NCBI GenBank assembly: GCA_018969615.1
Contig: JAGWYA010000002.1
Location: 3,070-67,069, forward strand
Length of the DNA stretch: 64,000 nucleotides
Origin: Patescibacteria group bacterium
GTDB taxonomy: Bacteria; Patescibacteriota; Minisyncoccia; UBA6257; 02-FULL-45-10c
Reading direction: 5' to 3'
In this document: piece by piece, positions 1-64,000 of the stretch
Layout of the letters: each line of letters starts with the position of its first letter
Position numbering within the stretch: the first letter of the stretch is position 1
Notes under the pieces: generated by a model
Databases searched by the model: none
What the model saw: only the letters and a program-made list of their open reading frames with translations
What the model was told of the DNA's origin: nothing
Translations under genes and position numbers: made by a program

Positions 1-969
1 CGCCGCTTCCTTTTGCACTACAACTTCCCGCCGTACTCGGTCGGTGAGATCGGTCCATTCCGCGGCCCGGGTCGCCGCGAGATCGGCCACGGCAACCTTG
101 CGCACAAAGCGCTCCGCGCGCTCATTCCGCCGCAGGAAGAATTCCCGTACACGATCCGCGTGGTATCCGAGATCCTTTCTTCGAACGGTTCATCCTCAAT
201 GGCGACCGTGTGCGCCGGCAGCTTGTCGATGATGGACGCAGGCGTTCCGCTCCGCAAACCGGCAGCCGGTATCGCCATGGGTCTCATCCTCAGCGATGAC
301 GGAAAGGACTTCAAAGTGTTGACCGATATTCAGGGCCCTGAGGACCACCACGGCGACATGGACTTCAAAGCCGCGGGAACCGATGCGGGCGTGACCGCGA
401 TCCAGATGGACGTAAAGATCCAGGGTATCACGATCGAAATGCTCGAAAAGACCCTCGCACAGGCAAAAGAAGCGCGCCTCCACATTTTAAAGACGATCAC
501 CGGCGCATTGCCGGCACCGCGCAAAGAGCTTTCCAAATATGCGCCGAGCATCATCACGATCATGATCGATCCTGAAAGGATCGGTGAACTGATCGGCCCG
601 GGCGGCAAAGTGATCAACGGCATCATTGAGAAGACCGGCGCAACGTCGATCGACATCGAAGATGACGGCCATGTCTTCATCACCGCAAAGGACCAGGAAA
701 CCGGCAAGAGAGCGCTCGCCGAAGTCGAAGGCATCATGAAAGAGTATAAGATCGGCGATGTCGTTGAAGGAACGGTTGTGAAGATCCTCGAATTCGGCGC
801 GATCGTCGAGTTCGCACCCGGCCATGACGGCATGGTCCATGTTTCCGAGCTCAAAGAAGGGTTCGTGAAGCGCGTGGAGGACGTCCTGAAGGTCGGCGAC
901 TTCGTCAAAGCGAAGATCGTCAAAATGGACCACGGGAAGATCGGCCTCTCCATCAAGCAGCTGAAGTAA
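1..969 (+). CDS. pnp: Polynucleotide phosphorylase (PNPase), C-terminal portion; the 5' end lies upstream of the window
   Basis: ORF 13..969 has its frame open to nt 1. The translation shows the second RNase-PH-like domain, a KH motif (GELIGPGGKVINGI) and a C-terminal S1 domain (GDVVEGTVVKILEFGAIVEF...GMVHVSEL). A strong terminator hairpin follows at 994-1038. Confidence 0.9.
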   Translation, partial: RRFLLHYNFPPYSVGEIGPFRGPGRREIGHGNLAHKALRALIPPQEEFPYTIRVVSEILSSNGSSSMATVCAGSLSMMDAGVPLRKPAAGIAMGLILSDDGKDFKVLTDIQGPEDHHGDMDFKAAGTDAGVTAIQMDVKIQGITIEMLEKTLAQAKEARLHILKTITGALPAPRKELSKYAPSIITIMIDPERIGELIGPGGKVINGIIEKTGATSIDIEDDGHVFITAKDQETGKRALAEVEGIMKEYKIGDVVEGTVVKILEFGAIVEFAPGHDGMVHVSELKEGFVKRVEDVLKVGDFVKAKIVKMDHGKIGLSIKQLK

Positions 970-993
970 TAGACTTGATAAGTTTGCGGCCAT

Positions 994-1043
994 AGTTTAT
1001 AAAAGATAAGACTCCACAGTGATGGAGTCTTATCTTTTTCAAA
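994..1043 (+). terminator. Rho-independent terminator of pnp (16-bp perfect stem aaaagataagactcca / tggagtcttatctttt, loop cagtga, then TTTTC)
   Basis: Perfect inverted repeat read directly from the sequence, immediately after the pnp stop codon at 967-969. Confidence 0.7.
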
Positions 1044-1060
1044 GGAGGAAAAGAAAAGAC

Positions 1061-1483
1061 ATGGCATCGTACTCATACAACGATGCGGGCCAGTTCATTG
1101 ACAGGTCAAAGATCCTTATCAGCGGACACGCACGAAGCCAATTCTTCGATCGTGTCAAAGAGGCATATCGCTTTTGCCAAGATCAGGGGGTGCGGGAGAA
1201 AAAAATGCTCAGCGTAATCGGCGCTCCGCGTCTCGCCACCTATGAGGAGGCGGATCAATGGATCCGACGGCTCTTAAACGAGGCGACCGCCCATAACGCC
1301 ATAACAAAAACACGGGGCGTGGATGCGGTCCTCGCATACTTGCGGACGAATGAGCGCGTCTTCTATTTACGCGCCGGTCATTGGCAGTTTGTGATCACGC
1401 CGCACAATGAACGCCGGGGTTTCTACGCCATTAAAACCGTCCTCTGGCTTGATGATCGGATCTATCAGCGCCTGCAGAGCTAA
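1061..1483 (+). CDS. Hypothetical protein (140 aa)
   Basis: ORF track 1019..1483. The track's upstream start (GTG 1019 / ATG 1022) lies inside the pnp terminator hairpin. ATG at 1061 is preceded by SD aaaggagg (1041-1048). No recognisable domain. Confidence 0.5.
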   Translation: MASYSYNDAGQFIDRSKILISGHARSQFFDRVKEAYRFCQDQGVREKKMLSVIGAPRLATYEEADQWIRRLLNEATAHNAITKTRGVDAVLAYLRTNERVFYLRAGHWQFVITPHNERRGFYAIKTVLWLDDRIYQRLQS

Positions 1484-1489
1484 AAGGGT

Positions 1490-1520
1490 ATCCCCAACGA
1501 ATTTGTTGGGGATTTTTGTT
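1490..1520 (+). terminator. Rho-independent terminator (atccccaac gaattt gttggggat + TTTTT)
   Basis: Perfect 9-bp stem followed by a T-run, directly after the stop of the 1061..1483 ORF. Confidence 0.6.
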
Positions 1521-1667
1521 ACTATGCTACAATAAAAGGTATACAACCCTCGGTATGCCGGCTCCGATCTGAGCCGCGTATCGCACGGCATTTAATAAAG
1601 TCGCTTCAACGAAATTAACATAATTAATCTGGTCCGCACGATACCGTCGGATCACCACCTACTACGT

Positions 1668-2825
1668 ATGGATAATAATTCACCTTTGGGCATGAATCAG
1701 CAGCCGGGAGGAATGCCGCCGGTTCCGCCGCAGCGGCCGACGACTCCGCCACCGCCGCCACCGCCGGAGATCACGCTCCGCACGATGCAGTCCGATATGC
1801 AGGATCTTAAGCAAAGCGGCGGAGCCGGATCCGCTCCGAAGCCGTTCACGCCTCCGGAACTGAAATCTGATCTGCGACAGTCAATGACCCCGCCTCCGAT
1901 GCCGAAAATGCCGCAGGGCAGTTTAGGCGAGCCGCGCCCGGCGATGCCGGCAGGTTCAGCAGCGCCGAAGATCGAAGCCGAAGCTCCGAAAGGAGGGAAC
2001 TGGAAAAAGATCGTCCTCTGGGGCGGCATCCTTATCGTGATCGTCGCCGCCGGCGTTGCAGGCTATCTCTTTGTTTACCCGGCGCTCTTCCCGCAGGTTC
2101 CGCCGGCGCCGCCTGCTCCGGTAGTAACCCCGGTCCAAACACCGACCCCGGCTCCATCACCGATGCCAGCCGCCCCGGTGACCGCTCCTGCGACAACGAC
2201 CGCAACCTCAACCGAGGCAACCGCAACGACGACGCTGAGCGCGACGACACCGGCGCCTGCACCGGCCCATGTTTCGCTTCTTGCATCCGTTGCAAACACC
2301 ATCCCGCTGACCATCTCGCCGCTTGACCTTGTGACCCTGAAAGCTGCATTGCAGACCGAAGCGCAAAAACTGGGTGCAACCGATACCCTCACCGAGGTCA
2401 CGCTTCACGATGCGAACGATCAGATGCTGACCGCGGGAAATGTCATGTCCGCGATCCTTCCTGATCTGACCGCAGGCACCGTCACGAATCTCTTCAATGC
2501 CGACATGACGACGGCGCTCTACAAGGACGCGAACGGCGTCTGGCCGGTCTACATCCTGCAGTTAAGCACGACCGCAAGCCAGGTAGCGGCACAGCCAACC
2601 GTGACCGGACTCGAATCATCGCCGAACCTCGCGAACCTCTTTATTTCGGCACCGGGCGCCGCAGCGGCAACCGCCTTCAAGAGCGGTACCGTGAACGGGA
2701 CTGCGACCCGCTATATGCCGTACACGACGACCGGCGCATCGCTGAACATCGCCTGGTCCGGAACGAAACTGGTCATCAGCACGTCATACAACGGCGTGAA
2801 AAAAGTTCTGAGCGACCTGAAATAA
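1668..2825 (+). CDS. Hypothetical membrane-anchored protein with Pro-rich N-terminus, one TM helix and a Thr/Ala-rich low-complexity linker
   Basis: 385-aa ORF; N-terminal PPPPPPPE tract; hydrophobic segment IVLWGGILIVIVAAGVAGYLFVY; TATATST-type low complexity. No enzymatic motif recognised. Confidence 0.5.
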   Translation: MDNNSPLGMNQQPGGMPPVPPQRPTTPPPPPPPEITLRTMQSDMQDLKQSGGAGSAPKPFTPPELKSDLRQSMTPPPMPKMPQGSLGEPRPAMPAGSAAPKIEAEAPKGGNWKKIVLWGGILIVIVAAGVAGYLFVYPALFPQVPPAPPAPVVTPVQTPTPAPSPMPAAPVTAPATTTATSTEATATTTLSATTPAPAPAHVSLLASVANTIPLTISPLDLVTLKAALQTEAQKLGATDTLTEVTLHDANDQMLTAGNVMSAILPDLTAGTVTNLFNADMTTALYKDANGVWPVYILQLSTTASQVAAQPTVTGLESSPNLANLFISAPGAAAATAFKSGTVNGTATRYMPYTTTGASLNIAWSGTKLVISTSYNGVKKVLSDLK

Positions 2826-2881
2826 CGATAGAATGAGATCGTTCAAAAAACCGCTTCGACTTTGGTCGGAGCGGTTTTTTA

Positions 2882-4423
2882 TTACACCTCGTCGCGCAGC
2901 CGGTAATGGAATGCTTCGCTGAGATGCTTCAAGGTCACCTGATCGCTCCGATCAAGGTCCGCGATCGTCCGCGCCGTCTTGAGCGCCCGATAATAGCCGC
3001 GCGCGGATAAGGTTTGTTTTGCATACAGTGTTTTTAAGAACTGTTCGCCTTCGGCATCAAGAGGGACCAGCGTATCGACCATGCGCGAGGTCATCTCGGA
3101 ATTCGTCATGATCGGGACCCCCGCCGCACGGAACCGCTCTTGCTGTCGCAGGCGCGCATCGGCGATCTGTTTTCGCATTGCCGCAGCGCCTTCCGTATCG
3201 CGCGTGCGCGCACGCAATTCATCAAGCTTCACGCGCGGAACTGCGATCTGCAGATCGATGCGGTCAAGCAGCGGACCGGAGATCTTCTTTTGATACCGGA
3301 TCGTCTCATAGGCGGAACAGGTGCATTCCTTTTCGTCATCCCCGTAATATCCGCACGGGCACGGGTTCATCGCCGCAACCAGGATGAATTTCGCCGGAAA
3401 GACCAGATTGTTCTTCACGCGCGAGATCACCACTTTTCCGCTCTCCAGCGGCTGGCGCAGCGCCTCTAAAAGATCACGCCTGAACTCGGGAAGCTCATCA
3501 AGGAACAGAACGCCGCGATGCGCAAGACTGATCTCGCCGGGGCGGGGATTCTGTCCGCCGCCGATGACCGCGACCGGGGATGCGGTCTGATGAGGGGACC
3601 TGAACGGACGCCAGCTGATGAACGCATCGTGCTTCAAAAGGCCCGCAGCGCTATAGATCTGCGTAACCTCAATGATCTCATCGTGCGCCGGCGGCGGGAG
3701 GAGCGATCCGAGCGCCTGAGCCAGCATCGTTTTTCCGGTTCCCGGACTTCCCTGCATCAGCAGATTATGACCGCCTGCCGCGGCGATCATCAGCGCGCGC
3801 TTTGCCGGCAACTGCCCTTTGATGTCCGCGATATCAACAAGATGGTGCGCCGACGAAAGCGATCCCCGGAGATCGGTCCGCGGCTGGAGAACGTTCGACG
3901 CACGTCCTTCAAGCATAAGAATAAGTTCCTGTAATGTGGCCGCGGGGAGCACCGAGACCCCTTCGACGATCGCCGCCTCAGCTGCGTTCGCCTTCGGGAC
4001 CACAACGGTTGTGAAACCGGCACGATGCGCGGCACGGGCGATGTTTAAAACTCCGCTCACGCTCCGGATCGCTCCATCCAAAGCGAGCTCGCCCGCAAAA
4101 AGCATCGCGGAAGCATCGAACGCTTTCATCTGCTTGGTCGCCAGGAGATAGCCGATCGCGATCCCGAGATCATATTGCGATCCGGTCTTCTTCACATCGG
4201 CGGGAGCCAAGTTCACCACGATCTTCCGGTTCTCCCGATTCGGCGGCTTCACGCCGCTGTTCTTCAGCGCCGAGCCGACGCGTTCTTTTGCTTCTGACAA
4301 CGATTTATCCGCAAGCCCGACGATCGCAAAACTATGCAGCCCCGAATGGATATCCGTCTCGATCTCGATCACCTGCGCATCGATCCCGTCAACCGATGCG
4401 GAAAAAACCTTGGAAAGGTTCAT
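2882..4423 (-). CDS. YifB/ComM family Mg-chelatase-like AAA+ ATPase
   Basis: 513-aa ORF. N-terminal Lon-like/ChlI domain, Walker A GSPGTGKT, Walker B VLFLDELPEF, CPCG zinc motif, C-terminal Mg_chelatase_C-like region. Confidence 0.85.
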   Translation of the reverse strand: MNLSKVFSASVDGIDAQVIEIETDIHSGLHSFAIVGLADKSLSEAKERVGSALKNSGVKPPNRENRKIVVNLAPADVKKTGSQYDLGIAIGYLLATKQMKAFDASAMLFAGELALDGAIRSVSGVLNIARAAHRAGFTTVVVPKANAAEAAIVEGVSVLPAATLQELILMLEGRASNVLQPRTDLRGSLSSAHHLVDIADIKGQLPAKRALMIAAAGGHNLLMQGSPGTGKTMLAQALGSLLPPPAHDEIIEVTQIYSAAGLLKHDAFISWRPFRSPHQTASPVAVIGGGQNPRPGEISLAHRGVLFLDELPEFRRDLLEALRQPLESGKVVISRVKNNLVFPAKFILVAAMNPCPCGYYGDDEKECTCSAYETIRYQKKISGPLLDRIDLQIAVPRVKLDELRARTRDTEGAAAMRKQIADARLRQQERFRAAGVPIMTNSEMTSRMVDTLVPLDAEGEQFLKTLYAKQTLSARGYYRALKTARTIADLDRSDQVTLKHLSEAFHYRLRDEV

Positions 4424-4623
4424 GAAATATGAGAAAAACCCGTGCCATGACGGGGTAAATAAAAAAGCCCGGAACCGACGATCCGGAGGAAGGGGTCAGA
4501 AAAACGTATTTTTCTGGTGGGACACATAACGTGGCGTACGGTGTGAAATGATACCTATCGTAATAGGGAAATAAGCTCTATGGCTTATTTCATGCACATG
4601 TTACTTGTAGTGAGCTTGCCGAA

Positions 4624-4965
4624 CTATTTTTTCTGCTTGCAGGCTTTGCAAAGCCGGGATTCGGGATCGATCTTCAAAACCTCAAGCGGGATCGCTTTGC
4701 CGCACTGCTCGCATTTCCCGTACTCTTTGCTGTCGATCTTGCCCAGAGCGTGTTCGATCTCGGCCAAGCGCTCCTTCAATGCGGTCGTGATACCAAGCTC
4801 GTTGCCGGTCTCTTCCGCTTCGTCGGCCTCTTCCGACATATCCTCGCCTTCGACGTCATCGCCGAAATCAGGCGTCTTTGAATGCCGCGCAACTTCCGCG
4901 TCTAATTCTCCCGCTTCTTTTTCCAGCTGCTCTTTCAGAGCTTGCATTTCTTTTTCAGTAAGCAT
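4624..4965 (-). CDS. DksA/TraR family C4-type zinc-finger protein
   Basis: 113 aa; acidic coiled-coil N-terminus then CEQCGKAIPLEVLKIDPESRLCKAC (CxxC-N17-CxxC), typical of DksA/TraR. Confidence 0.7.
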   Translation of the reverse strand: MLTEKEMQALKEQLEKEAGELDAEVARHSKTPDFGDDVEGEDMSEEADEAEETGNELGITTALKERLAEIEHALGKIDSKEYGKCEQCGKAIPLEVLKIDPESRLCKACKQKK

Positions 4966-5035
4966 GCCCTTATTCTAGTACAGCCGGCGGTTTTGTAAAG
5001 CGCCTTCCGGTACGAAAAACGCTATTTGACAGTGC

Positions 5036-5064
5036 AATTTTTTTATGGTACTCTATAAAACAAG
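5036..5064 (+). promoter_or_regulatory. Sigma-70-like promoter: TTGACA (5036-5041), 17-nt spacer, TGgTACTCT extended -10 (5056-5064)
   Basis: Consensus -35 hexamer and TG-extended -10 read from the sequence, about 75 nt upstream of the 5140 ATG. Architecture resembles the promoters at 43332 and 41563. Confidence 0.5.
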
Positions 5065-5139
5065 TTAGCCAGTACCTTGTACAACAGCAGAAGTGTCGTT
5101 AAATCAACCCCCAATACGGGGCAGGAGAGGTGTACGACC

Positions 5140-5907
5140 ATGAAGAACGAGTCGAGAGCGCAGGAGCTGGAAAAGAAGTACGGCCTCGTCTACAAGCTCG
5201 CCTCGAACGTCTCGACGACCGTCGGGACGCTGGAGAACCTGAAGCACAACGGGCAGGCACCGACGTCCGAGCAGGTTTCGGCGAGCGTCGAGGCGAAGAT
5301 GAAACTCCAGAGGGCCGCGATCGAGCTTTCCCCGAGGAAAGTCTCGGAGGTGGCGGAGTACGTCGAGCGGATGGCCTTCGCGTCGGCGATGGTTCCCGAG
5401 GGGAACAGACTCGTCTGGAAGCCCGAAGTGAGCTCGAGCATCGCGAACCGGCTCGTCTCGCTCCGGGAGGCGTTCGTCCTGAAGACGGAGGCTGAGGCGA
5501 AGCAGGACAGCCGCTGGAAGATCTGCTCGTCGCGGATCCTCTTCGTGCGGTCCTTCATCAACCTGGCCAAGGTGACGGGCTACGAGCCGCGCCACGGCAT
5601 GAACCCGCGCGCGGTGCGCGAGGTCCTGGAGATGGCGGACAAGCAGCTGAAGCATCTCGAGACGACGACGCTCGGAGACGCGGACAAGCGGATGAAGATG
5701 TGGGAGTCCGCGAAGCGCCTGCGGAGCGTCGCGCCGAAGCACTGGCTCGTCGAGAAGAAGCCGGAGCCCAAGCAGTACCAGGGCGAGTCCGGGTCGTTCA
5801 AGCTCGGCGCCGCGTGCGGCGTCGAGTCCGACACGACGGCCAATCCGTCCCCGAAGAAGGCGAAGAAGCGCCCGAAGTTCACCTCGGGCGGGGAGCAGAA
5901 GGCGTAA
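5140..5907 (+). CDS. Hypothetical lysine-rich protein (255 aa) with extreme GC-ending codon usage and a KKAKKRPKF C-terminal basic patch
   Basis: ATG 5140 preceded by SD aggagagg; ORF track 5077..5907. In a 37-codon stretch near the 5' end, 35 codons end in G/C. The long antisense ORF 5104..5997 is the usual artefact of GC3-rich coding DNA. A strong terminator lies at 5921-5957. Confidence 0.55.
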   Translation: MKNESRAQELEKKYGLVYKLASNVSTTVGTLENLKHNGQAPTSEQVSASVEAKMKLQRAAIELSPRKVSEVAEYVERMAFASAMVPEGNRLVWKPEVSSSIANRLVSLREAFVLKTEAEAKQDSRWKICSSRILFVRSFINLAKVTGYEPRHGMNPRAVREVLEMADKQLKHLETTTLGDADKRMKMWESAKRLRSVAPKHWLVEKKPEPKQYQGESGSFKLGAACGVESDTTANPSPKKAKKRPKFTSGGEQKA

Positions 5908-5920
5908 GCCGGCGACACAC

Positions 5921-5965
5921 GCCCCACCGATACCGATCAACTCGGTATCGGTGGGGCACCAATTT
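5921..5965 (+). terminator. Rho-independent terminator (16-bp perfect stem gccccaccgataccga / tcggtatcggtggggc)
   Basis: Perfect inverted repeat 14 nt after the stop codon at 5905-5907. Confidence 0.65.
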
Positions 5966-6095
5966 CTTACTGAGTGCACATCTGATGATCGAACCAAAGT
6001 TGGATCATGAAATGTGTTCTTTGACAGCTGGAAAATAGCACAGAGTCAAAACTGACCTGATTTGTTGACGCATACACCGTACCGAAGGAGGTCGT

Positions 6096-7535
6096 ATGAA
6101 CAAAAATGAGACCGGCGGAGCGTACTTCATCGCTCTCGGCGGCGGCAGCAACATCGGCGCAAAGATGCTCGTCCTGGTCTTTCCGCGGGAAAAGATGATC
6201 TTCATCTTCGACTGCGGCATCGGGATGTTGCCGAAGAACGGCAACGCGGATAACATCTACCTTTCAGATCTCGCGAAGTTCGCTGAGCTGATGGCGATGC
6301 ATCCCGGATTCCGGGTCGTGCTCATGCTCACGCATGCGCATATGGATCACATCGGCGGAGTTCCGCTTCTGAAGAAGCTCTACCCGCAGATCGAGATCCG
6401 CAGCACCGAGCCGACGGCCGGGGTCATGGAAGTGATGTGCCGGGATTCGATCAAGATCCGCAAAGGATCCGATCTGCCCGAACACTACACCGAAGATGAC
6501 CTCGTCAGATGTATAGAGTCCATTCATATCGTCCGGTCGGCTGACTGGATCGATCTGAAGCACAGCGGTTTCATGGTTCGGTTCGAACCCGCAGGTCATA
6601 TCTGCGGAGCCTCGACCGTCCTCGTGAAAACCCCGTACGGGATCTTCGCGGATTCCGGGGACATCAGCTTCTACGACACCACGACGGTTCGGGGTGCCTC
6701 CAAGAAGCTCTTCGACCAAGTTCGGTGGCTGTCGATCGAATCCACGAACGGAGATGTTTCGATCGAGGATCCGGAGACTGTCATGAGCGAGCTGGTGAAG
6801 GCGACTCTCGACATCAAGCGCAATAAAGGGAATAGCCTCATACCCGGATTCGCAAATGGCCGCGGACCGGATGTCGCGATCCGCCTCGGGAGAGAACTGC
6901 AGAAATACGGAATCAATGTGTGGTCAGGCGGGCTTCTCCGTCAAGTTACGGAGAGTCAAAGCAAGGCTCATTGGGGTTCCGATCGCCGCTTCCGGTATTC
7001 TTACCATCGGGGAAAGATGGGGAAACCGGTATTCAACCTGGAGCCTGAGAACGTTCGCTGGGTTCACGGATACAACTTCGGCGATATCGTTGATTCCTCG
7101 GGGAACGTCGTCGTCATTCCGAACGGGATGGTCGAGGCGGGGTACGCTCAGGACTTCCTTTCGGAATGGGCCGGGGACAGACGAAACGGCATCTTCATCG
7201 TCGGCTACCAAGCCGAAGGAACGAAAGGAAGGGAGCTTCTCGGCCTCAAGCCGGGCGGGAAGATCACCCTGACAAGTCCCATCAACGGGCACAGCGAGGA
7301 GATCACAGTGAACGCGACCGTGCGGCAGTTCCGTTTCTCAGGACACGCGGACGGCGACCAGCTCGCCGACTGGGTGCACCGGATGAACACGCACGACGGT
7401 CGTTCGCTCGACAAGATGATCCTGGTGCACGGAAATCCGAACGGACAGGAGGGTTTGCGTCAGAAAGCTCTGGCGCTGCCCAACAGTCCGAAAGAGATCC
7501 TCATCGGGAAAAACTGCGAGATCATCAAGCTGTAA
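6096..7535 (+). CDS. Metallo-beta-lactamase fold hydrolase, beta-CASP (RNase J / CPSF-like) family, divergent
   Basis: 479 aa. HxHxDH motif LTHAHMDHIGG; beta-CASP-type motif VGYQAEGTKGRELLG; C-terminal His (VHGNPNG). SD gaaggagg upstream of the ATG at 6096. Confidence 0.65.
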   Translation: MNKNETGGAYFIALGGGSNIGAKMLVLVFPREKMIFIFDCGIGMLPKNGNADNIYLSDLAKFAELMAMHPGFRVVLMLTHAHMDHIGGVPLLKKLYPQIEIRSTEPTAGVMEVMCRDSIKIRKGSDLPEHYTEDDLVRCIESIHIVRSADWIDLKHSGFMVRFEPAGHICGASTVLVKTPYGIFADSGDISFYDTTTVRGASKKLFDQVRWLSIESTNGDVSIEDPETVMSELVKATLDIKRNKGNSLIPGFANGRGPDVAIRLGRELQKYGINVWSGGLLRQVTESQSKAHWGSDRRFRYSYHRGKMGKPVFNLEPENVRWVHGYNFGDIVDSSGNVVVIPNGMVEAGYAQDFLSEWAGDRRNGIFIVGYQAEGTKGRELLGLKPGGKITLTSPINGHSEEITVNATVRQFRFSGHADGDQLADWVHRMNTHDGRSLDKMILVHGNPNGQEGLRQKALALPNSPKEILIGKNCEIIKL

Positions 7536-7540
7536 CGACA

Positions 7541-7578
7541 AGACCCCATGCACAACGTGTGTATGGGGTCTTTTTTTA
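7541..7578 (+). terminator. Rho-independent terminator (agaccccat ...13 nt... atggggtct + TTTTTTT)
   Basis: Perfect 9-bp stem followed by a 7-T run just after the stop codon at 7533-7535. Confidence 0.75.
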
Positions 7579-7599
7579 TTTTTGTATCATGTATTTCTT

Positions 7600-8000
7600 A
7601 AAAAACAAAAGTGTATTTTTTGGAGCATAAGAACCCGAGGATCTAAAAATACACTTTTGTTGCAACTTTAGGCTTATTCCCGCCTACTGCCCACTGCCTA
7701 CGCGCTACTCCCTACTTGGCGAATGGATTCAGAACCCATTTGCGAAATAGTTTCTAGGCGCGTTGCGAGGAAAAATGGAATAGCTCAAGAAGCAACGACG
7801 AGATCGCAGCATGAGCTGCCTCGAGGAGGAGCAACGAAGGGCTATTCCATTTTAACCGCAACCCACAGGGATAGGGTCAATTTTATTTATACCTTCGTTA
7901 CTCGTCAGAAAGGTAGCTACAGCTACGATTTCTTCCTCGCGCCTTACTCTAAATAAAATTGACCACTATCGCGCCAGTAATCTATTTCGCAAATGGGTTC
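7600..8000. repeat. About 400-nt non-coding region with four nested/serial inverted repeats; candidate structured RNA or decayed element
   Basis: Inverted repeats: caaaagtgtatttttt (7606-7621) / aaaaatacacttttg (7645-7659); aaaatggaatagc (7773-7785) / gctattccatttt (7840-7852); gtcaattttattta (7875-7890) / taaataaaattgac (7953-7966); outer pair gaacccatttgcgaaatag (7734-7752) / ctatttcgcaaatgggttc (7982-8000). The last pair overlaps the final codons of the M23 peptidase gene. Confidence 0.5.
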
Positions 8001-8980
8001 TTGGCCCCATAAACTTCAAAATGCAAATTACATCCCGAAGGCCCGTCATTCTGGCCCGTATCTCCCGTCAGCGCGATCTCCTTTCCTTTCGCCACATAAT
8101 CACCGACCGACACTAAGTTCTTTGAGGTATGCGCATACCGGGTCTTGGTGCCGTTCGGATGGTCGATCAAAATATAATTCCCGTATCCTCCGTTCCATCC
8201 CGAACCAACCACTTCAACGACCAATCCTTCGGCGGCCGCATACACCGGCGTACCGCATGCGTTCGTGATATCAACGGCATTATAGGAATACAACCGCCCG
8301 CCGTTCCAACCCGTCGTCGGGATCGAGAAATATCCAGGCAGGCTCGGCAGGCCGGAAAGCGACGCATAGTTCGTCGATCGCACCGGCCGCCCTCCCGGGA
8401 TGATCAGCGATGACGCGGTCGCGATCTGCGAAGGCACGAAGCCGGGGTTCGCATGAAGGATGCTTTGCACGGAAACATCGTACAGAGCGGCAATGCTGTC
8501 CAGTGTTTCACCGTCCTGTATCTGATGAAGCACGCCGTTCACCGGCAAGATCGTCAACTGCTGTCCCGGACGCAGCACTGACCAGTTAACACCCGTGTTC
8601 GCCCAGATCAATGTGTTCAATGAAATACCGAAGTTCGCCGCAATGATCGATGCCGAGTCGCCGGACTGGACCGTATAAAGCAATACGCCGCCGCGCGTCG
8701 GCACGACGTTGCTCAGCGGATTATCGCTGTTCAACAGCGCCGCACCGCCGACCACGTTCATCGGCGCATCAGTATTGACCGCGATCGCCGCCTCGCTGTC
8801 GATCGGACTTCCCGAATAGAGCGCCGCAGTGTCAGCGCTCAATGCGGCATCAACGGACAGCGGCTGCCCCGAAAGATAGAGCTGCGCCTTCAACGCCTGG
8901 TACCCGCCCGGCGCCGCAAAGATATATTGAGAGACCACAAAGTTCCCGATCGCCATGACCGCAATGAACACGACCGTCAT
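7982..8980 (-). CDS. LysM-domain / M23 family metallopeptidase (cell-wall endopeptidase), membrane-anchored
   Basis: N-terminal TM (MTVVFIAVMAIGNFVV); two LysM-like repeats (YTVQSGDSASIIAANFGISLNTLIWAN; HQIQDGETLDSIAALYDVSVQSILHAN); M23 motifs GGYGNYILIDH and HLHFEV. The ORF track extends to 9289, but that 5' extension overlaps uvrD; the start is placed at ATG 8980 (alternative 8956). Confidence 0.75.
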   Translation of the reverse strand: MTVVFIAVMAIGNFVVSQYIFAAPGGYQALKAQLYLSGQPLSVDAALSADTAALYSGSPIDSEAAIAVNTDAPMNVVGGAALLNSDNPLSNVVPTRGGVLLYTVQSGDSASIIAANFGISLNTLIWANTGVNWSVLRPGQQLTILPVNGVLHQIQDGETLDSIAALYDVSVQSILHANPGFVPSQIATASSLIIPGGRPVRSTNYASLSGLPSLPGYFSIPTTGWNGGRLYSYNAVDITNACGTPVYAAAEGLVVEVVGSGWNGGYGNYILIDHPNGTKTRYAHTSKNLVSVGDYVAKGKEIALTGDTGQNDGPSGCNLHFEVYGAKNPFAK

Positions 8981-9098
8981 CGCGGTCGTCCAATCTTTCA
9001 AAAAAGACGCGAGCGTCCTTGCTTTATGGAGTTGTTGACGTAAGATATCAATAATATCGATAGCGTAGCATGTGCCCCGTGCCCGCTCAATACCACCT

Positions 9099-10955
9099 AT
9101 GCCACAGCGCTCCCATCCTTCACCGCTCAATACAACCCAGGAACAAGCGGTCCGCCATTCCGGAGGACCGCTTTTGATCGCCGCCGGCGCCGGATCGGGA
9201 AAAACGAAAACGCTTACGAGCCGGCTTTTGCATCTTTTGGAGACCGGCGTCGCTCCGCAGGCGATCATTGCGATCACGTTCACCAACAAAGCCGCGAAAG
9301 AAATGAGGTCGAGAATAACGAATAATGAATTAGGAATAACGAACGGGGCGACTGATGAAAAAAAGAGCGGCGTAATTCATAATTCGAAATTCATACTTCC
9401 ATTTATAGGAACGTTCCACGCGCTCGGCGTCCGCATCCTGAAAGAAGAAGCGCACTGGGTGGGACGCACATCACACTTCACGATCTTCGACGACGAGGAT
9501 AGCGCGAGCCTGATCAAATCGATCCTGAAAGAACTGCAGCTCTCCAAGGACCGCTTCAGTCCGTACGCCGTCATCGGCCAGATCTCACGGATCAAGAATG
9601 AATTGATCAATGTCGATGAGTACGCGGACGAAGGCCGCTATGAACACACGATCGCGACCGTCTACCGGAAATATAATGAAACACTCCTGCACAGCAACGC
9701 GTTCGATTTTGACGATCTCATCGAGAAGGTCGTCCGCATCTTCCTTGAGCATCCCGAAGTGCTCGCCAAATACCGCGCCCGCTGGCAGTATGTTCTCGTC
9801 GATGAGTTCCAGGACGTGAACACGAACCAGTACCTGTTCGTAAAACTGCTCGCCCAGGAGCACAAGAACATCTTCGTGATCGGCGACGACGCGCAAAGCA
9901 TCTATGCGTTCCGCGGTTCCGATTTCCGGAACTTCCTCAATTTCGAAAAGGACTGGCCGGATGCGAAGGTGATCCTGCTGACCGAGAACTACCGTTCCAC
10001 GAAAAATATCATCAACGCCGCCTCGGCGCTCATCAAACATAATTCGTTCCAAAAGCCGAAGGATCTCTGGACCAGCAACCCGGAAGGGGAGCTGATCAAC
10101 GTTATGGCGTTCCAGAACGCCGAGGAGGAAGCGGTCTCGGTCGCCCAGCGGGTCCGCGAAGCGCTCGGCGGCGGCGAATCTCCGAAAGAGATCGCGGTCC
10201 TGTACCGTACGAACGCGCAATCCCGCGCGCTCGAGCAATCGCTCATCAGGAACAACATTCCGTACGAGATCTACGGCGGGCTGAAGTTCTATGCCCGCAA
10301 GGAGATCAAGGACATTGTCTCCGCGATCCGGTACGCGTTCAATCCGAAGGACCGCTCCGCGATCGACCGCATCACGAAAACGTTCAATAAAGGCCCGCGC
10401 ATCGCGCTTCTGGAAGCGCTTCCGCGTCTTGCCGAAGAAAGGCTGTCGCTCGTTGAACTGATCCAATATTTCCTTGAAGAGACCCGCTACACCGAATTCC
10501 TCGCCCTTCATTTCAAAAATCCCGATGAACGCCTTGAGAACATCAAAGAACTGATCCAATTTGCCGCGAGCTTCAACGATCCGCATGATTTCATCGAGCA
10601 GGTGACGCTGTTATCCTCGCTCGACGGCCGGCCGAAACTGCAGGAGAACGCGGTGAAACTGATGACGATCCATCTGTCCAAGGGCCTTGAGTTCGACCGC
10701 GTCTTCATCGTCGGCGCGAACGAAGGACTGCTTCCGCATGAACGCTCAATGATAAAGAACGATGACCTCGAAGAAGAGCGGCGCCTGATGTATGTCGCCA
10801 TAACCCGCGCCCGGAAACATCTCACGATCAGCTTTTATGATCTGCCGTCGCGGTTCCTCGGCGAACTGCCGCCGGAACTCATCGCATTCACGAAAGTCAG
10901 CAGTTACGGCGCCGAAACCCGCGACTGGGATGATGAAACGATATACTTAGAATAA
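9099..10955 (+). CDS. uvrD: UvrD/PcrA-type superfamily-1 DNA helicase carrying an in-frame AT-rich insertion between motifs Ia and Ib
   Basis: N-terminus PLNTTQEQAV...LIAAGAGSGKTKTLTSR (Walker A); motifs TFTNKAAKEM, GTFHALGVRIL, VLVDEFQDVN, VIGDDAQSIYAFRG, YRS, VTLLSSLDGRPK...LMTIHLSKGLEFDRVFIVG. The ORF track starts at GTG 9072; ATG 9099 matches the canonical N-terminus. Confidence 0.85.
   Translation: MPQRSHPSPLNTTQEQAVRHSGGPLLIAAGAGSGKTKTLTSRLLHLLETGVAPQAIIAITFTNKAAKEMRSRITNNELGITNGATDEKKSGVIHNSKFILPFIGTFHALGVRILKEEAHWVGRTSHFTIFDDEDSASLIKSILKELQLSKDRFSPYAVIGQISRIKNELINVDEYADEGRYEHTIATVYRKYNETLLHSNAFDFDDLIEKVVRIFLEHPEVLAKYRARWQYVLVDEFQDVNTNQYLFVKLLAQEHKNIFVIGDDAQSIYAFRGSDFRNFLNFEKDWPDAKVILLTENYRSTKNIINAASALIKHNSFQKPKDLWTSNPEGELINVMAFQNAEEEAVSVAQRVREALGGGESPKEIAVLYRTNAQSRALEQSLIRNNIPYEIYGGLKFYARKEIKDIVSAIRYAFNPKDRSAIDRITKTFNKGPRIALLEALPRLAEERLSLVELIQYFLEETRYTEFLALHFKNPDERLENIKELIQFAASFNDPHDFIEQVTLLSSLDGRPKLQENAVKLMTIHLSKGLEFDRVFIVGANEGLLPHERSMIKNDDLEEERRLMYVAITRARKHLTISFYDLPSRFLGELPPELIAFTKVSSYGAETRDWDDETIYLE
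9311..9396 (+). mobile_element. Roughly 87-nt AT-rich MITE-like insertion inside uvrD, in frame (encodes about TNNELGITNGATDEKKSGVIHNSKFILPF); the ends are homologous to the ends of the 10946-11365 cassette
   Basis: Left end gagaataacgaataatgaattaggaataacgaac matches ttagaataaggaagtatgaataaggaatcaggg at 10946. Right end ggcgtaattcataattcgaaattcatac matches ggccgtaattcctaattcgaaattcatg at 11331 (15-nt exact core taattcgaaattcat). Left and right ends are imperfect inverted repeats of each other (acgaataatgaattagg vs reverse complement tcgaattatgaattacg). Confidence 0.5.
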
Positions 10956-11365
10956 GGAAGTATGAATAAGGAATCAGGGAAAATAAGAAACTTTCAGGAC
11001 CTCGATGCATGGAGAGAAGGGCATCTCTTGGTTTTAGAGACCTATAAGGTCACAAAAAAATTCCCCAGGGAAGAAATTTTTGGATTGATAAGTCAGATGC
11101 GGCGGTGCGCGGTATCAATTACTTCTAATATTGCTGAAGGATTCAGTAGGCAGTCCTACAAAGAAAAGTTGCAATTTTATTCAATATCGCAAGGATCGGT
11201 CACTGAACTCCAAAATCAACTGCTTATATCAAAAGATGTGGGCTATATGGACGAAAGTGAATTTCAAAAAATTTCCGAACAGTCGATAAAAGTACATAAG
11301 ATCATAAACGGCCTGATCAGGCATTCTAAGGCCGTAATTCCTAATTCCTAATTCGAAATTCATGA
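10946..11365 (+). mobile_element. About 420-bp AT-rich cassette with imperfect terminal inverted repeats (gaat[a/t]aggaa-type) carrying a four-helix-bundle protein gene; it exactly fills the uvrD-rsmA intergenic space
   Basis: Base composition is visibly lower in GC than both neighbours. The left end contains the uvrD stop codon and the right end abuts the rsmA ATG. Homologous miniature copies lie at 9311-9396 and 37253-37340. Confidence 0.5.
10962..11351 (+). CDS. Four-helix-bundle protein (23S rRNA intervening-sequence protein family / Avd-like, PF05635/TIGR02436-like)
   Basis: 129 aa. SD aaggaag then ATG. Sequence (FQDLDAWREGHLLVLETYKVTKKFPREEIFGLISQMRRCAVSITSNIAEGFSRQSYKEKLQFYSISQGSVTELQNQLLIS) matches the conserved core of this family as I recall it. 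The gene is AT-rich relative to the genome. Confidence 0.7.
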   Translation: MNKESGKIRNFQDLDAWREGHLLVLETYKVTKKFPREEIFGLISQMRRCAVSITSNIAEGFSRQSYKEKLQFYSISQGSVTELQNQLLISKDVGYMDESEFQKISEQSIKVHKIINGLIRHSKAVIPNS

Positions 11366-12183
11366 GCCAATACCTGGGGCAACATTTTCTGAAAAATAAA
11401 ACCGCCGCGCGCAAGATCGTGAACGCGCTTGCCATCAAACCGGGCGATACCGTGATCGAGATCGGCCCGGGCAAAGGAGCGCTGACTGGCGATCTTCATC
11501 GCGCCGTGACGAATGCCAAAGGAAAACTTATCCTTGTCGAGATCGACCGGGATATCGCCGTCACACTTCATGAAAAATATTCATCGGATCCGGTCGTGAA
11601 GATCGTGAACGCCGATGCGCTGACCGCACTGCCTGAGGTCATTGCCGGGCTCGAAGATCGGCCCTACGCCATTATCGGCAATATTCCGTATTACATCACC
11701 GGGAAGCTCCTGCGCACCATCGGCGATCTCCCGCATCTTCCGCAACGCACGGTTCTCATGATCCAAAAAGAAGTTGCGGAACGAGTCTCTGCGCGGCCGC
11801 CTCGCATGAATCTGCTTGCCGCCGCCGTACAGCTGTGGGCTGAACCGAAACTGCTCTTCACGCTCTCTCCGGAGGATTTCGATCCGCCGCCGCAGGTCAA
11901 TTCCGCGGTCATCAGTCTTGGAAACCGCCCGGCGCAAGCCGATGAGCACGATCGTGATGCGTATTACCGCCTGCTCCATATCATCTTCAAGCAGCCGCGG
12001 AAAACCCTTCTCAATAACCTCGCCGAAGGGGCTTCCCAGACAAAATCAGAACTTGAAGAGCTCATCGCACCCCTCGGATACGACCAGAAAACACGCCCCC
12101 AGGAGCTTTCCGTCGACCGGATCAGAACTTTGGCATCACTGTTTAAAGAAAAGGGTATTGAGATCCCCTCTCTCCGTTCATAA
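11362..12183 (+). CDS. rsmA: 16S rRNA (adenine1518/1519-N6)-dimethyltransferase
   Basis: 273 aa; LGQHFL start, SAM-binding VIEIGPGKGALT, conserved NIPY motif (IGNIPYYIT). Confidence 0.9.
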   Translation: MSQYLGQHFLKNKTAARKIVNALAIKPGDTVIEIGPGKGALTGDLHRAVTNAKGKLILVEIDRDIAVTLHEKYSSDPVVKIVNADALTALPEVIAGLEDRPYAIIGNIPYYITGKLLRTIGDLPHLPQRTVLMIQKEVAERVSARPPRMNLLAAAVQLWAEPKLLFTLSPEDFDPPPQVNSAVISLGNRPAQADEHDRDAYYRLLHIIFKQPRKTLLNNLAEGASQTKSELEELIAPLGYDQKTRPQELSVDRIRTLASLFKEKGIEIPSLRS

Positions 12184-12250
12184 CCGCTCCCGAACAGCCA
12201 CTTATACACCCTTATTCTATTGTTCTTCACGAAGAAAAGGAGATATAATA

Positions 12251-13084
12251 GTGACAGATGTCGATCTGTGTCAAATCAGCCTTTTTGAGACGCTGATCAC
12301 GTCAATGACAATGGGGAAGGCACTGCTTGCAACAACTATTGTAGGGATCGCCCTCGTCGGCGCAGTCTTTTTGATACAAAAAAACAACGTCCCTACGCCG
12401 GCATCCGATGCGGCACAAACATCAGGAGCGAATAACATCGCCTCTTCTCAACCGTTCGTCGAAAAAGCACCGATCGACCAGCTTGCGGCGCTCACCCCGG
12501 GCACAAACCTGACCCAAGAATTCGGTGACGTTCTTGCGCAAGAGATCAGCAATGGAAATCCGGGTGGGCCTACAAACCTTAATGGACAAAATTCGATCGG
12601 CGTGCCAAACGCAGATACCTTTGCACAAAACCTTATCAGTCAGGCGGTTACAAAGTTCGATCCCTCAAAACTTTCCCCGGTCGTTAATGATTCCGATCTG
12701 CATATTATCCAAGATAACAGCAAGGCTGCGGTTATGAATTATGTCAGCCAACTTCATGCGATTGTCGTCGATGAAGCGCATGCGATTCCTTCTGGAGTTG
12801 TTTCAGATAATCCGACCATTGATCAGGTCACAACGCTCGTGCCGATCTATAAGGATATGCTCACCAAAGTCTTTGCCCTTTCCGTACCAAGTGTCGCTAT
12901 CGACATCCAAAAAAAAGAATTGGAATTGCTTATGAAAAAGGCGTATATTCTTTCGGCGATCGCAAACTATAAGAACGATCCGGTTACCACTATTCTCGTT
13001 TCCCAAGAGCTGGTCACTGTCGATCAAGAATTCAGCGATCTTTCAAATTCCGTAAAGGCGCTTATTCAAAAATATTCAGCATAA
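12251..13084 (+). CDS. Hypothetical membrane-anchored protein (first gene of the T4SS-like cluster)
   Basis: GTG 12251 with SD aaaggag at 12236-12242 (ORF track 11816..13084; the upstream part overlaps rsmA). N-terminal TM (ALLATTIVGIALVGAVFLI), Asn/Gln-rich extracellular region. Confidence 0.5.
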   Translation: MTDVDLCQISLFETLITSMTMGKALLATTIVGIALVGAVFLIQKNNVPTPASDAAQTSGANNIASSQPFVEKAPIDQLAALTPGTNLTQEFGDVLAQEISNGNPGGPTNLNGQNSIGVPNADTFAQNLISQAVTKFDPSKLSPVVNDSDLHIIQDNSKAAVMNYVSQLHAIVVDEAHAIPSGVVSDNPTIDQVTTLVPIYKDMLTKVFALSVPSVAIDIQKKELELLMKKAYILSAIANYKNDPVTTILVSQELVTVDQEFSDLSNSVKALIQKYSA

Positions 13085-13087
13085 AAC

Positions 13088-14665
13088 ATGCGCTATAAGA
13101 ATATACAAAAGATTATTGCGGGAATCCTTATAGGAACACTATTCTTCCCTCAATTAAGCGCTCTTCAGGCGCCGGCACCAAAAGCTCACGCTGTCTTGGG
13201 CGTAGGCGATATTACATTTACTGATGTGATCATGGACCCGACCACGCTTCTCTATTATTCAGATATGGTGACGGCCACTGATCTCAACTCCAGCGCAAAT
13301 ACAGCTTCATGGGCAACAAAAATATTAGAACTTGCAAAACAGGTCGCCTATGCCGCTTTCAAAGCCGCGATCCTCGATCAACTCGTGCAGGCGCTTATTA
13401 ATTGGATAAACAATGACGGCAAAGGACCGATCATCGCCGATTGGAATCAATTCTTCTATAATGCCGAAAATAACGCTGCGGGCGCGTTCATTGACGGACT
13501 TTCCGGAGGTGTCCTTTGTTCGCCATTCAACCTCCAGGTCCAACTTTCACTTGCGCCGGTACAGAATTTTAGCGATGTCACCTGTACGCTTAATCAAGTG
13601 ATCGGCAATATTGATAGCTTTATAAGCGACTTCCGCAATGGAAGCTGGCTTGCCTATCAGCAGATCTGGGACCCTCAAAATAACTTCTATGGTGCGGCCA
13701 TGATCGCCCAAGATGATCTGTTGAAACAAGAGTATAGCGCCGTCAATACATCACAAACCGAAGGAATAGCCGGACAAGGGTTCCTGTCCTTTACAAAATG
13801 CGATTATACGCCAGATCCTAACGGATCATATGTGCAAGTAGGAGGAAATTACATTCTTGCAAGTACTAATAATGCCAGCTCTCGATATTCAAAATCATGT
13901 CACGTTACCACGCCAGCTCAGGTCGCCGTTGAAGCGACAAAACAAGCACTGGTTGATGTCGGGATCGGGAATATTATAAACTCGCAGGATCTTTCCGCAT
14001 ATCTTACGGCGATCTTCAATGCGGCGATCAATCGATTGAAAGTAGCGGCAGCGAACGGTTTAGTTGGCCTTCTTTCGGACGCAACGCAAGGGGTGCATGT
14101 CAATCCGGTCTTCCCCTGTGCCGGAATTACCGGGCAGGCGTTTACCGCATGCATGCAATCGGTCAACTCTGAAAAGAATCTGGCGACAAGCTATCAGGAT
14201 CAGAGCAACACACTGGTTACCAGCGTGCTTGATGTTCGCCAGCAGATCAATGATACGCTTACCCAGGCGATCGCCCTCGAATCGCCGTATGTCGATGCGC
14301 TTACTCAGCTTTCAGCATGCCAGGCAAGCGCTACCGCAACACTCGCGACCGAACAGGGAATTCTCAATTCGCTCCAAGATTCACTGTCAACAAACCAAAC
14401 TTATCTTGATACCCTCAACGGTCTTTCAACGCCGATCGTCACTGCAACCAGTTCAAGCGTAACCGCGGATGATCTGGCAAAGATAAGCGCCATAGCCTCA
14501 GCTGCGACCGCAGCCGCAAATAATATCGGCGACGCTAACGCCGCTCTTCAAGATGCGAAAAACCAGCTCCAAACGATCCAAGCGAACGTCTCGGCGAATC
14601 TCCCGGGGATCCAAGCCCAGCTTCTCTCCTGCCCGGTCATAAGCGCAACAAGTACAACGCCTTAA
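13088..14665 (+). CDS. Large secreted hypothetical protein (signal peptide; Ala/Asn/Gln/Thr-rich)
   Basis: 525 aa; signal peptide MRYKNIQKIIAGILIGTLFFPQLSALQAPAPKAHA; no catalytic motif recognised. Confidence 0.5.
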   Translation: MRYKNIQKIIAGILIGTLFFPQLSALQAPAPKAHAVLGVGDITFTDVIMDPTTLLYYSDMVTATDLNSSANTASWATKILELAKQVAYAAFKAAILDQLVQALINWINNDGKGPIIADWNQFFYNAENNAAGAFIDGLSGGVLCSPFNLQVQLSLAPVQNFSDVTCTLNQVIGNIDSFISDFRNGSWLAYQQIWDPQNNFYGAAMIAQDDLLKQEYSAVNTSQTEGIAGQGFLSFTKCDYTPDPNGSYVQVGGNYILASTNNASSRYSKSCHVTTPAQVAVEATKQALVDVGIGNIINSQDLSAYLTAIFNAAINRLKVAAANGLVGLLSDATQGVHVNPVFPCAGITGQAFTACMQSVNSEKNLATSYQDQSNTLVTSVLDVRQQINDTLTQAIALESPYVDALTQLSACQASATATLATEQGILNSLQDSLSTNQTYLDTLNGLSTPIVTATSSSVTADDLAKISAIASAATAAANNIGDANAALQDAKNQLQTIQANVSANLPGIQAQLLSCPVISATSTTP

Positions 14666-14682
14666 AAGACTAACTTCAACCC

Positions 14683-16707
14683 ATGAATCGCGATCGATCC
14701 TCAAAATATCTTCTTCTCCTTACCGGCGCGCTATTCGTTGGATTAACGCCGTATGCACATGCTGCGAGCGTGGCAACGGCCGTTGGAACCCTGATCGGTG
14801 GAGTTACGTTGGGCGCTGTCCTGCTTCCGATGTCTCTTACGGCGTATCTTTTCGGATACATCGCAAGCTGGTTCGTTACGATCGGCGGCACGCTGACCAA
14901 TTGGTCGCTTGATCTTAACAGCCAGTTATTAAATAGTCCGATCGTTCAAACTGGATGGGTCGCATCCCGCGATCTTGCCAACCTTGGTTTTGTCCTTGCG
15001 ATCATTCTAATTGCTTTCGTTACGATCGTGCGCTATGAATCCTATGATTCAAAGAAAATGCTGGTCCGCCTTATCAGCGCAGCTCTTCTCGTTAATTTCA
15101 GCCTCGTCATTGCTGGCGTCTTCATTGATTTCACCGGTATTACCACAAATTTCTTCCTCAGTAATGCAACAAGTGGAGACCTCACGTCCGTGGGACAAGA
15201 ACTTACCAGCGCCTTTAGAGCACAAACGCTTTTTCAGCAAAACAACAGTGAATCGACGATCCAAAACTATGTGCAGGGCTTGTCGAACGATGTAAATAAA
15301 AAGATTGTCTTCCTTGCAACGGAAACATTCGTCGGCGTCTTTACCAGCCTGACCGCGATCTCTCTTCTTACGATAGCGGCAATGCTTTATATTCGCTATA
15401 TTGCGCTTACGATCCTGCTGATCCTTGCACCGCTTGCGTGGCTGATGTGGATCTGGCCTGATCTTGAGCGGTATTGGCATGAATGGTGGAGCTCATTCAT
15501 GAAATGGGCGTTCTTCGCTCCGGCGGTTTCATTCTTTATCTATCTTGCGATCAAGATAGCAACTGATTATGCCTCTAAAACTCCAAGCGCTATTGCAATT
15601 CCGGTCACAGGAACTGACTCGCTTGTTAACCTTGTTCAAAACTTCGGTTCGATCTTTGGACAAATGCTTGCGGTTCTCGGGATCCTCTATGGCGGACTTT
15701 ATGCCGCGAACCGGATGGGTATCGCCGGAGCCGGATTCGGTATCGCTATGGCAGGGAAAGTAAAGGGATATGTGACCGGAGCGCCTGCAGTTGCCGGGGG
15801 ATATGTCATGGGTGGTCATGGAGTCGGCGGATTAATGAATCGCGCAAGCACCGCAGTGACCGGAAAAACAGTCACTGAAAATCTGAGAGGGGTCACTGGA
15901 AATAGGCTCTTGCAAAGCATCCCGGTCGTTCGAACTGCGATGCAAGAAGCGAACAAGAACCTTGGCGCATTCGATGAGAAACGCATTGATGATCTTATGA
16001 AGCATTACAATTCCCTTGATCGAGAGACTCGGGCAAATTCCGGCGTAGGTGGTTTTGCCGATCCGGTTGAGCGCGCTGCATGGATGGCATCGATGGCGAA
16101 GAATAATCAGTTAAAAGATGCTAAGACGAAACTTGGTGAATCTCGTTATGACAGCATTGCGCAAGAGACTCTAAAAGTGGGCGGGCGGACTATTTCAAAA
16201 GAACTCCTTTCGCGCGATCCAGAACTTGCGCGCTTCAAGGTTGATCCTGGAGCGAGCGAGTGGAAAGGAAAGAGTTCTTCAGAAATTCGCGCTGCTCAAA
16301 AGCTTGAAGTGGCAAAGGCCTATAAAGATATTGCACAGGAAGCGGTTGAAAATATTTCTGCAGCTCAATTCGTAGAAAATCCGGAAAACCTTGCCCAGAT
16401 CCGCACTTCTTTCCTCGTTGCGTTCGGCGAGAAGCGAAGTCATGAAGATAAGGAGCTTATGATGTCCAAGTTAGGCGATCAGATCAAAAACCTTCAATCG
16501 AATGTTACAACTTTGTCGAGCGAACAGCGCGGTCTCTTAAACAATCTTTCGGCAAAATTAAACTTTATGGCAAAGAGCCCCTCATGGACTCCGTATGTAA
16601 CCCAGGATCTTTTACCGTTCCTTAAAAAAGGAGTTCGCAGAACGCTCGAGGGGATCGTAGAAGAGGAGGAAGAGACAAAAAATACTAAAGAAAATACTGA
16701 GAAATAG
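14683..16707 (+). CDS. Polytopic membrane protein, VirB6/TrbL-like (T4SS inner-membrane component) candidate
   Basis: 674 aa; signal peptide followed by at least six hydrophobic helices and a long hydrophilic C-terminal tail; located just upstream of PrgI-like and VirB4 genes, as in Gram-positive T4SS loci. Confidence 0.4.
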   Translation: MNRDRSSKYLLLLTGALFVGLTPYAHAASVATAVGTLIGGVTLGAVLLPMSLTAYLFGYIASWFVTIGGTLTNWSLDLNSQLLNSPIVQTGWVASRDLANLGFVLAIILIAFVTIVRYESYDSKKMLVRLISAALLVNFSLVIAGVFIDFTGITTNFFLSNATSGDLTSVGQELTSAFRAQTLFQQNNSESTIQNYVQGLSNDVNKKIVFLATETFVGVFTSLTAISLLTIAAMLYIRYIALTILLILAPLAWLMWIWPDLERYWHEWWSSFMKWAFFAPAVSFFIYLAIKIATDYASKTPSAIAIPVTGTDSLVNLVQNFGSIFGQMLAVLGILYGGLYAANRMGIAGAGFGIAMAGKVKGYVTGAPAVAGGYVMGGHGVGGLMNRASTAVTGKTVTENLRGVTGNRLLQSIPVVRTAMQEANKNLGAFDEKRIDDLMKHYNSLDRETRANSGVGGFADPVERAAWMASMAKNNQLKDAKTKLGESRYDSIAQETLKVGGRTISKELLSRDPELARFKVDPGASEWKGKSSSEIRAAQKLEVAKAYKDIAQEAVENISAAQFVENPENLAQIRTSFLVAFGEKRSHEDKELMMSKLGDQIKNLQSNVTTLSSEQRGLLNNLSAKLNFMAKSPSWTPYVTQDLLPFLKKGVRRTLEGIVEEEEETKNTKENTEK

Positions 16708-16710
16708 CAT

Positions 16711-17808
16711 ATGAATCCCTCTGAATCAAAAACGTTCCAGGAAAAGTTCTCTTTACTTCCCGATAAGATCAAAGAATGGCTTTCTTCAGAAGAGCTGGTC
16801 TATATCATCGGCGATATTGAGACCAAGCTTGGTTTGAGCGACGAAAAAGTACTTGTCATTCCAAGTCTTATCTTGCGCCTTGTGGTACAAGACATTGAAC
16901 CGCAGGATTTCACCAATACGCTTTCCCAGGAACTTGGCGTTTCTTCATTGATCGCAAAAACGATCGCTGAAGAGGTTGAAAAAAATGCATTGCGTCCGAT
17001 CGAGGGGGAGTTGCGTTCAAAGACCGGAATTGAAACAAAGCTTATCTACCATCCTCGTGCAGCAGAAAAAGAAGAGGCTCCAAGACCATCAGTGGCCACA
17101 GCTAAGACCGCAGAGGGTCCGGCATCACTCCCTCAGGAAACTCCGCGTCCGGCAGTTCAGGCAGCATCTCAGCCGAAGCCAGTCATGCCAGCAACCCCTT
17201 CTCCGCGCCCGATCTCGCCGCTCACCTTCACCGCCGGTCCGCAAAAAGAAATAAAACTTCCGGAACCTCCGAAGATGCCGTCTTCGGGAACTCCACAGAC
17301 AAAACCGGCGGCGCCAAGCCAGCCGATCCCGCCCGTTTCTCCTATACCATCCAGGATGCCGACCGCGGCACCAAAACCACAGCCGATTCAGCGGCCTATG
17401 CCGTCTCCTGCGGTAGAGCCGCAACCCGCAGCAGCGCCATTTATACTCCATCAGGAGGCAAGTCCGACCGTCGCGCCGTCGATCGCTCCGCAGCAACATA
17501 TAACCTCTGCGCCGAAACAAAGCCTGACCATGAAGATACAGAATTACTACCAATCCATGGGAACGGCCGAGCGTCCGATCTCAAAACCTGTCTCGGTCCA
17601 AACAGAGATCCCAATCGCGCCGCGCGCTTCAACGCCCCCTGCCGCACCGGACATAAAGCCGACTCCCCAAACCGAACAGGCGCGCGTCGTTCATTATAGC
17701 TCGTTCCGAACTCCGATAACTCCGGAAGGAACGACAAAGATCGAGCCGAAAGCACCAACGCCAAAAGCACCGAATCAGAACGTAGTTGATCTCAGAAAAT
17801 TCATGTAG
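16711..17808 (+). CDS. Hypothetical Pro-rich protein
   Basis: 365 aa; a structured N-terminal roughly 100 aa followed by a long PxxP-rich low-complexity region. Confidence 0.45.
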   Translation: MNPSESKTFQEKFSLLPDKIKEWLSSEELVYIIGDIETKLGLSDEKVLVIPSLILRLVVQDIEPQDFTNTLSQELGVSSLIAKTIAEEVEKNALRPIEGELRSKTGIETKLIYHPRAAEKEEAPRPSVATAKTAEGPASLPQETPRPAVQAASQPKPVMPATPSPRPISPLTFTAGPQKEIKLPEPPKMPSSGTPQTKPAAPSQPIPPVSPIPSRMPTAAPKPQPIQRPMPSPAVEPQPAAAPFILHQEASPTVAPSIAPQQHITSAPKQSLTMKIQNYYQSMGTAERPISKPVSVQTEIPIAPRASTPPAAPDIKPTPQTEQARVVHYSSFRTPITPEGTTKIEPKAPTPKAPNQNVVDLRKFM

Positions 17809-17817
17809 GCGTTTGCC

Positions 17818-18327
17818 ATGCAATTCCAGGTCCCTCAATTCATTGAAACAGAAGATAAGATCGTCGGACCGCTGACCCTGACCCAATTCCTGTATGTTGC
17901 GGCGGGCGGCGGGGTCTGCTTTATTCTCTTCTTCTTCCTTCAGACCCCGCTCTGGATCTTTTTTGTGCTTCTGATCATGCCGGCATCCGTTTCGCTTGCT
18001 TTCGTGAAGATCAACGGGCGCTCGCTTCCGGTCGTACTCCTTGCGGCGCTCGGCTACTACTGGAAACCGCGGTTTTATATTTGGCAGCGCGAAGAAGAAG
18101 CGGTTCCGACCATGCAGCTTCCTAAAATAGGCACGGGGGGTAGCACGCGTTCATTGCTTGATTCTCTGGTCGATCAGTTAAAAACAAGCAAGAACCCGAT
18201 CCCGAAACGCGAAAAAGCGATCGCACCGGCCATCACCGACCGCGTCAAAAGCAGCAAAGAACGATTTGAAACGCTCCGGAAGATCACAGGGGAGGCTGAA
18301 ACAGCCCGCCGCGTTGATTACCGATAG
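17818..18327 (+). CDS. PrgI/VirB3-like small membrane protein of T4SS
   Basis: 169 aa; N-terminus MQFQVPQFIETEDKIVGPLTLTQFLYVAAGG followed by two TM helices and ...KPRFYIW, resembling the PrgI family; placed immediately upstream of VirB4, as prgI-prgJ. Confidence 0.5.
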   Translation: MQFQVPQFIETEDKIVGPLTLTQFLYVAAGGGVCFILFFFLQTPLWIFFVLLIMPASVSLAFVKINGRSLPVVLLAALGYYWKPRFYIWQREEEAVPTMQLPKIGTGGSTRSLLDSLVDQLKTSKNPIPKREKAIAPAITDRVKSSKERFETLRKITGEAETARRVDYR

Positions 18328-18375
18328 GAATATTTCGTTTCATACTTTTCGCGTTTCCCTTTATACTAATAACGT

Positions 18376-19041
18376 ATGGCAAAGTCCCAAGAATCACTGC
18401 CGACGCAGCAATTCATCGGCATCGAATCGATCGATGCCGGCGTCGTAAAGCTCAAAGGCGGCGCGCTCCGCAAGGTTCTTTTAGTGTCCGGGATCAACTT
18501 TTCCTTGAAATCCGAGGAGGAGCAGGGACTTATCACGTATGCCTTTCAGGGATTCCTGAACTCGCTTAATTTTTCAGTACAGGTCTTTGTTCATTCGCGG
18601 AAATTAAATGTTGAGGAGTATTTGCAGAAGTTCGGCGAGCGCGAACAGCAGGAACCGAACCAGCTTCTGAAAAACCTGATCGTTGAATACCGGGAATTCA
18701 TCAAATCGTTCGTCTCTCAAAATGCGATCATGCAAAAAACGTTCTTCGTGATCGTCCCATATGATCCGGTCGGTCTTTCGAAAACCGGAGCGGGCATCGC
18801 CGATACGGTCCTTGGATTTTTCAAGCCGAAAACAGCCCAAGCCCCCGCAGCAAAACCGGAAGATGCCGCCGAGACCTTAGAACAATTGGATCAGCGCGTT
18901 GACCGTGTCGTCAGCGGCTTGAATCAAGTGGGTTTGCGCGCCGTCCCGCTGGATACCGATGAGCTCCTTGAGCTGTTCTACAATCTCTATAATCCGACCA
19001 CGACCGAGAAAAAAGGCATTGAATTCACCGAAAAGAAATAA
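18376..19041 (+). CDS. VirB4/TraE-family N-terminal domain encoded as a separate ORF (split or frameshifted virB4, part 1)
   Basis: 221 aa. IGIESIDAGVVKLKGGALRKVLLVSGINFSLKSEEEQ resembles the N-terminal domain of Gram-positive VirB4 (PrgJ/TcpF-like). It stops at TAA 19039-19041, two nt before the ATG of the ATPase ORF in the +1 frame. Confidence 0.55.
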   Translation: MAKSQESLPTQQFIGIESIDAGVVKLKGGALRKVLLVSGINFSLKSEEEQGLITYAFQGFLNSLNFSVQVFVHSRKLNVEEYLQKFGEREQQEPNQLLKNLIVEYREFIKSFVSQNAIMQKTFFVIVPYDPVGLSKTGAGIADTVLGFFKPKTAQAPAAKPEDAAETLEQLDQRVDRVVSGLNQVGLRAVPLDTDELLELFYNLYNPTTTEKKGIEFTEKK

Positions 19042-19042
19042 T

Positions 19043-20755
19043 ATGGACAAGAACGTTACGAACATCATCGCCCCGGCGGCGATCCAAGTCGATCCGAACT
19101 ACCTGAAGGTAGGGGATAAATACACGAAAACGATGTTCATCTTTACCTATCCGCGCTATCTGACCACCGGCTGGTTCTCAGGGATCATTGATATGCCTGA
19201 ACTGCTCGATATTTCCATCTTCATTCATCCCGTCGAAACGACTCTCGCGCTCAAAAAACTCCGCCGGAAAGCGGCACAGGTTGAATCCCAGGTGATGGAA
19301 CGCCAGCAAAAGGGGCAAGTGCGCGATCCGATGCTTGAGACCGCCTATCAGGATATCGAATCGCTCCGCGATTCGCTTCAACAGACCCGCGAAAACCTTT
19401 TCAATGTCGGCGTCTATTTGACGATCTATGCGGATACAGTTGAAGCGCTCCATAAAATAGAAGGTAAGATCACTTCGCTCCTCGAAAGCCGCCTTGTCTA
19501 CGTAAAACCGGCGCTCTTCCAGCAGATCGAAGGGTTCGAGTCAACGCTTCCGCTCGGACAGGATAAGCTTGGCGTCTATAATCCGCTCAATTCCGGGCCG
19601 CTCTCTTCGATCTTTCCGTTCACCTCGGCCGATCTTACCTCGAACAGCGGGATTATGTACGGCATCAACCGCCATAATAACACCCTGATCATCTTCGACC
19701 GCTTCTCGCTGGAAAATGCGAATATGGTGATCTTTGCAAAGTCCGGCAGCGGTAAATCCTACGCGACCAAGCTCGAGATCATCCGCCTTCTAATGCTCGG
19801 CACGGATGTCCTGGTGATCGACCCGGAGAACGAATACGAGAACCTCGCCTCGGCGGTCGGCGGAAGCTATTTCCGCATCTCGCTTGCCTCGGAACACCAC
19901 ATTAATCCGTTCGATCTTCCGGTCGTTCCGCCGGACGAAGATCCGTCCGATGTTCTCCGCTCCCATATTGTGAACCTCGCCGGCCTTCTCAAGATCATGC
20001 TTGGGCAGATCACCTCTGAAGAAGACGCGCTTCTTGATCGCGCATTGGGCGAAACCTACGCTTCCCACGATATCGTTGCCGGCAAAGACTTCACGAACGC
20101 AACGCCGCCGCTTTTGGAAGATCTTCAAAAGATCCTTCAAAACATGGAGGGCGGTCGGGGACTCGCGGAGCGCCTCTATAAATTCACCTCGGGAAGTTAC
20201 GCCGGCTTTACGAACCAGCCGACGAACATCGATATTAAGAACCGTCTGATCGTATTCTCGATCCGCGATCTTGAGGACGAGCTCCGGCCGATCGCCATGT
20301 ATATCGTCCTCAACTTCATCTGGAGCCTGATTCGCGCCACGCTCAAAAAACGCGTGCTGGTCATCGATGAGGCATGGGTCATTATGAAACACGACGACGG
20401 CGCGACCTTCCTCTTCGGTCTCGTAAAGCGCTGCCGCAAATATTTCATGGGCGTCACGACGATCACCCAAGACGTTGAAGACTTCTTAAAATCACCGTAC
20501 GGGCGGCCGATCATAACCAACTCATCGCTCCAATTGCTTTTGAAGCAGGCCCCGGCATCCATGGACGTCATCACGAAAACCTTCAACCTGACCGAAGGCG
20601 AAAAAGACCTTCTTCTCCAGGCGAGCGTAGGCGAGGGGCTCTTCTTTGCAGGCCTCAATCATGTTGCGATCCAGATCATCCCGTCCTATTTGGAGGATAA
20701 GATCGTTACTACAAAACCGGAACAGATCCTCGAGCAGAAATCTACGCTCGAATAA
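19043..20755 (+). CDS. virB4: VirB4/TrbE/CagE-family T4SS ATPase, C-terminal ATPase domain (part 2)
   Basis: 570 aa; Walker A AKSGSGKSYATK, Walker B VLVIDEAWVIM, and the typical ITQDVEDF C-terminal region. Confidence 0.8.
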   Translation: MDKNVTNIIAPAAIQVDPNYLKVGDKYTKTMFIFTYPRYLTTGWFSGIIDMPELLDISIFIHPVETTLALKKLRRKAAQVESQVMERQQKGQVRDPMLETAYQDIESLRDSLQQTRENLFNVGVYLTIYADTVEALHKIEGKITSLLESRLVYVKPALFQQIEGFESTLPLGQDKLGVYNPLNSGPLSSIFPFTSADLTSNSGIMYGINRHNNTLIIFDRFSLENANMVIFAKSGSGKSYATKLEIIRLLMLGTDVLVIDPENEYENLASAVGGSYFRISLASEHHINPFDLPVVPPDEDPSDVLRSHIVNLAGLLKIMLGQITSEEDALLDRALGETYASHDIVAGKDFTNATPPLLEDLQKILQNMEGGRGLAERLYKFTSGSYAGFTNQPTNIDIKNRLIVFSIRDLEDELRPIAMYIVLNFIWSLIRATLKKRVLVIDEAWVIMKHDDGATFLFGLVKRCRKYFMGVTTITQDVEDFLKSPYGRPIITNSSLQLLLKQAPASMDVITKTFNLTEGEKDLLLQASVGEGLFFAGLNHVAIQIIPSYLEDKIVTTKPEQILEQKSTLE

Positions 20756-20759
20756 CCCC

Positions 20760-21128
20760 ATGAATAAAAATGCAAAGATAGGCATTATTGATGCGATCAT
20801 TATGACACTGCTTTGCATCAGTGCAGATGCCGCCCAGATCATTGCTGATCTCAGTATCGCTATTCCAGTTGTCGGTGAGGTACTGCCATTAGCTGCATGG
20901 GCGTATGGGCTTGCCATTTCCGGTATTGTACTTTTTTGGCTTATAATGAAAGGAGTGAGCACGAAGTGGTTCCTTGGGGGAGCGGGTATCGATCTTATAC
21001 CTTTTGTAAATATCTTACCGGGAACTACCGCAGCGATCATTGCAACGATCATCGAGGATAATCTTCCTGAGAAGACAAAAGCAGTGACATCCCTTGTATC
21101 AAAAGCGGTCAATCCATTGGAAAAATAA
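20760..21128 (+). CDS. Small hydrophobic membrane protein (122 aa), possible pilin-like/T4SS subunit
   Basis: ATG 20760 directly after virB4; two long hydrophobic stretches; no signal-peptidase motif recognised. Confidence 0.4.
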   Translation: MNKNAKIGIIDAIIMTLLCISADAAQIIADLSIAIPVVGEVLPLAAWAYGLAISGIVLFWLIMKGVSTKWFLGGAGIDLIPFVNILPGTTAAIIATIIEDNLPEKTKAVTSLVSKAVNPLEK

Positions 21129-21877
21129 TGACGATCATGAGAACTCATACTAAAACCGGATCATTCGCCGCCCATCATCGACTGGCATGGTTTTCGGCTA
21201 TTTTACTGCCTACTGCCTACTGCCTCCTTGCTCTGACAGCAAACGCACAAACCGCTCCCGAGTTCATGGTTAGTTGGAAGGCCCTCGACTATGTTCCTGC
21301 GGACTATATCGGAAAAACATTGCCGACTCAAACGACGCAAGTCGAAGCGGCATTTGATGTGATCGATCAAGGAAAGATCGTCGATGTTTCAAAGAATATG
21401 ATAAATTGGTATGACAACAATGCCCTTATCGCCGCAGGGATAGGATTAAAGACGTTCAAGTTAACCCCCAGCAGCACGCAAAGCGACACCATCCGGATTG
21501 CGGTCTCGAATTATAATGCCAATGGGGATATCTCCACCTCATTTTTGGTCCCGATCGTGAAGCCTGAAGTGGCTGTCAGCGTACCGACACCGACCGCAAA
21601 TCTTTATCGGAACCGCACCGCTCTTGCACCTCAGCCCTATCTCCTTGAAGCCCGGCCTTTCTTTTTCAATGCGACCTCACTCTCCGGACTTACATTCTCT
21701 TGGCAGGTAAACAATACATCACCAACAGGGAATCCGGGAAATCCCAATTTTCTAACGCTTGATCTCTCTTCTCAAGGAACCCCTCAAGAAACCGATATTA
21801 CGCTTTCAGCCGGAGTGACTAATACCGGTAACCAACTCGAACTTGGCAGTCGCATGCTTAATCTTATCGTACAATAA
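21128..21877 (+). CDS. Secreted hypothetical protein; the signal-peptide coding region contains a (TACTGCC)x3 heptanucleotide repeat
   Basis: 249 aa; start overlaps the previous stop (taATG); signal peptide AILLPTAYCLLALTANAQT; heptamer tandem repeat at 21205-21228. Confidence 0.5.
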   Translation: MTIMRTHTKTGSFAAHHRLAWFSAILLPTAYCLLALTANAQTAPEFMVSWKALDYVPADYIGKTLPTQTTQVEAAFDVIDQGKIVDVSKNMINWYDNNALIAAGIGLKTFKLTPSSTQSDTIRIAVSNYNANGDISTSFLVPIVKPEVAVSVPTPTANLYRNRTALAPQPYLLEARPFFFNATSLSGLTFSWQVNNTSPTGNPGNPNFLTLDLSSQGTPQETDITLSAGVTNTGNQLELGSRMLNLIVQ

Positions 21878-21885
21878 CCATACAT

Positions 21886-23022
21886 ATGATCCATTATTCC
21901 TTTTCCGGTATCCCTAAAAAAGTCGCGATCTCTTTTTTAGTTGCATTCCTTTCAGTATCACTGGCTGGTCTTGCTGCGGCTCAACAATATGTGCCGCCGA
22001 TCAGTGGAGGGCAATGTCCCGCCGGTTCGATCCCGGCAGGAACATATTCTGATGGCACGCCCCGATGCCAAGTTCAATCGACAACCCCTGCCGCATCCAC
22101 AGCCAATACCTCAACCTCTCAGTCGGGGGACATTGTTCCTACAACACTTGGTCTCACGCCCTCGGGCCTTGTTGGTGTAACTTGTCCAAATGGATATACC
22201 GTGAACTATGACCTATCTGGGAATGGCGGGCAGATCTGCTTGAAGAACGGCGCGCCGACTCCATCAGGTTATCAGGTCCAATCAAGTACCGATACCGTGA
22301 AAGGCACGCCTGTCAGCTCTTCCACTGCAGCAGCCTTTAATCCTTCCTTAGCGCCTACGACTATTTCTCAGCATGTCGATTCTTATGCGGTTAAATACAC
22401 TATCCCATGCCAACCGACTGCCGGAGGAACGTGTCCCGCCGAAAGTAATTCATCGCCTGCAGCGTATATCGTCCGCCTCTATCAATTCGGTCTGATGATC
22501 GTCGGCCTCCTCGCGTTTGGCGCGATCGTCTATGGAGCATTGAAGTATATTCTCTCCGCGGGGAACATGGCCGATCAGTCCGATGCAAAAGATCAGATCA
22601 CCCAGGCGCTCTGGGGCGTTGTCCTCCTTCTTGGCGCCTATACGCTTCTTTATACGATCAATCCGCGGCTCGTCAGTTTAAGTAATCCGGAGATCGTTCC
22701 TCTGAACGTCTCGGCACTTCAATCACCGTCAGGGAATGGAACGCCGGGAAGTCAGATCCCGACCGCTGCCGGTCCAGGAGGCGATCCGCTTTGCAAGTTA
22801 TATGTGAATTCGGGTATTAACATAAACCTCTCAACCTCAGCAGGAAATCTTGGTGGAACTCCTCAAGGCTGCATCCAGTGTGTATCAAACGCATCAGTAT
22901 CAGGCGGCACATGCCAATGTGATACTGGATATACAACCACTGCAGGAACAGATAATAATACTTGTGTTCCGCTTCCGGCTAAAGGACCCAATAGTCCGAA
23001 ATTAACAGCCCCACTTCAATAA
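21886..23022 (+). CDS. Secreted Cys-rich protein with an internal pair of hydrophobic helices (VirB2/TrbC-pilin-like hairpin)
   Basis: 378 aa; signal peptide; many Cys in both N- and C-terminal thirds; central FGLMIVGLLAFGAIVYGALKYIL - loop - LWGVVLLLGAYTLLYTINP. Confidence 0.4.
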   Translation: MIHYSFSGIPKKVAISFLVAFLSVSLAGLAAAQQYVPPISGGQCPAGSIPAGTYSDGTPRCQVQSTTPAASTANTSTSQSGDIVPTTLGLTPSGLVGVTCPNGYTVNYDLSGNGGQICLKNGAPTPSGYQVQSSTDTVKGTPVSSSTAAAFNPSLAPTTISQHVDSYAVKYTIPCQPTAGGTCPAESNSSPAAYIVRLYQFGLMIVGLLAFGAIVYGALKYILSAGNMADQSDAKDQITQALWGVVLLLGAYTLLYTINPRLVSLSNPEIVPLNVSALQSPSGNGTPGSQIPTAAGPGGDPLCKLYVNSGININLSTSAGNLGGTPQGCIQCVSNASVSGGTCQCDTGYTTTAGTDNNTCVPLPAKGPNSPKLTAPLQ

Positions 23023-23065
23023 CAAACCCCCTCTGACATGACTGAGCATTTGAACATAACTCACT

Positions 23066-24148
23066 ATGAACTGGCTTAAACTTATAAAATATCTGGTCAT
23101 TATCCTCATCATTGTGGGGATCGTCTGGTTAGTGCGCTTCTTCTTTTTCTCAACGCCGGCAGGCCAAAATATTTTGAGCGCACTTCTCCCGCAACAGGCG
23201 GCGCAGCCGGTTGCCACTTCGACCGCGCAACAACTCAACGCACTGACCTCGGAACCGATCTTCGATTACTGGGTCAGTACGAGCACGAATGCCGTCTTTT
23301 ATGCGACCGAAACGGGGCAGATCATGAAGCTCGCCAATGCGCAAACAATGCCGGTTACATCCCAGACCATCACGCGGCTTCATTCCATTGCCGGATCATA
23401 TGATGGCGCATACGCCGTTGCCGAGTTCAATTATCCGTCCCTTCCGCTTTTCAGCGTCCTGACCACCGCGAATAAAACCTGGCAGCCACTGCCGGTCGGC
23501 ACGATCGCCGCCGCGTGGTCGCCTGACAAAGATCAGCTGGCCTACCTCAGCAGTACGGCATTGAATATCCTGGATATGGCCACGAATAAGACTACTCAGG
23601 TCATGCCGCTGACCCAGGAAGAACTGGCTATGACATGGGTGACCGATTCGAAGATCGTTTTGAGCACGCTGCCGACCGCCCAACTGAATACCGAGACCTG
23701 GACCATCGATCCGGTGAAGAAAACGATCACGTCGTCCCTGGAGGCCCCGGGGACCGTCACAAACTGGTCGCCGGACGGAACGATGGGCATCATGCTGACC
23801 AACACCAATAATGCTCCGGTTACGAGCCTCATCGATCCGAACCAAAACCAGCTCTCCCAGTTCTCCTTCGTCACGATGCCGGAGAAGTGCGCGTTCGACG
23901 GAACTAAGATCTACTGCGCGATCCCCAAAAACATTCCAACCCAGGCAACGCTTCCGGATGACTTCTACAAAAAATCGGTTTACTTCGATGATGCGATCTA
24001 TCTGATCGATCTTTCCTCGGGCGGATTCACGCAGGCGCAGACCGGCTCGGCAAACCCGATCGATGCGACCCATTTGGAAGTCCAGGGCTCGGCGCTGCTC
24101 TTCATCAACCGCCTCGACAACAAGCTGTACTCGCTGACACTGCAGTAG
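23066..24148 (+). CDS. TolB-like/PD40 beta-propeller repeat protein, membrane-anchored
   Basis: 360 aa; N-terminal TM; repeated WSPDKDQLAY / WSPDGTMGIM motifs typical of PD40 repeats. Confidence 0.5.
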   Translation: MNWLKLIKYLVIILIIVGIVWLVRFFFFSTPAGQNILSALLPQQAAQPVATSTAQQLNALTSEPIFDYWVSTSTNAVFYATETGQIMKLANAQTMPVTSQTITRLHSIAGSYDGAYAVAEFNYPSLPLFSVLTTANKTWQPLPVGTIAAAWSPDKDQLAYLSSTALNILDMATNKTTQVMPLTQEELAMTWVTDSKIVLSTLPTAQLNTETWTIDPVKKTITSSLEAPGTVTNWSPDGTMGIMLTNTNNAPVTSLIDPNQNQLSQFSFVTMPEKCAFDGTKIYCAIPKNIPTQATLPDDFYKKSVYFDDAIYLIDLSSGGFTQAQTGSANPIDATHLEVQGSALLFINRLDNKLYSLTLQ

Positions 24149-24323
24149 AATTTTTCCGCTCGTGAGGGCAGAGGAACTTATTTTGGGAACGTAAGAATTT
24201 CAATGTTCTCAAAAGAAGTTCCTCTGCCTTATAGCCTTTCACATATAAAAGTACCGCATCATTTTCTAAGTATTGAAATACTTACACTTAGAAAGTGATA
24301 CGGTGCTTTTTATAACTACTTAA

Positions 24324-24366
24324 GAAAATACTCTCCGACTTCTATTGGAGAGTATTTTCTTTTTTA
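24324..24366 (+). terminator. Terminator hairpin (gaaaatactctcc / ggagagtattttc + TTTTTT), third of three consecutive hairpins in 24167-24366
   Basis: Perfect 13-bp stem with T-run; the jag stop codon (24364-24366) abuts it. Confidence 0.6.
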
Positions 24367-24795
24367 CAGGTCCAGCGGTTTGACCACCACCTGCCGCGCT
24401 TCGCCTTCGCCGATGCTTTCCGTTTTGATGTCAGGCCGCGTCGCAAGCTCCACATGCACCAACCGGCGTTCATAGGCGTTCATCGCCGGGAGAGAAACCT
24501 CTTTCTTCTCCAGAAGCGCTTTGCGCGCGGCCGCTTTCGCGAGCTCGCCGATCAGACGCTCCCGTTCACGCTTGTAGTTGTTCACGTCAACGATCACGCG
24601 TTCCAGTTGCATCTTCTTCGCCATCAAACGCACGACATGGTCGAGGTCCTGCATCAAACGCGGAAGGAATCGGGCAACCACATCCTCGTCATGGATAAAA
24701 ATGCTCACGCGGCGCCCTTCAGCGTCCACGTCAACCGAGAAGTCCAGCCCGGACGGCCGTAACATCTGTTCGATCGTTTGTTTAAGCGAGTCCAT
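24364..24795 (-). CDS. Jag/KhpB-like RNA-binding protein (Jag_N + KH + R3H)
   Basis: 143 aa; conserved position downstream of yidC in the rnpA-yidC-jag cluster; C-terminal R3H-like ERRLVHVELA motif. Confidence 0.7.
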   Translation of the reverse strand: MDSLKQTIEQMLRPSGLDFSVDVDAEGRRVSIFIHDEDVVARFLPRLMQDLDHVVRLMAKKMQLERVIVDVNNYKRERERLIGELAKAAARKALLEKKEVSLPAMNAYERRLVHVELATRPDIKTESIGEGEARQVVVKPLDL

Positions 24796-25501
24796 GTACT
24801 TTTTCTTCTTCTTTAATATTGATGGTCTTATTGATATAGATCTGCTGACCGGCGGTAAAGACCGAGGTCACCACCCAGTACAAACCGATCGCCGAAGGAA
24901 GAGTTCCCAGGATCACCACCGTGATCACCGGACCGATGAAGATCATCTGCCGCGTCATTTGATCCGCAGTCGAGAGCTCCTGCCCCTTTTCGAGCTTCGG
25001 TAGTGCCAGGCGCCCTTGCACGTATTGTGCCGCTGCCGCCAGGATAACCATAAGAATACTCGGATTTTGGAGATTGAGCAAGTGCAGGAACGTAGCGTTT
25101 ATCTGCTGCGGGACGGCAACAAAGCTATACAGCAGCGTCAGAGACTCCGGAGTGATCTTCTGTAAAAAGACGCGATAAAGTCCGATCAACACCGGAAGCT
25201 GGACCAGCAGCATCAAAAATCCCGAAAAAGGGTTCACATTATGCTGCCGATAGAGCTCCATCATAGCCTGTGCCTGTTTTTCTTTATCATCCTTATGCTG
25301 ATGCTGGATCTTTTTAATATCCGGCTGAAGCTTTTGAATAAGGGTCTGGTTCCGGGCGCCTTTATAGAAAAGCGGCATGAATGCGATACGGATCGCGAGC
25401 GTCAAAAGAATGATCGCAACGCCAAGATCATGAAACGCGATCGTGTTATAGAACACGATGAGCGCATTGAGGAACGGGGTGTAGAAAATGGCTTGGAGCA
25501 T
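24782..25501 (-). CDS. yidC: Membrane protein insertase YidC/Oxa1 (short form)
   Basis: 239 aa; multi-TM; conserved region LAIRIAFMPLFYKGARNQTLIQKLQPDIKKIQHQHKDDKEKQAQAMMELYRQHNVNPFSG; located between rnpA and jag. Confidence 0.8.
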   Translation of the reverse strand: MLQAIFYTPFLNALIVFYNTIAFHDLGVAIILLTLAIRIAFMPLFYKGARNQTLIQKLQPDIKKIQHQHKDDKEKQAQAMMELYRQHNVNPFSGFLMLLVQLPVLIGLYRVFLQKITPESLTLLYSFVAVPQQINATFLHLLNLQNPSILMVILAAAAQYVQGRLALPKLEKGQELSTADQMTRQMIFIGPVITVVILGTLPSAIGLYWVVTSVFTAGQQIYINKTINIKEEEKVHGLA

Positions 25502-25516
25502 AGAAAGATAAATGGC

Positions 25517-25846
25517 TTACCGGGCGATGCCGCGGACCGCTGCTGCGACCGATCGGGTAAGATCGTGCGCATCGGTGCGGGATGCTGCGGCGTTCACAAT
25601 GAAAAGAAGATCGGAACGGGAGAGAAGCTTCGGGGCGTGCATCTCCCGCAAGGCATTAAAGAAGATACGGCGGAGGCGCGTGCGGTCGGATGCTTTTTTC
25701 ACGGTCCCTTTTTTAAGAACAACGCCAAAACGGGCATAGGGGAACGGGCTCGGGAACACTTTAACTGAAAATTCGGGGAAGGGGATCGTGCGGCCTCGCA
25801 TGTCCCGGGTTGACTGGATCGGAAGACGGTATTTCTTTGCCAGCAT
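25517..25846 (-). CDS. rnpA: Ribonuclease P protein component
   Basis: 109 aa basic protein with KKYRL start, RTRLRRIF motif, and position downstream of rpmH. Confidence 0.8.
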   Translation of the reverse strand: MLAKKYRLPIQSTRDMRGRTIPFPEFSVKVFPSPFPYARFGVVLKKGTVKKASDRTRLRRIFFNALREMHAPKLLSRSDLLFIVNAAASRTDAHDLTRSVAAAVRGIAR

Positions 25847-25886
25847 AGATACGCGAATCGCGGGACATGCCCGCGAATTGCTTTAC

Positions 25887-26021
25887 TTAGACCGTCAACC
25901 GATGACGCCCCTTATGACGGCGCGCCGTCAGTACTCGGCGCCCTCCCTTCGTCCTGTTCCGGCGAAGGAAACCATGCGTCCGGGCCCGTTTTCGCTTTTT
26001 AGGTTGATATGTTTGCGACAT
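25887..26021 (-). CDS. rpmH: 50S ribosomal protein L34
   Basis: 44 aa [44 protein letters not shown]; the ORF track extends to 26225, but the canonical L34 starts at the ATG whose complement is CAT at 26019-26021. Confidence 0.9.
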
Positions 26022-26217
26022 GAAACCAGTATATACTATCGTTTCAGGCGAGGCAAGCAAGGAATTCGCTCCGCTGCACGGCCATTTTTTGCGATCCGAC
26101 AGGCATTGCATGGCATACCAGCGCACGTTTGATACAAAATGGCAAATTACTATGGACAAACGATCTGCGTCTCGGTCATACTGATAAAAAATACACCCGT
26201 TGCTGATGCAAAAACAG

Positions 26218-26226
26218 TTATCCACA
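26218..26226 (+). promoter_or_regulatory. Perfect DnaA box TTATCCACA in the rpmH-dnaA intergenic region (candidate oriC/dnaA promoter element)
   Basis: Exact 9-mer consensus; nearby AT-rich tract taaaatgaatatatatttt at about 26280-26300. Confidence 0.6.
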
Positions 26227-26392
26227 AGGCATCAACAGATTATTATCTTTTCACTGTTTCCTTCTGCGGCGCATCCGTTTAAAATGAATATATATTTTCG
26301 GTGTGTTTCTCCGGTACTTCTTAAAAATCATTTTTCAGTCCGTTGAAGTAAGGCAACGGGCGGTGGGAGAGTAATCATTTTATTTTTTTATC

Positions 26393-27760
26393 ATGGAGTT
26401 CGAACAATTGTGGCAAACTGCGCTCGGTGAAATAGAAACTCAGGTTTCTAAGCCGAACTTTGCGACCTGGCTGAAGAACAGTAAGCTCTTGGACAAGCAA
26501 GAAGGCGTGGTCTTGGTCGGACTTCCGAACACTTTTGCAAAAGAATGGGTGGAGAACAAGTATCAGAAGATCATTTTGAACGCGCTGCGCAATCAGGACC
26601 AGGCGACAAAGAAGGTTCAGTTCACGGTGCATAACACGAACATCGCTCCGACGCCGCTCCCGCAGCGAAAACCGAAGCAGGTCAGCGAAGAAGAGTTCAA
26701 GAAACAGCTTGCGTTCGAAGAACTGAAGATCGATCCGGAAACGAACCTCAATCCGCGCTATCGCCTGAGTTCGTTTGTCGTCGGCAAAACGAACGAACTC
26801 GCGTACGCCGCCGCAAGCGCGGTTATTGATGAGATCGGCCGGAAATATAATCCGTTGTTCTTCTACGGCGGCACCGGACTGGGAAAGACCCATCTCATCC
26901 AGGCGATCGGGAACGAGATCAAAGTGCGCTACAAGGATAAAGTACGCGTGAAATATGTGTCGTCCGAAAAATTCACGAACGATGTGATCTACGGGATCCG
27001 GAACAAGCGCATGGAGGACATGAAGGACAAGTACCGGAACGTCGACGTTCTGATCATCGATGATATTCAGTTCATCGGCGGCAAGACCACGACGGAAGAG
27101 GAGTTCTTCCATACCTTCAACGCGCTCTACGAGAACAATAAACAGATCATCATCTCGTCCGACCGCCCGCCGAAGTTCATCCCGACCCTGGAAGACCGCC
27201 TGCGGTCCCGGTTCGAAGGCGGCATGATCGCGGATATCTCCTATCCTGACTACGAACTGCGCCTTGCTATCTTAAAGACTAAGCTCCAGGAGCGCGGAGC
27301 GGCCTTGCCGGAGAACATCGTTGAGTTCATCGCCAATAAGATCCAGAAGAACCTTCGCGAACTGGAGGGGGTGCTGAACCGGATCCTGTTCTACCAGTAC
27401 GCAAAGAAGGAAGTGACCCTGAAGATGGTGGAAGAGATCGTCAGCGGCGTCCTTCAGCAGCCGACCAAGAACATCAATCCGAACCAGGTCATTAAAGCGG
27501 TCGCTGATTACTATGAGATCTCCCAGAACGATCTGACCGGCCGCTGCCGCCAGAAAAGCATCGTAGAACCGCGCCAGATCACCATGTACCTCCTCCGGGA
27601 CATTCTCGGCCTTTCCTACCCGGATATCGGCCAAAAACTGGGCAAGCGCGACCATACCACGGCGATCTATGCGACGAATAAGATCTCCGAAGAGATCAAT
27701 AAAGATCAGGACCTCAATCAGAAGATCCTGGCGATCAAAGATCTGGTTTATAAAGAATAA
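26393..27760 (+). CDS. dnaA: Chromosomal replication initiator protein DnaA
   Basis: 455 aa; N-terminal domain, Walker A GGTGLGKTHL, Walker B VLIIDDIQF, sensor/arginine finger, C-terminal DNA-binding HTH (TTAIYATNKI). Confidence 0.95.
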   Translation: MEFEQLWQTALGEIETQVSKPNFATWLKNSKLLDKQEGVVLVGLPNTFAKEWVENKYQKIILNALRNQDQATKKVQFTVHNTNIAPTPLPQRKPKQVSEEEFKKQLAFEELKIDPETNLNPRYRLSSFVVGKTNELAYAAASAVIDEIGRKYNPLFFYGGTGLGKTHLIQAIGNEIKVRYKDKVRVKYVSSEKFTNDVIYGIRNKRMEDMKDKYRNVDVLIIDDIQFIGGKTTTEEEFFHTFNALYENNKQIIISSDRPPKFIPTLEDRLRSRFEGGMIADISYPDYELRLAILKTKLQERGAALPENIVEFIANKIQKNLRELEGVLNRILFYQYAKKEVTLKMVEEIVSGVLQQPTKNINPNQVIKAVADYYEISQNDLTGRCRQKSIVEPRQITMYLLRDILGLSYPDIGQKLGKRDHTTAIYATNKISEEINKDQDLNQKILAIKDLVYKE

Positions 27761-27762
27761 GG

Positions 27763-27853
27763 TGGGGATAAGGGATAGGATAGTCTCTGTATAAATATGA
27801 ACGTTCACACTGCATATAAAAATTATCCGAAGATCTTCAGAGGGTTATCCACA
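27763..27853 (+). promoter_or_regulatory. Candidate oriC in the dnaA-dnaN spacer: DnaA boxes TGGGGATAA (27763-27771, reverse orientation, 1 mismatch), TTATCCGAA (27823-27831) and perfect TTATCCACA (27845-27853), plus an AT-rich stretch
   Basis: Boxes read directly from the sequence; AT-rich segment tgtataaatatgaacgttcacactgcatataaaaatta between them. Confidence 0.55.
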
Positions 27854-27959
27854 AGAAATCAGCGGAAAGAAAAACTCTTTTTTCGTTATTCCGTCTGGCT
27901 TCTCCGGTTTTCTCCCCTGTATTAACATCCCCTATTACCTCTTCTAATTCTTTATCTAT

Positions 27960-29069
27960 ATGAAATTAGTAATACTCAAAAATAATCTCCGCGAAGGATT
28001 AACGGCGATTGACCGGGCTGCGGGAGAACATGCGAACCTTCCGATCCTGAAAAATGTCCTGGTAAAGACCGCTGATAATAAGATCCGCCTTTCGGCGACG
28101 AACCTTGAGATCGCCGCATCGCGGTCCGTATCGGGAAAGATCGTTGAGGAAGGGAGTATTACGGTTCCGCTTGCGACCTTGCTGACGATCGTGAACAATA
28201 CGGCAAGCGAACGGATCACGCTCGAGACCGACCAGAACACGCTGTTTTTCAAGACGGATAACTATGAAGCGACCATTCAGGGTCTTCCTGAAGAGGAATT
28301 TCCGATCATTCCGAAGATCGAGAATAAGAAGGAATATCTCTCGTTCAGCGCGGATGTTCTGCGCGATGCGGTCCTGAAGATCCTTTCAACGATCCAAGTT
28401 TCAGAGATCCGTCCCGAGATCGGCGGGATGCTTTTTGATTTTGAGATCACGTACCTGAAATTTGCGGGAACGGACAGTTTCCGGCTTGCGGAAAAAACGA
28501 TCACGGAAACGAATTTTACCAGCACGTTTACCCGCGGGTTTAAAGTGATCGTTCCGCTGAAAACGATGCAGGAAGTGCTCAGGATCATGGTTAAAGGCGA
28601 GGTGACGATCTTCATTGATCCGAACCAGATCCTCTTTCAAGGCGAGGATACCGAGATCATTTCCCGGCTTATCGAGGGGACCTATCCCGAGTATGACGCG
28701 ATCACGCCGAAATCATTTGAAACGGAAATGACGATCGAACGCGAGCATCTGATGAATGCGGTCAAATTGGTCAGTACGTTCAGCGGAAAAGTGAACGAGA
28801 TCAAAATGAAACTTCACGACGGAAAGAAGGTGTTGGAGGTCTATTCGATGAATCAGGCGCTGGGTGAAAATAAATATCTGGTGCCGGTCAAAGCGAAAGG
28901 GGAATCGTTCGAGACCGCGTTCAATTGGCGGTATGTCATGGAAGGATTGAAGAACTTTGAAAGCGCCGAAGTGTTCTTCGGTGTGAATGGCAGCCATCGT
29001 GCGGCGCTGCTGAAGAATCCGAGCGACGCATCATATTTTTATATTGTGATGCCGATCAATATGAACTAA
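27960..29069 (+). CDS. dnaN: DNA polymerase III beta sliding clamp
   Basis: 369 aa, immediately downstream of dnaA; typical MKLVILKNNLREGL start and three-domain length. Confidence 0.9.
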   Translation: MKLVILKNNLREGLTAIDRAAGEHANLPILKNVLVKTADNKIRLSATNLEIAASRSVSGKIVEEGSITVPLATLLTIVNNTASERITLETDQNTLFFKTDNYEATIQGLPEEEFPIIPKIENKKEYLSFSADVLRDAVLKILSTIQVSEIRPEIGGMLFDFEITYLKFAGTDSFRLAEKTITETNFTSTFTRGFKVIVPLKTMQEVLRIMVKGEVTIFIDPNQILFQGEDTEIISRLIEGTYPEYDAITPKSFETEMTIEREHLMNAVKLVSTFSGKVNEIKMKLHDGKKVLEVYSMNQALGENKYLVPVKAKGESFETAFNWRYVMEGLKNFESAEVFFGVNGSHRAALLKNPSDASYFYIVMPINMN

Positions 29070-29083
29070 AGATATCTGCCAAT

Positions 29084-29112
29084 AAAAAACCTCCCGGCCG
29101 GGAGGTTTTTTA
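29084..29112. terminator. Bidirectional terminator (AAAAAA cctcccggccgggagg TTTTTT) between dnaN (+) and the PBP gene (-)
   Basis: Perfect palindrome flanked by an A-run and a T-run. Confidence 0.75.
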
Positions 29113-29116
29113 TTGG

Positions 29117-31597
29117 CTACTTGCGATAGATGATCAGTTGCTGCGTCGTTGTGTTGTTTTGCGCATCGGTTACGCGAAGCGCAAGGGAATTTTGCGGAAG
29201 GACCGCGCCGGGGACGAGGGTAAATTGATACGAGAATGATGTCCCGAACGAGCCGGTGCGGTCGTCAACGACCGTATTATTGAAGAGAAGCTGGATATGC
29301 GCGATGGACGCTGCGGCGCTGATCGATGCGGATACCGGGAACGATGAGGCGATGAATGATCCGTTCGTCGGTGCGGAGAAGGTGATCACCGGAGATCCTC
29401 CTGCGGCCATACCCGGGGTCGCGTTCACGACCGGGTTCGATCCGACCGGGATCGGATGGTTGTAGAGAAGCGAGAAGTTTGTGACGTTCTGTTTTGCCCA
29501 GGAAAGCACCGGATCTTCCCAGTTCTTGAATTGCGGGTCGTTCGTCGGATCAAGCGGCTGCGGTCCCAGTATATTGTCTTTATTGATGTAATAGAGAATG
29601 TTATGGATCTGCGGATAATTTTCCGTGCCGACGGTGTAGTTTACGACATAATCCTTATTGAACATCGGTTTCTGGGAGGCGTACGGTTCCGGTTTATTGA
29701 ATGAGACGAGCGGGCGGTCCTTGAGCGTCGCTTTCATAAATTCGCTCCAGATCGGCATTGCCGCAAGAACGCTGTATCCGTGGTTCTGCATCGGTTCATT
29801 ATCGTTATTTCCCACCCAGACGCCGACGACGAGGTCAGGCGTGTAGCCCATCGTCCATGCATCGCGGTAATCGTTCGTGGTGCCGGTCTTGAGCGCGACC
29901 TCATGGCCCGGAAAGATCGTCATCGCAAGACTGACCGGCAGGAAGAGCCCGGCGCGTGCCTGCGTGTCGGAAAGGATGTCATTGATCATCCGCGGATACT
30001 GCGGATCAATGACCTGCTTCGAGTTATCCTGATATTTTTCAAGAAGATTTCCTTTCGAGTCGGAAACGGAAAGGATCATCGATTGATCATGATGCATGCC
30101 GTCCTGCGCGATCGTGGAATAGGCTGCCACCATATCTTTCATGGTCACTTCGGCACCGCCGAGCGTCAAGGAAAGTCCGTAGCGGCTCCGCTCGGTGAAG
30201 GTACTGATCCCGAAATTCGAGGCGAGGTCGATCATATTATTGATCCCGGCGATATAAAGAGCCTTTACGGCAGGAATGTTCAATGACCAGGCTAACGCAT
30301 CGCGGATCGTCACCGGACCTTTCGAATCCGTTTCAAAATCGGTCGGTTTATAGCTGTTCTGGGGGATGCCGGTCGTATCAAACTCGGTTGGAACATCGAA
30401 GAGGACGGTATCCGGCGTCAGGCCTTTCTCAAAGGCGGCCATATACGTGAACGGTTTGATCGCGGATCCCGGCTGGCGCAATGCCTGCGTTGCCGCGTTG
30501 AAATTTCCTTCAAAGAGACAATTCTTTCCCGGTGTGCATCCTGCTGGTTCCGGAGCGCCGAAATAATCCTTGGATCCCACCATGGCGAGGATCTGTCCGG
30601 TCGTCGAATCTTCGGCCATGAGCGCGGCATTGTCTCCGGCATAGAGCTTTGTATTGTTCGCGGCGCCGTCCGCAACCGCTTTTTCAGCTTCCTGCTGCAT
30701 ATTCCAATCAAGCGTCGTGACCACCGTGAGCCCCGCCGTTCGGACATAGGATTCCCCGTATTTGTTATTGAGATAATTTTCTACCGTAAGAACGAAATGC
30801 GGCGCCTTGATGCTGGTCGTTTGCGGAGCGAGCTGGACATTTTCGTTCAGCGCCTGCTGATATTGCGCATCGGTGATATAGCCGTACGCTTTCATATTTT
30901 CGAGGACCTGGGCCTTGCGTTGCATGAGCGCCGAAACATTGCTGCCGTCGGAATAATACGTCGGTGCCTGCGGGAGGCTTGATAAGACCGCCGATTCGGC
31001 AAGATCAAGATCGGAGGCGTGTTTATTGAAATAGGTTTCGGCAGCCGCTTCAATGCCATAGGCATTGTTCCCGTAAGGGATCTGGTTCAGATACATACCC
31101 AGGATCTGGTCCTTGGTATAGTGGCGCTCCAATTCGACCGCGACGATCAGTTCGCGGACCTTCCGGAGGATCGTTTTTTGCGGCGAGAGGAAGGCGTTTT
31201 TGGCGAGCTGTTGGGTGATGGTAGAGCCGCCCTGAACGTAGCCGCCGGCAATGAAATCAGCGAAGACCGAGCGGAGGATCGCCTGCCAGTCGAAGGCCGG
31301 TTCGGAATAGAAGTTATGGTCCTCGATGGAGATCGTTGCGTCTTTGACGTAGGAAGGAATATCGGAGAACGGGATCGTCGTCCGTTTTTCATCGCCGTGG
31401 ATCTCATACAGAAGGACGGTTCCGGTCCGGTCATAGATCTTGGTCGACTGTGCGACCTGGCGGTTCGCAAATTGTTCAGGGCTCGGAAGATCGCTCATGA
31501 CGACCGCCGTGAATGCCAAGCCGCCCGCGATCAGCGCGACGATGACCAAAGTGGCTGTAATACCCTTATTTTCCCGAACAAAACGAGGAAGCTTCAT
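29117..31597 (-). CDS. Class A penicillin-binding protein (glycosyltransferase GT51 + transpeptidase) with a long C-terminal extension
   Basis: 826 aa; N-terminal TM; GT51 motifs EDHNFY, GGSTITQQLAKN, RKVRE; transpeptidase SxxK (GSAIKP), SLN, KTGT. Confidence 0.9.
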   Translation of the reverse strand: MKLPRFVRENKGITATLVIVALIAGGLAFTAVVMSDLPSPEQFANRQVAQSTKIYDRTGTVLLYEIHGDEKRTTIPFSDIPSYVKDATISIEDHNFYSEPAFDWQAILRSVFADFIAGGYVQGGSTITQQLAKNAFLSPQKTILRKVRELIVAVELERHYTKDQILGMYLNQIPYGNNAYGIEAAAETYFNKHASDLDLAESAVLSSLPQAPTYYSDGSNVSALMQRKAQVLENMKAYGYITDAQYQQALNENVQLAPQTTSIKAPHFVLTVENYLNNKYGESYVRTAGLTVVTTLDWNMQQEAEKAVADGAANNTKLYAGDNAALMAEDSTTGQILAMVGSKDYFGAPEPAGCTPGKNCLFEGNFNAATQALRQPGSAIKPFTYMAAFEKGLTPDTVLFDVPTEFDTTGIPQNSYKPTDFETDSKGPVTIRDALAWSLNIPAVKALYIAGINNMIDLASNFGISTFTERSRYGLSLTLGGAEVTMKDMVAAYSTIAQDGMHHDQSMILSVSDSKGNLLEKYQDNSKQVIDPQYPRMINDILSDTQARAGLFLPVSLAMTIFPGHEVALKTGTTNDYRDAWTMGYTPDLVVGVWVGNNDNEPMQNHGYSVLAAMPIWSEFMKATLKDRPLVSFNKPEPYASQKPMFNKDYVVNYTVGTENYPQIHNILYYINKDNILGPQPLDPTNDPQFKNWEDPVLSWAKQNVTNFSLLYNHPIPVGSNPVVNATPGMAAGGSPVITFSAPTNGSFIASSFPVSASISAAASIAHIQLLFNNTVVDDRTGSFGTSFSYQFTLVPGAVLPQNSLALRVTDAQNNTTTQQLIIYRK

Positions 31598-31629
31598 ATA
31601 TCGAGTGATACTATACTATAACTCTTCAT

Positions 31630-31663
31630 CCTTATAAAACAATAACAGCCGGTACCGGCTGTT
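31630..31663 (-). terminator. Terminator for the minus-strand acidic-protein/ruvC/yebC transcript (palindrome aacagccggtaccggctgtt followed on the minus strand by a T-rich tract)
   Basis: Perfect 20-nt palindrome at 31644-31663. Confidence 0.5.
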
Positions 31664-31694
31664 ATGGTCAGATCTGCACGAATCCTAAGACTTT

Positions 31695-31865
31695 TTAGTA
31701 TTCATCGGACGGCGCATCCTTATCGGACCCGTCCGAGTCATCATCGTCGTCTTCATCATCGAACTCGAACAGTTCATCATCATCTCCGTCGTCGAGCCGT
31801 TCTTCTTCCTCAAGCTCTTCGTCGAGGACGTCGTCGTTCGTAGTTTTCTTTTTTTGCTTCGGCAT
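31695..31865 (-). CDS. Small highly acidic protein (56 aa; MPKQKKKTT then a D/E-rich tail)
   Basis: The ORF track 31695..32006 overlaps ruvC at its 5' end; it is trimmed here to the internal ATG (CAT at 31863-31865). Function unknown. Confidence 0.4.
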   Translation of the reverse strand: MPKQKKKTTNDDVLDEELEEEERLDDGDDDELFEFDDEDDDDDSDGSDKDAPSDEY

Positions 31866-31993
31866 TGTTCTTGGTGCGGCGCATCCGCGCCGGTATTTAC
31901 GCCAATACGACCTTTGAAATGATAGTGACCAAAAGAGGTAATGTAACTTACAGGAAAGTATAGCGGAGCCGTGAAGAGTGTCAAGGGGCTGTT

Positions 31994-32500
31994 TTAGGCG
32001 CCCCACTCCCGTTTTTGGGATGCGGCGATCGCGATCGCCAGCGCATCGCTGGCGTCGTCATAGCCTTTGATCGAGGGGAGTCCCAGCAGTTTTGCGGTCA
32101 TGGAAGCAACGCCTTTTTTATCGGCGTTGCCGTATCCGGTCACGGCGCGTTTAACCTCGGAAGGCGTGAACTCTTCGATCGGAATACCGAAGTGTGCAAC
32201 TTCATTAATGAGCGCGCCGCGGGCTTGGGCGACCTCGATACCCGTCTTAACGTTCTTGGTGAAAAAAAGCTTCTCTATCCCGATCTTCTCGGGATGGTGG
32301 GTCGTTATAATGGTTCGAAGTTCTTCCGATGCTTTTTCAAGCAGCGCGGCAAGGATGTTTCCCGAGCCGTGCGCCTGCTCGGCCACTTTTTTGCGGTCGA
32401 TCTCGATCACGCCGTAGGCGATCATTGATAACGTTCGGTCAGTGCGGATCACTCCGTAGCCGATACGGGTGCTGCCTGGGTCGATGCCGAGGATGATCAT
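31994..32500 (-). CDS. ruvC: Crossover junction endodeoxyribonuclease RuvC
   Basis: 168 aa; ILGIDPGSTRIGYGVI N-terminus with catalytic Asp; conserved DASDALAIA C-terminal motif. Confidence 0.9.
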   Translation of the reverse strand: MIILGIDPGSTRIGYGVIRTDRTLSMIAYGVIEIDRKKVAEQAHGSGNILAALLEKASEELRTIITTHHPEKIGIEKLFFTKNVKTGIEVAQARGALINEVAHFGIPIEEFTPSEVKRAVTGYGNADKKGVASMTAKLLGLPSIKGYDDASDALAIAIAASQKREWGA

Positions 32501-32506
32501 ACTGAG

Positions 32507-33034
32507 CTATGCGGCTGCGTTGGTCGTGACGAGTTGGACGTCGTCATGGTCATTCAGAGCTTCTACGAGCTCGGCGATCTGCGCTTTCGCGGTATCGCTG
32601 ATCGCCTGAGGGAATTTTGCCTGCCACACCCCGTCCTTTTTTTCGAATGACCAGAGCACGCTTCCCGGAGTTGCGATCTTGGCGTTATGTTCCGAGAGAA
32701 GATGCTTCACTTCGGCGATCGTCCGATTCGTGTTGTCGGTGATGCCTTCGATGATGAGCGCGACGCCCTCCGGGCCGTAGGCTTCGACGACGACATCCTC
32801 AAGCGGTTTTTCTTCGGATGCTTTCGAGACAGCGCGGTCGATATTATCCTGGGGTACGTTCGCTTTCTTCGCCTGGTCGATCGCGGAGCGGAGGCGGGGA
32901 TTGAACTGCGGATTCGGGTCGGCCTTCGCCGCGATGGCGATCGCCTTGAGGAGTTTGGAGAAAAGAAGTCCGCGTTTCTTATCCGCCGCACCTTTCTGAT
33001 TTTTGATCTGTGACCATTTATTGTGTCCTGACAT
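32507..33034 (-). CDS. YebC/PmpR family DNA-binding transcriptional regulator
   Basis: 175 aa (short form); MSGHNKWSQIKNQKGAADKKRG start is diagnostic of the YebC family. Confidence 0.85.
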   Translation of the reverse strand: MSGHNKWSQIKNQKGAADKKRGLLFSKLLKAIAIAAKADPNPQFNPRLRSAIDQAKKANVPQDNIDRAVSKASEEKPLEDVVVEAYGPEGVALIIEGITDNTNRTIAEVKHLLSEHNAKIATPGSVLWSFEKKDGVWQAKFPQAISDTAKAQIAELVEALNDHDDVQLVTTNAAA

Positions 33035-33137
33035 ATATAGTCAGTATATAAAAAAATAGATTTCACGCCAGGGCAGCCGCATATGCTATCCACAAGATTC
33101 CTTGTGTAATGGCCCATGCGGGAGTATTTTTAAGGTA

Positions 33138-34820
33138 ATGGCTCAGGACCAGGGAGATGCGGGACAATTGAAAAGTATCCTTGCAAAAGCCCGTCATGAA
33201 GCGGAAGAACGGGACGCGCAACGCCGCGCCGGAGCGGCGGGGGCTCTTTATATCGACCTGGCGACCCAGCCGGTGGAAACTGACGCCCTGAACCTTCTGT
33301 CCGAGGAGGAAGCCCGTGCGGCAGGGATCGCCGTGATCGAAAAAAAGGGGGATAAGATCGTAGTGGCCGCGTATGACCCCGGATCACCGAAGACGAAGGA
33401 GTGCATTGCCGATCTTGAGAAAAAAGGACTGAAAACCCGCGTTTTCGGTGCGTCGCAAACAAGCATGGAGCGCGCCTGGGAATTCTATAAATATGTAACG
33501 AAAAAAACCGGGCCGATCACCGGGCGCATTGATGTGGATAAGGAGCGCGTTGAGGGATTGATCAAAAAGCTTTCCACGCTGGACCTGGTCCGCGATGAGA
33601 TCGAACACTTCGATTTCAAGAAATTTTCGACCGCGCAGATCCTCGAGATCGTCTTGGCGGGCGCGCTCAGGAACCGCGCATCCGATATCCATTTTGAGGC
33701 CGGACGGCTGGCGGTCAAATTGCGGTACCGCATTGACGGCGACCTTCATGAAGTGTTGAACGATCTGAAACCGGTGCTGTATTCGCACATCGTCTCACGG
33801 ATCAAGCTGCTTTCGAACTTGAAACTGAACGTCCGCGATGAAGCGCAGGACGGCCGATTCACGATCGGCATCGGGGCAAAGGAGATCGAGATCCGCGTGG
33901 CCGTCGCCCCCTCCGAGTTCGGCGAAGTGATCGTGATGCGCGTGCTCGATCCGGATGCGATCAATCTGAGCCTGCAAGACCTGGGCTTGCGGAGCGACGA
34001 TCTCGTGATCGTCGAAAAGGAACTGAACCGTCCGAACGGCATGATCCTCAATACCGGTCCGACCGGGTCCGGTAAGACGACGACGCTGTACGCGTTCCTG
34101 CGGCATAAGAATTCGGAGGACATTAAGATCATTACCGTTGAAGACCCGATCGAATATCACGTTGAGGGGATCGAGCAGACGCAAGTCGATGTTGAGGCTG
34201 ACTACACGTTCGCGAACGGCTTGAAGTCATTGATGCGCCAGGACCCGGACGTCATCCTGATCGGTGAGATCCGCGACAAGGAAACCGCCGAGATCGCGAT
34301 CCAGGCGGCGCTGACCGGCCATTTGGTTTTCTCGACCGTGCATGCAAATGAAGCGTCGGGTGCGATCCCGCGTTTATTAGACCTCGGCGTGAAAGCGAAC
34401 AGCATCGGTCCGGCGTTGAACCTGATCATTGCGCAGCGTTTGGTGAAGCGGCTGTGCGAACCGTGCAAGGTTGCAGCGGCGCCGTCGAAGGAACTGACCG
34501 CACAGATCGCTGCGCTTGCGAAGGCATTGCCTGAGCGTGTGGACCGTGCTCTTTTGAAAGACGTGAAGATCTTCGCGCCGAAAGGATGCGATGCCTGCGG
34601 CGGAACCGGGTTCCGCGGGCGTATCGGAATCTACGAACTTCTCAGAGTAACAAAAGAGCTTGAAGAGCTCATGGCGAAGGGCGCGGGAGAGATCGCGATC
34701 CAGGAATATGCCGTGAAACAAGGAATGGTGACGATGCAGCAGGACGGGTTGTTGAAGGTCCTTGCGGGCGTCACTACGGTCGATGAAGTGGAAAAAGTAA
34801 CAGGCCCGATCGGAGAATAG
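33138..34820 (+). CDS. pilB: Type II/IV secretion ATPase, GspE/PilB family
   Basis: Walker A GPTGSGKTTTL; Asp/His boxes; tetracysteine CEPC...CDACGGTGFRGRIGIYEL. ATG 33138 (ORF track 33102). Confidence 0.85.
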   Translation: MAQDQGDAGQLKSILAKARHEAEERDAQRRAGAAGALYIDLATQPVETDALNLLSEEEARAAGIAVIEKKGDKIVVAAYDPGSPKTKECIADLEKKGLKTRVFGASQTSMERAWEFYKYVTKKTGPITGRIDVDKERVEGLIKKLSTLDLVRDEIEHFDFKKFSTAQILEIVLAGALRNRASDIHFEAGRLAVKLRYRIDGDLHEVLNDLKPVLYSHIVSRIKLLSNLKLNVRDEAQDGRFTIGIGAKEIEIRVAVAPSEFGEVIVMRVLDPDAINLSLQDLGLRSDDLVIVEKELNRPNGMILNTGPTGSGKTTTLYAFLRHKNSEDIKIITVEDPIEYHVEGIEQTQVDVEADYTFANGLKSLMRQDPDVILIGEIRDKETAEIAIQAALTGHLVFSTVHANEASGAIPRLLDLGVKANSIGPALNLIIAQRLVKRLCEPCKVAAAPSKELTAQIAALAKALPERVDRALLKDVKIFAPKGCDACGGTGFRGRIGIYELLRVTKELEELMAKGAGEIAIQEYAVKQGMVTMQQDGLLKVLAGVTTVDEVEKVTGPIGE

Positions 34821-34832
34821 CTTTAAAATAAA

Positions 34833-34995
34833 AATAGAAGGCTTTGTTCTGTGGGCAAATATCCCGTCAGGGAAAAAGTGGAACTTTCCTAAAATAAATT
34901 TTAGAAAAGGTTAGAATTATTCTGAGGAGTGGCCTCGCCTGAGCCAAGCCATCCGTCTAGAAGTAATTCCCGCCCACAGAACAAAACCTTCTATT
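34833..34995. repeat. About 163-nt non-coding element bounded by a 24-bp inverted repeat (1 mismatch): aatagaaggctttgttctgtgggc ... gcccacagaacaaaaccttctatt
   Basis: Inverted repeat read directly from the sequence. The interior contains the palindrome ctaaaataaattttag; the element sits between pilB and ruvB. Confidence 0.5.
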
Positions 34996-35062
34996 TATCG
35001 GAGAACACCTGCATTGGATTGATAATAATATAGCATAAATAAATACTATTGTCAATACCCTT

Positions 35063-36091
35063 ATGGAATCACAAAACACAAAAAAAAGTATACCAAAAAA
35101 GGACCCGAAAAGGGAAGAGGACGCGCACATTGATCTCGCGCTCCGTCCTTCGAATTGGGAAGACTATATCGGACAGGAAAAGATCAAGAAAAACCTCCGG
35201 GTGATCCTGGACGCGGCGTTGAAGCGCGCGGAATCATCCGATCACCTGCTGTTCTACGGCCAGGCGGGCCTCGGCAAGACGACGCTCGCGCATTTGGTCG
35301 CCAAAGAGATGGGCGCGAACCTGAAAGTGACCTCCGGACCGACGTTGGAAAAGATGGGGGACCTTGCGGCGATCCTTAGTAACCTCGAAAGCGGCGACGT
35401 ACTGTTCATTGATGAGGCGCACCGGTTGAACCATCAGATCGAAGAAGTGCTCTATCCGGCGCTTGAGAGCCGGAAGCTCCACTTGGTGATCGGCAAAGGA
35501 CCGGGCGCACGAACCTTCTCGCTTGATCTTCCGCCGTTCACACTGATCGCGGCGACCACGCGCGCGAACTTGCTGTCCGGCCCGCTTCGTTCCCGATTCG
35601 GTGCATCGTTCAAATTGGATTACTACACCGTTGCCGACATTGAGGCGATCCTGGAGCGTTCGGCGAAGCTTCTCGGCGTGGCCGCGGAACCGGCGGCGCT
35701 GAATGCGATCGCAAAAGCGTCCCGGTTCACGCCGCGCATTGCGAACCGGCTTTTGAAGCGCGCCCGCGATTATGCGGAGGTGAACGATATGCCGACGATC
35801 ACGGAAGAAGCGGCGCGCAACGCGCTTGAAATGCTGGAGATCGACGAGCTCGGCCTTGAGCCGACCGACCGGCAGCTCCTTTCGATCATTATCGAGAAGT
35901 TCAACGGCGGTCCGGTCGGGATCCAGACCCTCGCCGCGGCGTTGAACGATGACCGCGGGATCATTGAGGACGTGTATGAGCCGTATCTGATGAGCATCGG
36001 ACTATTGAACCGTACGCCGGCAGGTCGCCGCGTGACCGCGGAGGGGTACAAGCACCTCGGATACAAGATCTCTAAGGACGGACTGCTTTAA
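35063..36091 (+). CDS. ruvB: Holliday junction branch-migration ATPase RuvB
   Basis: 342 aa; Walker A GQAGLGKTTLA, Walker B VLFIDEAHRL, RuvB_C winged helix. Confidence 0.95.
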   Translation: MESQNTKKSIPKKDPKREEDAHIDLALRPSNWEDYIGQEKIKKNLRVILDAALKRAESSDHLLFYGQAGLGKTTLAHLVAKEMGANLKVTSGPTLEKMGDLAAILSNLESGDVLFIDEAHRLNHQIEEVLYPALESRKLHLVIGKGPGARTFSLDLPPFTLIAATTRANLLSGPLRSRFGASFKLDYYTVADIEAILERSAKLLGVAAEPAALNAIAKASRFTPRIANRLLKRARDYAEVNDMPTITEEAARNALEMLEIDELGLEPTDRQLLSIIIEKFNGGPVGIQTLAAALNDDRGIIEDVYEPYLMSIGLLNRTPAGRRVTAEGYKHLGYKISKDGLL

Positions 36092-36100
36092 AGATCGATT

Positions 36101-36685
36101 ATGGATAATCCATTGGAAAAAATGATGCGGCAGGGGAACAGAGAAAAAATTGAGGAACCCTCAGAGCTTCATGAAGAAGAGCAAAAATCGATCACGACCG
36201 GCAGGCTTGAAGAATTAGCCGCAGATATTAAAAAGATGTCGGTGATCCCTCCGATCAGCGATGAATATTTTTTAAACAAAGAAGCGGTAGAACTTGATGC
36301 GGAATTAAGTGAATTTGTTGCAGCAGAAAACCGACTCGATTCTAATTCGAAGAAAAAATTATATCGGCGGCTCAAACAGGAAGTTCTTGATGAAAAAATA
36401 AAAGAATTTCAAACCCATGCGCATGGAACAGTGAATGAAATAGCGGAAAAAGTGCGGCTCGCCACGCGCCCCGCCCTTTCTTCAGATGAGGAGATGCAAT
36501 TGGAAATATATCTAGGAAAAGCACCGGCATGGCAGCGTTTAAAAGCGGTGGAATCTTTGGAAGAAGTTTTTAAGAAGGTCGGTTTTGTCGACCCTCAACT
36601 GCAAGAGAAGATTAAGGAAATAGAGAAAATGATCGGTAAAGATGACTATAGGACACAGGAAGCAAAATTAGGCGGATATGATTAA
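36101..36685 (+). CDS. Hypothetical charged protein (194 aa)
   Basis: Lower-GC codon usage than its neighbours; no recognisable motif; terminator aagagcccgtatgggctcttttt at 36706-36728. Confidence 0.45.
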   Translation: MDNPLEKMMRQGNREKIEEPSELHEEEQKSITTGRLEELAADIKKMSVIPPISDEYFLNKEAVELDAELSEFVAAENRLDSNSKKKLYRRLKQEVLDEKIKEFQTHAHGTVNEIAEKVRLATRPALSSDEEMQLEIYLGKAPAWQRLKAVESLEEVFKKVGFVDPQLQEKIKEIEKMIGKDDYRTQEAKLGGYD

Positions 36686-36760
36686 GGTAATACCCTAAGA
36701 AGCGCAAGAGCCCGTATGGGCTCTTTTTATTGGCGGCGAGTGAGCGTAAACTAAGAGCAT

Positions 36761-37276
36761 ATGCGCAGTTCATCGATCCATATGACCCGGCGCTTCGCGG
36801 CCCGGCTGGCAAGGCGGATCCTGAAAAAGGGACCGTTGCGTTCCGGTGCGACGATCGTCGCGCTCCGGGGAGATCTTGGCGCGGGAAAGACGACGTTCAC
36901 TCAGGGGTTCGTGAAAGCGCTCGGCGTGAAGGGGCGGGTGACGAGTCCGACCTTTTTGCTGATGCGGCGGTATGCGCTAAAGAGTCGAAAGTCCCGCCAA
37001 AGGCGAGGCTCCCGCTTCGCAGCGAGGCGAGCGCCAAAGGCGGCAAAGGTCAAAGGTCACATGTTTAAAAATGTCTACCATTTCGACCTCTATCGCATCC
37101 AGCGGGCAAGCGATCTGCAGGCGCTTGAGTTCAATAAGATCATTGCGGAACCGGCGAATATCGTGCTGATCGAATGGCCGGAGCGACTGGGAAAAAAGAA
37201 GCATGCGCATACGGTTCATTTCAAGCACGGAAAAAATGAAAAAGAGCGTGAGATTAGAATTAAGAATACTGAATAG
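36761..37276 (+). CDS. tsaE: tRNA threonylcarbamoyladenosine biosynthesis protein TsaE, with an in-frame insertion of about 25 aa of basic low-complexity sequence
   Basis: P-loop GDLGAGKTTFTQG; SPTFLLMRRY and YHFDLYRI motifs. Between them lies SRKSRQRRGSRFAARRAPKAAKVKGHMF, encoded by GC-rich direct repeats (ccaaaggcg x2, caaaggtca x2). The 3' end and stop codon lie in the AT-rich repeat at 37253-37340. Confidence 0.75.
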   Translation: MRSSSIHMTRRFAARLARRILKKGPLRSGATIVALRGDLGAGKTTFTQGFVKALGVKGRVTSPTFLLMRRYALKSRKSRQRRGSRFAARRAPKAAKVKGHMFKNVYHFDLYRIQRASDLQALEFNKIIAEPANIVLIEWPERLGKKKHAHTVHFKHGKNEKEREIRIKNTE

Positions 37277-37340
37277 TGAATCAGGAACAGGTCCGGTAAT
37301 GCCAGCTTCCTTATTCGCAATTCATGCTTCATAATTCATT
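37253..37340 (+). mobile_element. Roughly 88-nt AT-rich MITE-like copy of the cassette ends (gene-less), between tsaE and the polA 5'-3' exonuclease ORF
   Basis: Left end ttagaattaagaatactgaatagtgaatcaggaa matches ttagaataaggaagtatgaataaggaatcaggga at 10946 (26/34 identical). Right end ggtccggtaatgcc...ttccttattcgcaattcatgcttcataattcatta matches ggccgtaattcctaattcgaaattcatg at 11331. Confidence 0.45.
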
Positions 37341-37344
37341 ATAT

Positions 37345-38211
37345 ATGCGTAAATTCCTTCTCATTGATGCGAACTCATTGATCCACCGGTCGTTCCATGC
37401 GCTGCCGCCGCTGACGACGCCGAAAGGCGAGCCGATCAACGCGGTCTACGGGCTTTCCTCGATCCTGTTGAAATTGATCAAAGACCATCAGCCGGATTAT
37501 GTCGCGGCCGCCTTTGACCGCCCGGAAGCGACTTTCCGCAAAGTGATGTATCAGGAATATAAAGCGCATCGGCCGCCGACCGCGAGCGAGCTGGTATCCC
37601 AGCTGGTGGAGGCGCACCGCACGTTCGAAAAGTTCGGCATTCCGGTCATTGAAAAAGCGGGGCTGGAGGCTGATGATATTGTCGGAACGCTGGCGGAGCA
37701 GATGAAAAAAGAGCCCGATGTGAAAGTGGTTATTTTTTCCGGCGATAAAGATAATCTGCAGCTGATCGACGGCGACCGGGTCGTGGTGGAGCTGTTGAAG
37801 ACCGGCGTGAGCAAGACCGTGACCTATAATGAACCGTTGTTTTTGCAGGAATACGGATTCTCGCCGAAGCAGCTGATCGATTTCAAGGCGCTGATTGGCG
37901 ATACCTCGGATAATATTCCCGGCGTGACCGGCATCGGGCCGAAAGGGGCGACCGATCTGATCCGCGAATACGGAAGCATTGAGAAGATCTATGAGGAGGT
38001 GGGATTGATCGCGAAAGAATCGCTCCGGAAAAAATTGGAAGCGGGGCGGGAGAGCGCGCTCCTTTCCAAGACGCTCGCCACGATCAAGCGCGACGCGGAT
38101 CTGGGCGTTTCACTCGCTGATTTCAGCCAGCATCCGCTGGACCGGGACGGGTTGAGAAAATATTTCGAAGAGCTTGGATTCCGCAGCCTGGTGGAGCGGA
38201 TGTCATCATGA
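37345..38211 (+). CDS. polA: DNA polymerase I 5'-3' exonuclease (FEN-like) domain encoded as a separate ORF
   Basis: MRKFLLIDANSLIHRSFHAL start; conserved Asp clusters (AFDRPEATFR, GLEADDIVGTLA, FSGDKD); H3TH region GIGPKGATDLI. The stop TGA (38209-38211) overlaps the ATG of the next ORF (ATGA). Confidence 0.85.
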   Translation: MRKFLLIDANSLIHRSFHALPPLTTPKGEPINAVYGLSSILLKLIKDHQPDYVAAAFDRPEATFRKVMYQEYKAHRPPTASELVSQLVEAHRTFEKFGIPVIEKAGLEADDIVGTLAEQMKKEPDVKVVIFSGDKDNLQLIDGDRVVVELLKTGVSKTVTYNEPLFLQEYGFSPKQLIDFKALIGDTSDNIPGVTGIGPKGATDLIREYGSIEKIYEEVGLIAKESLRKKLEAGRESALLSKTLATIKRDADLGVSLADFSQHPLDRDGLRKYFEELGFRSLVERMSS

Positions 38212-39659
38212 CCGATTTCGATCTGAAAGAAAAATTTAAAACATTGCGCCGGGAGGGCGCGGCGCTGCCGAAAACCTTTTGCGACCTCGGTGTCGCATTT
38301 TGGCTTTTGAATCCCGACGAGGCGAAGCATGAGCCTGAATATTTGAGCGAACGCTATTTGCATACGAAAAGCATTTCGAAAAAAGCATTGGCGGCATATG
38401 CGGAGAAGAGGCTGAAGGAATATAAGCTTGAAGCTTTGTTCCGCGACGTCGAGCTTCCGCTGATCCCTATCCTTGCGGAGATGGAGCTGAGGGGCATTGC
38501 CGTGGACCGGAAAGCGCTCCAGGCGCTGGACGCTGAACTGGGGAAAAAGATCACGGCGCTCGCAAAGGATATCTACCGCACTGCCGGAGGGCCGTTCAAT
38601 ATCAATTCGCCGAAACAGCTGGGGCAGATCCTTTTTGAAAAATTAGCGATCAGCGGAGAGGGGGTCAAAAAGACCAAGGGCGGTGCCGTCTCCACGAACA
38701 TTGATACGCTGATGACGATCAAGGAGCGGCATCCGATCGTGAAGTACATTCTTGAATATCGCGAGTTGTTTAAATTGCAGTCGACGTACGTGAAGCCGCT
38801 CCAGGAACTGGCGGATACGAACGGCCGCGTGCACACGACCTATCTCCAGACCGGAACTTCGACGGGGCGGCTCAGCTCGCAGAACCCGAATCTGCAGAAC
38901 ATCCCTACAGGCGGCGAGTGGGCAAATCGCGTACGAAGCGTCTTTGTCCCTGAGAAAGGGTACGCATTCGTTTCGTTTGATTATTCGCAGATCGAACTGC
39001 GCGTGCTTGCATCGTTATGCGGCGATCCGCAGATGATCAAGGCGTTCACTGAAGGCGCCGACATTCACCGGCTGACCGCGGCAAACGTGTTCAATGTGCC
39101 GATCGCGAACGTGACGCCGGAGATGCGGCGTTTGGCAAAGACCCTGAACTTCGGCGTCGTGTACGGCATGGGGGCGCAGGCGTTCGCGAAAACGAGCGGG
39201 CTGAGCTTTACCGAAGCCAAGAAATTCATCGATGAATATTTCCATGATTTCGCCCAAGTGAAGACCTGGCAGGAAGAGATCAAGGCTTTTGCGCGGACGC
39301 ATGGGTATGTCGTGAACCGGAACGGCCGCCGGCGGCTGCTTTTGCACGCGACCTCGATGTTCCGCGGCGAGGCGGCGGAAGCGGAGCGTGCGGCGATCAA
39401 TATGCCGGTCCAGGGATTGGCGGCGGATATCGTGAAGATCGCCATGGTGAACGTCGCAGCCGAGATCCGCAGGCGAAAATGGGATGATGCGGTGCGGATG
39501 CTGCTGACGATCCACGATGAATTGTTGTTCGAGGTCAGGAAGGATATACTAAAAGAAGCGATCGGCGTCATTCAGCCGATCATGGAGCGTGCGTATACGC
39601 TTGAAGTGCCGTTGACCGTCAATGTAAAGACGGGAACGACCTGGGGTGACCTCGCGTGA
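38208..39659 (+). CDS. polA: DNA polymerase I polymerase (family A palm/fingers) domain; no 3'-5' exonuclease domain evident
   Basis: 483 aa; motif A (VSFDYSQIELRVLA), motif B (RRLAKTLNFGVVYGMGAQAFA), motif C (IHDELLFEV). Confidence 0.85.
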   Translation: MTDFDLKEKFKTLRREGAALPKTFCDLGVAFWLLNPDEAKHEPEYLSERYLHTKSISKKALAAYAEKRLKEYKLEALFRDVELPLIPILAEMELRGIAVDRKALQALDAELGKKITALAKDIYRTAGGPFNINSPKQLGQILFEKLAISGEGVKKTKGGAVSTNIDTLMTIKERHPIVKYILEYRELFKLQSTYVKPLQELADTNGRVHTTYLQTGTSTGRLSSQNPNLQNIPTGGEWANRVRSVFVPEKGYAFVSFDYSQIELRVLASLCGDPQMIKAFTEGADIHRLTAANVFNVPIANVTPEMRRLAKTLNFGVVYGMGAQAFAKTSGLSFTEAKKFIDEYFHDFAQVKTWQEEIKAFARTHGYVVNRNGRRRLLLHATSMFRGEAAEAERAAINMPVQGLAADIVKIAMVNVAAEIRRRKWDDAVRMLLTIHDELLFEVRKDILKEAIGVIQPIMERAYTLEVPLTVNVKTGTTWGDLA

Positions 39660-40993
39660 CCGAACTTATGAAACGCTTTTGGAACAATTTAGGCGATTAT
39701 ATGCGCTTGCCGGAGATGCGGGTCTTTTGGCTGTTCCTTTTTCTGGTTTTGCTGATCCTGGTCGTTGACGTGATCTATCTCACCGCGTTCTGGACGATTG
39801 TCAGCATGGTTATCTTGTTCTCGGTGGGCGTGGTGATGTTCGTGACCAATATCCGTGCGGCGGCGACCAAAGTGCAGCTGATGAACGAAAAGCGCCGCGT
39901 CGATAATATCATTCTCAGCATGGGGGACGGGGTTATGGTATACGACCCTGATTTCAGGATCCAGCTGTTCAATCGGTCGGCGGAGCATATCTTCGGCCTG
40001 GCGACGCAGGATATCATCGGCCAAACGATCACGCCGGAAAGCGTGCGGAACCCGAAATTGGAAACACTGGCAAAAGTGATCTTCCAGTCGCTGGCGCCGC
40101 AGGTGATCCGCCGTTCGCCGGAGGGAGAGTATCCGCAGATCGCCGATCTTTCGTTCGAGGAGCCGCATCTTGAGCTGCGCGTGACGACCGACCGGATCCT
40201 GAAAGAGGACGGTTCGATCGGCGGGTTCCTGAAGATCGTCCGTGACCGGACCCATGAGGTTGAACTGGTGCGCGCCAAGAGCGAGTTCATTACCGTCGCG
40301 GCGCATCAGCTCCGGACGCCGCTGTCGGCGATCAACTGGACCTTCCAGTCGCTCAATGACGAGAAGCTGACGGATTCGCAGAAGGACCTGGTGAACACCG
40401 GTTTGTCCGCATCGACGAACCTGCTGAAGATCGTCGAAGACCTTTTGAACACGGCGAAGATCGAAGAAGGGAAGTTCGGCTATAATTTCCAGAGGACCGA
40501 TATCGTGGCGTTCCTCCAGAACCTGCTCAATCAGGCGATGGTCGTGGCGAAGGAATACAATGTGAAGATCTATATGGAGCGGCCGCCGGAAGCGGCGATG
40601 CCGGCGGAGATCGACGCGGAGCGCATGGGGCTGGTCGTCGCCAATCTCCTTGAGAACGCGATCAAATACAACGTGCAGAACGGCCAGGTTGTGGTGAGCG
40701 TCCAGCGCCGCAACGACGGTCCGTTCATCCAGGTGAATATCGCGGATACCGGGCTCGGTATGTCGCAGGAAACCCAGCAGAAGCTGTTCACGAAGTTCTA
40801 TCGTGGCGACAACGTGGTCACAAAGGAGGCGAACGGTTCCGGTCTCGGTCTCTACATCGCAAAGAACATCATCCGCCGCCATGGCGGGCAGATCTGGGTG
40901 GAATCGGAGCTGAACCGCGGCACCACGTTCCATTTTACGGTCGCGACCGATCCGTCGGTGGTCCCGCAGCGGGAGACCGCGATCGAAGAATAA
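39656..40993 (+). CDS. Sensor histidine kinase (2 TM, PAS, HisKA, HATPase_c)
   Basis: GTG 39656 overlaps the polA stop; H-box FITVAAHQLRTPLSAI; N, G1 and G2 boxes (ENAIKYN, DTGLGM, GSGLGLYIAKNI). The antisense ORF 39689..40933 is rejected. Confidence 0.85.
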   Translation: MTELMKRFWNNLGDYMRLPEMRVFWLFLFLVLLILVVDVIYLTAFWTIVSMVILFSVGVVMFVTNIRAAATKVQLMNEKRRVDNIILSMGDGVMVYDPDFRIQLFNRSAEHIFGLATQDIIGQTITPESVRNPKLETLAKVIFQSLAPQVIRRSPEGEYPQIADLSFEEPHLELRVTTDRILKEDGSIGGFLKIVRDRTHEVELVRAKSEFITVAAHQLRTPLSAINWTFQSLNDEKLTDSQKDLVNTGLSASTNLLKIVEDLLNTAKIEEGKFGYNFQRTDIVAFLQNLLNQAMVVAKEYNVKIYMERPPEAAMPAEIDAERMGLVVANLLENAIKYNVQNGQVVVSVQRRNDGPFIQVNIADTGLGMSQETQQKLFTKFYRGDNVVTKEANGSGLGLYIAKNIIRRHGGQIWVESELNRGTTFHFTVATDPSVVPQRETAIEE

Positions 40994-41059
40994 CCTTCTT
41001 GTTTTTGAAGCGTCACGCTGCTACAGTAAGAGCAGCTATTTTTATTTTGAGGAGGCGGG

Positions 41060-41533
41060 ATGGAACAGACCTTGATGTGGACTGCGGCGTTCATCGTTGC
41101 GGCGATCCTTTTGATCTCACTTGGTCCGTGGCTGTATAAGCGGCATACCGAGCAGAAGAAAAAAGAGTTTAATGATTATAAAGTGGGAGTATATACCCAT
41201 AGCGAAGCCAACGGCTATGTGCTCGGGCAGGAATTTCGCGGCTTAGTTCTTGCGATCGCTCATTATCACGCAGCTATTGCCGGAAAGCTCATGACGACCA
41301 AAGAAGCGGACGCGAATCATGATAATAATGAAAAACTTATCCTTACTGAGGATGAGGAGGATGCGTTTCGTCAGGCGCTCAAGGAGCTCAGCTGTGAGGG
41401 GTCGCGATGCGTTGTTTGCGATAAACTCCCCACTCTCCTTGAGAAGGTTCGTCGGCTACGGAAAGAATATGAAAGGAAGTACGAGCTGGAGAAGCAGAAA
41501 GAACAGGAGCGGCGAAAAAAGAAGCCGCTGTAA
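41060..41533 (+). CDS. Hypothetical membrane-anchored protein (157 aa) with a charged coiled-coil C-terminus
   Basis: SD gaggagg 7 nt upstream; N-terminal TM helix; CVVC motif. Confidence 0.45.
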   Translation: MEQTLMWTAAFIVAAILLISLGPWLYKRHTEQKKKEFNDYKVGVYTHSEANGYVLGQEFRGLVLAIAHYHAAIAGKLMTTKEADANHDNNEKLILTEDEEDAFRQALKELSCEGSRCVVCDKLPTLLEKVRRLRKEYERKYELEKQKEQERRKKKPL

Positions 41534-41562
41534 ACACCCTCACGGGTGTTTTTTATTAAAAA

Positions 41563-41591
41563 TTGACAATACTCTATATTATCAATATACT
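41563..41591 (+). promoter_or_regulatory. Consensus sigma-70 promoter TTGACA-17-TATACT upstream of the 41628 ORF
   Basis: Exact -35 hexamer and TATACT -10 with a 17-nt spacer; preceded by the terminator aacaccctcacgggtgtttttt. Confidence 0.55.
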
Positions 41592-41627
41592 CATTTGAGA
41601 TCGCTAAAAAGCAATAAGAGGAACTGA

Positions 41628-41885
41628 ATGATCTTTTGGGTTTGCTTAGCCGTTTGGATCCTTATTGGTAGGTCGCTTATCTGGCTTTATCGCAGAGAGT
41701 ATCATAATAAATATCCATTCTTGCGAGAGCTTCAGGAACTGGAAGATAAAGAAGTTAATGAATTTCGCGCAGAAGTGTATCCGATCATAAGATGCGCAGC
41801 AGATTTCGCAGTTATTCTTATTACCGGATTGCTGTGGCCATTGGATATCTATATGTATCGCAGGTGGGCAAATAAAAGAATTTAG
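41628..41885 (+). CDS. Small membrane protein (85 aa, two TM)
   Basis: AT-rich ORF; two hydrophobic helices; terminator ggaatcgcctataaaataggcgatttttttt follows. Confidence 0.4.
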   Translation: MIFWVCLAVWILIGRSLIWLYRREYHNKYPFLRELQELEDKEVNEFRAEVYPIIRCAADFAVILITGLLWPLDIYMYRRWANKRI

Positions 41886-41970
41886 TTTTGGAATCGCCTA
41901 TAAAATAGGCGATTTTTTTTGCACACGTTATTCATTTTCATTGGCGAGGTGTCAGTGTACAGTAAAGGTA

Positions 41971-42777
41971 ATGATCATTTCGCTGTACGGGCCGGACAGT
42001 TATCGCCGGCAGAAAAAACAGGATGATATCCTTGCGGGATACCGCGCCAAGCATTCGGGGTTGTCGGTGGAATATTTCGACTTGGAGGACGATAATGCTT
42101 TTGATGCGCTTCGGGAGTTCGTCCGGGCGACATCGCTGTTCGATGCGATGAAATGCGCGGTCGTGCGGCATGCGGACGCGCTGGGAAAGGCGGAGGGAAA
42201 AGAGTTCCGTGCTTTTTTAAAGGACCAGCTGGCGCGCAAGGAGTCGACCCTCGTACTACTCTGGGATAAAAAGCCGACCAAGGAATATGCATTCTTACTG
42301 AAGGCGCCGGCGCTGGCGCAGGAATTCGCCGAGCTGAGCGGATCGGCGCAGCTGGCATTCATCGCGAATGAAGCGAAGGCGCGCGGGATCACGATCGACC
42401 GTGCGGGGATCGACCTGCTGAGCCGTGCGTTCCAGGGGAATACCTGGGGCCTTGTAACCGAGCTTGAGAAGCTGGCGCTACTGGATGAAAAAACTGTAAC
42501 CCTGAAGACGATCAGCGGGCATCTTGAGTTGTTCAATGAACTGAATCTTTTTACCGCGCTCGGAACGATCCGAACCTCTCCCGATCGTGCGGAGCGTCTG
42601 CGGCTTCTCGAGGAGCTATTGAGCCGCCATAATGATCCGGCGATGCTCTTTAATATGATCGCGGTCGCGCCGTACGAAGGAAGGGAATGGAAGACCGCGG
42701 TCGCCGACTATGATGTCGCGGTCAAATCGGGGAAGCTTGAATACGAAGAGGCGCTGCTTGCCTTGGCGCTGCGATAA
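41971..42777 (+). CDS. holA: DNA polymerase III delta subunit (HolA-like), short form
   Basis: 268 aa starting MIISLYGPDSYRRQKK; overall helical AAA+-lid-like organisation typical of HolA. The assignment is by family resemblance only. Confidence 0.45.
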   Translation: MIISLYGPDSYRRQKKQDDILAGYRAKHSGLSVEYFDLEDDNAFDALREFVRATSLFDAMKCAVVRHADALGKAEGKEFRAFLKDQLARKESTLVLLWDKKPTKEYAFLLKAPALAQEFAELSGSAQLAFIANEAKARGITIDRAGIDLLSRAFQGNTWGLVTELEKLALLDEKTVTLKTISGHLELFNELNLFTALGTIRTSPDRAERLRLLEELLSRHNDPAMLFNMIAVAPYEGREWKTAVADYDVAVKSGKLEYEEALLALALR

Positions 42778-42802
42778 ACATCGTTTGAATTATTTTGCGC
42801 GA

Positions 42803-42863
42803 GAAAGCGCCAGTCCCTTTTTCAGTAACGGGTTCTTACACTGAAAAAGGGACTGGCGCTTTC
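42803..42863. repeat. Perfect 24-bp-stem hairpin (gaaagcgccagtccctttttcagt / actgaaaaagggactggcgctttc, 13-nt loop)
   Basis: Inverted repeat read directly from the sequence, 26 nt after the holA stop; it may serve as the holA terminator, although the stem is far longer than typical terminators. Confidence 0.55.
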
Positions 42864-42891
42864 TTCGTATTGCGTATTTTATATAAAAATA

Positions 42892-42950
42892 AGGCAGGAT
42901 ATCTTTGGGGCAGCATAAGACCCCGGCGCTGTTCCAAAGATATCCTGCCT
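42892..42950. repeat. Perfect 17-bp-stem hairpin (aggcaggatatctttgg / ccaaagatatcctgcct, 25-nt loop)
   Basis: Inverted repeat read directly from the sequence. Confidence 0.55.
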
Positions 42951-43022
42951 GTTCTTGTATGGCTGTGTTTTTTAAAAACAGTGCGGCAAAGACGGACAAA
43001 AAAATTCCCCGGAGGGAAATTT

Positions 43023-43283
43023 TTATTTTGCCGTTGCGAGAAGTTTTGCGAGGCGGGACTTGAGGCGGGAGGCGGTGTTCTTTTTGATCGTTCCCACTTT
43101 TGCGGTCTTGTCGAGAACCTTGTAGACCTTCGGAAGTTCCGCTTTTGCTTCGTCGAGCTTCTTTGCTGCGACGAGTTTCTTATAGGCTTTGAGCGCTTTC
43201 TTCATCACTTCCTTCCGCGCTTCGTTCTGTGCGCGGCGGGTGAGGTTCTGGCGGTAGGCCTTTTTTGCTGATTTCGTGATCAT
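43023..43283 (-). CDS. rpsT: 30S ribosomal protein S20
   Basis: 86 aa; MITKSAKKAYRQNLTRRAQNEARKE... is characteristic of S20; a terminator hairpin lies at 43000-43022 on the minus strand. Confidence 0.9.
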   Translation of the reverse strand: MITKSAKKAYRQNLTRRAQNEARKEVMKKALKAYKKLVAAKKLDEAKAELPKVYKVLDKTAKVGTIKKNTASRLKSRLAKLLATAK

Positions 43284-43331
43284 AGGTGATAGCGTATAGT
43301 GTAGACGCTTCCCGGTCCGATGTCAATATAT

Positions 43332-43359
43332 TTGACAAAAGGCAATTTTATGCTATACT
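43332..43359 (+). promoter_or_regulatory. Consensus sigma-70 promoter TTGACA (43332-43337), 16-nt spacer, TATACT (43354-43359)
   Basis: Hexamers read directly; the surrounding sequence (tatttgaca ... gcaatttt ... atg.tact.tat) resembles the promoter at 5036. Confidence 0.55.
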
Positions 43360-43394
43360 ATCTTCCAGAACGTCACATTCTTAGGGAGGGCCAT

Positions 43395-43739
43395 ATGGCC
43401 AAACACCAGAAGGGCGAGAAGAAGAGCAAGAAGCAGCTCAAGGAAGAGAAGAAGGCGCAGCAGGAGGCCGCCAAGTCGCACCGCAAGGCCTTCGTGGGTC
43501 TGCCGGCGCGCGAGCGGCATCCGGCGCAGGTGTTGTGCCGCATCCTCCAGTCGAGCGGCCTGAAGGCGATGGGCGAGTACTCGCAGAAGCACGGCCTGCA
43601 GAGGGTCATCGAGTCCCCGCAGGTCATCGCGGCGGTCGCCCGCTACGAGAAGCGCAAGGAAGACCGGCGCGTCGGCCGCCAGAAGAAGGAGGAGGCCGCG
43701 AAGACCGACGAGTCGGTCGCGCAGCAGACGGAGGCCTGA
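43395..43739 (+). CDS. Hypothetical small basic Lys/Glu-rich protein (114 aa) with extreme GC-ending codon usage
   Basis: SD agggaggg then ATG 43395. 109 of 114 codons end in G/C and AAG is used for 18 of 19 Lys codons, unlike the neighbouring rpsT. A terminator hairpin follows at 43745-43782. Confidence 0.55.
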   Translation: MAKHQKGEKKSKKQLKEEKKAQQEAAKSHRKAFVGLPARERHPAQVLCRILQSSGLKAMGEYSQKHGLQRVIESPQVIAAVARYEKRKEDRRVGRQKKEEAAKTDESVAQQTEA

Positions 43740-43744
43740 CACAA

Positions 43745-43782
43745 GCCCCGTTCCATCGAAAGATGGAGCGGGGCTCTTTTTT
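43745..43782 (+). terminator. Rho-independent terminator (gccccgttccatc gaaa gatggagcggggc + TTTTTT)
   Basis: 13-bp stem (one G-U) followed by a T-run, directly after the stop at 43737-43739. Confidence 0.7.
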
Positions 43783-43894
43783 ATTGTTTGTCCAAATTAA
43801 ATTCTGACTGATAGGTCGGAGTTTAATTTGGGTATAAACAATAAACCCCGCCAAAGGCGGGGTAATATCGAGAGGCGATCCTGATCTTGCTTAC

Positions 43895-45676
43895 TTATTT
43901 CTCTCCGGCGAGTCGCGAGAGGTCGCTTTCGGTAATGGCCTTCTTGATCGCTACCGGCATTTTTCCGCCGCGTTTATTGAACGCTTTTTGGATCTTTTGG
44001 CGGCGATCGGTTTCCTGGATTACTTTTTTCATAGAGTCGGTAAGGCGGTCGGCGTACAAAATAACTTTGCCATTGATGGACCGCGCGGCGCGGCCGGCCA
44101 TCTGCATGAGGCCGCGGAAGTTGCGGAGGAATCCTTCACGGTCCGCATCAAGGATCGCAACGAGGCTGACCTCGGGAAGATCGAGCCCTTCGCGGAGCAG
44201 GTTGATGCCGACAATGACGTCGACGATGCCTTTGCGGAGGTCGTTCAGGATCTCCGGGCGCTTCAGGGTCTTTACTTCGGAATGAAGGTAATGCGCTTTC
44301 ACGCCTTTGGCGAGTAAATATTCGGTCAGGTCTTCGGCGGACCGTTTCGTGAGCGTCAGCGCCAGCACGCGCTCATCGCGGTCGCGGCGGATCTCGATCT
44401 CTTTGAGAAGATCTTCAACCTGCGTAGCGACCGGCCGGATCTCAAGATTCGGATCCAAGATGCCCGTCGGGCGAACGACCTGCTCCGCCACATGGGCGCC
44501 GCTTTTTTCGAGCTCGTACGGACCCGGCGTTGCGGAGACGTAAATGGTCTGGCCGATGCGTTCCTGGAACTCGGGGAATTTCAGCGGGCGATTGTCCAGC
44601 GCCGACGGAAGCCGGAAGCCGTAATTGACGAGGTTCGCTTTGCGGCGGCGGTCGCCTTCATACATGGCGCCGAGCTGCGGAACGCTGATGTGCGATTCGT
44701 CGATGAAGAGCAGGAACGGTTTCGGGAAATAATCGAGCAGCGTCGCCGGCGGTTCGCCTGCATTGCGGAACGCAAGATGGCGCGAATAATTTTCGATGCC
44801 GTTCACATAGCCGTTCTTTTTCAGCATTTCGAGATCGAACAGCGTGCGCTTTTCGATGCGGTCGGCTTCTTCGAAGCGGTTCGAGGACTGGAAATCTTCG
44901 ACGCGCTCTTCCATTTCCGATTTAATGTTTGCTAATGCGAGCTTCAGCTTCTGCTGCGGCGTGACCCAGAACTTCGACGGATAGATGTCGAGTTGCTGCA
45001 CGATCTCTTCGTTGCGGATGATCTGCGCGATCTTTTTCTGATTGAACTCAAGCACGGCCTGTTCGCCGGTGACGAGGCTGATCGTGATACGGTCATTGCT
45101 GACGCGGTATTCGCCCGGGTTCGGATCTTTGGTGGTGCGGAGGTACTGCAAAAAGCTGAGATGCCGCGCGGCGTCGCTTGGGCTGAGGCTTTGTCCTGCG
45201 CGGAGCTCAAGGCGGGTTTTGATGTATTCGGTTGGATCGCCGAGGCCGTAAATGCAGGACACGGACGCGATGACGATCGTATCCCGGCGTGCGAGCACGC
45301 TTTGGATCGCCGAGTGGCGGAGCTTATCGATCTCCTTATTGATGCGCGCATCCTTTTGGATGTACATGTTCGTCCGGGGAAGATACGCTTCCGGCTGGTA
45401 GTAGTCGTAGTACGAAACGAAATAGTGAACGGCGTTCTCCGGGAAGAAGGCTTTGAACTCTTGGTAAAGCTGGGCCGCGAGGGTCTTGTTCGGCGAGATG
45501 ATCAGGGTCGGCAAATTCGCGCGCGCGATGACGGACGCCATGGTAAAGGTCTTTCCGGATCCGGTCACGCCGAGCAGGGTCTGATCCTTGGCGCCGGCAC
45601 TGAGGCCTTGGCTCAGTTTTTCGATTGCCAAAGGTTGGTCTCCGGTGGGTTTAAAATTGGATATGAGCTTGAACAT
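43895..45676 (-). CDS. uvrB: Excinuclease ABC subunit B
   Basis: MFKLISNFKPTGDQPLAI start; Walker A GVTGSGKT; DESH box (LFIDESH); beta-hairpin YYDYYQPEAY; C-terminal helicase domain and UvrB/C interaction motif. The ORF track extends 21 codons upstream to 45739. Confidence 0.95.
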   Translation of the reverse strand: MFKLISNFKPTGDQPLAIEKLSQGLSAGAKDQTLLGVTGSGKTFTMASVIARANLPTLIISPNKTLAAQLYQEFKAFFPENAVHYFVSYYDYYQPEAYLPRTNMYIQKDARINKEIDKLRHSAIQSVLARRDTIVIASVSCIYGLGDPTEYIKTRLELRAGQSLSPSDAARHLSFLQYLRTTKDPNPGEYRVSNDRITISLVTGEQAVLEFNQKKIAQIIRNEEIVQQLDIYPSKFWVTPQQKLKLALANIKSEMEERVEDFQSSNRFEEADRIEKRTLFDLEMLKKNGYVNGIENYSRHLAFRNAGEPPATLLDYFPKPFLLFIDESHISVPQLGAMYEGDRRRKANLVNYGFRLPSALDNRPLKFPEFQERIGQTIYVSATPGPYELEKSGAHVAEQVVRPTGILDPNLEIRPVATQVEDLLKEIEIRRDRDERVLALTLTKRSAEDLTEYLLAKGVKAHYLHSEVKTLKRPEILNDLRKGIVDVIVGINLLREGLDLPEVSLVAILDADREGFLRNFRGLMQMAGRAARSINGKVILYADRLTDSMKKVIQETDRRQKIQKAFNKRGGKMPVAIKKAITESDLSRLAGEK

Positions 45677-45741
45677 AGGTATACTAAAGATACGTATTTC
45701 AATGAAAACGCGCGCGGGCGTACCGCGCATGATCCGCACCT

Positions 45742-46335
45742 ATGATCCATTCCCTTATCGGAACACTAAAAGCAAAGGAAGGAAATCAGTTTGTGGTTGA
45801 GTTGGGCCTTGGCGGCCGGAACGGCATCGCATTTTCGATACGGTCTTCGGTTAATGTTGTGCAGAGTTTGCCACAAATTGGCGAAACTGTCAATGTGCTT
45901 ACCTATCTGCACGTGAAAGAGGATGGGATGGAGCTATACGGTTTTCTCAAAAAAGCCGAGCTTGAGTTCTTCCAGTTATTGATCAGCGTCTCGGGGATCG
46001 GACCGAAATCGGCACTTGGGATCTTGGGAACGGAAAGCGTAGATAAGCTTCAGGCGGCGATCAGTGAGGGGCGTATTGAATTATTGACGAAAGCATCGGG
46101 TATCGGAAAGAAGACCGCCGAGCGGATCATTTTGGAGCTGCGATACAAGCTGGTTCAGCCGGGGTCCGAGAAGATCGTCGGTTTAATGGAGTCCGACCGG
46201 GATATCGTGGATGCGCTGGTGAACCTCGGCTATACCGCAGGGCAGGCGAAAGCCGCGCTTGAGAAGCTTGATCCGAAAGTGACAAAAATGGAAGAACGCA
46301 TTAAGCAGGCGCTCAGCGTCTTAAAACGCTCATGA
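45742..46335 (+). CDS. ruvA: Holliday junction DNA helicase RuvA
   Basis: 197 aa; OB-fold N-terminus; two helix-hairpin-helix motifs (GIGPKSALGIL, GIGKKTAERII); C-terminal domain III. Confidence 0.9.
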   Translation: MIHSLIGTLKAKEGNQFVVELGLGGRNGIAFSIRSSVNVVQSLPQIGETVNVLTYLHVKEDGMELYGFLKKAELEFFQLLISVSGIGPKSALGILGTESVDKLQAAISEGRIELLTKASGIGKKTAERIILELRYKLVQPGSEKIVGLMESDRDIVDALVNLGYTAGQAKAALEKLDPKVTKMEERIKQALSVLKRS

Positions 46336-47555
46336 CGAAAATGGAACACCTTCGGTCGCTCTATCATTACACCCTCGCATGGATCGGGAGCATTTGGTAT
46401 GGCCATCCGTCCAAAAAGCTTTTTGTCGTCGGCGTGACCGGCACGAAAGGAAAATCGACCGTGACCGAACTGATCAATGCGATCTTGGAGGCTGCGGGAA
46501 AGAAAACCGCGATCAGCTCATCGGTGCGGTTCAAGATCGGCAGCGAGAGCGTGCAGAATACCACCGGCATGAGCATGCCGGGCCGCTTTTTTATCCAGCG
46601 GTTCTTGGCTGATGCCGTTGCCGAGCACTGCGACTATGCGGTCATTGAAGTGACCTCACAGGGCATCCTGCAGCACCGGCATCGGTTCGTGCATTTTGAT
46701 GCGGCGGTGATCACGAACCTTGAGCCGGAGCATATTGAGGCGCACGGATCGTTCGAGAACTACCGCGACAGCAAAGTCCGCTTGTTCAGTGATGCCGCAT
46801 TTCATTCGGCAAAACACGAGAAAGCGTTCATTATCAATTCGGACGCACGGGACTATGAATTTTTCGTCGGCGCCGTGGGCGAGAAAGGCGTGGTCACGCT
46901 GTTCAATAAACACGATGTGGCGAAGGTGAAGATCAAAACAAAACTGATCGGTGAGTTTAACCTTGAGAACATCGCCGCGGCGATCGCGTTCGCGCGGTCG
47001 CAGGATATTGATTGGGATACGATCAAGAACGCGATCGAGTCGTTCGACGGCGTACCGGGGCGCCTGGAATTCGTCCAAAAGACGCCGTTCCCGGTCATCA
47101 TTGATTATGCGCATACGCCGGATTCGCTCGAGAAGGTTTATCAGACCGTGAAGCCGAAGCATGACAAGCAGGGCGAGCATAAGCTGATCTGTGTGCTGGG
47201 TGCGGCCGGCGGCGGCCGCGACATGTGGAAGCGTCCGGTCATGGGTGAGATCGCCGGGAAGTATTGCGATCAGATCATTCTGACGAACGAAGATCCGTTT
47301 GATGAGGATCCGCAGGAGATCCTTGATGAGATCGAGGCGGGTATTTTGCATACGGCAAAGAAAAAAGTGCGGATGGTCCTCGACCGCCGCGATGCGATCC
47401 GGACCGCGGTCAGGCTCGCGAAGAAAGGCGACACCGTGATCATTACCGGAAAGGGTTCGGAGAGCTCGATCCGCATGGCCGGAGGCAAAAAGATCCCGTG
47501 GAACGAGAAGGAGATCGTCTCAAAGATCCTCAATAGCGAGCGGATTGAAGCGTAG
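46332..47555 (+). CDS. Mur ligase family protein (MurE/MurF-like central and C-terminal domains; N-terminal domain absent)
   Basis: 407 aa; ATP-binding P-loop VGVTGTKGKST; the Mur ligase middle domain. Confidence 0.7.
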   Translation: MTKMEHLRSLYHYTLAWIGSIWYGHPSKKLFVVGVTGTKGKSTVTELINAILEAAGKKTAISSSVRFKIGSESVQNTTGMSMPGRFFIQRFLADAVAEHCDYAVIEVTSQGILQHRHRFVHFDAAVITNLEPEHIEAHGSFENYRDSKVRLFSDAAFHSAKHEKAFIINSDARDYEFFVGAVGEKGVVTLFNKHDVAKVKIKTKLIGEFNLENIAAAIAFARSQDIDWDTIKNAIESFDGVPGRLEFVQKTPFPVIIDYAHTPDSLEKVYQTVKPKHDKQGEHKLICVLGAAGGGRDMWKRPVMGEIAGKYCDQIILTNEDPFDEDPQEILDEIEAGILHTAKKKVRMVLDRRDAIRTAVRLAKKGDTVIITGKGSESSIRMAGGKKIPWNEKEIVSKILNSERIEA

Positions 47556-47598
47556 GAAGCCCGGTGCTATACTGGCGGCAGAAGCTTGGGAGGGTGTC

Positions 47599-47808
47599 AT
47601 GAAACGCTATCACAAGTCGGGATGTGCCGTCGTGTGGAGCCGCCTGCCCGGCGACCCCGTCGGTCCCGTTATTCGGCCTTTGGATGAGATCCTTGAGGCG
47701 ATCACGTGGGAATTTCCGGGTAAGGCGCCTGCTGAGATGGCGCTCACGCCCTGCGACGACGCGCTGATCATGATTCCGCGCGATATTCCCGTGCCGGCCA
47801 TCGAATAG
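47599..47808 (+). CDS. Small hypothetical protein (69 aa)
   Basis: SD gggaggg 5 nt upstream; TATACT at 47570-47575; terminator ccggccat...atggccgg + TTTTT at 47791-47820. Confidence 0.4.
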   Translation: MKRYHKSGCAVVWSRLPGDPVGPVIRPLDEILEAITWEFPGKAPAEMALTPCDDALIMIPRDIPVPAIE

Positions 47809-47882
47809 ATGGCCGGTTTTTGTTGTCTTTATTGCGGAGTATACTAAAGGTAAGGTCGATACTATTTGTATATACATTACGT

Positions 47883-48089
47883 ATGCTTAAAGATCACAAT
47901 CACGATCTGATCAAGCAGCTTTCTGTCAGCTCTTCCAGCCTCTGGCGTATGGAGGAGTATCGAAAGAATGCGAAAGGGTGCCCGCATTGCGAGAAGCTTT
48001 GGGGCGAGGTGGAAAAACTGCAGGAAAAGATCTCGGCGCTGCTGACCGATGAGGTCACGCGGCACGTGAAAGAAGGGAAATTTGAATAA
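47883..48089 (+). CDS. Small hypothetical protein (68 aa) with a CPHC motif
   Basis: Internal ATG of ORF 47820..48089; followed by a 30-nt perfect palindrome terminator aaggatccgccgatatcggcggatcctt (48097-48126). Confidence 0.35.
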   Translation: MLKDHNHDLIKQLSVSSSSLWRMEEYRKNAKGCPHCEKLWGEVEKLQEKISALLTDEVTRHVKEGKFE

Positions 48090-48137
48090 TGAGCCAAGGA
48101 TCCGCCGATATCGGCGGATCCTTGTTATACTGAGCAT

Positions 48138-49484
48138 ATGAAGATCACGTTTTTCGGCGGGACCGGCGAAGTGACCGGTTCGAACTATTTGGTGGAAAGC
48201 GGCGAGACGAAAGTGCTCGTCGATTGCGGTCTGCATCAGGGGGAACATTTTTCCGCTCGGCATAACTGGGAGGCCTTTCCGTACGATCCGAAAGGGATCG
48301 ATGCGGTTTTTGTTACTCATGCGCATCTGGACCATACCGGACGGTTGCCGAAGCTGGTGAAGGAGGGTTTGCGCGGCCGCGTTCATTCAACGCCGCCGAC
48401 CCGCGATTTTGCGAATCTGCTGCTTTTAGATTCAGAACATGTCCTGTTGGATGAAGCGCAGCGGACGGGGAATCCGCCGCTCTACGGCGTCCGGGAGGTG
48501 GAGGATCTGATGGGACAGTGGGATGTGCTGCCGTACCATCAGCCGCTGAAAGTGGGGCCGATGACTGTGACGCTCTATAACGCCGGGCATATTTTGGGAT
48601 CGAGTATCGTGGTCATTGAAGCCGAAGGGAAACGCATCGCATTTTCCGGCGACCTCGGGAACAGCCCGGCGCCGATCATCGGGCCGTACGAGCTCTTGGG
48701 GGACCTCAATATTGATTGCTGCGTGATCGAATCGGCGTACGGCGACCGCATCCATGATCCGGTCGACGAAAAAGTCCTTGAGGACCTGATCGAAGAAACG
48801 GTAAAGAACGGCGGCGTGCTGATGATCCCGGCGTTCGCGATGGAACGCACGCAAAAATTATTATTTACGATCAATGAATTAGTGAATAAGGGAAAGATCC
48901 CGCGCGTTCCGGTCTATCTGGACAGCCCGCTCGCGATCAAAGTGACTGAGGTCTACAAAAAATATACGAAGTATTTCGATGCGTCGACCAAGGCCCTTAT
49001 GCGCGACGATAGCGCCCTCTTTGAGTTTCCGGGATTACATAAGGCGCTGACCACGGAACAATCGAAGGAGATCAATGATGTTCCTCCGCCGAAGATCGTG
49101 ATCGCCGGATCGGGCATGTCGCACGGCGGCAGGATCCTGCATCATGAGAAGCGTTATTTGCCGGACCCGAAGAGCGCGATCCTGTTCGTCGGGTACCAGG
49201 CCGACAAATCGCTGGGGCGGAAGATCCGCGACGGTGTGTCGCCGGTCCGGATCCTCGGAGACGACATTCCGGTCCGCTGCAAGAAAGTTTCCATTGAGGG
49301 CTATTCCGCGCATGCTGATCAGCGCCAGTTGCTTGCCTGGCTTTCGCCGATGCGGAAAACGCTCATGCGGGTGTTCGTGGTCCAGGGCGAGGAGGAGGGA
49401 AGCGATGTACTTGCGCACAAGATCACTGAGGACCTCGGAGTTGCGGCGGAAGCTCCTCAATTCGGCAGAGTCTTTGAGTGCTAA
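48138..49484 (+). CDS. Metallo-beta-lactamase / beta-CASP family ribonuclease (RNase J / CPSF-like)
   Basis: 448 aa; HxHxDH VTHAHLDHTGRLP; beta-CASP motifs (FSGD, VGYQADKSLGR, final His). Confidence 0.8.
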   Translation: MKITFFGGTGEVTGSNYLVESGETKVLVDCGLHQGEHFSARHNWEAFPYDPKGIDAVFVTHAHLDHTGRLPKLVKEGLRGRVHSTPPTRDFANLLLLDSEHVLLDEAQRTGNPPLYGVREVEDLMGQWDVLPYHQPLKVGPMTVTLYNAGHILGSSIVVIEAEGKRIAFSGDLGNSPAPIIGPYELLGDLNIDCCVIESAYGDRIHDPVDEKVLEDLIEETVKNGGVLMIPAFAMERTQKLLFTINELVNKGKIPRVPVYLDSPLAIKVTEVYKKYTKYFDASTKALMRDDSALFEFPGLHKALTTEQSKEINDVPPPKIVIAGSGMSHGGRILHHEKRYLPDPKSAILFVGYQADKSLGRKIRDGVSPVRILGDDIPVRCKKVSIEGYSAHADQRQLLAWLSPMRKTLMRVFVVQGEEEGSDVLAHKITEDLGVAAEAPQFGRVFEC

Positions 49485-49505
49485 GGGGTGTGGTATACTG
49501 ACACT

Positions 49506-50108
49506 ATGGCAGCGAAACTAAGCACCCGAGACCATCTGAAATATAAGATCTGCATTTCCGGCGCGGCTGATACCGGCCATTGCGCTGCGGATGCTCCGCA
49601 GAAGGCTGAACAGCTGGGCCGCGAGATCGCTAAACGCGGTATGGTGTTGGTGACCGGCGCGACCGTCGGCATTCCGTATTGGGCGGCGAAGGGCGCGAAA
49701 GAAATGGGCGGCATGGTCATCGGATTGTCGCCGGCGGCGTCCGAAGCGGCGCATGTGAAAACGTATCAGCTTCCGACGGACTACCACGATGTGATCGTCT
49801 ATACCGGTTTTGAATATTCGGGGCGCAATCTGTTGCTGACCCGTTCCGCGGATGCGATCATTCACATCTGCGGCCGTATGGGAACCTTGAATGAGTTTAC
49901 GATCGCGTTTGAAGACGAGAAGCCGATCGGCGTGCTGGAGGGGACCGGCGGAACTGCGGATGAGCTGCATGATATCGTGAAGAAAATGCATCGCGGACCG
50001 GGGCGGGTGATCTACGGAAAGAATATTTCCGATCTGCTGGACAAGGTGGTCGCCGAGATCGACAAGGACCGGAAGAACAAGGATCACGACCGGTACGTCC
50101 GCGGATAA
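49506..50108 (+). CDS. TIGR00725/SLOG (LOG-like) Rossmann-fold family protein
   Basis: KICISGAADTG...VLVTGATVGIPY...GRMGTLNEF pattern. ATG 49506 lies 7 nt downstream of TATACT (49494-49499), suggesting a leaderless transcript; the ORF track offers GTG 49488 as an alternative. Confidence 0.5.
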   Translation: MAAKLSTRDHLKYKICISGAADTGHCAADAPQKAEQLGREIAKRGMVLVTGATVGIPYWAAKGAKEMGGMVIGLSPAASEAAHVKTYQLPTDYHDVIVYTGFEYSGRNLLLTRSADAIIHICGRMGTLNEFTIAFEDEKPIGVLEGTGGTADELHDIVKKMHRGPGRVIYGKNISDLLDKVVAEIDKDRKNKDHDRYVRG

Positions 50109-50123
50109 CGATCTTTATTTTTT

Positions 50124-50429
50124 ATGCTGAAGAACATTCTTCGATCACTGGGGAAAAAGAAGCCGAAGGTGCGGACCGATAAACCGGTCGGCACGGTGAC
50201 GCATTATTACGGAGGCTTGGGCGTGGCGATCGTAAAATTCAAAAAGATCATGCCGGCGGGAGCTGATGTGCAGTTCTGCGGCGCAACAACCGATTTTTCT
50301 CAGACGCTCGATTCGATGGAACTGAACCGGAAACCGATCGCGAAGGCGCCGAAGGGGAAGGAAGTGGGCATCAAAGTGAAGAAAAAAGTGCGGGAAGGCG
50401 ACAACGTGTACGAAAATAAGGAAGAGTAA
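50124..50429 (+). CDS. Small basic hypothetical protein (101 aa), beta-barrel-like (EF-Tu domain-2-like pattern)
   Basis: VGTVTHYYGGLGVAIVKF...GADVQF...EVGIKV resembles small translation-factor-like beta-barrels. Weak assignment. Confidence 0.35.
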   Translation: MLKNILRSLGKKKPKVRTDKPVGTVTHYYGGLGVAIVKFKKIMPAGADVQFCGATTDFSQTLDSMELNRKPIAKAPKGKEVGIKVKKKVREGDNVYENKEE

Positions 50430-50441
50430 CCGATCGGACGG

Positions 50442-51578
50442 ATGGACTCCTTTTTGAAAACCGTTCTGCAGCCGGCAAGCATCCTTTCAGGAACGATCAT
50501 CGGCGCCGGCGTGTTCGCGCTTCCGTATATTTTCGCGCAGGTTGGCGTGCGCGCGGGTTTGATCGGCCTGGTCCTGTGCGGAGTGCTCTTCGGCTTCCTT
50601 TATTATGTGTATGGCGATGTGATCGCGCGGACGGCGGGCGAGCACCGTTTTGTCGGATATGCGCGGACCTATCTGGGGAAGCCGGGATTCCTCCTTGCGC
50701 TGTTCGTCGGGTTCTTTGAGCTCATCGTGATCCTGGCGATCTACCTGATCCTGGCGCCGAGCTTTTCTCAATTGATCGTCGGCGGCGCGGCGGGATGGCA
50801 TTTGTTGGCTTTCTGGATCATCGCTTCCGCGGTTGCGCTCAGCAGCAATCGGAAAATGGCGTTTCTGGAGTTCCTGATCGTGGCCGGGATCGTCATGATC
50901 ATGGCGCTGCTGTTCATCCTGGGTATTCCGAAGTTTTCGCCGGCGCTGATCTCGGGCGTTGATTGGAAACACTTGTGGAACTTCGCGATCGTCGGTCCGA
51001 TCCTGTTCTCGCTTTCCGGGAGCCTCGCGGTTCCGGAGATCATCCGTTATTTTCATGATGAAAAAATTCCCGTCGCGTTCTTCCGCCGTACGGTTTGGCT
51101 CGGTATGAGCATCGCGATCGTCGCCTATGCGGCATTTGTGCTCGGCGTGCTCAGCCTCTCTCCGGCGGTCTCGTCTGATGCGGTGAGCGGTTTGCGCGGT
51201 GCGGTGGCGCCTGGAGTCCTTGCGGTGATCGGAGTGCTCGGGATCCTTTCATTGTTAAGTTCGTATATCGTTGCCGGGCTCAATGTGCGCCATATCGTCG
51301 AATACGATCTCGGCCTTCCGCGTCTTGCAGGCGCGGGAACGCTCGTTGCGGCGCCGCTGCTGCTTTATATGGCCGGTCTGCAGAATTTCATGGGCGCGGT
51401 GTCGTTCGCCGGGTCCATTTTTCTTCCGTTGGAGAGCATTCTGATCATCTTTATGTGGATGAAGATGCGGCGCCAAACGACCGCGGAACCGGTATTCTCA
51501 GGGGTATGGACCCTAGTTCCGGCAATCGGAGCGTTGGTTATTTTTGTGACTATCCTGTTTTATGCGATACTAAAGTAG
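50442..51578 (+). CDS. Amino-acid permease-like polytopic membrane transporter (about 11 TM)
   Basis: 378 aa; N-terminal SILSGTIIGAGVFALPYIF typical of aromatic/hydroxy amino-acid permease-type transporters. Confidence 0.55.
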   Translation: MDSFLKTVLQPASILSGTIIGAGVFALPYIFAQVGVRAGLIGLVLCGVLFGFLYYVYGDVIARTAGEHRFVGYARTYLGKPGFLLALFVGFFELIVILAIYLILAPSFSQLIVGGAAGWHLLAFWIIASAVALSSNRKMAFLEFLIVAGIVMIMALLFILGIPKFSPALISGVDWKHLWNFAIVGPILFSLSGSLAVPEIIRYFHDEKIPVAFFRRTVWLGMSIAIVAYAAFVLGVLSLSPAVSSDAVSGLRGAVAPGVLAVIGVLGILSLLSSYIVAGLNVRHIVEYDLGLPRLAGAGTLVAAPLLLYMAGLQNFMGAVSFAGSIFLPLESILIIFMWMKMRRQTTAEPVFSGVWTLVPAIGALVIFVTILFYAILK

Positions 51579-51611
51579 ATAAGGCTCTCGAGTAAAATTA
51601 ATATCTTTTTT

Positions 51612-52133
51612 ATGGCGCAAGCGGAAAAACGAGGGACGGGGAATAGTAAGCTTCCGTCTCCACATCGTCGCATCGAGATGTTCGGCGGAGCGCAGAAGGG
51701 AGTCGTCGTATGCGTAAAGTGCGGCAGTTATTTTTATAAGAAGGCCTGGCATCATGACGCTAAGGCGTTCTTGGCAAAGCGCGAAAATAAAGGTATGCCG
51801 GTTACGCAACGTTTGTGCCCGGTGGATGAACGGCTTGCGCAGGGGAAATACGGCGGGAAATTGGTGATAACCCGGGTTCCGGCGGCAGAACAAAAGGACC
51901 TGCTGAATTTGGTTCGCGGATTTTGTGAACGCGCCGAAGATCGCGATCCGCTTGCTCGCCTTATCGCGCTTACGGTAAAAAGCGGCACGGTCACGGTGAC
52001 CGTGAGCGAAAATAGACTTGCGCAGCATCTCGCAAAAAAGATCTCCGATGCGTTCAAAAAGAAAGCGGTGATCGCATACCTTCGTGAGCCGGATGATATC
52101 GCGCAGATCGCCATTGAGTTTTCCGGAAAATGA
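51612..52133 (+). CDS. Hypothetical protein with an N-terminal CxxC zinc-ribbon-like motif (173 aa)
   Basis: VVVCVKCGSYFYKK...RLCPVDERL; no confident family assignment. Confidence 0.4.
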   Translation: MAQAEKRGTGNSKLPSPHRRIEMFGGAQKGVVVCVKCGSYFYKKAWHHDAKAFLAKRENKGMPVTQRLCPVDERLAQGKYGGKLVITRVPAAEQKDLLNLVRGFCERAEDRDPLARLIALTVKSGTVTVTVSENRLAQHLAKKISDAFKKKAVIAYLREPDDIAQIAIEFSGK

Positions 52134-52155
52134 GCCTATCCTGGGGAAGTAGTTC

Positions 52156-52227
52156 GTCCCCGTGGTTCAATGGATAGAACGTAGCCCTCCGAAGGCTGAG
52201 ATCGAGGTTCGATTCCTCGCGGGGACA
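52156..52227 (+). tRNA. tRNA-Arg (anticodon CCG); CCA not encoded
   Basis: 7-bp acceptor stem GTCCCCG/CGGGGAC; D-stem GTTC/GAAC; anticodon stem-loop with loop CTCCGAA (U33, anticodon CCG, A37); T-stem CGAGG/CCTCG with loop TTCGATT; discriminator A. Confidence 0.8.
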
Positions 52228-52363
52228 CAAAGGAAAACAAAGCCTCTTTCGCGCAGTACTGGGTTCTTATACTGCTTCAAAGAGGTTTTGTTTTTAGGAT
52301 AGTAAAAAGAAAAACCTGCTATGACACGTCATAGCAGGTGTATTTATTTTGGAGATGCGCAGG

Positions 52364-52672
52364 CTATTTTTTCTTGAAGATGAAATCCTTTCGGCGAAAG
52401 CCGCGGCTTATAAAATAAGCAAGATGTTCTTCAAGTTCTGAGGCGATTGAGGGATAGAGTAGCTCGAGTTGATCGATGTCGCATCGTTTTGCCCAGGCGG
52501 CGACCGCATTTTTAAGGAGGTCTTCGCTGTAAGCGCAAATGCCGCATGCTCCGCATACGAAATAAGGAGCATGAAACGCGACAAAGGAATACCCTCTTAA
52601 AAGAAGCTCGTTTTTTTCGGGAACTTTTCCGCAAGAAGGGCAGTAAAAATCATCAGACGACAACTCGCTCAT
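52364..52672 (-). CDS. YgiT-type zinc-finger (MqsA N-domain-like) protein, 102 aa
   Basis: YCPSCG...LRGYSFVAFHAPYFVCGACGICAYSE matches the YgiT/MqsA zinc-ribbon pattern. Terminator cctgctatgacacgtcatagcagg (52313-52336) on the minus strand. Confidence 0.5.
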   Translation of the reverse strand: MSELSSDDFYCPSCGKVPEKNELLLRGYSFVAFHAPYFVCGACGICAYSEDLLKNAVAAWAKRCDIDQLELLYPSIASELEEHLAYFISRGFRRKDFIFKKK

Positions 52673-52959
52673 GAGATCTCCATTTTAAAAAAACTACCAA
52701 CAGGATAGCTTAATTAGAGATCCTCTTGCAATGAGAATACTTAATTTTGCGGCGATCACCGATAATTAGCCCCACTATAATGTGTCATAGCAGGGTATTC
52801 TTTTTCCTCAAGCGAGGAAGTATTTCTGGTTGTTTTTTCATCGTAAGACCCCGGTGATGAAAAAAATAACCCGAAATGTTCTGAGTGTATTTTTCCTTGA
52901 ATTAGCGAATATATTCAGCTACCCTGAGTGTAGTTTCTTGGTACAAGGAAGAGAGAAAA

Positions 52960-54297
52960 ATGAAGACAGCGCTTCACGTACTGGGATGGGTGGCATTCCT
53001 ATTGGGTGCCGCATTCGTCTATATTCTGACGCGGATCTGGTTCATGTGGTTTCCGGTGATGTATTTCCCGAAGCCGACGGAAATGCATCAGCCGATCCCG
53101 CAGTACTCGCTCCGAACTTTCGGCGTTCCGGTGCGGGCTGGATTCGCGAAACGCGATATCACACCGTCCGGCATTCCGTGGCTCGGCGGCTATATGCCGC
53201 CGCATCCCGCGTTTGCCGTCGATAGTCGTCTGTGGGTGAAGAGCCTTGCGCTCGAAGATGCGCATGGCCATACGCTGGTGCTTGTCTCGTGCGAACTGGT
53301 CGGCATGCTGCCGACCGATGTCGCGAAGATCAAGGCGCGGATCACGGGCGTGCCGCCTGATCATATCCTGATCATGGCGACGCATACCCATTCGGGTCCC
53401 GATACGATCGGGTTCTGGCTGGGACGACGGAAGGCGTACATGGAGTTCCTCCGCTCTCAGGTCGCAGCCGCTATTCAAAGATCGATCAACGGGTTGGGGC
53501 CGGCGGCGATCCGATACGGACGCGGAGCGTCTCCGTACGGAGAAAAGAACGTCAGGAACTGGGCGAACGGGAGCGATGATAATCCCCCCGATCCGCAGAT
53601 CGCGGTGATCCAGGTGTTGATGAAGCATTCTCCGCGGAACCGCTTGGTGACGCTGGTGAACTGGTCGTGCCATCCGGATATCGTCGAAGGATTCGCGGTG
53701 ACGGGAGACTTCCCGCACTTTCTGAGCGAGCGTTTGAAACGCCGCTTGGGAAGCGAAACGATGTATGTCCAGGGCGCGATCGGCGCGGTTCAACCGGAAG
53801 CGGGGAACAACGACGACAAGTCTGCGCAGACCTTCCTGGAGCGGAATCTCGGCGAAAAACTCGGCGACAAGGTGGTCTCGATCATGCGGCATCCATTGCC
53901 GATGAAGGGCGCTGACATTTCGGTCATCGGACAGACGGTCCGGGCGCCGTTTGAGAACACGCAGGACATGGCTTTCGCGCTGCATCATCATATGGTTCCG
54001 GACCTTCTTGACTCGCATGGCGATCTCGTCACGCGGGTGGAGCGGGTGACGCTGGGACCGATGACGATCCTGACGGTGCCGGGCGAACTGTTCCCGGATA
54101 TCTGGTGGTCGGTGAAGCGACTGATGCACGGTCAGACGCATATGGTGTTCGGCCTGTGCAATGCCGAGTTCGGTTACATCCTTCTTCCGAGGGATTTCCG
54201 GAACGGACGGCATCGGTATCACACGAGCGTGTCCATCGGGCCGACGTTCGGCGCGCGGATCTCCGAAGCATTGCATTTTCTCGCTGTGCAAAAATAA
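52960..54297 (+). CDS. Neutral/alkaline ceramidase-like hydrolase, membrane-anchored
   Basis: SD aaggaag; N-terminal TM; AGFAKRDITP, GGYM, LVLVSCELVGM and the hallmark IMATHTHSGPD motif of the neutral ceramidase N-terminal domain. Confidence 0.65.
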   Translation: MKTALHVLGWVAFLLGAAFVYILTRIWFMWFPVMYFPKPTEMHQPIPQYSLRTFGVPVRAGFAKRDITPSGIPWLGGYMPPHPAFAVDSRLWVKSLALEDAHGHTLVLVSCELVGMLPTDVAKIKARITGVPPDHILIMATHTHSGPDTIGFWLGRRKAYMEFLRSQVAAAIQRSINGLGPAAIRYGRGASPYGEKNVRNWANGSDDNPPDPQIAVIQVLMKHSPRNRLVTLVNWSCHPDIVEGFAVTGDFPHFLSERLKRRLGSETMYVQGAIGAVQPEAGNNDDKSAQTFLERNLGEKLGDKVVSIMRHPLPMKGADISVIGQTVRAPFENTQDMAFALHHHMVPDLLDSHGDLVTRVERVTLGPMTILTVPGELFPDIWWSVKRLMHGQTHMVFGLCNAEFGYILLPRDFRNGRHRYHTSVSIGPTFGARISEALHFLAVQK

Positions 54298-54303
54298 TTG
54301 CAT

Positions 54304-54333
54304 CGCCCCGACTTCAGTCGGGGCGCTTTTTTA
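54304..54333. terminator. Terminator hairpin cgccccgacttcagtcggggcg + TTTTTT; near-identical to the hairpin at 57968-57989
   Basis: Perfect stem-loop; 20 of 22 nt identical to caccccgacttcggtcggggtg. Confidence 0.7.
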
Positions 54334-54382
54334 TTTGGGCCGTGAAAACGGTATAATAGAACTAAGAAGGCCTTTGCTCTTT

Positions 54383-54739
54383 ATGCGTTTTTCCGACATC
54401 TCATTCGTCTATCTTTTGAACCGGCTCCTGCAGCGTCTGGTGGATTTTGTCCGCCATTGGTATGTGGACGGTTTTTTCCAGGCCGTTGATTGGATGTTGG
54501 ATATTTTGGAGAAGCTCGACCGCAGTTTTGCGCTCCGGATCACGGTCAAATATTGGCTCCAGCCGCTGTATCAGGATTACACGATGATTGGTTATGTCTG
54601 GGGCTTCATCTTCCGGACGGTCAGGATCCTGATCGCGCTTGTCGTCTATCTGCTTTTGATCGCCTGCGCACTGGCGTTGTTCCTTGCCTGGGCGGCGATC
54701 CCGCTGTGGGTGCTCTATAATATTTTCACGAACCTATGA
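54383..54739 (+). CDS. Small polytopic membrane protein (118 aa)
   Basis: Internal ATG of ORF 54161..54739, downstream of the terminator and promoter; its stop overlaps the start of the Clp-like gene (ATGA). Confidence 0.45.
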   Translation: MRFSDISFVYLLNRLLQRLVDFVRHWYVDGFFQAVDWMLDILEKLDRSFALRITVKYWLQPLYQDYTMIGYVWGFIFRTVRILIALVVYLLLIACALALFLAWAAIPLWVLYNIFTNL

Positions 54740-57273
54740 CGCCCGCCGCACCTCAAGCCGTATTTTCAGAACCGCGTTTCCGGATGACGCACGGCGGCCG
54801 CCTGTTGGTCCGGGTCATTTTCTATATCGGATATGCGCTTACGCTGGTCGCTGCGGCGATCTTCTTGCTCTCCGATGTTAAATGGATCTTTTGGACCGGG
54901 GTCTTGCTCGCGCTTTTTATCATCGACCATATCAAACATTACGGCCAGGCGCGCCGGTCGCTCCGTGAAGCGCCCGGACCGAACGCGAACCTTGCGGATT
55001 ATTTGAATCCCGCGAGTTTCGGCGTACTGGAATATTCGTTCGAGCGGAGCCTGCTCGTCGGCGGGAACTTCTATCTGTTCCTGATGAAGAAACTTTTGGA
55101 GCGGAAGAACATCCGCGCCGGCTTGGTGCGCATGGATATCAACGTGCAGGAGGTCGCCGATAAAGTGGAGGCGCTTTTGAAAGAAAGCCTTGCGGATCCG
55201 AAGTTCCGGACGAACAGCGCCGAGCGCAAGCAGAAGCTCTTGGGGGAGATCGAAAAGATCGTCGCGCTCGCCTCGCAGCAGGCGCTTGCCGCGGATAATC
55301 GCTTCATCGAACCGAAAGACATCTTCGCGGCGCTCAGTTATTGCGACAGTACGGCGGTTTTGCGGGTGTTGCAGCTTTTCGGCGTCGATCCGGGCGATCT
55401 GGAAAAAGCCCTGATCTTCGGCCGGTACCGGAAGTCCGGGCTGTTCCGCCAGCTGCCGGGAACGATCGGAGGCTTTGTTTATAAATCGTACAAGGTGCGC
55501 CACCGCGTGATGAACCGGGCATGGAGCGCGCGGCCGACGCCGCTGCTGGACCAGTACAGCGAGGACCTGACCGATTTTGCGCGGCTGGGAGAGGTCGGCT
55601 TTTTGATCGGCCACCGGGAGGAATATGAGCGGATGGTCGACATCTTGTCGCGTCCGTCCAAGCCGAACGTATTACTGGTCGGCGAGCCGGGTGTCGGAAA
55701 AGAAGCGCTCGTGACCCATTTGGCCTATAAGATCTCCAAGGACGAGGTTCCGGCCGAGCTGTTCGATAAGCGGTTGGTCTTGCTCCGCATCGGGAGCCTG
55801 ATGGCGGGCGCGGGGAACGCCGGCGAGATCCAGGCGCGGGTGACGCGGATCGTGGAGGAGATCGTCCAGGCGGGGAATATCATCCTGTATTTCCCGGATA
55901 TCCATAATCTGTTGAAGACCTCCGATAAGTCGGGCGTGAACGCGGCGGATATCTTTTTGCCGGCGTTCTCATCCAGTGCCTTCTCGCTGATCGGCGCGAC
56001 CTATCCGAAAGAGTACAAGCAGACGCTCGAGCCGCAGGCGGATTTTGTCGAGGTGTTCGAGAACATTCCGGTTGAAGAGATCACGATCGATGAAGCGACG
56101 ACGCTCCTGGTGTACGACAGCATTATTTTGGAGCGGCAGTTCGGCATTACGATCACCTTCGGCGCGGCAAAACAGGCGGTCCAGCTCGCTTCGAAATATT
56201 TCCGCGATAAATTATTGCCGTCCAGCGCCGAGGACCTTTTGAAAGAAGCGCTGTCCGATGCGAAAGGGAAGAATGAGAAGATGCTCGACAGCGATGCGGT
56301 CATCGATGTCGCGCAGCGGCGCGTGACGATCCCGTTGCGCCAGGCGAAAGCGGCGGAAGCGGAGAAGCTTCTGCATATGGAGGACATCATCCATGAACGC
56401 CTCGTGGACCAGGAGGAAGCGGTCAAGGCGGTTTCCGAAGCATTGCGGGAATACCGGAGCGGTCTTTCGCGCAAAGGAGGACCGATCGCGACGTTCCTGT
56501 TCGTCGGGCCGACCGGCGTCGGTAAAACGGAGCTTTCCAAGATCCTGGCGAACATCCAGTTCGGATCGGAGGATGCGATGGTCCGCTTCGACATGTCCGA
56601 ATATCAGGACAAGCAGAGCGTGTTCCGCTTTATCGGGTCTCCGGACGGTGCGGTCAGCGGCGAACTGACCGATGCGATCCTGAAGAAGCCGTACTGCCTC
56701 GTGCTGCTCGATGAGTTTGAAAAAGCGCATCCGGATATCCTGAACCTGTTCCTGCAGGTGTTCGACGACGGACGTCTGACCGACAACATGGGCCGGACGG
56801 CTGATTTCCAGAACACGATCATCATCGCGACCAGCAACGCGAACTCGGACTTTATTAAGTCATCCATCGAAGCGGGGAAGACCATGGCGGACATCAGCGA
56901 CGAAGTGAAGAAAAAACTGACCGAGACGTTCCGTCCCGAGCTGGTGAACCGTTTTTCCGGCATCATCGCGTTCAAGGACCTTTCCAAAGATGATACCTTC
57001 GCGATCGCGAAGATCCTATTGAGCGACCTGGCGAACGATGTGAATGAAAAACAGGGGATCCGGATGCAGTTCTCGGACGATGCGGTGCGGCAGATCGCGA
57101 CATGGGGATATGATCCGGTCTTTGGCGCCCGTCCGTTGCGTGAGGTGATCTCGAACAAGGTCCGGAGCGTGCTTGCGGAAAAGATCCTCCGCGGAGAAGT
57201 ACAAAAAGGCGGGAATCTGGTAATATCTATAGAGGGCGGAGAACTGAAGTTCGACTCCCACGATGATTTTTAA
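54736..57273 (+). CDS. Membrane-anchored Clp/Hsp100-family double AAA+ protein (ClpC/ClpA-like) with a degenerate D1 module
   Basis: 845 aa. Two N-terminal TM helices; Clp_N-like repeats. D1 Walker A is GEPGVGKE (Thr to Glu) and Walker B is ILYFPDIH (Glu to Ile). D2 is intact (GPTGVGKTEL, LVLLDEFEKAH, GARPLRE). Both pore loops lack the canonical aromatic residue (AGNAGE; GSPDGAVSG). Confidence 0.75.
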   Translation: MTPAAPQAVFSEPRFRMTHGGRLLVRVIFYIGYALTLVAAAIFLLSDVKWIFWTGVLLALFIIDHIKHYGQARRSLREAPGPNANLADYLNPASFGVLEYSFERSLLVGGNFYLFLMKKLLERKNIRAGLVRMDINVQEVADKVEALLKESLADPKFRTNSAERKQKLLGEIEKIVALASQQALAADNRFIEPKDIFAALSYCDSTAVLRVLQLFGVDPGDLEKALIFGRYRKSGLFRQLPGTIGGFVYKSYKVRHRVMNRAWSARPTPLLDQYSEDLTDFARLGEVGFLIGHREEYERMVDILSRPSKPNVLLVGEPGVGKEALVTHLAYKISKDEVPAELFDKRLVLLRIGSLMAGAGNAGEIQARVTRIVEEIVQAGNIILYFPDIHNLLKTSDKSGVNAADIFLPAFSSSAFSLIGATYPKEYKQTLEPQADFVEVFENIPVEEITIDEATTLLVYDSIILERQFGITITFGAAKQAVQLASKYFRDKLLPSSAEDLLKEALSDAKGKNEKMLDSDAVIDVAQRRVTIPLRQAKAAEAEKLLHMEDIIHERLVDQEEAVKAVSEALREYRSGLSRKGGPIATFLFVGPTGVGKTELSKILANIQFGSEDAMVRFDMSEYQDKQSVFRFIGSPDGAVSGELTDAILKKPYCLVLLDEFEKAHPDILNLFLQVFDDGRLTDNMGRTADFQNTIIIATSNANSDFIKSSIEAGKTMADISDEVKKKLTETFRPELVNRFSGIIAFKDLSKDDTFAIAKILLSDLANDVNEKQGIRMQFSDDAVRQIATWGYDPVFGARPLREVISNKVRSVLAEKILRGEVQKGGNLVISIEGGELKFDSHDDF

Positions 57274-57285
57274 CGAATACGAACT

Positions 57286-57939
57286 ATGAAGATCAAGATC
57301 GATGTCAGTTTAAATGTAGGCAAAGTGGTCAAGACGCTCGTCCTTTCCGATTTCATACTCATGGCGGGATGGGGATTTATCTCGCCGATGTTTTCGGTGT
57401 TCATTGTGAACAAGATCGCCGGCGCGACCCTGGCGACGGTCGGTATCACGACCGCCTTGTATTGGTTGCTCCGCTCGCTCATCCAGCTTCCGATCGCGAA
57501 TTACCTTGATCGCTCTGAGGCGGAAAAAGATGATTTTTATGCGCTTATTTTTGCATTGATCCTGGCGGGCATCTCCGCGTTCGGCTACACCGTCGTCCGC
57601 ACCGTCCCGCAGCTGTATTTCTTCCAGGTGCTTCAGGCGATCGCGTTCGGGATCTACACGCCGTCTTGGTCAGGGATCTTTTCAAGGCATTTGGACGAGA
57701 AGCGCAGGTCTTTCGATTACTCACTGGATAGCACTGCGATTGGGGTCTCTTCCGGTGTCGCGGGACTTCTTGGCGGCCTTATCAGCCAGCGATTCGGATT
57801 TAATGCGATCTTTGTTCTGGGCGGCACCTTATCGCTGTTCGCGGCGTTTGTGGTGATCACGTTCCCGAAATTGATCATTCCGCCAAAGGTATCGAATGTG
57901 ACCGAAATGCGCGATCATCGCCCGCCGGCGACCGGATAG
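57286..57939 (+). CDS. Six-TM membrane protein, MFS-transporter half-like
   Basis: 217 aa; six hydrophobic helices; no full 12-TM MFS repeat. Weak assignment. Confidence 0.4.
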   Translation: MKIKIDVSLNVGKVVKTLVLSDFILMAGWGFISPMFSVFIVNKIAGATLATVGITTALYWLLRSLIQLPIANYLDRSEAEKDDFYALIFALILAGISAFGYTVVRTVPQLYFFQVLQAIAFGIYTPSWSGIFSRHLDEKRRSFDYSLDSTAIGVSSGVAGLLGGLISQRFGFNAIFVLGGTLSLFAAFVVITFPKLIIPPKVSNVTEMRDHRPPATG

Positions 57940-57961
57940 CGTTCATAGCGTATAAAGAAAT

Positions 57962-57996
57962 AAAAAACACCCCGACTTCGGTCGGGGTGTTGTTTC
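57962..57996. terminator. Bidirectional terminator hairpin AAAAAA caccccgacttcggtcggggtg TTGTTT
   Basis: Perfect stem-loop between convergent genes; homologous to the 54304 hairpin. Confidence 0.65.
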
Positions 57997-57997
57997 G

Positions 57998-58639
57998 TTA
58001 AGGGACTTTGATCAACTGGGAAGGATCGAGCTTCGGCGGGCTGATCATATTGCCGAACACGCGGAGGAACGAGCTCTGCCGGTCCGCGGTCTTGATCGGC
58101 GTCCGGTTCAGATCGATGCCGGCGACCTCATCGATGCCGGTCTTATCGTTCTTCCGGAAGATGATCGTCAGTTGAGTGTCGACGCCTCGGCTGCAGGTAT
58201 CGAAGTTATTGACGTAGGCGAGCTCGCGGTCGGTTCTCAGTTGACGCCAATTCGCATGGCATCGGATCGCCGAGTACTGCCGCTTGCTGTCCATTGCCGT
58301 CTGGATGCTCGACTCGGGGATGATGGAGCTTCCCAGAATGAGCTGGGACGCTTCGATCCAGCCGACCGCATCGCACGGATGCGAGACGGAGGTCTCGGTG
58401 GTGAAACCGAGTCCCATGACCGTTTCTTTGGTCATGCCGTCCTTCAGCTTCAGCGCCGCTTCCCCGAACTCCTTGGGGTCGTTATGGAACGCACCCTGGA
58501 CGTCGATGCTCTTCTGGTCGTTCTTCCAGATGGAACGTTTGTTCCACTGATCGGCGGACGGACACCGCAGCGGCGCGGAAGCGCACGCCGAAGCGCCGAT
58601 AGCGTACAGGACGATCGCGAGAGTCTGTCGTATGGACAT
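57998..58639 (-). CDS. Secreted hypothetical protein, possible lipoprotein (213 aa)
   Basis: ATG (CAT 58637-58639) with SD gaaagaggg; signal peptide MSIRQTLAIVLYAIGASACAS. The ORF track extends to 58831, overlapping the polX start. Confidence 0.5.
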   Translation of the reverse strand: MSIRQTLAIVLYAIGASACASAPLRCPSADQWNKRSIWKNDQKSIDVQGAFHNDPKEFGEAALKLKDGMTKETVMGLGFTTETSVSHPCDAVGWIEASQLILGSSIIPESSIQTAMDSKRQYSAIRCHANWRQLRTDRELAYVNNFDTCSRGVDTQLTIIFRKNDKTGIDEVAGIDLNRTPIKTADRQSSFLRVFGNMISPPKLDPSQLIKVP

Positions 58640-58761
58640 TTTCCCTCTTTCGGTATGTAAGTTACTGCATCCACTATAGGGTTTTTTGAGGGGCGGTGTC
58701 AATGAAAAAAAATATGCGCTCTGCATGCGCCTGAGGGGGTGCGGCGGTATACTAAAAGGGT

Positions 58762-60486
58762 ATGGTGAACGACGAAATTGCCCGCCTTTTGCGGGAGATC
58801 GCGATCTATCTCGAGATGGATGATGTTCCATTCCGGCCGCGCGCTTATGAGAAGGCGAGCGAGGGTGTTTTAGGCTCCGATGAGGACATGAAAGAGGTTT
58901 ATGCCCGGGGCGGGCTCAAAGCGCTGGAACAGGTACCGGCGGTGGGTGTTTCGATCGCGGAAAAGATCGAGGAATTTTTGAAGACGGGAAGGATCGCCTA
59001 TCACGACGAGCTGAAGAAAAAGGTCCCGGTGGAGCTTGGCGAGTTTGCGGGCATCGAAGGGATCGGCCCGAAGACCCTGAAGACGCTCTATCAGAAATTG
59101 AAGGTCAGGAACCTTGCCGATCTTGAGAAGGCGGCGCAGCAGGGGAAGATCAAAAAGCTTCCGGGCTTCGGTCCGAAAAGCGAAGAGAATATTCTGCAGG
59201 GGATCGCGTTCGTCCGCCGTTCGGGCGGCCGTTTCGTGCTCGGCCAGGTGATGCCGGAGATCGAACTGATCCGGGAGCGCCTGGGCGTGCTTGCCGGTGT
59301 GGAAAGCGTGACGGTGGCGGGATCGGTGCGCCGAAGAAAGGATACGGTCGGCGATGCGGACCTGTTAGTCATCGCGAAGAAGCCGAAGCCGGTGATGGAC
59401 TATTTTGTTGCGATGCCCGAGGTGGTCCAGGTCCATGCGCACGGCGAGACGAAATCGTCCGTGAAGCTCAAGAACGGGATGGATGTCGATGTGCGGATCG
59501 TGCCGAAGGAATCCTACGGCGCGGCGCTGAACTATTTTACCGGATCGAAGGACCATAACGTCGCGCTCCGCGAGCTTGCGATCAAAAAGGGATGGAAGCT
59601 GAACGAATACGGCCTGTTCGCGGGAACGAAGCGGATCGCGGGCAAGACCGAGGACGAGGTGTACCGGAAGCTGGGATTGCGCTATATCGAGCCGGAACTG
59701 CGGGAAATGACCGGCGAACTGGAGGCGGCGCGGAAGAACGCGCTTCCGGACCTGATCCCGTACGGATCGCTCCGAGGTGATCTCCAGGTGCAGACGGATT
59801 GGACGGACGGCGACGCTTCGATCGAGGAGATGGCGCAGACTGCGATCAAGGCGGGCTTGGACTATATCGTGATCACCGACCACACGAAGCGCCTGGCGAT
59901 GACGCACGGATTGGATGCCAAGCGGATCAAGCAGCAATGGGCCGAGATCGACCGCGTGAACGCGGCGCTCAAGAAGAAAGGAAAGAAGTTCACGATCTTG
60001 AAAGGGACCGAGTGCGATATTTTGAAGGACGGAACGATGGACCTTCCGGACGAGATCCTCGCGCAATGCGATGTGGTCGGCGGATCGGTGCATTCGCTGT
60101 TCAATCTGCCCGAGAAGGAACAGACCGCCCGGATCATGCGGGCAATGAGCAACCCGCACGTGGATATCATCTTCCATCCGACCGGCCGGGTGCTCAACAA
60201 GCGCGAAGCGTATGCCGTGAACATGCCCGAGCTGATCCGTCATGCGAAAAAGACGGGAACGGTCCTGGAGATCGATGCGTACCCGGATCGCGCGGACCTG
60301 AAAGCGGAGCATATCCGCCTGTGCGTGGAAGCTGGCGTGAAGATGTCCATTGATTCCGATGCGCATGCGCCGGCGCATATCCAGTTCCTCGACTACGGCG
60401 TCGCGCAGGCGCGCCGGGGCTGGGCCGGAAAGAAGGATATCATCAACGCGTGGCCGCTCGAAAAGATGCTGAAAATGTTGAAATAG
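58762..60486 (+). CDS. polX: Family X DNA polymerase with C-terminal PHP phosphoesterase domain
   Basis: 574 aa; HhH motifs (GVGVSIAEKI, GIGPKTLKTL); Pol-beta palm with GSVRRRKDTVGDADLLV; PHP His/Asp motifs (ITDHT, HS, HP). Confidence 0.85.
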   Translation: MVNDEIARLLREIAIYLEMDDVPFRPRAYEKASEGVLGSDEDMKEVYARGGLKALEQVPAVGVSIAEKIEEFLKTGRIAYHDELKKKVPVELGEFAGIEGIGPKTLKTLYQKLKVRNLADLEKAAQQGKIKKLPGFGPKSEENILQGIAFVRRSGGRFVLGQVMPEIELIRERLGVLAGVESVTVAGSVRRRKDTVGDADLLVIAKKPKPVMDYFVAMPEVVQVHAHGETKSSVKLKNGMDVDVRIVPKESYGAALNYFTGSKDHNVALRELAIKKGWKLNEYGLFAGTKRIAGKTEDEVYRKLGLRYIEPELREMTGELEAARKNALPDLIPYGSLRGDLQVQTDWTDGDASIEEMAQTAIKAGLDYIVITDHTKRLAMTHGLDAKRIKQQWAEIDRVNAALKKKGKKFTILKGTECDILKDGTMDLPDEILAQCDVVGGSVHSLFNLPEKEQTARIMRAMSNPHVDIIFHPTGRVLNKREAYAVNMPELIRHAKKTGTVLEIDAYPDRADLKAEHIRLCVEAGVKMSIDSDAHAPAHIQFLDYGVAQARRGWAGKKDIINAWPLEKMLKMLK

Positions 60487-60557
60487 AGATCCTGGACAAG
60501 CTTGTTTTAGTTCTGGTATCGTGGGAACAGTTCATCCTATTGGAATACGAGGGTCTT

Positions 60558-60932
60558 ATGAAGAAACGAAAACGTTTTGAACGCCATTTCGAAGCGTTCA
60601 TGACGCTCGCTGAGCAGTGGAAGCTTTCCGAGAAAGAACGTCGGCAGCTCTTGAACATTAAGTCTGAGAGAACCTTCTTGTCGTTCGCGACCGGAAAGGA
60701 AGCTCCACCGGCCGAGGTTCTGACTCGCATGCATTACTGCATGCAGATCTATCGCGCATTGCATATCCTTCTTCCGTCGTATACTTCGGCGAACGATTGG
60801 ATCCATGCGGCGAACAAAGCCCCGCTCTTCCAAAGGACTGGTTATAAGACCGCGCTTGAAGCGATGCTTTCCGATAATATTCGCGATCTGAAGACCGTCC
60901 ACGACTATCTTCTTGCACAGTTGCATGCATGA
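60558..60932 (+). CDS. Possible Xre/MbcA/ParS-type antitoxin-like protein (DUF2384-like C-terminus), with no partner toxin adjacent
   Basis: 124 aa; internal ATG of ORF 60450..60932; WIHAANKAPLFQRTGYKTALEAMLSDNIRDLKTVHDYL loosely fits the DUF2384 consensus. A strong terminator follows at 60937-60972. Confidence 0.35.
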   Translation: MKKRKRFERHFEAFMTLAEQWKLSEKERRQLLNIKSERTFLSFATGKEAPPAEVLTRMHYCMQIYRALHILLPSYTSANDWIHAANKAPLFQRTGYKTALEAMLSDNIRDLKTVHDYLLAQLHA

Positions 60933-60936
60933 GATC

Positions 60937-60972
60937 AAGCCTCTTCACCGTATGGTGAAGAGGCTTTTTTAT
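60937..60972 (+). terminator. Rho-independent terminator (aagcctcttcacc gtat ggtgaagaggctt + TTTTTT)
   Basis: Perfect 13-bp stem with T-run. Confidence 0.75.
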
Positions 60973-61007
60973 TGTCTTTCGCCCTCCCGCGGGAGTAGAA
61001 TACCAAT

Positions 61008-61739
61008 ATGCAAAAGAAGCTTAAGGCGATGCCGGTATCGCGGCGCGCGGCAAAACAAAAGGTGGCGATCTTCGACATCGACGGAACGATCTTCCGCTCG
61101 AGCCTTTTGATCGAGCTGACCGATGCGATGATCCAGGAGGGGATCTTTCCGAAAAAAGCGGGCATGGCCTATGCGAAGTCGTACAAGAACTGGCTGGACC
61201 GGAAGGATATCTATGACAAATATGTCTGGGACGTGATCGTTTCGTTCGAGAAGAACATCCGCGGCGTGCCGGTGAAGGAATTTTTGAGAATGGGAAAGAC
61301 GGTGACCGCGTTTCATCACAATCGCGTGTACCGCTATACCCGGGACCTCGTGAAGGACCTGCGCCGCAGAGGTTATTTCATTTTGGCGATCTCGCATTCG
61401 CCGAAGGTGATGGTGAGCGAGTTCTGCAAGAGTTTGGGCTTTGATAAGGTGTACGGCCGCATCTATGAAGTCGACGTGAAAGGGAAGCTGACCGGCAAGA
61501 CGCTCGAGCCGGAGGTGATCGCGGACAAGGCGAAGGTTTTGAAGCGCGTGATCAAAAAAGAGAATCTGACGCTCCGCGGTTCCATCGGCGTGGGCGATTC
61601 CGAGTCCGATATCCGGTTCCTGCGGATGGTGGACAAGCCGATCTGCTTCAATCCGAACGCGAAGCTGTACAAGCACGCGCACCGCGCCGGCTGGACCGTG
61701 GTCGTCGAGCGCAAGGACGTGATCTATACGCTGGATTAA
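61008..61739 (+). CDS. HAD-superfamily hydrolase (subfamily IB-like)
   Basis: Motif I IFDIDGTI; motif II S/T (ISHSP); motif III K with GDSESD. Confidence 0.75.
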   Translation: MQKKLKAMPVSRRAAKQKVAIFDIDGTIFRSSLLIELTDAMIQEGIFPKKAGMAYAKSYKNWLDRKDIYDKYVWDVIVSFEKNIRGVPVKEFLRMGKTVTAFHHNRVYRYTRDLVKDLRRRGYFILAISHSPKVMVSEFCKSLGFDKVYGRIYEVDVKGKLTGKTLEPEVIADKAKVLKRVIKKENLTLRGSIGVGDSESDIRFLRMVDKPICFNPNAKLYKHAHRAGWTVVVERKDVIYTLD

Positions 61740-61746
61740 TTTTTAT

Positions 61747-63234
61747 ATGCTCGTTTCAAAAACCGATTACATTCTCTACCGGGAATGTCCTAAAAATACA
61801 TGGATGAAGGTCCATCAGCCGGATATTTATTATGCGGAGGAGCTTTCGTCCTTTGAAAAGCACATTATCGAGACCGGAAACGAAGTGGAAGCCGAGGCGC
61901 GGAAGATCTTCGATGACGGCATCCTGATCGAAGGCCGCGGCGAGGAAGCGCAGAAGATGACGGAGAAACTGCTCGCCGAAAAGAAGGCGACCTTGTTCCA
62001 GCCGGTGTTCATCAAGGACGGATTCATGGCCGCCGTCGATATCCTGAAATACGACGCGGACACGGACAGCTACCGCATCTATGAGATCAAAGCGTCCAAT
62101 GAAGCCGATAAGAACCGCCATTATTACGATCTTGCGTTCCAGGTGAACCTTCTGCGCCGCTGCGGGCTGAACGTCGCCGTCGCAAGCATTATGCATTTGA
62201 ACCCGGAGTATGTCCGCTCGGGCGCGCTGGACCTGAACGAGCTTTTTAAGAGCGACGACATCACGGCGGAGATCAATGCCCTCCAGGAAGAGGTTGCGGC
62301 GGAAATGGAGCAGGCGAAAGCGTATCTGGCGGCCGAAGCGGAGCCGGCCGGCCCGTGCTGCTGCATCTATAAGGGCCGTTCCAATCACTGCACGACCTTC
62401 AGCCATTCCAACGGCCATGTGCCGAAGTACGGCGTGCACGACATCACCCGCATCGGGCTCAGCAAGAAGAAGCTCAAAGCGCTCATCGACAGCGAGGTTT
62501 TTCATCTCCATGAAGTGCCGGACGATTTCGAGCTTTCCGACGCTCAGCGGAACCAGGTGGATGCGTATAAGATGGATACGGTCCTGATGCACAAAGGACA
62601 GATCGGCGAAGAGCTCGAGAAGCTGGCCTATCCGCTGTATTTCATCGACTATGAGACCTTCCCGTCCGCGATCCCGCTCTTTGACGGATTCTCGCCGTAC
62701 CAGCAGATCCCGTTCCAGTTCTCGCTCTATACCCAGGACGCGCCGGGCGGCGAATTAAAGCATAGCGAATTTTTGTATGAACAGCAGGCGGACCCGAGCG
62801 GGGCGTTCGCGGCCGCGATGCAGGAGATGATCGGCCCGAAGGGGAGCGTGATCGTCTGGAGCAAGAAGTTCGAATGCACGATCAATAAGCAGATCGCCGA
62901 GCGCGTGCCGGAGGCGAAAGCGTTCCTCGATGACGTCAATGCGCGCGTGTACGATCTGATGGACGCGTTCTCGAAACAGCACTATGTCCACAAGGATTTC
63001 AAAGGAAGCACCTCCATCAAGAAAGTGCTCCCGGTCATGGCGCCGGAACTGTCCTATAAAGAGCTCGCGATCCGCGAAGGCGGCGCCGCGGCGTCCAGCT
63101 GGATCAAGCTCGTCGGCACCGCCCTGACCCCGCCCGAAAAAGAGAAGCTCAAAGAGGATATGCTTGCCTACTGCAAAATGGACACCTGGGCGATGGTCCG
63201 GATCCTGCAAGAATTAGAAAAGGTCATAAAATAA
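61747..63234 (+). CDS. DUF2779-like protein: N-terminal PD-(D/E)xK / Cas4-like nuclease with a Cys cluster fused to a C-terminal DEDD-type 3'-5' exonuclease-like domain
   Basis: 495 aa. EIKAS...QVNLL core; CCCIYKGRSNHC cluster; YFIDYETF (Exo I-like) and YCKMDTWAM (Exo III-like Yx3D) motifs. Confidence 0.5.
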   Translation: MLVSKTDYILYRECPKNTWMKVHQPDIYYAEELSSFEKHIIETGNEVEAEARKIFDDGILIEGRGEEAQKMTEKLLAEKKATLFQPVFIKDGFMAAVDILKYDADTDSYRIYEIKASNEADKNRHYYDLAFQVNLLRRCGLNVAVASIMHLNPEYVRSGALDLNELFKSDDITAEINALQEEVAAEMEQAKAYLAAEAEPAGPCCCIYKGRSNHCTTFSHSNGHVPKYGVHDITRIGLSKKKLKALIDSEVFHLHEVPDDFELSDAQRNQVDAYKMDTVLMHKGQIGEELEKLAYPLYFIDYETFPSAIPLFDGFSPYQQIPFQFSLYTQDAPGGELKHSEFLYEQQADPSGAFAAAMQEMIGPKGSVIVWSKKFECTINKQIAERVPEAKAFLDDVNARVYDLMDAFSKQHYVHKDFKGSTSIKKVLPVMAPELSYKELAIREGGAAASSWIKLVGTALTPPEKEKLKEDMLAYCKMDTWAMVRILQELEKVIK

Positions 63235-63339
63235 ACGAATTGCTTTTCGTTCCGGTTTTGTTAGAATTGATGCATATCCATCGAGATCTACGGCTCTCGC
63301 GGAAGAAGTAATTGTCATGAGCCGTAAGGCTCATTTTTT

Positions 63340-64000
63340 ATGAAAATAAAAGACCTGGCGAAAGTGGACCGACCCCGTGAGAAGCTCGTGAAATACGGTC
63401 CGGGGAAACTGAAAGACGCCGAGCTTCTGGCGATCCTGTTGGGGACGGGAACAAAAGGCGTGAACGTCGTGGAGCTTTCGCAGAAAATAATAAGGCGATT
63501 TGATGAGGGCAAGCTGGCAAACGCCTCAGTGCAAGAATTGCGCGAAGTTTCCGGTCTGGGAACCGCAAAAGCGGCGGAGATTGTCTCTTGTTTTGAACTC
63601 GGGCGTCGTTTTCTTCATGAGAAGCGATCGGCGCTGATCCTTTCGCCGCGAGACGTTTGGGAGGAACTGAAAGATATCCGAAGCGGCAAGAAGGAGCATT
63701 TTATCATTCTCTTTCTTGATACGCGGAATCAGGAGATCCGCCGGGAGACGATCTCCGTCGGATCGTTAAACGCGAGCCTCGTGCATCCGCGGGAGGTGTT
63801 CGAGCCCGCCATCCAGCATCTGGCGGCGCACATTATCGTCGCGCACAACCATCCGTCAGGAAACACCGAACCTTCGGACGAGGACGTCGCCATCACGCGC
63901 CGGCTTGCCGAAGCCGGCGCGCTCCTCGGTATCGAGCTGCTCGACCACGTGATCGTGGCTTCGTCCGGATTTACGAGCCTGAAGGAAAGGGGATTAATAT
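63340..64000 (+). CDS. radC: RadC-like JAB/MPN domain protein (3' end beyond the window or at its edge)
   Basis: HhH-containing N-terminal region (LLAILLGTG), JAMM motif HNHPSG, and the preceding conserved E; preceded by the terminator atgagccgtaaggctcat + TTTTT. Confidence 0.85.
   Translation, partial: MKIKDLAKVDRPREKLVKYGPGKLKDAELLAILLGTGTKGVNVVELSQKIIRRFDEGKLANASVQELREVSGLGTAKAAEIVSCFELGRRFLHEKRSALILSPRDVWEELKDIRSGKKEHFIILFLDTRNQEIRRETISVGSLNASLVHPREVFEPAIQHLAAHIIVAHNHPSGNTEPSDEDVAITRRLAEAGALLGIELLDHVIVASSGFTSLKERGLI

Follow-up and report, generated by a model that had tools for sequence, protein, structure and literature searches.

RESULTS

An inverted heptamer array lies in frame within uvrD

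We show that an AT-rich stretch inside the uvrD helicase gene of a Patescibacteria MAG is an ORF-less member of the hairpin family that brackets a four-helix-bundle (4HB) ORF at a neighbouring locus. We consider it likely that this stretch belongs to an IVS/STRR-like hairpin family, lacks an ORF, and is both translated and tolerated. Throughout, the window is the whole 64,000-nt stretch of DNA that was analysed, and coordinates are those of the window. The features at uvrD are as follows.

9099..10955, + strand, uvrD/pcrA-type SF1 helicase gene, host of the element (NCBI product of 618 aa)
9313..9344, + strand, left arm of the uvrD element, GAATAAC GAATAAT GAATTAG GAATAAC GAAC, translated as (R)ITNNELGITN
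9345..9371, + strand, central loop of the uvrD element, GGGGCGACTGATGAAAAAAAGAGCGGC, 27 nt, translated as GATDEKKSG, unpaired in the RNA fold
9372..9399, + strand, right arm of the uvrD element, GTAATTC ATAATTC GAAATTC ATACTTC, translated as VIHNSKFIL, inverted relative to the left arm

The longest ORF over uvrD starts with a GTG at 9072, and the 618-aa product is 100% identical to MBU6141779.1, which NCBI calls as intact despite the insert, in line with the proposal of the initial annotation that the reading frame is preserved. The N- and C-terminal helicase domains of a UvrD were both present (PF00580 at 282 bits and PF13361 at 227 bits in the profile search), and motifs I, Ia and the rest were intact. 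The element lies in domain 1A, in the linker that joins the helix of motif Ia to the GTFH strand, exactly where an AT-rich stretch had been noticed: GC content dips to 0.45 at 9200-9399 (200-nt windows) versus about 0.55 around it, and the loop codons have a GC content of 0.34 versus 0.54 for the whole uvrD gene. The claim of an extra segment relative to canonical UvrD/PcrA proteins was borne out, as the linker measures 37 residues in the window UvrD versus 20-21 residues in 59 of 79 distant UvrD/PcrA genes, with a maximum of 29 among the matches listed; these 79 helicases, found via a generic TNKAAKEM pattern and at most 51% identical, serve as an outgroup for linker length only. Across 113 close UvrD homologues, linker length ranged from 15 to 64 aa. 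When the product was aligned with PcrA (1PJR; E 1e-136), the insert appeared as a 17-residue gap, the sole large gap in domain 1A, which is where structure mapping had been expected to place it. AlphaFold2 modelled UvrD residues 77-97 as coil with pLDDT below 50, between a helix (63-75) and a strand (102-105).

The uvrD element (9312-9399, about 90 bases) consists of two inverted arrays, each of about four GAATNNN heptamers, around the 27-nt centre. TRF reported a period of 7 in both arms, with 4.4 copies in the left one. Over 20 nt, complementarity between the arms amounts to 85%, and only 1 of 2000 dinucleotide shuffles reached the Smith-Waterman score of arm against arm, confirming that the two ends are inverted repeats of each other. 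The heptamer in the GAA-TNN register of the left arm is GAATTAG, by which a TAA stop is avoided, and stop-creating heptamer variants are likewise avoided in the uvrD reading frame. The predicted RNA hairpin has a free energy of -18.4 kcal/mol (z -1.6), with 12 of 200 shuffles as stable. This fold is weak, and the hairpin structure at uvrD may no longer matter. When compared with the closest repeat-free orthologues (L082 and L085), 81 nt in the window uvrD replace 36 nt, a net gain of 45 nt (15 aa) that falls short of the insertion of roughly 87 nt first proposed.

Searches against Rfam, at the gathering threshold and, for positions 7500-11500, at a permissive threshold, returned no family for the hairpins, and a promoter/terminator scan of 9000-11600 gave no signal exceeding shuffles. 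An intein or intron was dropped as a candidate, as the insert comprises 27 aa with no splicing motifs and an open frame. The peptide ITNNELGITNGATDEK is a tryptic peptide predicted from the uvrD loop.

The arms are shared with a 4HB cassette and a third element

Two further elements with such arms are present in the window.

10949..10978, + strand, left arm of the ORF-bearing cassette, AGAATAAG GAAGTAT GAATAAG GAATCAG GG
10962..11351, + strand, gene for a 129-aa four-helix-bundle / 23S-rRNA-IVS protein, the cargo of the cassette, located within the loop of its long hairpin
11333..11363, + strand, right arm of the cassette, CGTAATTC CTAATTC CTAATTC GAAATTC AT
37256..37339, + strand, second ORF-less mini element (mini2), between tsaE and the polA 5'-3' exonuclease gene

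The left arm of the cassette overlaps the stop codon of uvrD (10953-10955) as well as the start codon of the 4HB ORF (10962), while the right arm, for which TRF gave a period of 7 at 100%, includes the 4HB stop codon and adjoins the ksgA ATG (11362). The two arms pair with each other in the MFE RNA fold and thereby close the cassette. The 4HB ORF matched PF05635 at 128.7 bits (cut-off 33.8) and TIGR02436 at 119 bits (cut-off 24), and its protein matched PDB 2GSC with an E value of 8e-21. Its GC3 is 0.42 versus 0.71 for uvrD and 0.63 for ksgA; the composition of the 4HB gene is foreign relative to the flanking genes.

The left arm of mini2 encodes the final codons and the TAG stop of tsaE. None of 2000 shuffles reached the score of its arms against the cassette ends, and its RNA hairpin has a free energy of -25 kcal/mol (z -2.8). 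The pattern GAATN3GAATN3GAAT, with one mismatch allowed, matched 15 times in the window versus 0.96 expected, and all 15 matches fell within the uvrD element, the 4HB cassette and mini2, in the last at 37257-37337. Period-7 arrays numbered 8 versus 0.75 expected. Mini2 was missing from the list given in the initial annotation.

We compared the arms by Smith-Waterman alignment with 2000 dinucleotide shuffles as the control. The left arm of the uvrD element matched the left end of the cassette at 22/26 positions and the right arm matched the right end at 21/22, scores reached by 0 of 2000 shuffles in each case, so that the proposed homology to the cassette ends withstood the shuffled-control check. 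The reported 15-nt exact match, TAATTCGAAATTCAT, was recovered as well, with exactly two occurrences in the window (9380-9394 and 11349-11363). At the protein level, the uvrD loop peptide (..TNNELGI..VIHNSKF..) corresponds to the arm-encoded N- and C-termini of 4HB proteins, and the 120 closest 4HB homologues mostly read MN.ES/LGK at the start and ..IIHNS* at the end. However, the best match of both arms was the uvrD element of the relative L081, with scores of 45 and 52 versus 32 and 39 for the local cassette, and unrelated metagenome hairpins matched the uvrD arms as well as the local cassette did. The initial description of a miniature copy of the cassette ends therefore stands in the sense of an ORF-less version of the arms, but not in the sense of a recent local copy.

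Relatives carry palindromes at the same uvrD linker

The same type of loop was found in the UvrD of four relatives (P0002, P0010, P0030 and P0094) and partially in two others (P0007 and P0013). The relatives with a palindrome at the same site share 53-78% UvrD identity with the window, so the alignment with orthologues that had been suggested as a check showed that the loop is not private to this lineage. The sister lineages P0003/4/6 are without the uvrD loop. At the linker, L081, L088, L211 and L212 have GAAT-type palindromes, L210 has an array with one arm only, and L086/L087 have a palindrome of a different heptamer, GACAATT; the 'empty' linker of L085 holds a one-unit palindrome, GAATGAT-CCG-TCATTC. 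Palindromes of this kind recur at the linker across this Patescibacteria clade. Between the window and L081, third-position identity was 0.70 in the loop versus 0.445 elsewhere, a rise that could partly reflect common AT-richness. The centre of the window element is unrelated to that of L081, while the arms are conserved. The elements at this site in relatives may reflect shared ancestry or repeated hotspot insertion, and the data fit both. An assembly artefact was rejected, given the same structure in the independent assemblies L081, L088, L211 and L212.

The uvrD/ksgA junction varies in a similar manner. It carries the 4HB ORF in the window and in L085-L089, with homologous arms upstream of the ORF in all five of these relatives, and at six loci the arms extend into the 4HB start and stop codons. 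The left end of the cassette is duplicated in L086/L087. The junction is without the cassette in L082, L210 and L211, whereas L083 carries there a PDDEXK_3 ORF with inverted repeats of about 31 nt, and L081 an ORF-less array of at least 13 units; the L081 contig ends inside an array.

Similar hairpins occur in other essential genes and in unrelated contigs

Using a pattern that required a GAAT core, we found at least 120 similar metagenome hairpins with covarying arms in unrelated contigs; the apparent universality of GAAT is partly due to the search pattern, which imposed this core. Among the matches listed, arm complementarity at variable positions was 0.50 within elements versus 0.084 between elements, and the median MFE z was -6. 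Some of these hairpins lie in frame within the Pfam domains of IleRS, ValRS, RecG and MiaA. Single contigs carry multi-copy, contig-specific hairpin families, with centres shared within the contig.

The uvrD insert had been likened to a MITE, and its inverted repeats and the three dispersed copies in the window agree with this. However, direct repeats beside the 120 hairpins had a length of 0 in 76, 1 in 36, 2 in 7 and 4 in 1, in a test in which the hairpin ends are fuzzy and short duplications are possible, and comparison of the uvrD site with L082 and L085 gave no target-site duplication. None of the ORF-bearing relatives seen was a transposase-encoding parent with the same ends, as those encode 4HB or PDDEXK_3 proteins, and no mobilising enzyme was identified for the hairpin family. 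The term MITE thus fits the architecture of the elements but not the mechanism that defines MITEs, because no target-site duplication was found and the ORF-bearing form carries a 4HB gene in place of a transposase gene. Classical cut-and-paste transposition of the family is unlikely.

DISCUSSION

Explanations for the uvrD element

One could regard the uvrD insert as a newly made copy of the cassette 1.5 kb downstream that has lost its interior and was mobilised by a transposase through the terminal inverted repeats common to both. The 15-nt match to the cassette and the three copies within 64 kb point this way, as does the TTCGAAATTCAT variant, which is common only to the window cassette and the uvrD element, the cassettes of other genomes having TTCTAAATTC or TTCTTAATTC. 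Yet both arms match the L081 uvrD element best, the loop type recurs in relatives down to 53% UvrD identity, no target-site duplications were found at uvrD or at the 120 related hairpins (among the matches listed), and the cargo is a 4HB protein with no transposase, all of which make such a recent move quite improbable. We give about the same small weight to in situ growth of a microsatellite, in which slippage was seeded by native GAAT codons (AGA-ATx, Arg-Ile; GAA-TAA at the uvrD stop) and the resemblance to the cassette is convergent. Array starts coincide exactly with native codons readable as GAAT, a one-armed array exists in L210, the L085 linker holds a one-unit palindrome, and unit number is unstable, as seen in the long array at the L081 junction, in the duplicated left end of L086/L087 and among Coxiella strains. 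Slippage leaves unexplained, however, the two inverted arms with a unique centre and the left-arm/centre/right-arm plan that the uvrD element shares with mini2 and the cassette, as well as the covarying arms of at least 120 elements and the multi-copy families with shared centres in one contig.

A role for the element itself, either as a functional cis-element in the uvrD mRNA (an RNase III site, a pause or a stability element) or through the loop in the protein, is somewhat less improbable than these, though still improbable. The conserved third codon positions of the arms, their AT-richness in a GC-rich gene and the presence of such palindromes in the linker of many lineages are consistent with it, and so is the fact that IVS stems are RNase III substrates (PMC4990558). 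The pair C9319:G9386 in the window versus T:A in L081 keeps its pairing in one register, a hint only, as it is the single candidate pair for a compensatory change and the arrays pair in several registers. On the other hand, the uvrD fold is weak and not clearly above shuffles, the site holds other heptamer families, one-armed arrays or no array depending on the lineage, the loop peptide is unconserved and predicted to be disordered, and the closest relatives, L082 and L085, manage without the element. That the element escapes translation altogether, either because it is cut out of the RNA or because ribosomes bypass it, as they do in T4 gene 60 and at the mitochondrial 'byp' elements, seems extremely improbable to us. 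A hairpin inside a coding sequence would suit this idea, and related hairpins are excised from rRNA, but the frame is open and the length a multiple of three in every case examined. Moreover, the avoidance of stop-creating heptamers in the used frame would be needless if the segment were skipped, and therefore disfavours skipping. To our knowledge, no ligation step after RNase III cleavage is known in bacteria.

We thus favour a translated, ORF-less member of the hairpin family. In this family, each arm comprises about four 7-nt units that share a constant GAAT core, and the neighbouring cassette is the ORF-bearing form, with the 4HB (S23p / 23S_rRNA_IVP) gene in the hairpin loop. The uvrD element is most likely read through as a predicted disordered surface loop, which would make the linker about 15-17 residues longer than the canonical one and would hardly affect the helicase. 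It may have been present already in the ancestor common with the L081 lineage, and could have been reduced to a stub in the P0003/4/6 lineage. Some force at the nucleotide level would keep the arms family-like, candidates being gene conversion from other copies and selection on the hairpin. Spread of the family is probably hairpin-dependent and acts in trans.

Relation to known elements

Among known systems, the 23S rRNA IVS (Coxiella burnetii, Leptospira; PMC4990558) resembles the cassette in two ways: terminal inverted repeats pair into a long stem whose loop carries a PF05635 ORF, and tandem heptamers of variable number stand just before the ATG. It also resembles the family as a whole in that short ORF-less forms exist. 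In Coxiella, the S23p ORF of the IVS is accompanied by a terminal stem of 28 bp, and its ATG is preceded by 3-4 heptamers in tandem, a number that differs among strains (PMC4990558). However, IVSs reside in helix 25 or 45 of 23S rRNA, while the present elements are found between protein-coding genes and within a coding sequence; no rRNA gene is present in the window, where the elements occupy uvrD, uvrD/ksgA and tsaE/polA, so they do not share the location of an IVS in a 23S or 16S rRNA gene. The heptamer core also differs (GAATNNN here, GACAGAT in the IVS), and excision by RNase III in the manner of an IVS would destroy an mRNA.

Rickettsia palindromic elements (RPE) were reportedly described by Ogata et al. 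in 2000. They are dispersed palindromic repeats found in frame in housekeeping genes and translated as an extra surface segment, and we know of no transposase for them. The hairpins in uvrD, IleRS, ValRS, RecG and MiaA are similar in that they sit in frame in conserved genes without disrupting them. RPEs differ in coming from an unrelated phylum, in their length of 100-150 nt, and in having neither 7-nt units nor an ORF-bearing counterpart; because of the heptamer periodicity here, homology to RPEs is unlikely. STRRs, in turn, are known from heterocystous cyanobacteria, where their consensus units are different ones, and they have reportedly been observed inside rnpB, a functional RNA gene (Vioque 1997). 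Like the uvrD element, they consist of tandem 7-bp units in inverted arrays able to form a hairpin, but their host is cyanobacterial and their published units are different from the GAATNNN found here in a Patescibacteria MAG. Between genes, the 7-bp tandem units of cyanobacterial STRRs form hairpins (PMC2670836). MITEs and REP/REPIN share with this family the status of short, multi-copy, inverted-repeat, non-coding, host-specific sequence families; they differ in that no target-site duplication and no transposase- or RAYT-bearing parent was seen here, and in that the arms here are periodic arrays in place of a single terminal repeat. In the literature searched, we found no report that connects STRRs with 4HB cassettes or places them in frame within protein genes, and searches with heptamer strings and for 4HB / 'IVS protein' mobility returned no description of this element class.

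A broader generalisation is tentative and, in our view, rather unlikely to hold in full. GAAT-cored heptamer inverted arrays might mark in cis a single large class of selfish hairpin cassettes, mostly undescribed so far and present in many bacterial phyla. Its landing sites would include rRNA IVSs and STRR hairpins, as well as the in-frame palindromic peptides of the core genes for UvrD, RecG, aminoacyl-tRNA synthetases and MiaA; the pentameric, Avd-like 4HB protein that these cassettes often carry might then recognise arms with a 7-nt period and about 4-5 units each, and aid maintenance or spread.

In-frame selfish palindromes are known mainly from Rickettsia. The uvrD element shows such behaviour in a Patescibacteria bacterium and ties it to a family in which the form with an ORF is designed like the 23S rRNA IVS. 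This provides a handle on two old questions, the role of the S23p/4HB 'IVS protein' and the movement of IVS-like elements, through a defined cis-motif, namely GAAT arrays with a 7-nt period whose arms covary, through presence/absence polymorphisms at the conserved uvrD/ksgA junction, and through natural derivatives that lack the ORF. Such arrays break assemblies, as in the L081 contig, and can mislead alignment, annotation and structure prediction; in these genomes, they inflate and diversify the loops of core proteins.

A heptamer-hairpin element lies in frame within uvrD

In this Patescibacteria (CPR) metagenome-assembled genome, the helicase and the small protein adjoining it match MBU6141779.1 and MBU6141780.1, respectively, at 100% identity. 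The helicase gene contains an AT-rich stretch that follows the motif-Ia helix (TFTNKAAKEM) and precedes the GTFH strand. We found that this feature is real; the most fitting description of it is an IVS/STRR-like heptamer-hairpin element that has no ORF and lies in frame in uvrD. The features concerned are as follows.

9099-10955, + strand: uvrD, intact SF1 helicase (PF00580, 282 bits)
9313-9344, + strand: left arm of the uvrD element, GAATAAC GAATAAT GAATTAG GAATAAC GAAC
9345-9371, + strand: its unique centre (27 nt)
9372-9399, + strand: its right arm, GTAATTC ATAATTC GAAATTC ATACTTC, the left-arm unit type inverted
10962-11351, + strand: four-helix-bundle (4HB) ORF of the neighbouring cassette, 129 aa (PF05635/TIGR02436, 23S rRNA intervening-sequence protein)
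37256-37339: third element, a copy that has no ORF, with tsaE on one side and the polA 5'-3' exonuclease gene on the other

An exact 15-mer is common to the uvrD element (9380-9394) and the cassette (11349-11363) and occurs nowhere else in the window. In local alignments against dinucleotide shuffles, the observed score was matched by 0 of 2000 for the left arm with the cassette left end, by 0 of 2000 for the right arm with the cassette right end, and by 1 of 2000 for arm with arm. Moreover, GAATN3GAATN3GAAT (1 mismatch allowed) was seen 15 times in the window against 0.96 expected, all within the three elements. These results bear out the initial annotation, which had described the ends as inverted repeats resembling the cassette ends, a resemblance that withstood the shuffled controls; what it missed is the 7-nt unit repeated in an array in each arm. 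They demonstrate that the uvrD element belongs to the same family, and the third copy, whose left arm supplies the last codons and stop of tsaE, extends the observation. Next to this copy, DNA polymerase I is split in two ORFs with a 4-nt overlap (37324-39659), one for the 5'-3' exonuclease (37324-38211) and one for the polymerase domain (38208-39659).

Period-7 arrays of any core numbered 8 in the window versus 0.75 in shuffles. An intergenic array at 7683-7716 has another, CCTACTG-like core, and three TACTGCC units at 21204-21225, inside the ORF at 21128-21877, encode LLPTAYCLL of an apparent signal/transmembrane segment; these units may form a further heptamer array in frame, belonging to a separate family. 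At 7600-8001, ahead of the 3' end of the LysM/M23 peptidase gene, the spacer is dense with nested inverted repeats that match no Rfam family: a 32-nt pair (7731-7762/7970-8001, 88% complementary) whose right arm lies over the last peptidase codons, perfect nested repeats (7772-7784/7841-7853 and 7875-7889/7950-7964) and a perfect 17-nt repeat (7604-7620/7645-7661).

The uvrD arms are purged of stop codons

Since 7 mod 3 = 1, consecutive heptamers fall in all three reading phases, and identical GAATAAT or ATAATTC units in a run would create stops in all frames. The unit in the GAA-TNN phase of uvrD is GAATTAG in the window and GAATCAG or GAAATAA in L081, the closest relative that carries the element, while the right-arm unit that would otherwise give TAA is GAAATTC or AAAATTC. 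These variants are the substitutions required for an open frame. All lineages examined have an open frame here and differ in length by multiples of three, in agreement with the proposal that the insertion preserves the reading frame.

The element would be translated by read-through as a neutral loop. An AlphaFold2 model built with a 66-sequence alignment was confident for the helicase (mean pLDDT 82.7) and gave residues 77-97 as coil with pLDDT <50, flanked by helix 63-75 and strand 102-105. The model placed the proposed extra loop in a coil; with the open, stop-free frame, this leads us to infer a tolerated, disordered surface loop. At the nucleotide level, the loop has a GC of 0.34 within a gene of 0.54, and its third-codon-position identity between the window and L081 is 0.70 versus 0.445 for the remaining gene. 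These values suggest a homogenising or selective force on the arms. As RNA, the uvrD copy forms a weak hairpin (-18.4 kcal/mol, z -1.6), and the intergenic copy at 37256-37339 folds better (-25 kcal/mol, z -2.8); in uvrD, coding constraints may be causing the structure to decay.

The linker is occupied recurrently in relatives

We extracted this linker from 120 UvrD homologues and found it hypervariable, spanning 15-64 residues in 113 sequences and at least 30 residues in 33. In distant UvrD/PcrA genes it measures 20-21 residues in 59 of 79, with a maximum of 29, and the insert appears as a 17-residue gap against PcrA. Palindromes of the GAAT type occupy exactly the same site in L081 (78% identity), L088 (62%), L211 (53%) and L212 (55%), so a lineage-specific loop is not what the orthologues display. 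The L083 linker carries a decayed GAAT-type palindrome, that of L210 an array with one arm only, and that of L086/87 a palindrome of another heptamer (GACAATT x5 ... GGTCAAx inverted; L086 4110-4235). One further UvrD homologue, P0095 (990 aa), contains Hint/intein domains (PF01079, PF14890), a selfish insert of another type that also lies in frame.

Among relatives that lack an array, the closest are L082 and L085 (76-77% identity), whose linker is near-canonical and extends 15 residues past Arg-Ile (VEASKNDRSFVMPFI / VLASKNDPSFIMPFI). Compared with them, 36 nt are replaced by 81 nt in the window; the in-frame stretch is therefore present, but the net gain is just 45 nt rather than the proposed insertion of about 87 nt. 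A palindrome of a single unit, GAATGAT-CCG-TCATTC, persists in the L085 linker. The helicase cores gave a neighbour-joining tree, (window,(P0002,(P0006,(P0003,P0004)))), that would fit either an ancestral element later reduced in the P0003/P0004/P0006 branch or repeated hits on the site. We infer that the element was inherited from a common ancestor with L081 and was afterwards reduced in the sister branch. Recent copying from the neighbouring cassette is unlikely, because the arms match the L081 uvrD element better (scores 45 and 52) than the local cassette (32 and 39), and the latter is equalled in score by unrelated metagenome hairpins. The likeness to the cassette is therefore family-level, not that of parent and offspring.

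The uvrD/ksgA junction carries a polymorphic cassette

The cassette arms overlap three codons, the uvrD stop and the start and stop of the 4HB ORF, and reach right up to the ksgA ATG; the cassette ends pair in the RNA fold, closing the cassette. The nearest solved structure to the 4HB protein is 2GSC. Its termini are encoded by the arms, and most of the 120 closest homologues start MN.ES/LGK and finish ..IIHNS. The uvrD loop peptide (..TNNELGI..VIHNSKF..) is the same pair, as expected from arms without cargo. GC3 is 0.42 in the window cassette versus 0.71 in uvrD and 0.63 in ksgA, indicating that the cassette is compositionally foreign; similar gaps were found in L085 and L086.

Comparison of relatives demonstrates polymorphism at this junction in both cassette presence and cargo type. 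A 4HB ORF with similar arms is found in L085, L088/89 and L086/87, whereas L082, L210 and L211 have no cassette. In L086/87 the arms are of the GAAT type and the left end is duplicated. L083/84 share the slot with the window but carry a different cargo, a PDDEXK_3 (PF13366) ORF within ~31-nt inverted repeats (AATACGAATA...ACGAACACC; L083 2384-2840). In L081 (1891-2017) an ORF-less array replaces the cassette, and its right arm grows to at least 13 units and is cut off where the contig stops; arrays of this sort are thus a probable cause of broken assemblies. Downstream of ksgA, beside the uvrD-ksgA pair, L083, L087 and L088 have conserved TrbL-, PrgI-, TraC/VirB4- and TraG-like genes, with PDDEXK_3 cassettes interspersed in this cluster in L087 and L088.

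Heptamer hairpins form a wider family

Scanning metagenome contigs for three GAATNNN units, 8-38 nt and three inverted units returned at least 120 loci, the listed hairpins lying on contigs with a GC of 0.34-0.70. Among the matches listed (120 hairpins), the median folding z was -6 with ~4 units per arm, and the variable triplets were element-specific, yet concordant between arms: 0.50 of right-arm triplets had their complement in the left arm within elements versus 0.084 between elements (200 permutations gave at most 0.132). A stop-free frame with at least 60 codons on either side was present in 19 of these 120. Pfam placed hairpins within an IleRS-type synthetase (catalytic domain), a ValRS (anticodon-binding domain), RecG (DEAD domain) and MiaA (IPPT domain), and a type IIG restriction-modification enzyme has one in its N-terminal region. 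Their in-frame peptides are of the same kind as the uvrD loop, e.g. GIMNNESGTNNHNSKFIIHNS. In L172 (4143-5615), an element sits in an open frame between SpoU methylase and HAD hydrolase domains, where read-through of an intergenic element may have fused two genes.

Array-bracketed 4HB ORFs recur on the unrelated contigs L120 and L165. The same pattern gave 85 matches in IMG/VR, several contigs having 3-4 copies with shared, contig-specific units and centres, such as GAATGCA (L261, L271), GAATTAA/T (L265, L283, L285) and GAATTAC (L245, L252). These multi-copy hairpins are dispersed repeat families.

Mode of spread and known systems

The element had been taken for a MITE; it is not a classical one, as no target-site duplication was found at uvrD and no transposase in the ORF-bearing relatives of the element. 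Nor was a consistent target-site duplication found beside the 120 hairpins among the matches listed. Together with the covarying arms, this argues for a hairpin-dependent process of spread in trans. Arrays start exactly at native GAAT codons (AGA-ATx of Ser-Arg-Ile; GAA-TAA/TAG at the uvrD stop), as could result from insertion or conversion assisted by homology. Any role of the Avd-like 4HB protein is speculative.

In Rickettsia, palindromic repeats (RPE) occur in frame in housekeeping genes. The 23S rRNA intervening sequence of Coxiella burnetii contains an S23p (4HB) ORF looped by a 28-bp stem of terminal inverted repeats, has 3 or 4 tandem GACAGAT heptamers, strain-variable in number, directly upstream of the ATG, and is excised by RNase III (PMC4990558); the window cassette has the same plan. 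CPR rRNA insertions also carry 23S_rRNA_IVP ORFs (PMC11270868), and the cyanobacterial STRR are 7-bp, intergenic, hairpin-forming repeats (PMC2670836). A limited literature search, which is not proof of novelty, returned no paper linking the IVS, STRR and RPE phenomena or describing such elements in CPR coding genes. The uvrD element matters for the wider hairpin family that it exposed.

Follow-up and report, generated by a model that had tools for sequence, protein, structure and literature searches.

Our analysis of a 64-kb stretch of DNA (the window) from the MAG of an uncultured bacterium revealed eleven closely packed open reading frames on the plus strand at positions 12251-24148, located downstream of rsmA and closed by terminator-like hairpins. 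All eleven are present at the positions listed in an earlier note made from the sequence, which had read them as one co-directional cluster. The intergenic gaps within the cluster are -1 to 48 nt, and the spacing between rsmA and the cluster is 67 nt. Two starts received small corrections: g1 starts with GTG at 12251, with an AGGAG Shine-Dalgarno sequence upstream, and the small hydrophobic gene g8 starts with ATG at 20760. Three stem-loops, assigned to neither strand, occupy 24167..24361, where g11 and jag end facing each other; two are followed by T runs, and the inverted repeats of the region include I1, with arms of 24 nt, and I9, with perfect arms of 15 nt. They are probably the end of the transcription unit. 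Promoter and terminator consensus scans within the cluster gave hits at or near the chance level.

The cluster lies in an origin-proximal setting. The GC skew switches sign at approximately 27 kb, and perfect DnaA boxes are found on either side of dnaA. A LysM-M23 peptidase gene is located 3 kb upstream of the cluster on the opposite strand, the DNA repair and recombination genes uvrD, ruvABC, and radC are nearby, and pilB, which the earlier note had placed outside the cluster, was located at 33102-34820. The remaining ORFs of the window are housekeeping genes only.

Four genes form the translocon core. The g3 gene (14683..16707) encodes a polytopic membrane protein that is VirB6/TrbL-like over approximately residues 1-365 and ends in a cytoplasmic domain of helical repeats. 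When the PDB was searched by sequence only, g3 gave coiled-coil noise or no match; the link to VirB6 was therefore made through Pfam annotation of the orthologs and fold comparison, which upheld the VirB6-like call of the earlier note. The TrbL_3 assignments were taken from precomputed annotation, and the local Pfam copy misses TrbL_3 in the proteins so tabulated. Profiles of g3 and g8 gave no signal against the CD1112 VirB6 and the small post-VirB4 ORF of the Clostridium botulinum plasmid, both single-sequence targets. The g5 gene (17818..18327) encodes a PrgI/VirB3-like membrane protein with two hydrophobic segments, as had been proposed; it scored 38.5 bits against PF12666, above the Pfam cut-off of 27, and was found in 73 of 80 related loci. 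In known systems, PrgI/VirB3 is the membrane anchor of VirB4.

The remaining two core genes encode VirB4. The g6 gene (18376..19041) is TrsD-like and represents the N-terminal VirB4 domain as a separate gene, with N-terminal matches to NF045975, NF045971, and NF041427 (TrsD) and an ortholog carrying the TraC-like PF26593. The g7 gene (19043..20755) starts 1 nt past the g6 stop codon and encodes the VirB4 ATPase with its central and P-loop domains. The VirB4 call was borne out, since g7 passed the CD1110-family model NF045971 (381.7 bits, cut-off 325) with intact Walker A (GSGKS) and Walker B (VLVIDEA) motifs; it also scored 95.6 bits against PF19044, and its identity is 61-90% across 80 species-level loci.

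The earlier note described VirB4 as being in two pieces. The two ORFs are real, but they are better described as a conserved TrsD and VirB4 pair than as a broken gene. Aligned with a fused 780-aa VirB4, the g6 product shows 67% identity over residues 5-216; over residues 215-778 of the fused homolog, the g7 product shows 81%. The split point lies within a variable linker. In 73 of 75 related loci, g6 is separate from virB4; among the relatives, the g6/g7 junction is an ATGA overlap in 11 cases and a gap of 1-10 nt in many. A frameshifted pseudogene was ruled out, since the g7 start follows the g6 stop by 1 nt, the relatives are split likewise, and no residues are lost. Judged from these sequence comparisons, g6 and g7 are an intact, natural gene pair.

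At the distal end of the cluster, g10 (21886..23022) encodes a 378-aa protein containing a VirB2/TrbC-type T4SS pilin hairpin at residues ~190-270, flanked by Cys-rich outer domains of ~160 aa at the N-terminus and ~105 aa at the C-terminus. The protein contains 12 Cys, and residues 185-272 alone scored 27.1 bits against PF18895 (cut-off 26.6), in agreement with the earlier description of a Cys-rich protein with a pilin-like helical hairpin. PF18895 was matched by 42 of 43 orthologs and PF04956 (TrbC/VirB2) by 7; the orthologs are 123-594 aa long, and the hairpin is their only conserved part. In the window, g10 is the sole gene of its pilin type. The last gene, g11 (23066..24148), encodes a membrane-anchored TolB-like beta-propeller with a hydrophobic segment at residues 10-28. 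Its Pfam beta-propeller match is weak; the ortholog profile matched TolB propellers in the PDB (E = 1e-6 to 1e-3), as expected from the earlier TolB-like call, and g11 was found in 63-64 of 80 loci.

The five other proteins are orphans. The g1 product (12251..13084; 277 aa) has a single N-terminal membrane anchor at residues 24-42 and a mostly helical outer domain; it had no match in Pfam, NCBIfam, or PDB-profile searches, and its rapidly diverging orthologs occupy the equivalent position in 23-29 of 80 related loci. The g2 product (13088..14665) is a 525-aa secreted protein with a signal-peptide-like N-terminus, an N-terminal domain that contains Cys, and a helical bundle at the C-terminus; of its 8 Cys, C144 and C166 are invariant. 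None of its homologs has a Pfam domain, and Foldseek gave no significant fold match, only generic helical bundles with E > 0.08. The coiled-coil-like C-terminus matched the PDB profile 8qox_B, a “conserved membrane protein”, with E = 6.5e-5. The place of g2 directly before virB6 recalls virB5, and g2 might be a VirB5-like tip protein; its AF2 model is poor (pLDDT 60) and confident only for helices at residues ~350-515.

The g4 product (16711..17808; 365 aa) has no membrane segment and a conserved N-terminal domain of ~100 aa. It was claimed to be Pro-rich, and the measured proline content is 16.7%; Pfam and NCBIfam searches gave no family match, and the gene lies between those for VirB6 and PrgI in 26-30 of 80 loci. 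The g8 product (20760..21128) is a 122-aa hydrophobic protein with approximately three membrane segments, a conserved IP..N.LP motif, and no family match in profile searches. As a second VirB2-like pilin it was rejected, given these searches and an hhalign probability of 0.2% against the hairpin profile. The g9 product (21128..21877) is a 249-aa secreted protein with a signal-peptide-like N-terminus and four invariant Trp residues, W50, W94, and W192 among them, and is conserved in 58-62 of 80 loci. Pfam and PDB searches gave no match for g9 and no VirB8-like signal for either g1 or g9, and no cluster protein matched a VirB8-like (NTF2 fold) protein or a VirB1-like wall hydrolase in profile searches. 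The membrane-anchored and secreted proteins have hydrophobic N-termini, as had been claimed. Having no detectable relatives of known function, g1, g2, g4, g8, and g9 can be given roles only as guesses.

The earlier note found no coupling protein or relaxase in the window, and family searches of all window ORFs likewise detected no VirD4/coupling protein, relaxase, or integrase. No flanking direct (att-like) repeats were found at the cluster, and the sole tRNA of the window lies 28 kb away, with none at the borders. The order rsmA-cluster-jag/yidC/rnpA-dnaA-dnaN is kept across ~50 species-level Paceibacteria genomes: dnaA follows virB4 at a distance of 5.7-10.1 kb in 51 of the 54 loci having enough flank, and rsmA is upstream in 43 of 51. 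VirB4 identity exceeded DnaA identity in all 53 comparable loci (median 66% vs 61%). The fixed origin-side gene order, the conservation of VirB4 beyond that of DnaA, and the lack of mobility genes in the window indicate that the cluster is a vertically inherited core locus under strong constraint, not a mobile element. An integrated conjugative element was rejected on the hallmarks missing from the window (integrase, att-like repeats, and border tRNA) and on the position and conservation across genomes. Both of the outcomes that the earlier note had regarded as fatal to its proposal failed to appear: the VirB6 and PrgI assignments were upheld, and no complete conjugative element spans the locus in the window.

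Among the best 120 of >8000 VirB4 homologs, all those with a named source are from Patescibacteria, as are the 80 fetched loci, with identities of 61-100%. Among plasmid-borne VirB4s, the nearest, with 29-35% identity, belong to the CD1110 family and come from Bacillota and Actinomycetota. Judged by similarity (61-100% vs <=35% to plasmid VirB4s), this VirB4 would belong to the Patescibacteria clade nested in MPF-FATA. A Patescibacteria T4SS has been described with TrsD, PrgI, VirB6, and VirB2-like pilins, without relaxases, and in proximity to dnaA/ksgA/rnpA (Quinonero-Coronel 2025, PMC12102498), and the homologous cluster SEML1_0006-0019 of Southlakia epibionticum is essential for epibiotic growth (Wang 2023, PMC10633639); both sets of findings have been reviewed (PMC12857230). 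The module is not new: it is most likely the Patescibacteria T4SS of PMC10633639 and PMC12102498, including the position near dnaA/ksgA/rnpA.

The present cluster and the described Patescibacteria T4SS share VirB4 with a separate TrsD-like gene, PrgI/VirB3, a PF18895 VirB2-like pilin, a VirB6 whose C-terminal domain is large and helical, and the lack of a relaxase or coupling protein inside the cluster. The chromosomal site near dnaA/dnaN/rnpA/ksgA matches the reported Paceibacteria pattern, and the core order VirB6-x-PrgI-TrsD-VirB4 of S. epibionticum is the order found here. However, the present cluster has a single long pilin (378 aa, Cys-rich on both sides) instead of an array of ~six short pilins, lacks peptidase/lysozyme genes after virB4 and a recognised NTF2-like (VirB8-type) protein, and contains the extra conserved genes g1, g2, g9, and TolB-like g11.

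Comparison with the MPF-FATA conjugative systems (CTn2/CD1110, pCF10 Prg, and pGO1/pSK41 Trs) showed both likeness and distance. VirB4 passes the CD1110 cut-off, and PrgI is upstream of VirB4 in both. The Gram-positive-type gene order that had been proposed holds, since the order VirB6-PrgI-x-VirB4-small ORF is also found in the CD1110-type plasmid pCDC3875 of C. botulinum; the split into TrsD and a VirB4-like ATPase is shared with the pGO1 subclass (PMC12102498). On the other hand, VirB4 is only 29-35% identical to its counterparts in these systems, the cluster has no VirD4-like coupling protein, relaxase, or SLT/CHAP wall hydrolase, it is chromosomally fixed beside oriC rather than carried on a mobile element, and it contains a VirB2-type pilin, which is absent from Gram-positive systems (PMC12857230). 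With the MPF-T systems R388 Trw and Agrobacterium VirB, the cluster shares the VirB2/TrbC-type pilin hairpin (PF04956 in the 7 orthologs), VirB3, and VirB4, but it lacks the outer-membrane core (VirB7/9/10), VirB11, VirD4, and a recognisable VirB5.

We consider it likely that the locus is a chromosomal Patescibacteria T4SS of the Paceibacteria-type arrangement, derived from MPF-FATA conjugation and no longer part of a mobile element. It comprises VirB6-like g3, PrgI/VirB3-like g5, the two-chain VirB4 (g6 and g7), one VirB2-type pilin (g10), and six envelope/accessory proteins. From what is known of the T4SS family, a VirB4 hexamer would be held at the membrane by VirB3 and TrsD; VirB4 would supply the energy for pulling the g10 hairpin out of the membrane and for building from it, with VirB6 as the platform, a filament on the cell surface or a conduit. 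Because the hairpin of a VirB2-type filament has its two ends on the outer face, the variable Cys-rich domains at either end of g10 would be displayed externally and might touch the host. The g1, g2, g9, and TolB-like g11 proteins may form the wall-spanning or host-contact part. By analogy with S. epibionticum, a distant relative, the machine may serve host-dependent growth without DNA conjugation, through protein export to the host or import of material from it. Its presumed essentiality is carried over from Saccharimonadia, which are another class and have a pilin array instead of one long pilin; in the present loci, a requirement of this kind is supported by conservation, VirB4 being more conserved than DnaA in 53 of 53. 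Such a T4SS would be necessary for life on the host.

A further-reaching reading, which we offer tentatively and regard as rather unlikely, is that Paceibacteria have rebuilt an ancestral conjugation machine as an essential origin-proximal host-interface organelle with a pilin-adhesin filament, a conduit importing host material, and a lineage-specific wall part. The filament subunit would be a VirB2 hairpin with large, fast-evolving Cys-rich outer domains at both ends, g1, g2, g9, and TolB-like g11 would replace VirB8, VirB1, and VirB5 in the wall-spanning part, and the “decorated conduit” would take in material of the host instead of sending DNA out. This reading draws only on gene content, conservation, and predicted topology.

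The earlier note had offered DNA uptake or host attachment as the function. Helicobacter ComB and archaeal Ced are VirB4-containing DNA-import machines, and the cluster might in the same way bring host DNA or nucleotides into a cell unable to make them. The lack of a relaxase or coupling protein in the window fits such a role, as do the nearby uvrD, ruvABC, and radC and the co-localisation of comF, recG, and radA with the T4SS in the ABY1 class (PMC12102498). However, the repair genes here are ordinary origin-proximal housekeeping genes, and although VirB4 weakly matches CedB (NF041017, E = 9e-10), its 37.8 bits are far under the cut-off of 700, while the conjugative-type CD1110 model is passed; the CedD model gave 20.9 bits (cut-off 600), and searches for the DNA-import partner families CedA and ComB2-10 detected none. 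In S. epibionticum, competence requires type IV pili and ComEC, and deletion of comEC stops transformation but leaves the cells viable, so that competence is dispensable whereas the T4SS is essential (PMC10633639; PMC12857230). DNA uptake is thus the weaker of the two proposals, and we regard it as improbable.

Still less probable is a machine that only builds an adhesive surface filament for host attachment and transports nothing. VirB4 alone suffices as the energy source of pilus biogenesis in known T4SSs such as the VirB/Trw systems, the pilin hairpin of g10 is conserved and the Cys-rich outer domains attached to it are hypervariable, and the cluster has no substrate-recruiting coupling protein. 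Nevertheless, type IV pili are already available for attachment, with pilB in the window, and Saccharibacteria adhere via type IV pili (PMC10633639). In addition, the very strong conservation of VirB4 and the size of the cytoplasmic domain on VirB6 may point to more than filament assembly.

That the cluster is the transfer module or remnant of an integrated conjugative element, mobilising DNA with a relaxase and coupling protein encoded elsewhere, is the least credible reading: all recognisable components are homologous to Gram-positive conjugation proteins and the cluster has a slightly reduced GC content (0.46-0.53; flanks, 0.52-0.60), but the mobility genes and border features missing from the window, the identical rsmA-dnaA position, and the conservation of VirB4 argue against it, as does the presence of relaxases in only 103 of 3,035 Patescibacteria genomes (PMC12102498). 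A coupling protein or relaxase may lie outside the window; VirD4-like genes are reported in most Patescibacteria genomes, usually far from virB4 (PMC12102498).

The locus yields no new principle; it is a clean, complete example of the Paceibacteria arrangement, and our study documents that the split VirB4 and the oriC-side position are stable over ~50 species-level genomes. Much of the uncultured diversity of bacteria belongs to Patescibacteria, which seemingly live attached to other microbes. The T4SS is among the few machines that they all keep, and it is essential in the one species tested. The conserved, unexplained partners found here, namely g1, g2, g4, g8, g9, the TolB-like g11, and the long pilin, are subjects for mechanistic work on this machine.

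The cluster consisted of eleven co-directional + strand ORFs (g1 to g11, 12251-24148) in an operon-like layout, with internal gaps of -1 to 48 nt, beginning 67 nt downstream of rsmA (11362-12183, +). Upstream on the same strand were uvrD, a 23S-rRNA-IVP-type four-helix-bundle gene and rsmA, and three stem-loops (24167-24361) lay between the cluster end and the convergent jag-yidC-rnpA genes. With adjusted starts, g1 begins at a GTG preceded by an AGGAG Shine-Dalgarno sequence, and the small hydrophobic gene g8 at the ATG at 20760. Hydropathy revealed a single N-terminal anchor in g1 and in g11, signal-peptide-like N-termini in g2, g9 and g10, and a polytopic g3; g4 contained 16.7% proline and no membrane segment, and g10 contained 12 cysteines. 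The eleven-gene co-directional cluster that an earlier note had read from the sequence was thus present, and hydropathy matched its protein descriptions.

Our analysis revealed that g5 scored above the Pfam PrgI cut-off (38.5 bits vs 27) and that g7, whose Walker A and Walker B motifs are intact, scored above that of the NCBIfam CD1110 family of VirB4-like conjugal ATPases (381.7 bits vs 325), in agreement with the PrgI/VirB3-like and VirB4 assignments made previously. Only TrsD and the N-terminal region of VirB4 models were matched by g6, and the g6/g7 junction reads TAA-T-ATG. In a fused 780-aa homolog, residues 5-216 corresponded to g6 (67% identity) and residues 215-778 to g7 (81% identity) with no residues lost, and the two-gene form was found in 73 of 75 related genomes. 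These results rule out a lesion: the earlier note was right that there are two ORFs, and its VirB4 “in two pieces” is a normal TrsD and VirB4 pair. In many relatives trsD and virB4 were separated by 1-10 nt, and 11 trsD/virB4 junctions were ATGA overlaps, the pattern that translational coupling predicts. In four of the fetched loci around virB4, this junction was the exact site of an intergenic, palindromic element bounded by ATCCCGTTAGA...TCTAACGGGAT, with arm pairs approximately 100 nt apart and the right arm extending into the virB4 start codon (L003, 9881-9987; L036, 9842-9963; L053, 9842-9960; L059, 9688-9963). The L059 copy (322 nt) contained a GIY-YIG-like ORF by eye. Further copies occurred in 13 of 82 loci, L003 having 12 arms in 21.7 kb, and the element was absent from the window.

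The VirB6-like protein g3 itself had no Pfam match; TrbL/VirB6 (PF04610) was matched by 2 of 19 orthologs (best E = 6e-6), and most homologs carried PF19590, named TrbL_3 in the database. Each of the six best PDB matches (Foldseek) of its AlphaFold model, built from 73 homologs (pLDDT 84), was a chain of the R388 VirB5-VirB6 stalk complex. The C-terminal ~300 residues of g3 form a helical-repeat domain, and the VirB6 of Southlakia epibionticum listed by Wang et al. likewise has a helical C-terminal domain. When scanned alone, the g10 hairpin (residues ~190-270) exceeded the cut-off of PF18895 (T4SS_pilin), which 42 of 43 orthologs matched, with 7 also matching TrbC/VirB2. Conservation among these orthologs (123 to 594 aa) was confined to the hairpin, between unrelated flanking domains. 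The window had no pilin gene besides g10, and the pilin was single-copy in 61 of 66 loci. Searched against the PDB, the g11 ortholog profile matched beta-propellers of TolB (E = 1e-6). The VirB6-like protein, the pilin-like hairpin in a Cys-rich protein and the TolB-like propeller, all proposed from the sequence alone, were thus supported. No relatives of known function were detected for g1, g2, g4, g8 and g9; the g2 model was poor apart from a C-terminal helical bundle and gave no fold match, and kinship of g8 with the pilin hairpin was ruled out.

Gene order varied locally. The TolB-like gene was 5' of the pilin gene (g9-g11-g10, not g9-g10-g11) in L025, L026, L027, L047, L049, L050, L052, L053, L057 and L059, some of these genomes being labelled Jorgensenbacteria or Paceibacterota. 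The 129-aa 23S_rRNA_IVP-family gene between uvrD and rsmA (10962-11351, +) had homologs between prgI and trsD in L081 (6788-7168) and just 5' of prgI in L009 (~8446), L022 (~7636) and L039 (~8102), and appears to be a small gene relocating within the T4SS neighbourhood. A LysM and Peptidase_M23 protein encoded 3 kb 5' of the cluster on the opposite strand (7982-9289, -) might take the place of the VirB1-type wall hydrolase not recognised in the cluster; such domains were found in some VirB1-like hits (PMC12102498). Its ORF as listed has a TTG start overlapping uvrD and is probably too long.

The remaining window ORFs were all housekeeping genes: pnp, comM-like, uvrD, rsmA, jag, yidC, rnpA, dnaA, dnaN, PBP, ruvABC, yebC, pilB, tsaE, polA, uvrB, Mur ligase, RNase J-like genes, clpB-like, polX and radC. 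As previously noted, no ORF of the 64-kb window encoded a VirD4/TcpA coupling protein or a relaxase; nor was an integrase found there. The sole tRNA was at 52156, and no direct repeats bracketing the cluster were found. The window also includes the region of the chromosomal replication origin. The rnpA-dnaA-dnaN region spans 25517-29069 (rnpA on -; dnaA, 26393-27760; dnaN, 27960-29069), cumulative GC skew turns at ~27 kb, and two of the window's three perfect DnaA boxes (TTATCCACA), at 26218 and 27845, lie on either side of dnaA; the overall number of DnaA boxes in the window is not above chance. The skew turn and these boxes place the cluster ~2 kb from the origin region. Elsewhere, pilB, encoding a type IV pilus ATPase (33102-34820, +), lay by itself, flanked by yebC/ruvC and ruvB and without adjoining pilC, pilM or pilin genes. 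DNA polymerase I occupied two + strand ORFs overlapping by 4 nt, a 5'-3' exonuclease (37324-38211, 295 aa) and a family-A polymerase domain (38208-39659, 483 aa). The YebC/TACO1-family ORF (32507-33034, -) encoded only 175 aa, and its match to the Pfam second/third-domain model ended at position 56 of 160, suggesting that yebC may be truncated or frameshifted.

The VirB4 piece g7 had >8000 database homologs, and among the best 120 all those with a source name were Patescibacteria (71-100% identity). Searching a single genome for each species gave 451 relatives, and the 80 best were retrieved together with 10 kb of DNA on either side. Throughout these loci the order rsmA-g1...g11-(jag, yidC, rnpA)-dnaA-dnaN recurred. 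Of 54 loci whose flank was long enough, 51 had dnaA downstream of virB4 at a distance of 5.7-10.1 kb, and rsmA was upstream in 43 of 51. VirB4 identity exceeded DnaA identity in all 53 loci having both (median 66% vs 61%), and the envelope proteins diverge fast (25-43%). The fixed position between rsmA and dnaA and the conservation of VirB4 above DnaA are characteristic of a core locus that is inherited vertically under strong constraint, not of a mobile element.

A T4SS of this kind is already described. The Patescibacteria VirB4 clade is monophyletic and nested in MPF-FATA in a survey of 3,035 genomes (Quinonero-Coronel et al. 2025, PMC12102498), where TrsD is the most abundant partner, PrgI/VirB3, VirB6 and PF18895/VirB2-like pilins occur near virB4, and the Paceibacteria cluster is near dnaA, dnaN, rnpA, ksgA and rpmH. 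In S. epibionticum, epibiotic growth requires the T4SS cluster SEML1_0006-0019, which is similar to Gram-positive conjugative systems and includes an array of pilins, and in which neither a coupling protein nor a relaxase could be recognised (Wang et al. 2023, PMC10633639).

The earlier note suggested DNA uptake or host attachment. Of these, DNA import is the less well supported and seems unlikely; comEC is dispensable and the T4SS essential (2025 review, PMC12857230). Adhesion only we consider distinctly improbable. A conjugative remnant is the least credible of the three. The nearest plasmid VirB4s, of the CD1110 family in Bacillota and Actinomycetota, share 29-35% identity with g7, and a C. 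botulinum plasmid (VirD4-x-VirB6-PrgI-x-VirB4-small ORF-SLT hydrolase) shares the core order, but its conjugation-specific parts are missing from the window cluster, and relaxases occur in only 103 of the 3,035 genomes (PMC12102498).

By analogy with established T4SS biology, VirB3 and TrsD would anchor VirB4 as a hexamer at the membrane, and VirB4 would drive extraction of the g10 hairpin and its polymerisation on the VirB6 platform. In VirB2-type filaments the hairpin termini point outward, and the variable Cys-rich domains of g10 would therefore coat the filament; g1, g2, g9 and g11 would make a wall-spanning or contact part. The earlier interpretation was supported, with the natural VirB4 split, the lesser standing of DNA uptake and the prior publication of such systems as corrections. 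From genetics in a distant relative, we infer that the cluster would serve host-dependent growth, not conjugation.

Follow-up and report, generated by a model that had tools for sequence, protein, structure and literature searches.

Positions 37257-37341 of the 64-kb window, by which the whole stretch of analysed DNA of a CPR (Patescibacteria) bacterium is meant, were found to form an imperfect hairpin of about 85 bases at the tsaE-polA junction, composed of five GAANNNN heptads, a loop of 15-19 nt and five TTCNNNN heptads. This hairpin is likely to belong to a family of IVS-like cassettes armed with heptads, as a member that has no ORF and was probably deleted internally. A full cassette consists of a small PF05635/TIGR02436 four-helix-bundle gene of a '23S rRNA intervening-sequence protein' (IVP) enclosed between two inverted heptad arrays, and the copy at tsaE-polA would most likely have lost the IVP interior by deletion, when the heptad-encoded start context and the C-terminal codons were kept. 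The elements share this architecture and are related to one another, lie in the sense orientation within operons, and have arms that supply the stop and start codons of the neighbouring genes. The single hairpin is a modest finding, and the main gain is the rule that holds for the family together with the series of empty, full and relic junctions.

Layout of the hairpin and its neighbouring genes

The sequence-only reading had placed a gene-less copy of the cassette ends between tsaE and polA. The strings quoted there were found at the positions given for them, and the observation was confirmed (Table 1). In reverse complement, the right arm matched the left arm imperfectly (24/34). Read from 37250 to 37347, the region ran as GAGATTA, the left heptads, GAA-caggtccggtaatgccagc-TTCCTTA, the right heptads and TTCAT-tatat-ATG. 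The loop was the variable part of the hairpin when the window was aligned with the relatives L151, L152 and L153. The GAGATTA at 37250-37256 may be a degenerate extra unit ahead of the left arm.

Table 1. Positions of the hairpin, its neighbouring genes and the related elements in the window
Feature	Positions	Strand	Sequence, composition or basis
tsaE ORF	36761-37276	+	Pfam PF02367, E = 1e-30
Segment differing from L144	37250-37350	+	101 nt in the window vs 31 nt in L144, ATAATTAAAGTCTAAGCCTTTTTATATGAAA; DNA alignment
Left arm	37257-37291	+	GAATTAA GAATACT GAATAGT GAATCAG GAACAGG; exact heptad-run scan, lag-7 periodicity peak
Apical loop or relic interior	37292-37306	+	TCCGGTAATGCCAGC; RNA fold and alignment with the L151, L152 and L153 hairpins
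Right arm	37307-37341	+	TTCCTTA TTCGCAA TTCATGC TTCATAA TTCATTA; heptad-run scan, fold
Relic mini-ORF, IVP frame	37269-37334	+	(CTG)-NSESGTGPVMPASLFAIHAS-TAA; tail of the mechanical ORF 37203-37334
polA 5'-3' exonuclease ORF	37345-38211	+	Pfam PF02739 and PF01367; start set by orthologues
Paired arrays of the window	9313-9347 with 9376-9403; 10950-10977 with 11338-11365; 37257-37291 with 37307-37341		
Second gene-less copy, inside uvrD	9313-9403	+	left arm 9313-9347, right arm 9376-9403
Reference cassette, between uvrD and rsmA	10950-11365	+	left arm 10950-10977, right arm 11338-11365
IVP gene, 129 aa	10962-11351	+	PF05635, E = 1e-37, full-length; TIGR02436 'four helix bundle protein'

The database homologue of TsaE (P0001) starts at the Met at 36782, and the native C-terminus was recognized by homologue alignment as ..KER(I/E)I.I(K) followed by the stop. 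The last tsaE codons of the window lay inside the left arm, together with the TAG (37274-37276) in the third heptad, as had been claimed when the stop was ascribed to the left end. The start of the polA exonuclease was set to ATG 37345, since its orthologues begin with M(K/R)K(F/L)LLID; this ATG was located 5 nt past the last TTCAT of the right arm and was followed by CGT as the second codon. The ATG at 37324, which was the pick of the mechanical ORF listing, was rejected as a start that lay inside the right arm and was not conserved. For annotation, the arms create false starts of this kind and add element-derived residues to TsaE and UvrD.

The hairpin at 37257-37341 was thus placed at a gene junction and co-oriented with its neighbours, with arms overlapping their stop and start. 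In the proposed mechanism, the left arm would end tsaE by adding two or three codons and the TAG, when the right arm would end 5 nt before the polA ATG; the insertion would be tolerated because the arms preserve the stop and start codons of the neighbours. The hairpin is not an assembly artefact, since an independent assembly (L156) was identical over 37200-37400. The exact-sequence look-ups of the window TsaE in its long form, of the PolA polymerase and of the IVP gave no match, and through the shorter annotated TsaE (P0001) only an identical 1-kb contig was reached.

Kinship with the IVP cassettes

Six runs in which GAA or TTC recurs at least four times with a period of 7 were recorded in the 64-kb window, and they made up exactly three left/right pairs, when the first-order Markov simulations gave 0.015 runs per simulated window and a maximum of 1 in 200. 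The 26/34 similarity of the left end to the cassette left end, first counted in the sequence-only reading, was reproduced as an ungapped match of 37254-37287 to 10947-10980 and was the best anywhere in the window on both strands. The runners-up, at 24/34 each, were the copy inside uvrD and the right arm of the same site in reverse complement, and the background over all 34-mers had a mean of 8.2 and an sd of 2.5. The homology also withstood the test for a composition artefact that had been suggested earlier: when the cassette end was shuffled 20,000 times with its dinucleotides preserved, a score of 26/34 was never reached and the maximum was 23/34 (P < 5e-5). The claimed match of the right end to the cassette right end amounted to 22/33 (P = 2e-4). 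The similarity of the ends is in essence their 7-nt periodicity. Further, the match of 'ggtccggtaatgcc' to 'ggccgtaattcc' of the cassette would need two indels and is only suggestive. A solo match at 52556-52589 (25/33 to the right-arm reverse complement) fell in ordinary coding sequence, had no partner and was discarded as a chance hit.

To our knowledge, no function has been established for the very large PF05635/TIGR02436 family. The single IVP gene of the window, as found by tblastn, belonged to the reference cassette, and none was present between the arms at 37257-37341. The left arm of that cassette held the uvrD stop TAA (10953-10955) and the IVP ATG (10962), and the right arm held the IVP stop and the rsmA ATG (11362). 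Hence, one gene-bearing and two gene-less copies were counted in the window. The copy inside uvrD was read through in frame (..RITNNELGITNGATDEKKSGVIHNSKF..), and the UvrD orthologues differed in length exactly at the site of this hairpin. The window and 63 loci anchored on polA yielded no further IVP homologue, and no transposase, integrase or reverse transcriptase was recognized among the genes flanking the second and third window copies. Because only 15-19 nt separate the arms at 37257-37341 and no PF05635 gene lies there, the hairpin was filed as an ORF-less derivative and not as a full member. The closest solved structure to the window IVP was XCC0516 (PDB 2GSC, five chains in the entry), which has been described as a homopentamer (PMC4990558). 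The sequence-only reading had not recognized that the ends are inverted heptad arrays pairing with each other, that the cassette gene encodes a PF05635 IVS protein, or that only one of the three window copies bears the gene.

The rule for the family was derived from a metagenome scan with the window IVP protein, which returned 80 loci of 59-84% identity, 75 of them non-redundant. At almost all 80 loci a heptad array preceded the IVP gene and contained its ATG (GAATTATGAAT...), and a complementary array followed the gene, its codons giving the C-terminus ..IIHNS and the stop; the protein termini across these loci were MN.ESG.. and ..IIHNS-stop. The best ungapped stem between the regions around the start and around the stop had a median of 28 bp in the 75 non-redundant loci, with 24 Watson-Crick pairs, and the arms mostly counted 4-5 heptads. 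The heptad differed from locus to locus, yet both arms of one locus matched. In the GAAT type the left arm was built of GAATNAN and the right arm of its complement, in 4-5 degenerate heptads each, and among the other heptads paired across arms were GTATTAC/GTAATAC, GGTATTT/AAATACC, GGAATGG/CCATTCC and CGAAATA/TATTTCG. The complementarity in the non-GAAT loci was about 19-23 with the own partner against 7-10 with foreign partners, whereas in the GAAT family the pairing with the own partner was only modestly above that with the arms of other loci (18.1 vs 15.5). The variable heptad positions 5 and 7 of the GAAT family paired in 62-64% of cases against the 35% expected, an excess that stems partly from the choice of the best register. 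The flanking genes were co-oriented with the element in 77 cases and opposite in 5. A recognition code between protein and repeat would predict that the IVP protein tree sorts by heptad type; the tree was star-like, and the non-GAAT loci were mostly scattered on it.

Taken together with these loci, it is most improbable that the hairpin is a chance AT-rich sequence of low complexity, or a heptanucleotide microsatellite grown by slippage, with no kinship to the cassette. Among the long simple repeats of many bacteria, those with heptanucleotide units are the most common (PMC4679880), and the relatives do carry many different heptad arrays, some of them unpaired. However, the shuffles (P < 5e-5 and 2e-4) and the six runs seen against 0.015 expected argue against such an origin, as do the arrays of all three window sites, which always came as inverted pairs, and the same paired architecture around IVP genes in about 75 independent loci.

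The tsaE-polA junction in related genomes

The comparison of orthologous junctions that had been suggested earlier was carried out and yielded a complete natural series: empty in L144, L149 and others, full in L117, and gene-less in the window, L151, L152 and L153. The two closest relatives, L144 and L149 (exonuclease protein 92% identical), had no heptads at the junction; the tsaE-polA spacer was 10 nt in L144, and in L149 the stop and the start overlapped by 4 nt (ATGA). Many more-distant relatives were heptad-free as well, their tsaE stop overlapping the polA ATG or lying at most about 15 nt away from it. The ATGA overlap was common to L149, L003, L011 and L013 and was regarded as the ancestral, unoccupied state, since it recurs in the distant L003, L011 and L013. 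The flanking DNA of L144 and L149 was about 90-95% identical to the window, with the match reaching AAAGAGCGT on the left side and resuming at AAATTCC on the right side. Since the hairpin is missing in L144 and L149, the window copy is an insertion allele. The sequence-only reading had left the choice between a solo or internally deleted derivative and an empty landing site. The former is supported by the shared heptad architecture, by the full cassette of L117 at the same junction and by the IVP-like termini; the latter was abandoned, since the heptad-free junction of L144, L149 and many distant relatives is the true unoccupied form. No target-site duplication or other transposition signature was visible at the boundaries in the alignments of occupied and empty junctions.

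The tsaE-polA junction has been used recurrently. The more distant L117 carried a complete IVP cassette exactly there, with the tsaE stop TGA in the left-arm heptad GAATTATGA, overlapping the IVP ATG, and with a GTG as the polA start in the right-arm heptad TTCGTGATTC. The ORF-less GAAT/ATTC hairpins of L151, L152 and L153 occupied the junction in the same register as that of the window. The near-sister of L151 on the exonuclease tree, L155, had no hairpin, and its gene order was otherwise unchanged. Other inserts were also noted at this junction, namely TAG-type heptads in L001, an unrelated 130-nt inverted repeat in L005 and a 260-nt structured element in L154.

In the IVP frame the window copy was read as (CTG) N S E S G T G P V M P A S L F A I H A S stop. 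In place of the start context GAATTATGAAT typical of IVP it had GAATACTGAAT, and both an IVP-like N-terminus (..LNSESG) and a C-terminus with its stop (..AIHAS-stop) were still readable in the hairpin. The ATG was kept in L151 and L153, giving relics of 14 and 12 codons (MADLYSSLFLIHNS and MTGPLLFIIHAS, respectively, each closed by a stop), and the ORF-less hairpins that stand beside IVP genes in L065 and L082 retained GGAAAAA...AAACCC-TAATTC, like the 5' and 3' ends of IVP. An internal deletion would therefore be the favored origin, although the argument is a soft one: homology of the loop at 37292-37306 to the IVP interior was not detectable, so the deletion rests on heptad-encoded ends of about 10 + 15 nt, and an 'IIHNS-like' reading is easily obtained because the heptads rotate through all three frames.

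The presence of the hairpin was patchy on both the exonuclease and the TsaE trees. The second polA codon was CGT in 4/4 hairpin alleles and AAA or similar in every hairpin-less allele; the similarity of the window to the other hairpin alleles stopped right after this CGT, and its flanks were L144-like. The patchiness and the linkage to CGT agree better with a single old allele that recombination has transferred or removed than with a fresh insertion in this genome. The simplest account would be that the hairpin haplotype arose once, with the CGT closely linked to it, and that homologous recombination has since passed it between related lineages or eliminated it. Homologous recombination, rather than transposition, is the probable means by which the allele spreads between related genomes, when the alternative is that the hairpin alleles may be independent site-specific insertions carrying ATGCGT.

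The RNA fold of the hairpin was estimated at -25.0 kcal/mol (z = -3.4 vs dinucleotide shuffles) and that of the opposite strand at -23.9 kcal/mol (z = -2.9), and the helix was interrupted about every 4 bp. It was proposed that the copy would be co-transcribed with tsaE and polA and could form a hairpin of about 31 bp with interruptions. Formed in the tsaE-polA transcript, such a hairpin may be a substrate of RNase III, by analogy with the rRNA IVSs, and its effect on the cell would probably be near-neutral. No compensatory base changes were found among the four hairpin alleles at the junction, and their consensus fold was weak (-4.5 kcal/mol). On the coding strand of the IVP loci the G.U-type mismatches were not enriched (35 vs 53 of the A.C type), so that they gave no positive evidence of selection on an RNA helix, and the claim that the data demonstrate such a helix was dropped. 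The scan for promoters and terminators detected no promoter at the hairpin and no intrinsic terminator at 37250-37345, where an A+T-rich stem was followed by TATATATG with no T-run. A search of the whole window against Rfam 15 at gathering score returned one tRNA only and nothing at the hairpin, and an Rfam E-value search over 7550-8100 returned no match. The RNase III signature motif was absent from the 64-kb window, which covers part of the genome.

These results bear on the possibility that the hairpin is a selected cis-acting RNA element of the tsaE-polA transcript, such as an RNase III site, an mRNA stabilizer or an uncoupler of tsaE and polA translation, which merely shares its heptads with the IVP cassettes. 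The same register and arm lengths were kept in four lineages whose TsaE is only about 60-65% identical, the purine-rich arm came first along transcription in all gene-less copies seen, the fold has a z-score of -3.4, and the stems of rRNA IVSs are genuine RNase III substrates (PMC4990558). Even so, this explanation was considered unlikely, as the hairpin is absent from L144, L149 and L155 with the gene order otherwise kept, its helix is broken about every 4 bp with neither compensatory covariation nor a G.U bias, and it has no T-run, hence is not an intrinsic terminator, and no Rfam match.

A different proposal would reverse the order of events and take the heptad hairpin as an unoccupied attachment site that came first, the IVP gene homing into hairpin loops. 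The IVSs of rRNA sit at helix tips, where they replace the apical loops. Such a replacement at helix 45 (PMC4990558) would be in line with homing, as would the co-occurrence of gene-less hairpins and gene-bearing cassettes in the same genomes. However, the ATG of the IVP gene is located two or three heptads into the left arm, and the right arm contains its last five codons and stop, so that the arms belong to the IVP gene and are not a pre-existing site. In addition, the junctions of close relatives are truly empty and heptad-free, and the IVP-like start context and C-terminal codons are retained in the hairpin. A hairpin that preceded the gene was thus judged very unlikely, and the ORF-less derivative of a cassette was preferred.

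Comparison with known systems

The origin and movement of the rRNA intervening sequences have been an open question since about 1990. There are short IVSs of about 100 nt that have no ORF, and the rRNA IVSs of Leptospira, Coxiella, Salmonella and CPR resemble the window copy in having terminal inverted repeats that form a stem. The 23S IVS of Coxiella has tandem GACAGAT heptamers in its stem, upstream of the S23p (IVP) ORF, and is excised by RNase III; the likeness to the cassettes lies in the tandem heptamers of the stem region and the PF05635 protein of the interior (PMC4990558). Insertions in CPR rRNA genes sometimes encode 23S_rRNA_IVP (PMC11270868). Unlike these elements, the window copy is flanked by tsaE and the polA exonuclease and is not in an rRNA gene, none of which was detected in the window, since the only Rfam match at gathering score was one tRNA. 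Excision could not rescue a functional RNA here, because the copy lies between two protein genes and its sister copy inside one. The stem was also much more interrupted than the near-perfect 28-bp stem of Coxiella. By analogy, the tsaE-polA copy would work like an ORF-less IVS, or a palindromic insert of the Correia/REP type, outside rRNA.

We know of no cognate transposase for heptad-armed hairpins. The hairpin shares with MITEs the short length, the missing ORF and the terminal inverted repeats, but no target-site duplication was visible, and its gene-bearing relative encodes only the 129-aa four-helix-bundle protein and no transposase. The Correia elements of Neisseria are co-transcribed MITEs that RNase III cleaves, and they are likewise short, ORF-less and intergenic in operons, with terminal inverted repeats and a hairpin in the mRNA; the window arms, in contrast, consist of heptads in periodic arrays instead of unique inverted repeats and lack a TA-type target duplication. 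The Rickettsia palindromic elements (RPE) are in-frame inserts in protein genes with no associated gene. They are similar in that palindromic DNA is tolerated in frame in essential genes, here as the copy in uvrD and as a block of heptads within tsaE, but they belong to another sequence family and host phylum, and the tsaE-polA copy is intergenic. The REP/BIME elements and the REPINs with RAYT have in common with the family short palindromes at gene ends in operons, many copies, and both gene-bearing and gene-less forms, whereas IVP is not a Y1 (IS200/IS605-like) transposase and the repeats are periodic heptads. The cassette IVP, although not the hairpin, has the same fold family as the DGR Avd, and the window IVP matched PF22296 bAvd (E = 2e-7) and NF033474 (E = 1e-4), both scores being far below the cut-offs of the Avd families; no reverse transcriptase or template/variable repeat was recognized next to the window cassette. 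By eye, the window arms were plain heptad arrays with no resemblance to integron attC, which serves as an analogy only.

The heptanucleotide repeats of cyanobacteria and Beggiatoaceae (STRR; TAACTGA) occur directly upstream of start codons and occasionally overlap the ends of ORFs, and published work regards them as direct repeats whose origin is not known, with no link to PF05635 or to inverted pairing (PMC4679880). They consist of 7-nt tandem units, and exactly such arrays were found to flank cyanobacterial IVP genes. The rule for the family is not confined to CPR. The plasmid IVP genes, annotated as 'S23 ribosomal protein' or 'four helix bundle protein', were accompanied by GGGTGTA/TACACCC arrays in Calothrix and GGGAGTA/TACTCCC arrays in Nostoc. 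The plasmid gene of Picosynechococcus, located between cmr2 and cmr3, had GGAGATA/TATCTCC arrays, and that of Riemerella (Bacteroidota) had GGTTTAA/TTAAACC arrays. A literature search of incomplete coverage found nothing that links heptad arrays to PF05635 beyond the Coxiella observation, and nothing on such elements at CPR gene junctions.

A wider proposal was put forward tentatively and is possible rather than probable. The heptad arrays would be the cis-acting sites of transposase-less cassettes that span phyla, a pentameric Avd-like IVP would recognize the 4-5 heptads of each arm, perhaps one per subunit, and the cassettes would enter gene junctions or hairpin tips, replace the stop and start of the neighbours by their arms, and decay into gene-less hairpins and in-frame peptide insertions. 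The numerical agreement of a pentameric protein with arms of 4-5 heptads is no more than suggestive. If true, this proposal would tie together the rRNA IVSs, the cyanobacterial STRR-type heptamers, the stray 'S23 ribosomal protein' genes in operons of cas and other genes, and the heptads inserted in frame into CPR genes. The old question of the IVSs becomes testable because complementary, locus-specific heptad arrays flank the IVP genes at almost every locus examined; the points open to test are the binding of IVP to the arrays, the cleavage of the stems by RNase III, and the heptamer 'microsatellites' of cyanobacteria and CPR as footprints of cassettes.

The IVP genes scattered inside cas operons had been recorded in an earlier survey and left unexplained (PMC3936711). 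The Pseudanabaena copy, located between cas6 and cas4, carried direct AAAAGCT and AAAAGCC arrays and not complementary ones.

Heptad blocks read in frame within coding sequence

Heptad arrays were also found inside genes of the window, where they lay in the open reading frame (Table). The uvrD/pcrA array formed a gene-less hairpin placed between the motifs TFTNKAA..EMR and GTFH, and the length variation among UvrD orthologues fell precisely at this site. No insert was present there in some orthologues (P0139, P0144), and other repeat-like inserts, for instance 'TIDNGQLTIDNKK...', occupied it in P0121 and P0125.

The matching tsaE position was compared in five further loci (L001, L004, L005, L010 and L144), and the heptad sequence was found to vary among relatives: four copies of AAGTCCA plus four of ACCCTWA in L004, four of AAAGTCA in L005, and AACCTAT in L010. 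In tsaE, the left-hand heptad block was not complementary to the right-hand one. The block of the window carried an additional GC-rich in-frame insert of 51 nt (17 residues, RQRRGSRFAARRAPKAA) that was absent from L144, a close hairpin-less relative. Heptads of the AAAGTCN type were also contained in the polA gene of L005.

Coordinates of repeat features and associated genes
Feature	Source	Position	Details
Gene-less heptad hairpin in uvrD/pcrA	Window	9313-9403	In-frame read-through as ..RITNNELGITNGATDEKKSGVIHNSKF...
AAAGTCN-type heptad block in tsaE	Window	36985-37062	In frame, between SPTF..RRY and YHFDLYR
AAAGTCN heptads in polA	L005	4207-4241	
Separate polA ORF, 5'-3' exonuclease	Window	37345-38211	4-nt overlap with polymerase ORF
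Separate polA ORF, polymerase	Window	38208-39659	
tsaE-polA junction occupant	L005	2891-3000	109-nt spacer, inverted repeats cccgttagaaaattaa / ttaattttctaaacggg at its ends
tsaE-polA junction occupant	L001	2967-3000	Heptads TAGTAGT TAGTAAC TAGAATC TAG, no partner arm
Copy of ~280-nt element, in a 260-nt insert at the tsaE-polA junction	L154	1634-1856	
~280-nt element	Window	7725-8005	32-nt terminal inverted repeats 7731-7762 / 7970-8001
Partial copy of ~280-nt element	L144	1672-1859	Just upstream of ruvB
Partial copy of ~280-nt element	L149	1206-1379	Just upstream of ruvB
Heptads GCCTACT GCCCACT GCCTACG CGCTACT CCCTACT	Window	7682-7716	Directly upstream of ~280-nt element
ACTGCCT x3 heptads	Window	21199-21233	Within signal-peptide region of an ORF
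47-nt inverted repeats	Window	52301-52347 / 52762-52808	79% complementary, bracketing ~414 nt
Perfect 25-nt inverted repeat	Window	42802-42864	13-nt loop
25-nt inverted repeat pair	Window	34832-34996	96% complementary, 115 nt between the arms, directly upstream of ruvB
IVP locus with cas6 and cas4 on either side	L158, Pseudanabaena plasmid NZ_CP112875.1	46015-46856	

The tsaE-polA junction and codon 2 of polA

Other occupants were present at this junction in L005 and L001 (Table). Codon 2 of the polA exonuclease ORF (37348-37350 in the window) was CGT in all four hairpin-bearing alleles, namely the window, L151, L152 and L153, and AAA or similar in all hairpin-less alleles examined. The resemblance of the window to the other hairpin alleles ended right after this codon. 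The CGT may mark a linked haplotype, or it may belong to the inserted unit. Additional small ORFs lay between the exonuclease and polymerase ORFs in some relatives (L151-L153).

A structured element of about 280 nt

The ~280-nt element of the window was predicted to fold at -118.9 kcal/mol (z = -9.4), and the junction insert of L154 was ~72-80% identical to it. Within this single pair of copies, compensatory changes were recorded in 12 of the 64 predicted pairs. No Rfam match was obtained, even at E = 1. Partial copies were present in L144 and L149 (Table). The element appears to be structured and mobile, as RNA or DNA, and of a kind not described before.

Other repeats

For the second heptad type of the window (7682-7716 and 21199-21233), no complementary partner array was seen. 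The IVP gene (23S rRNA intervening-sequence protein) of L158 was flanked by long heptad arrays that were direct and not inverted, with about 12 copies of AAAAGCT upstream and about 12 of AAAAGCC downstream; the inverted-arm rule of IVP cassettes does not hold at this locus.

The 47-nt inverted repeats enclosed a small minus-strand ORF rich in cysteine and adjoined the sole tRNA of the window (52156-52227), and this unit may be another small cassette. It was also observed that the 25-nt repeat pair upstream of ruvB occupied the site corresponding to that of the partial ~280-nt copies in L144 and L149.
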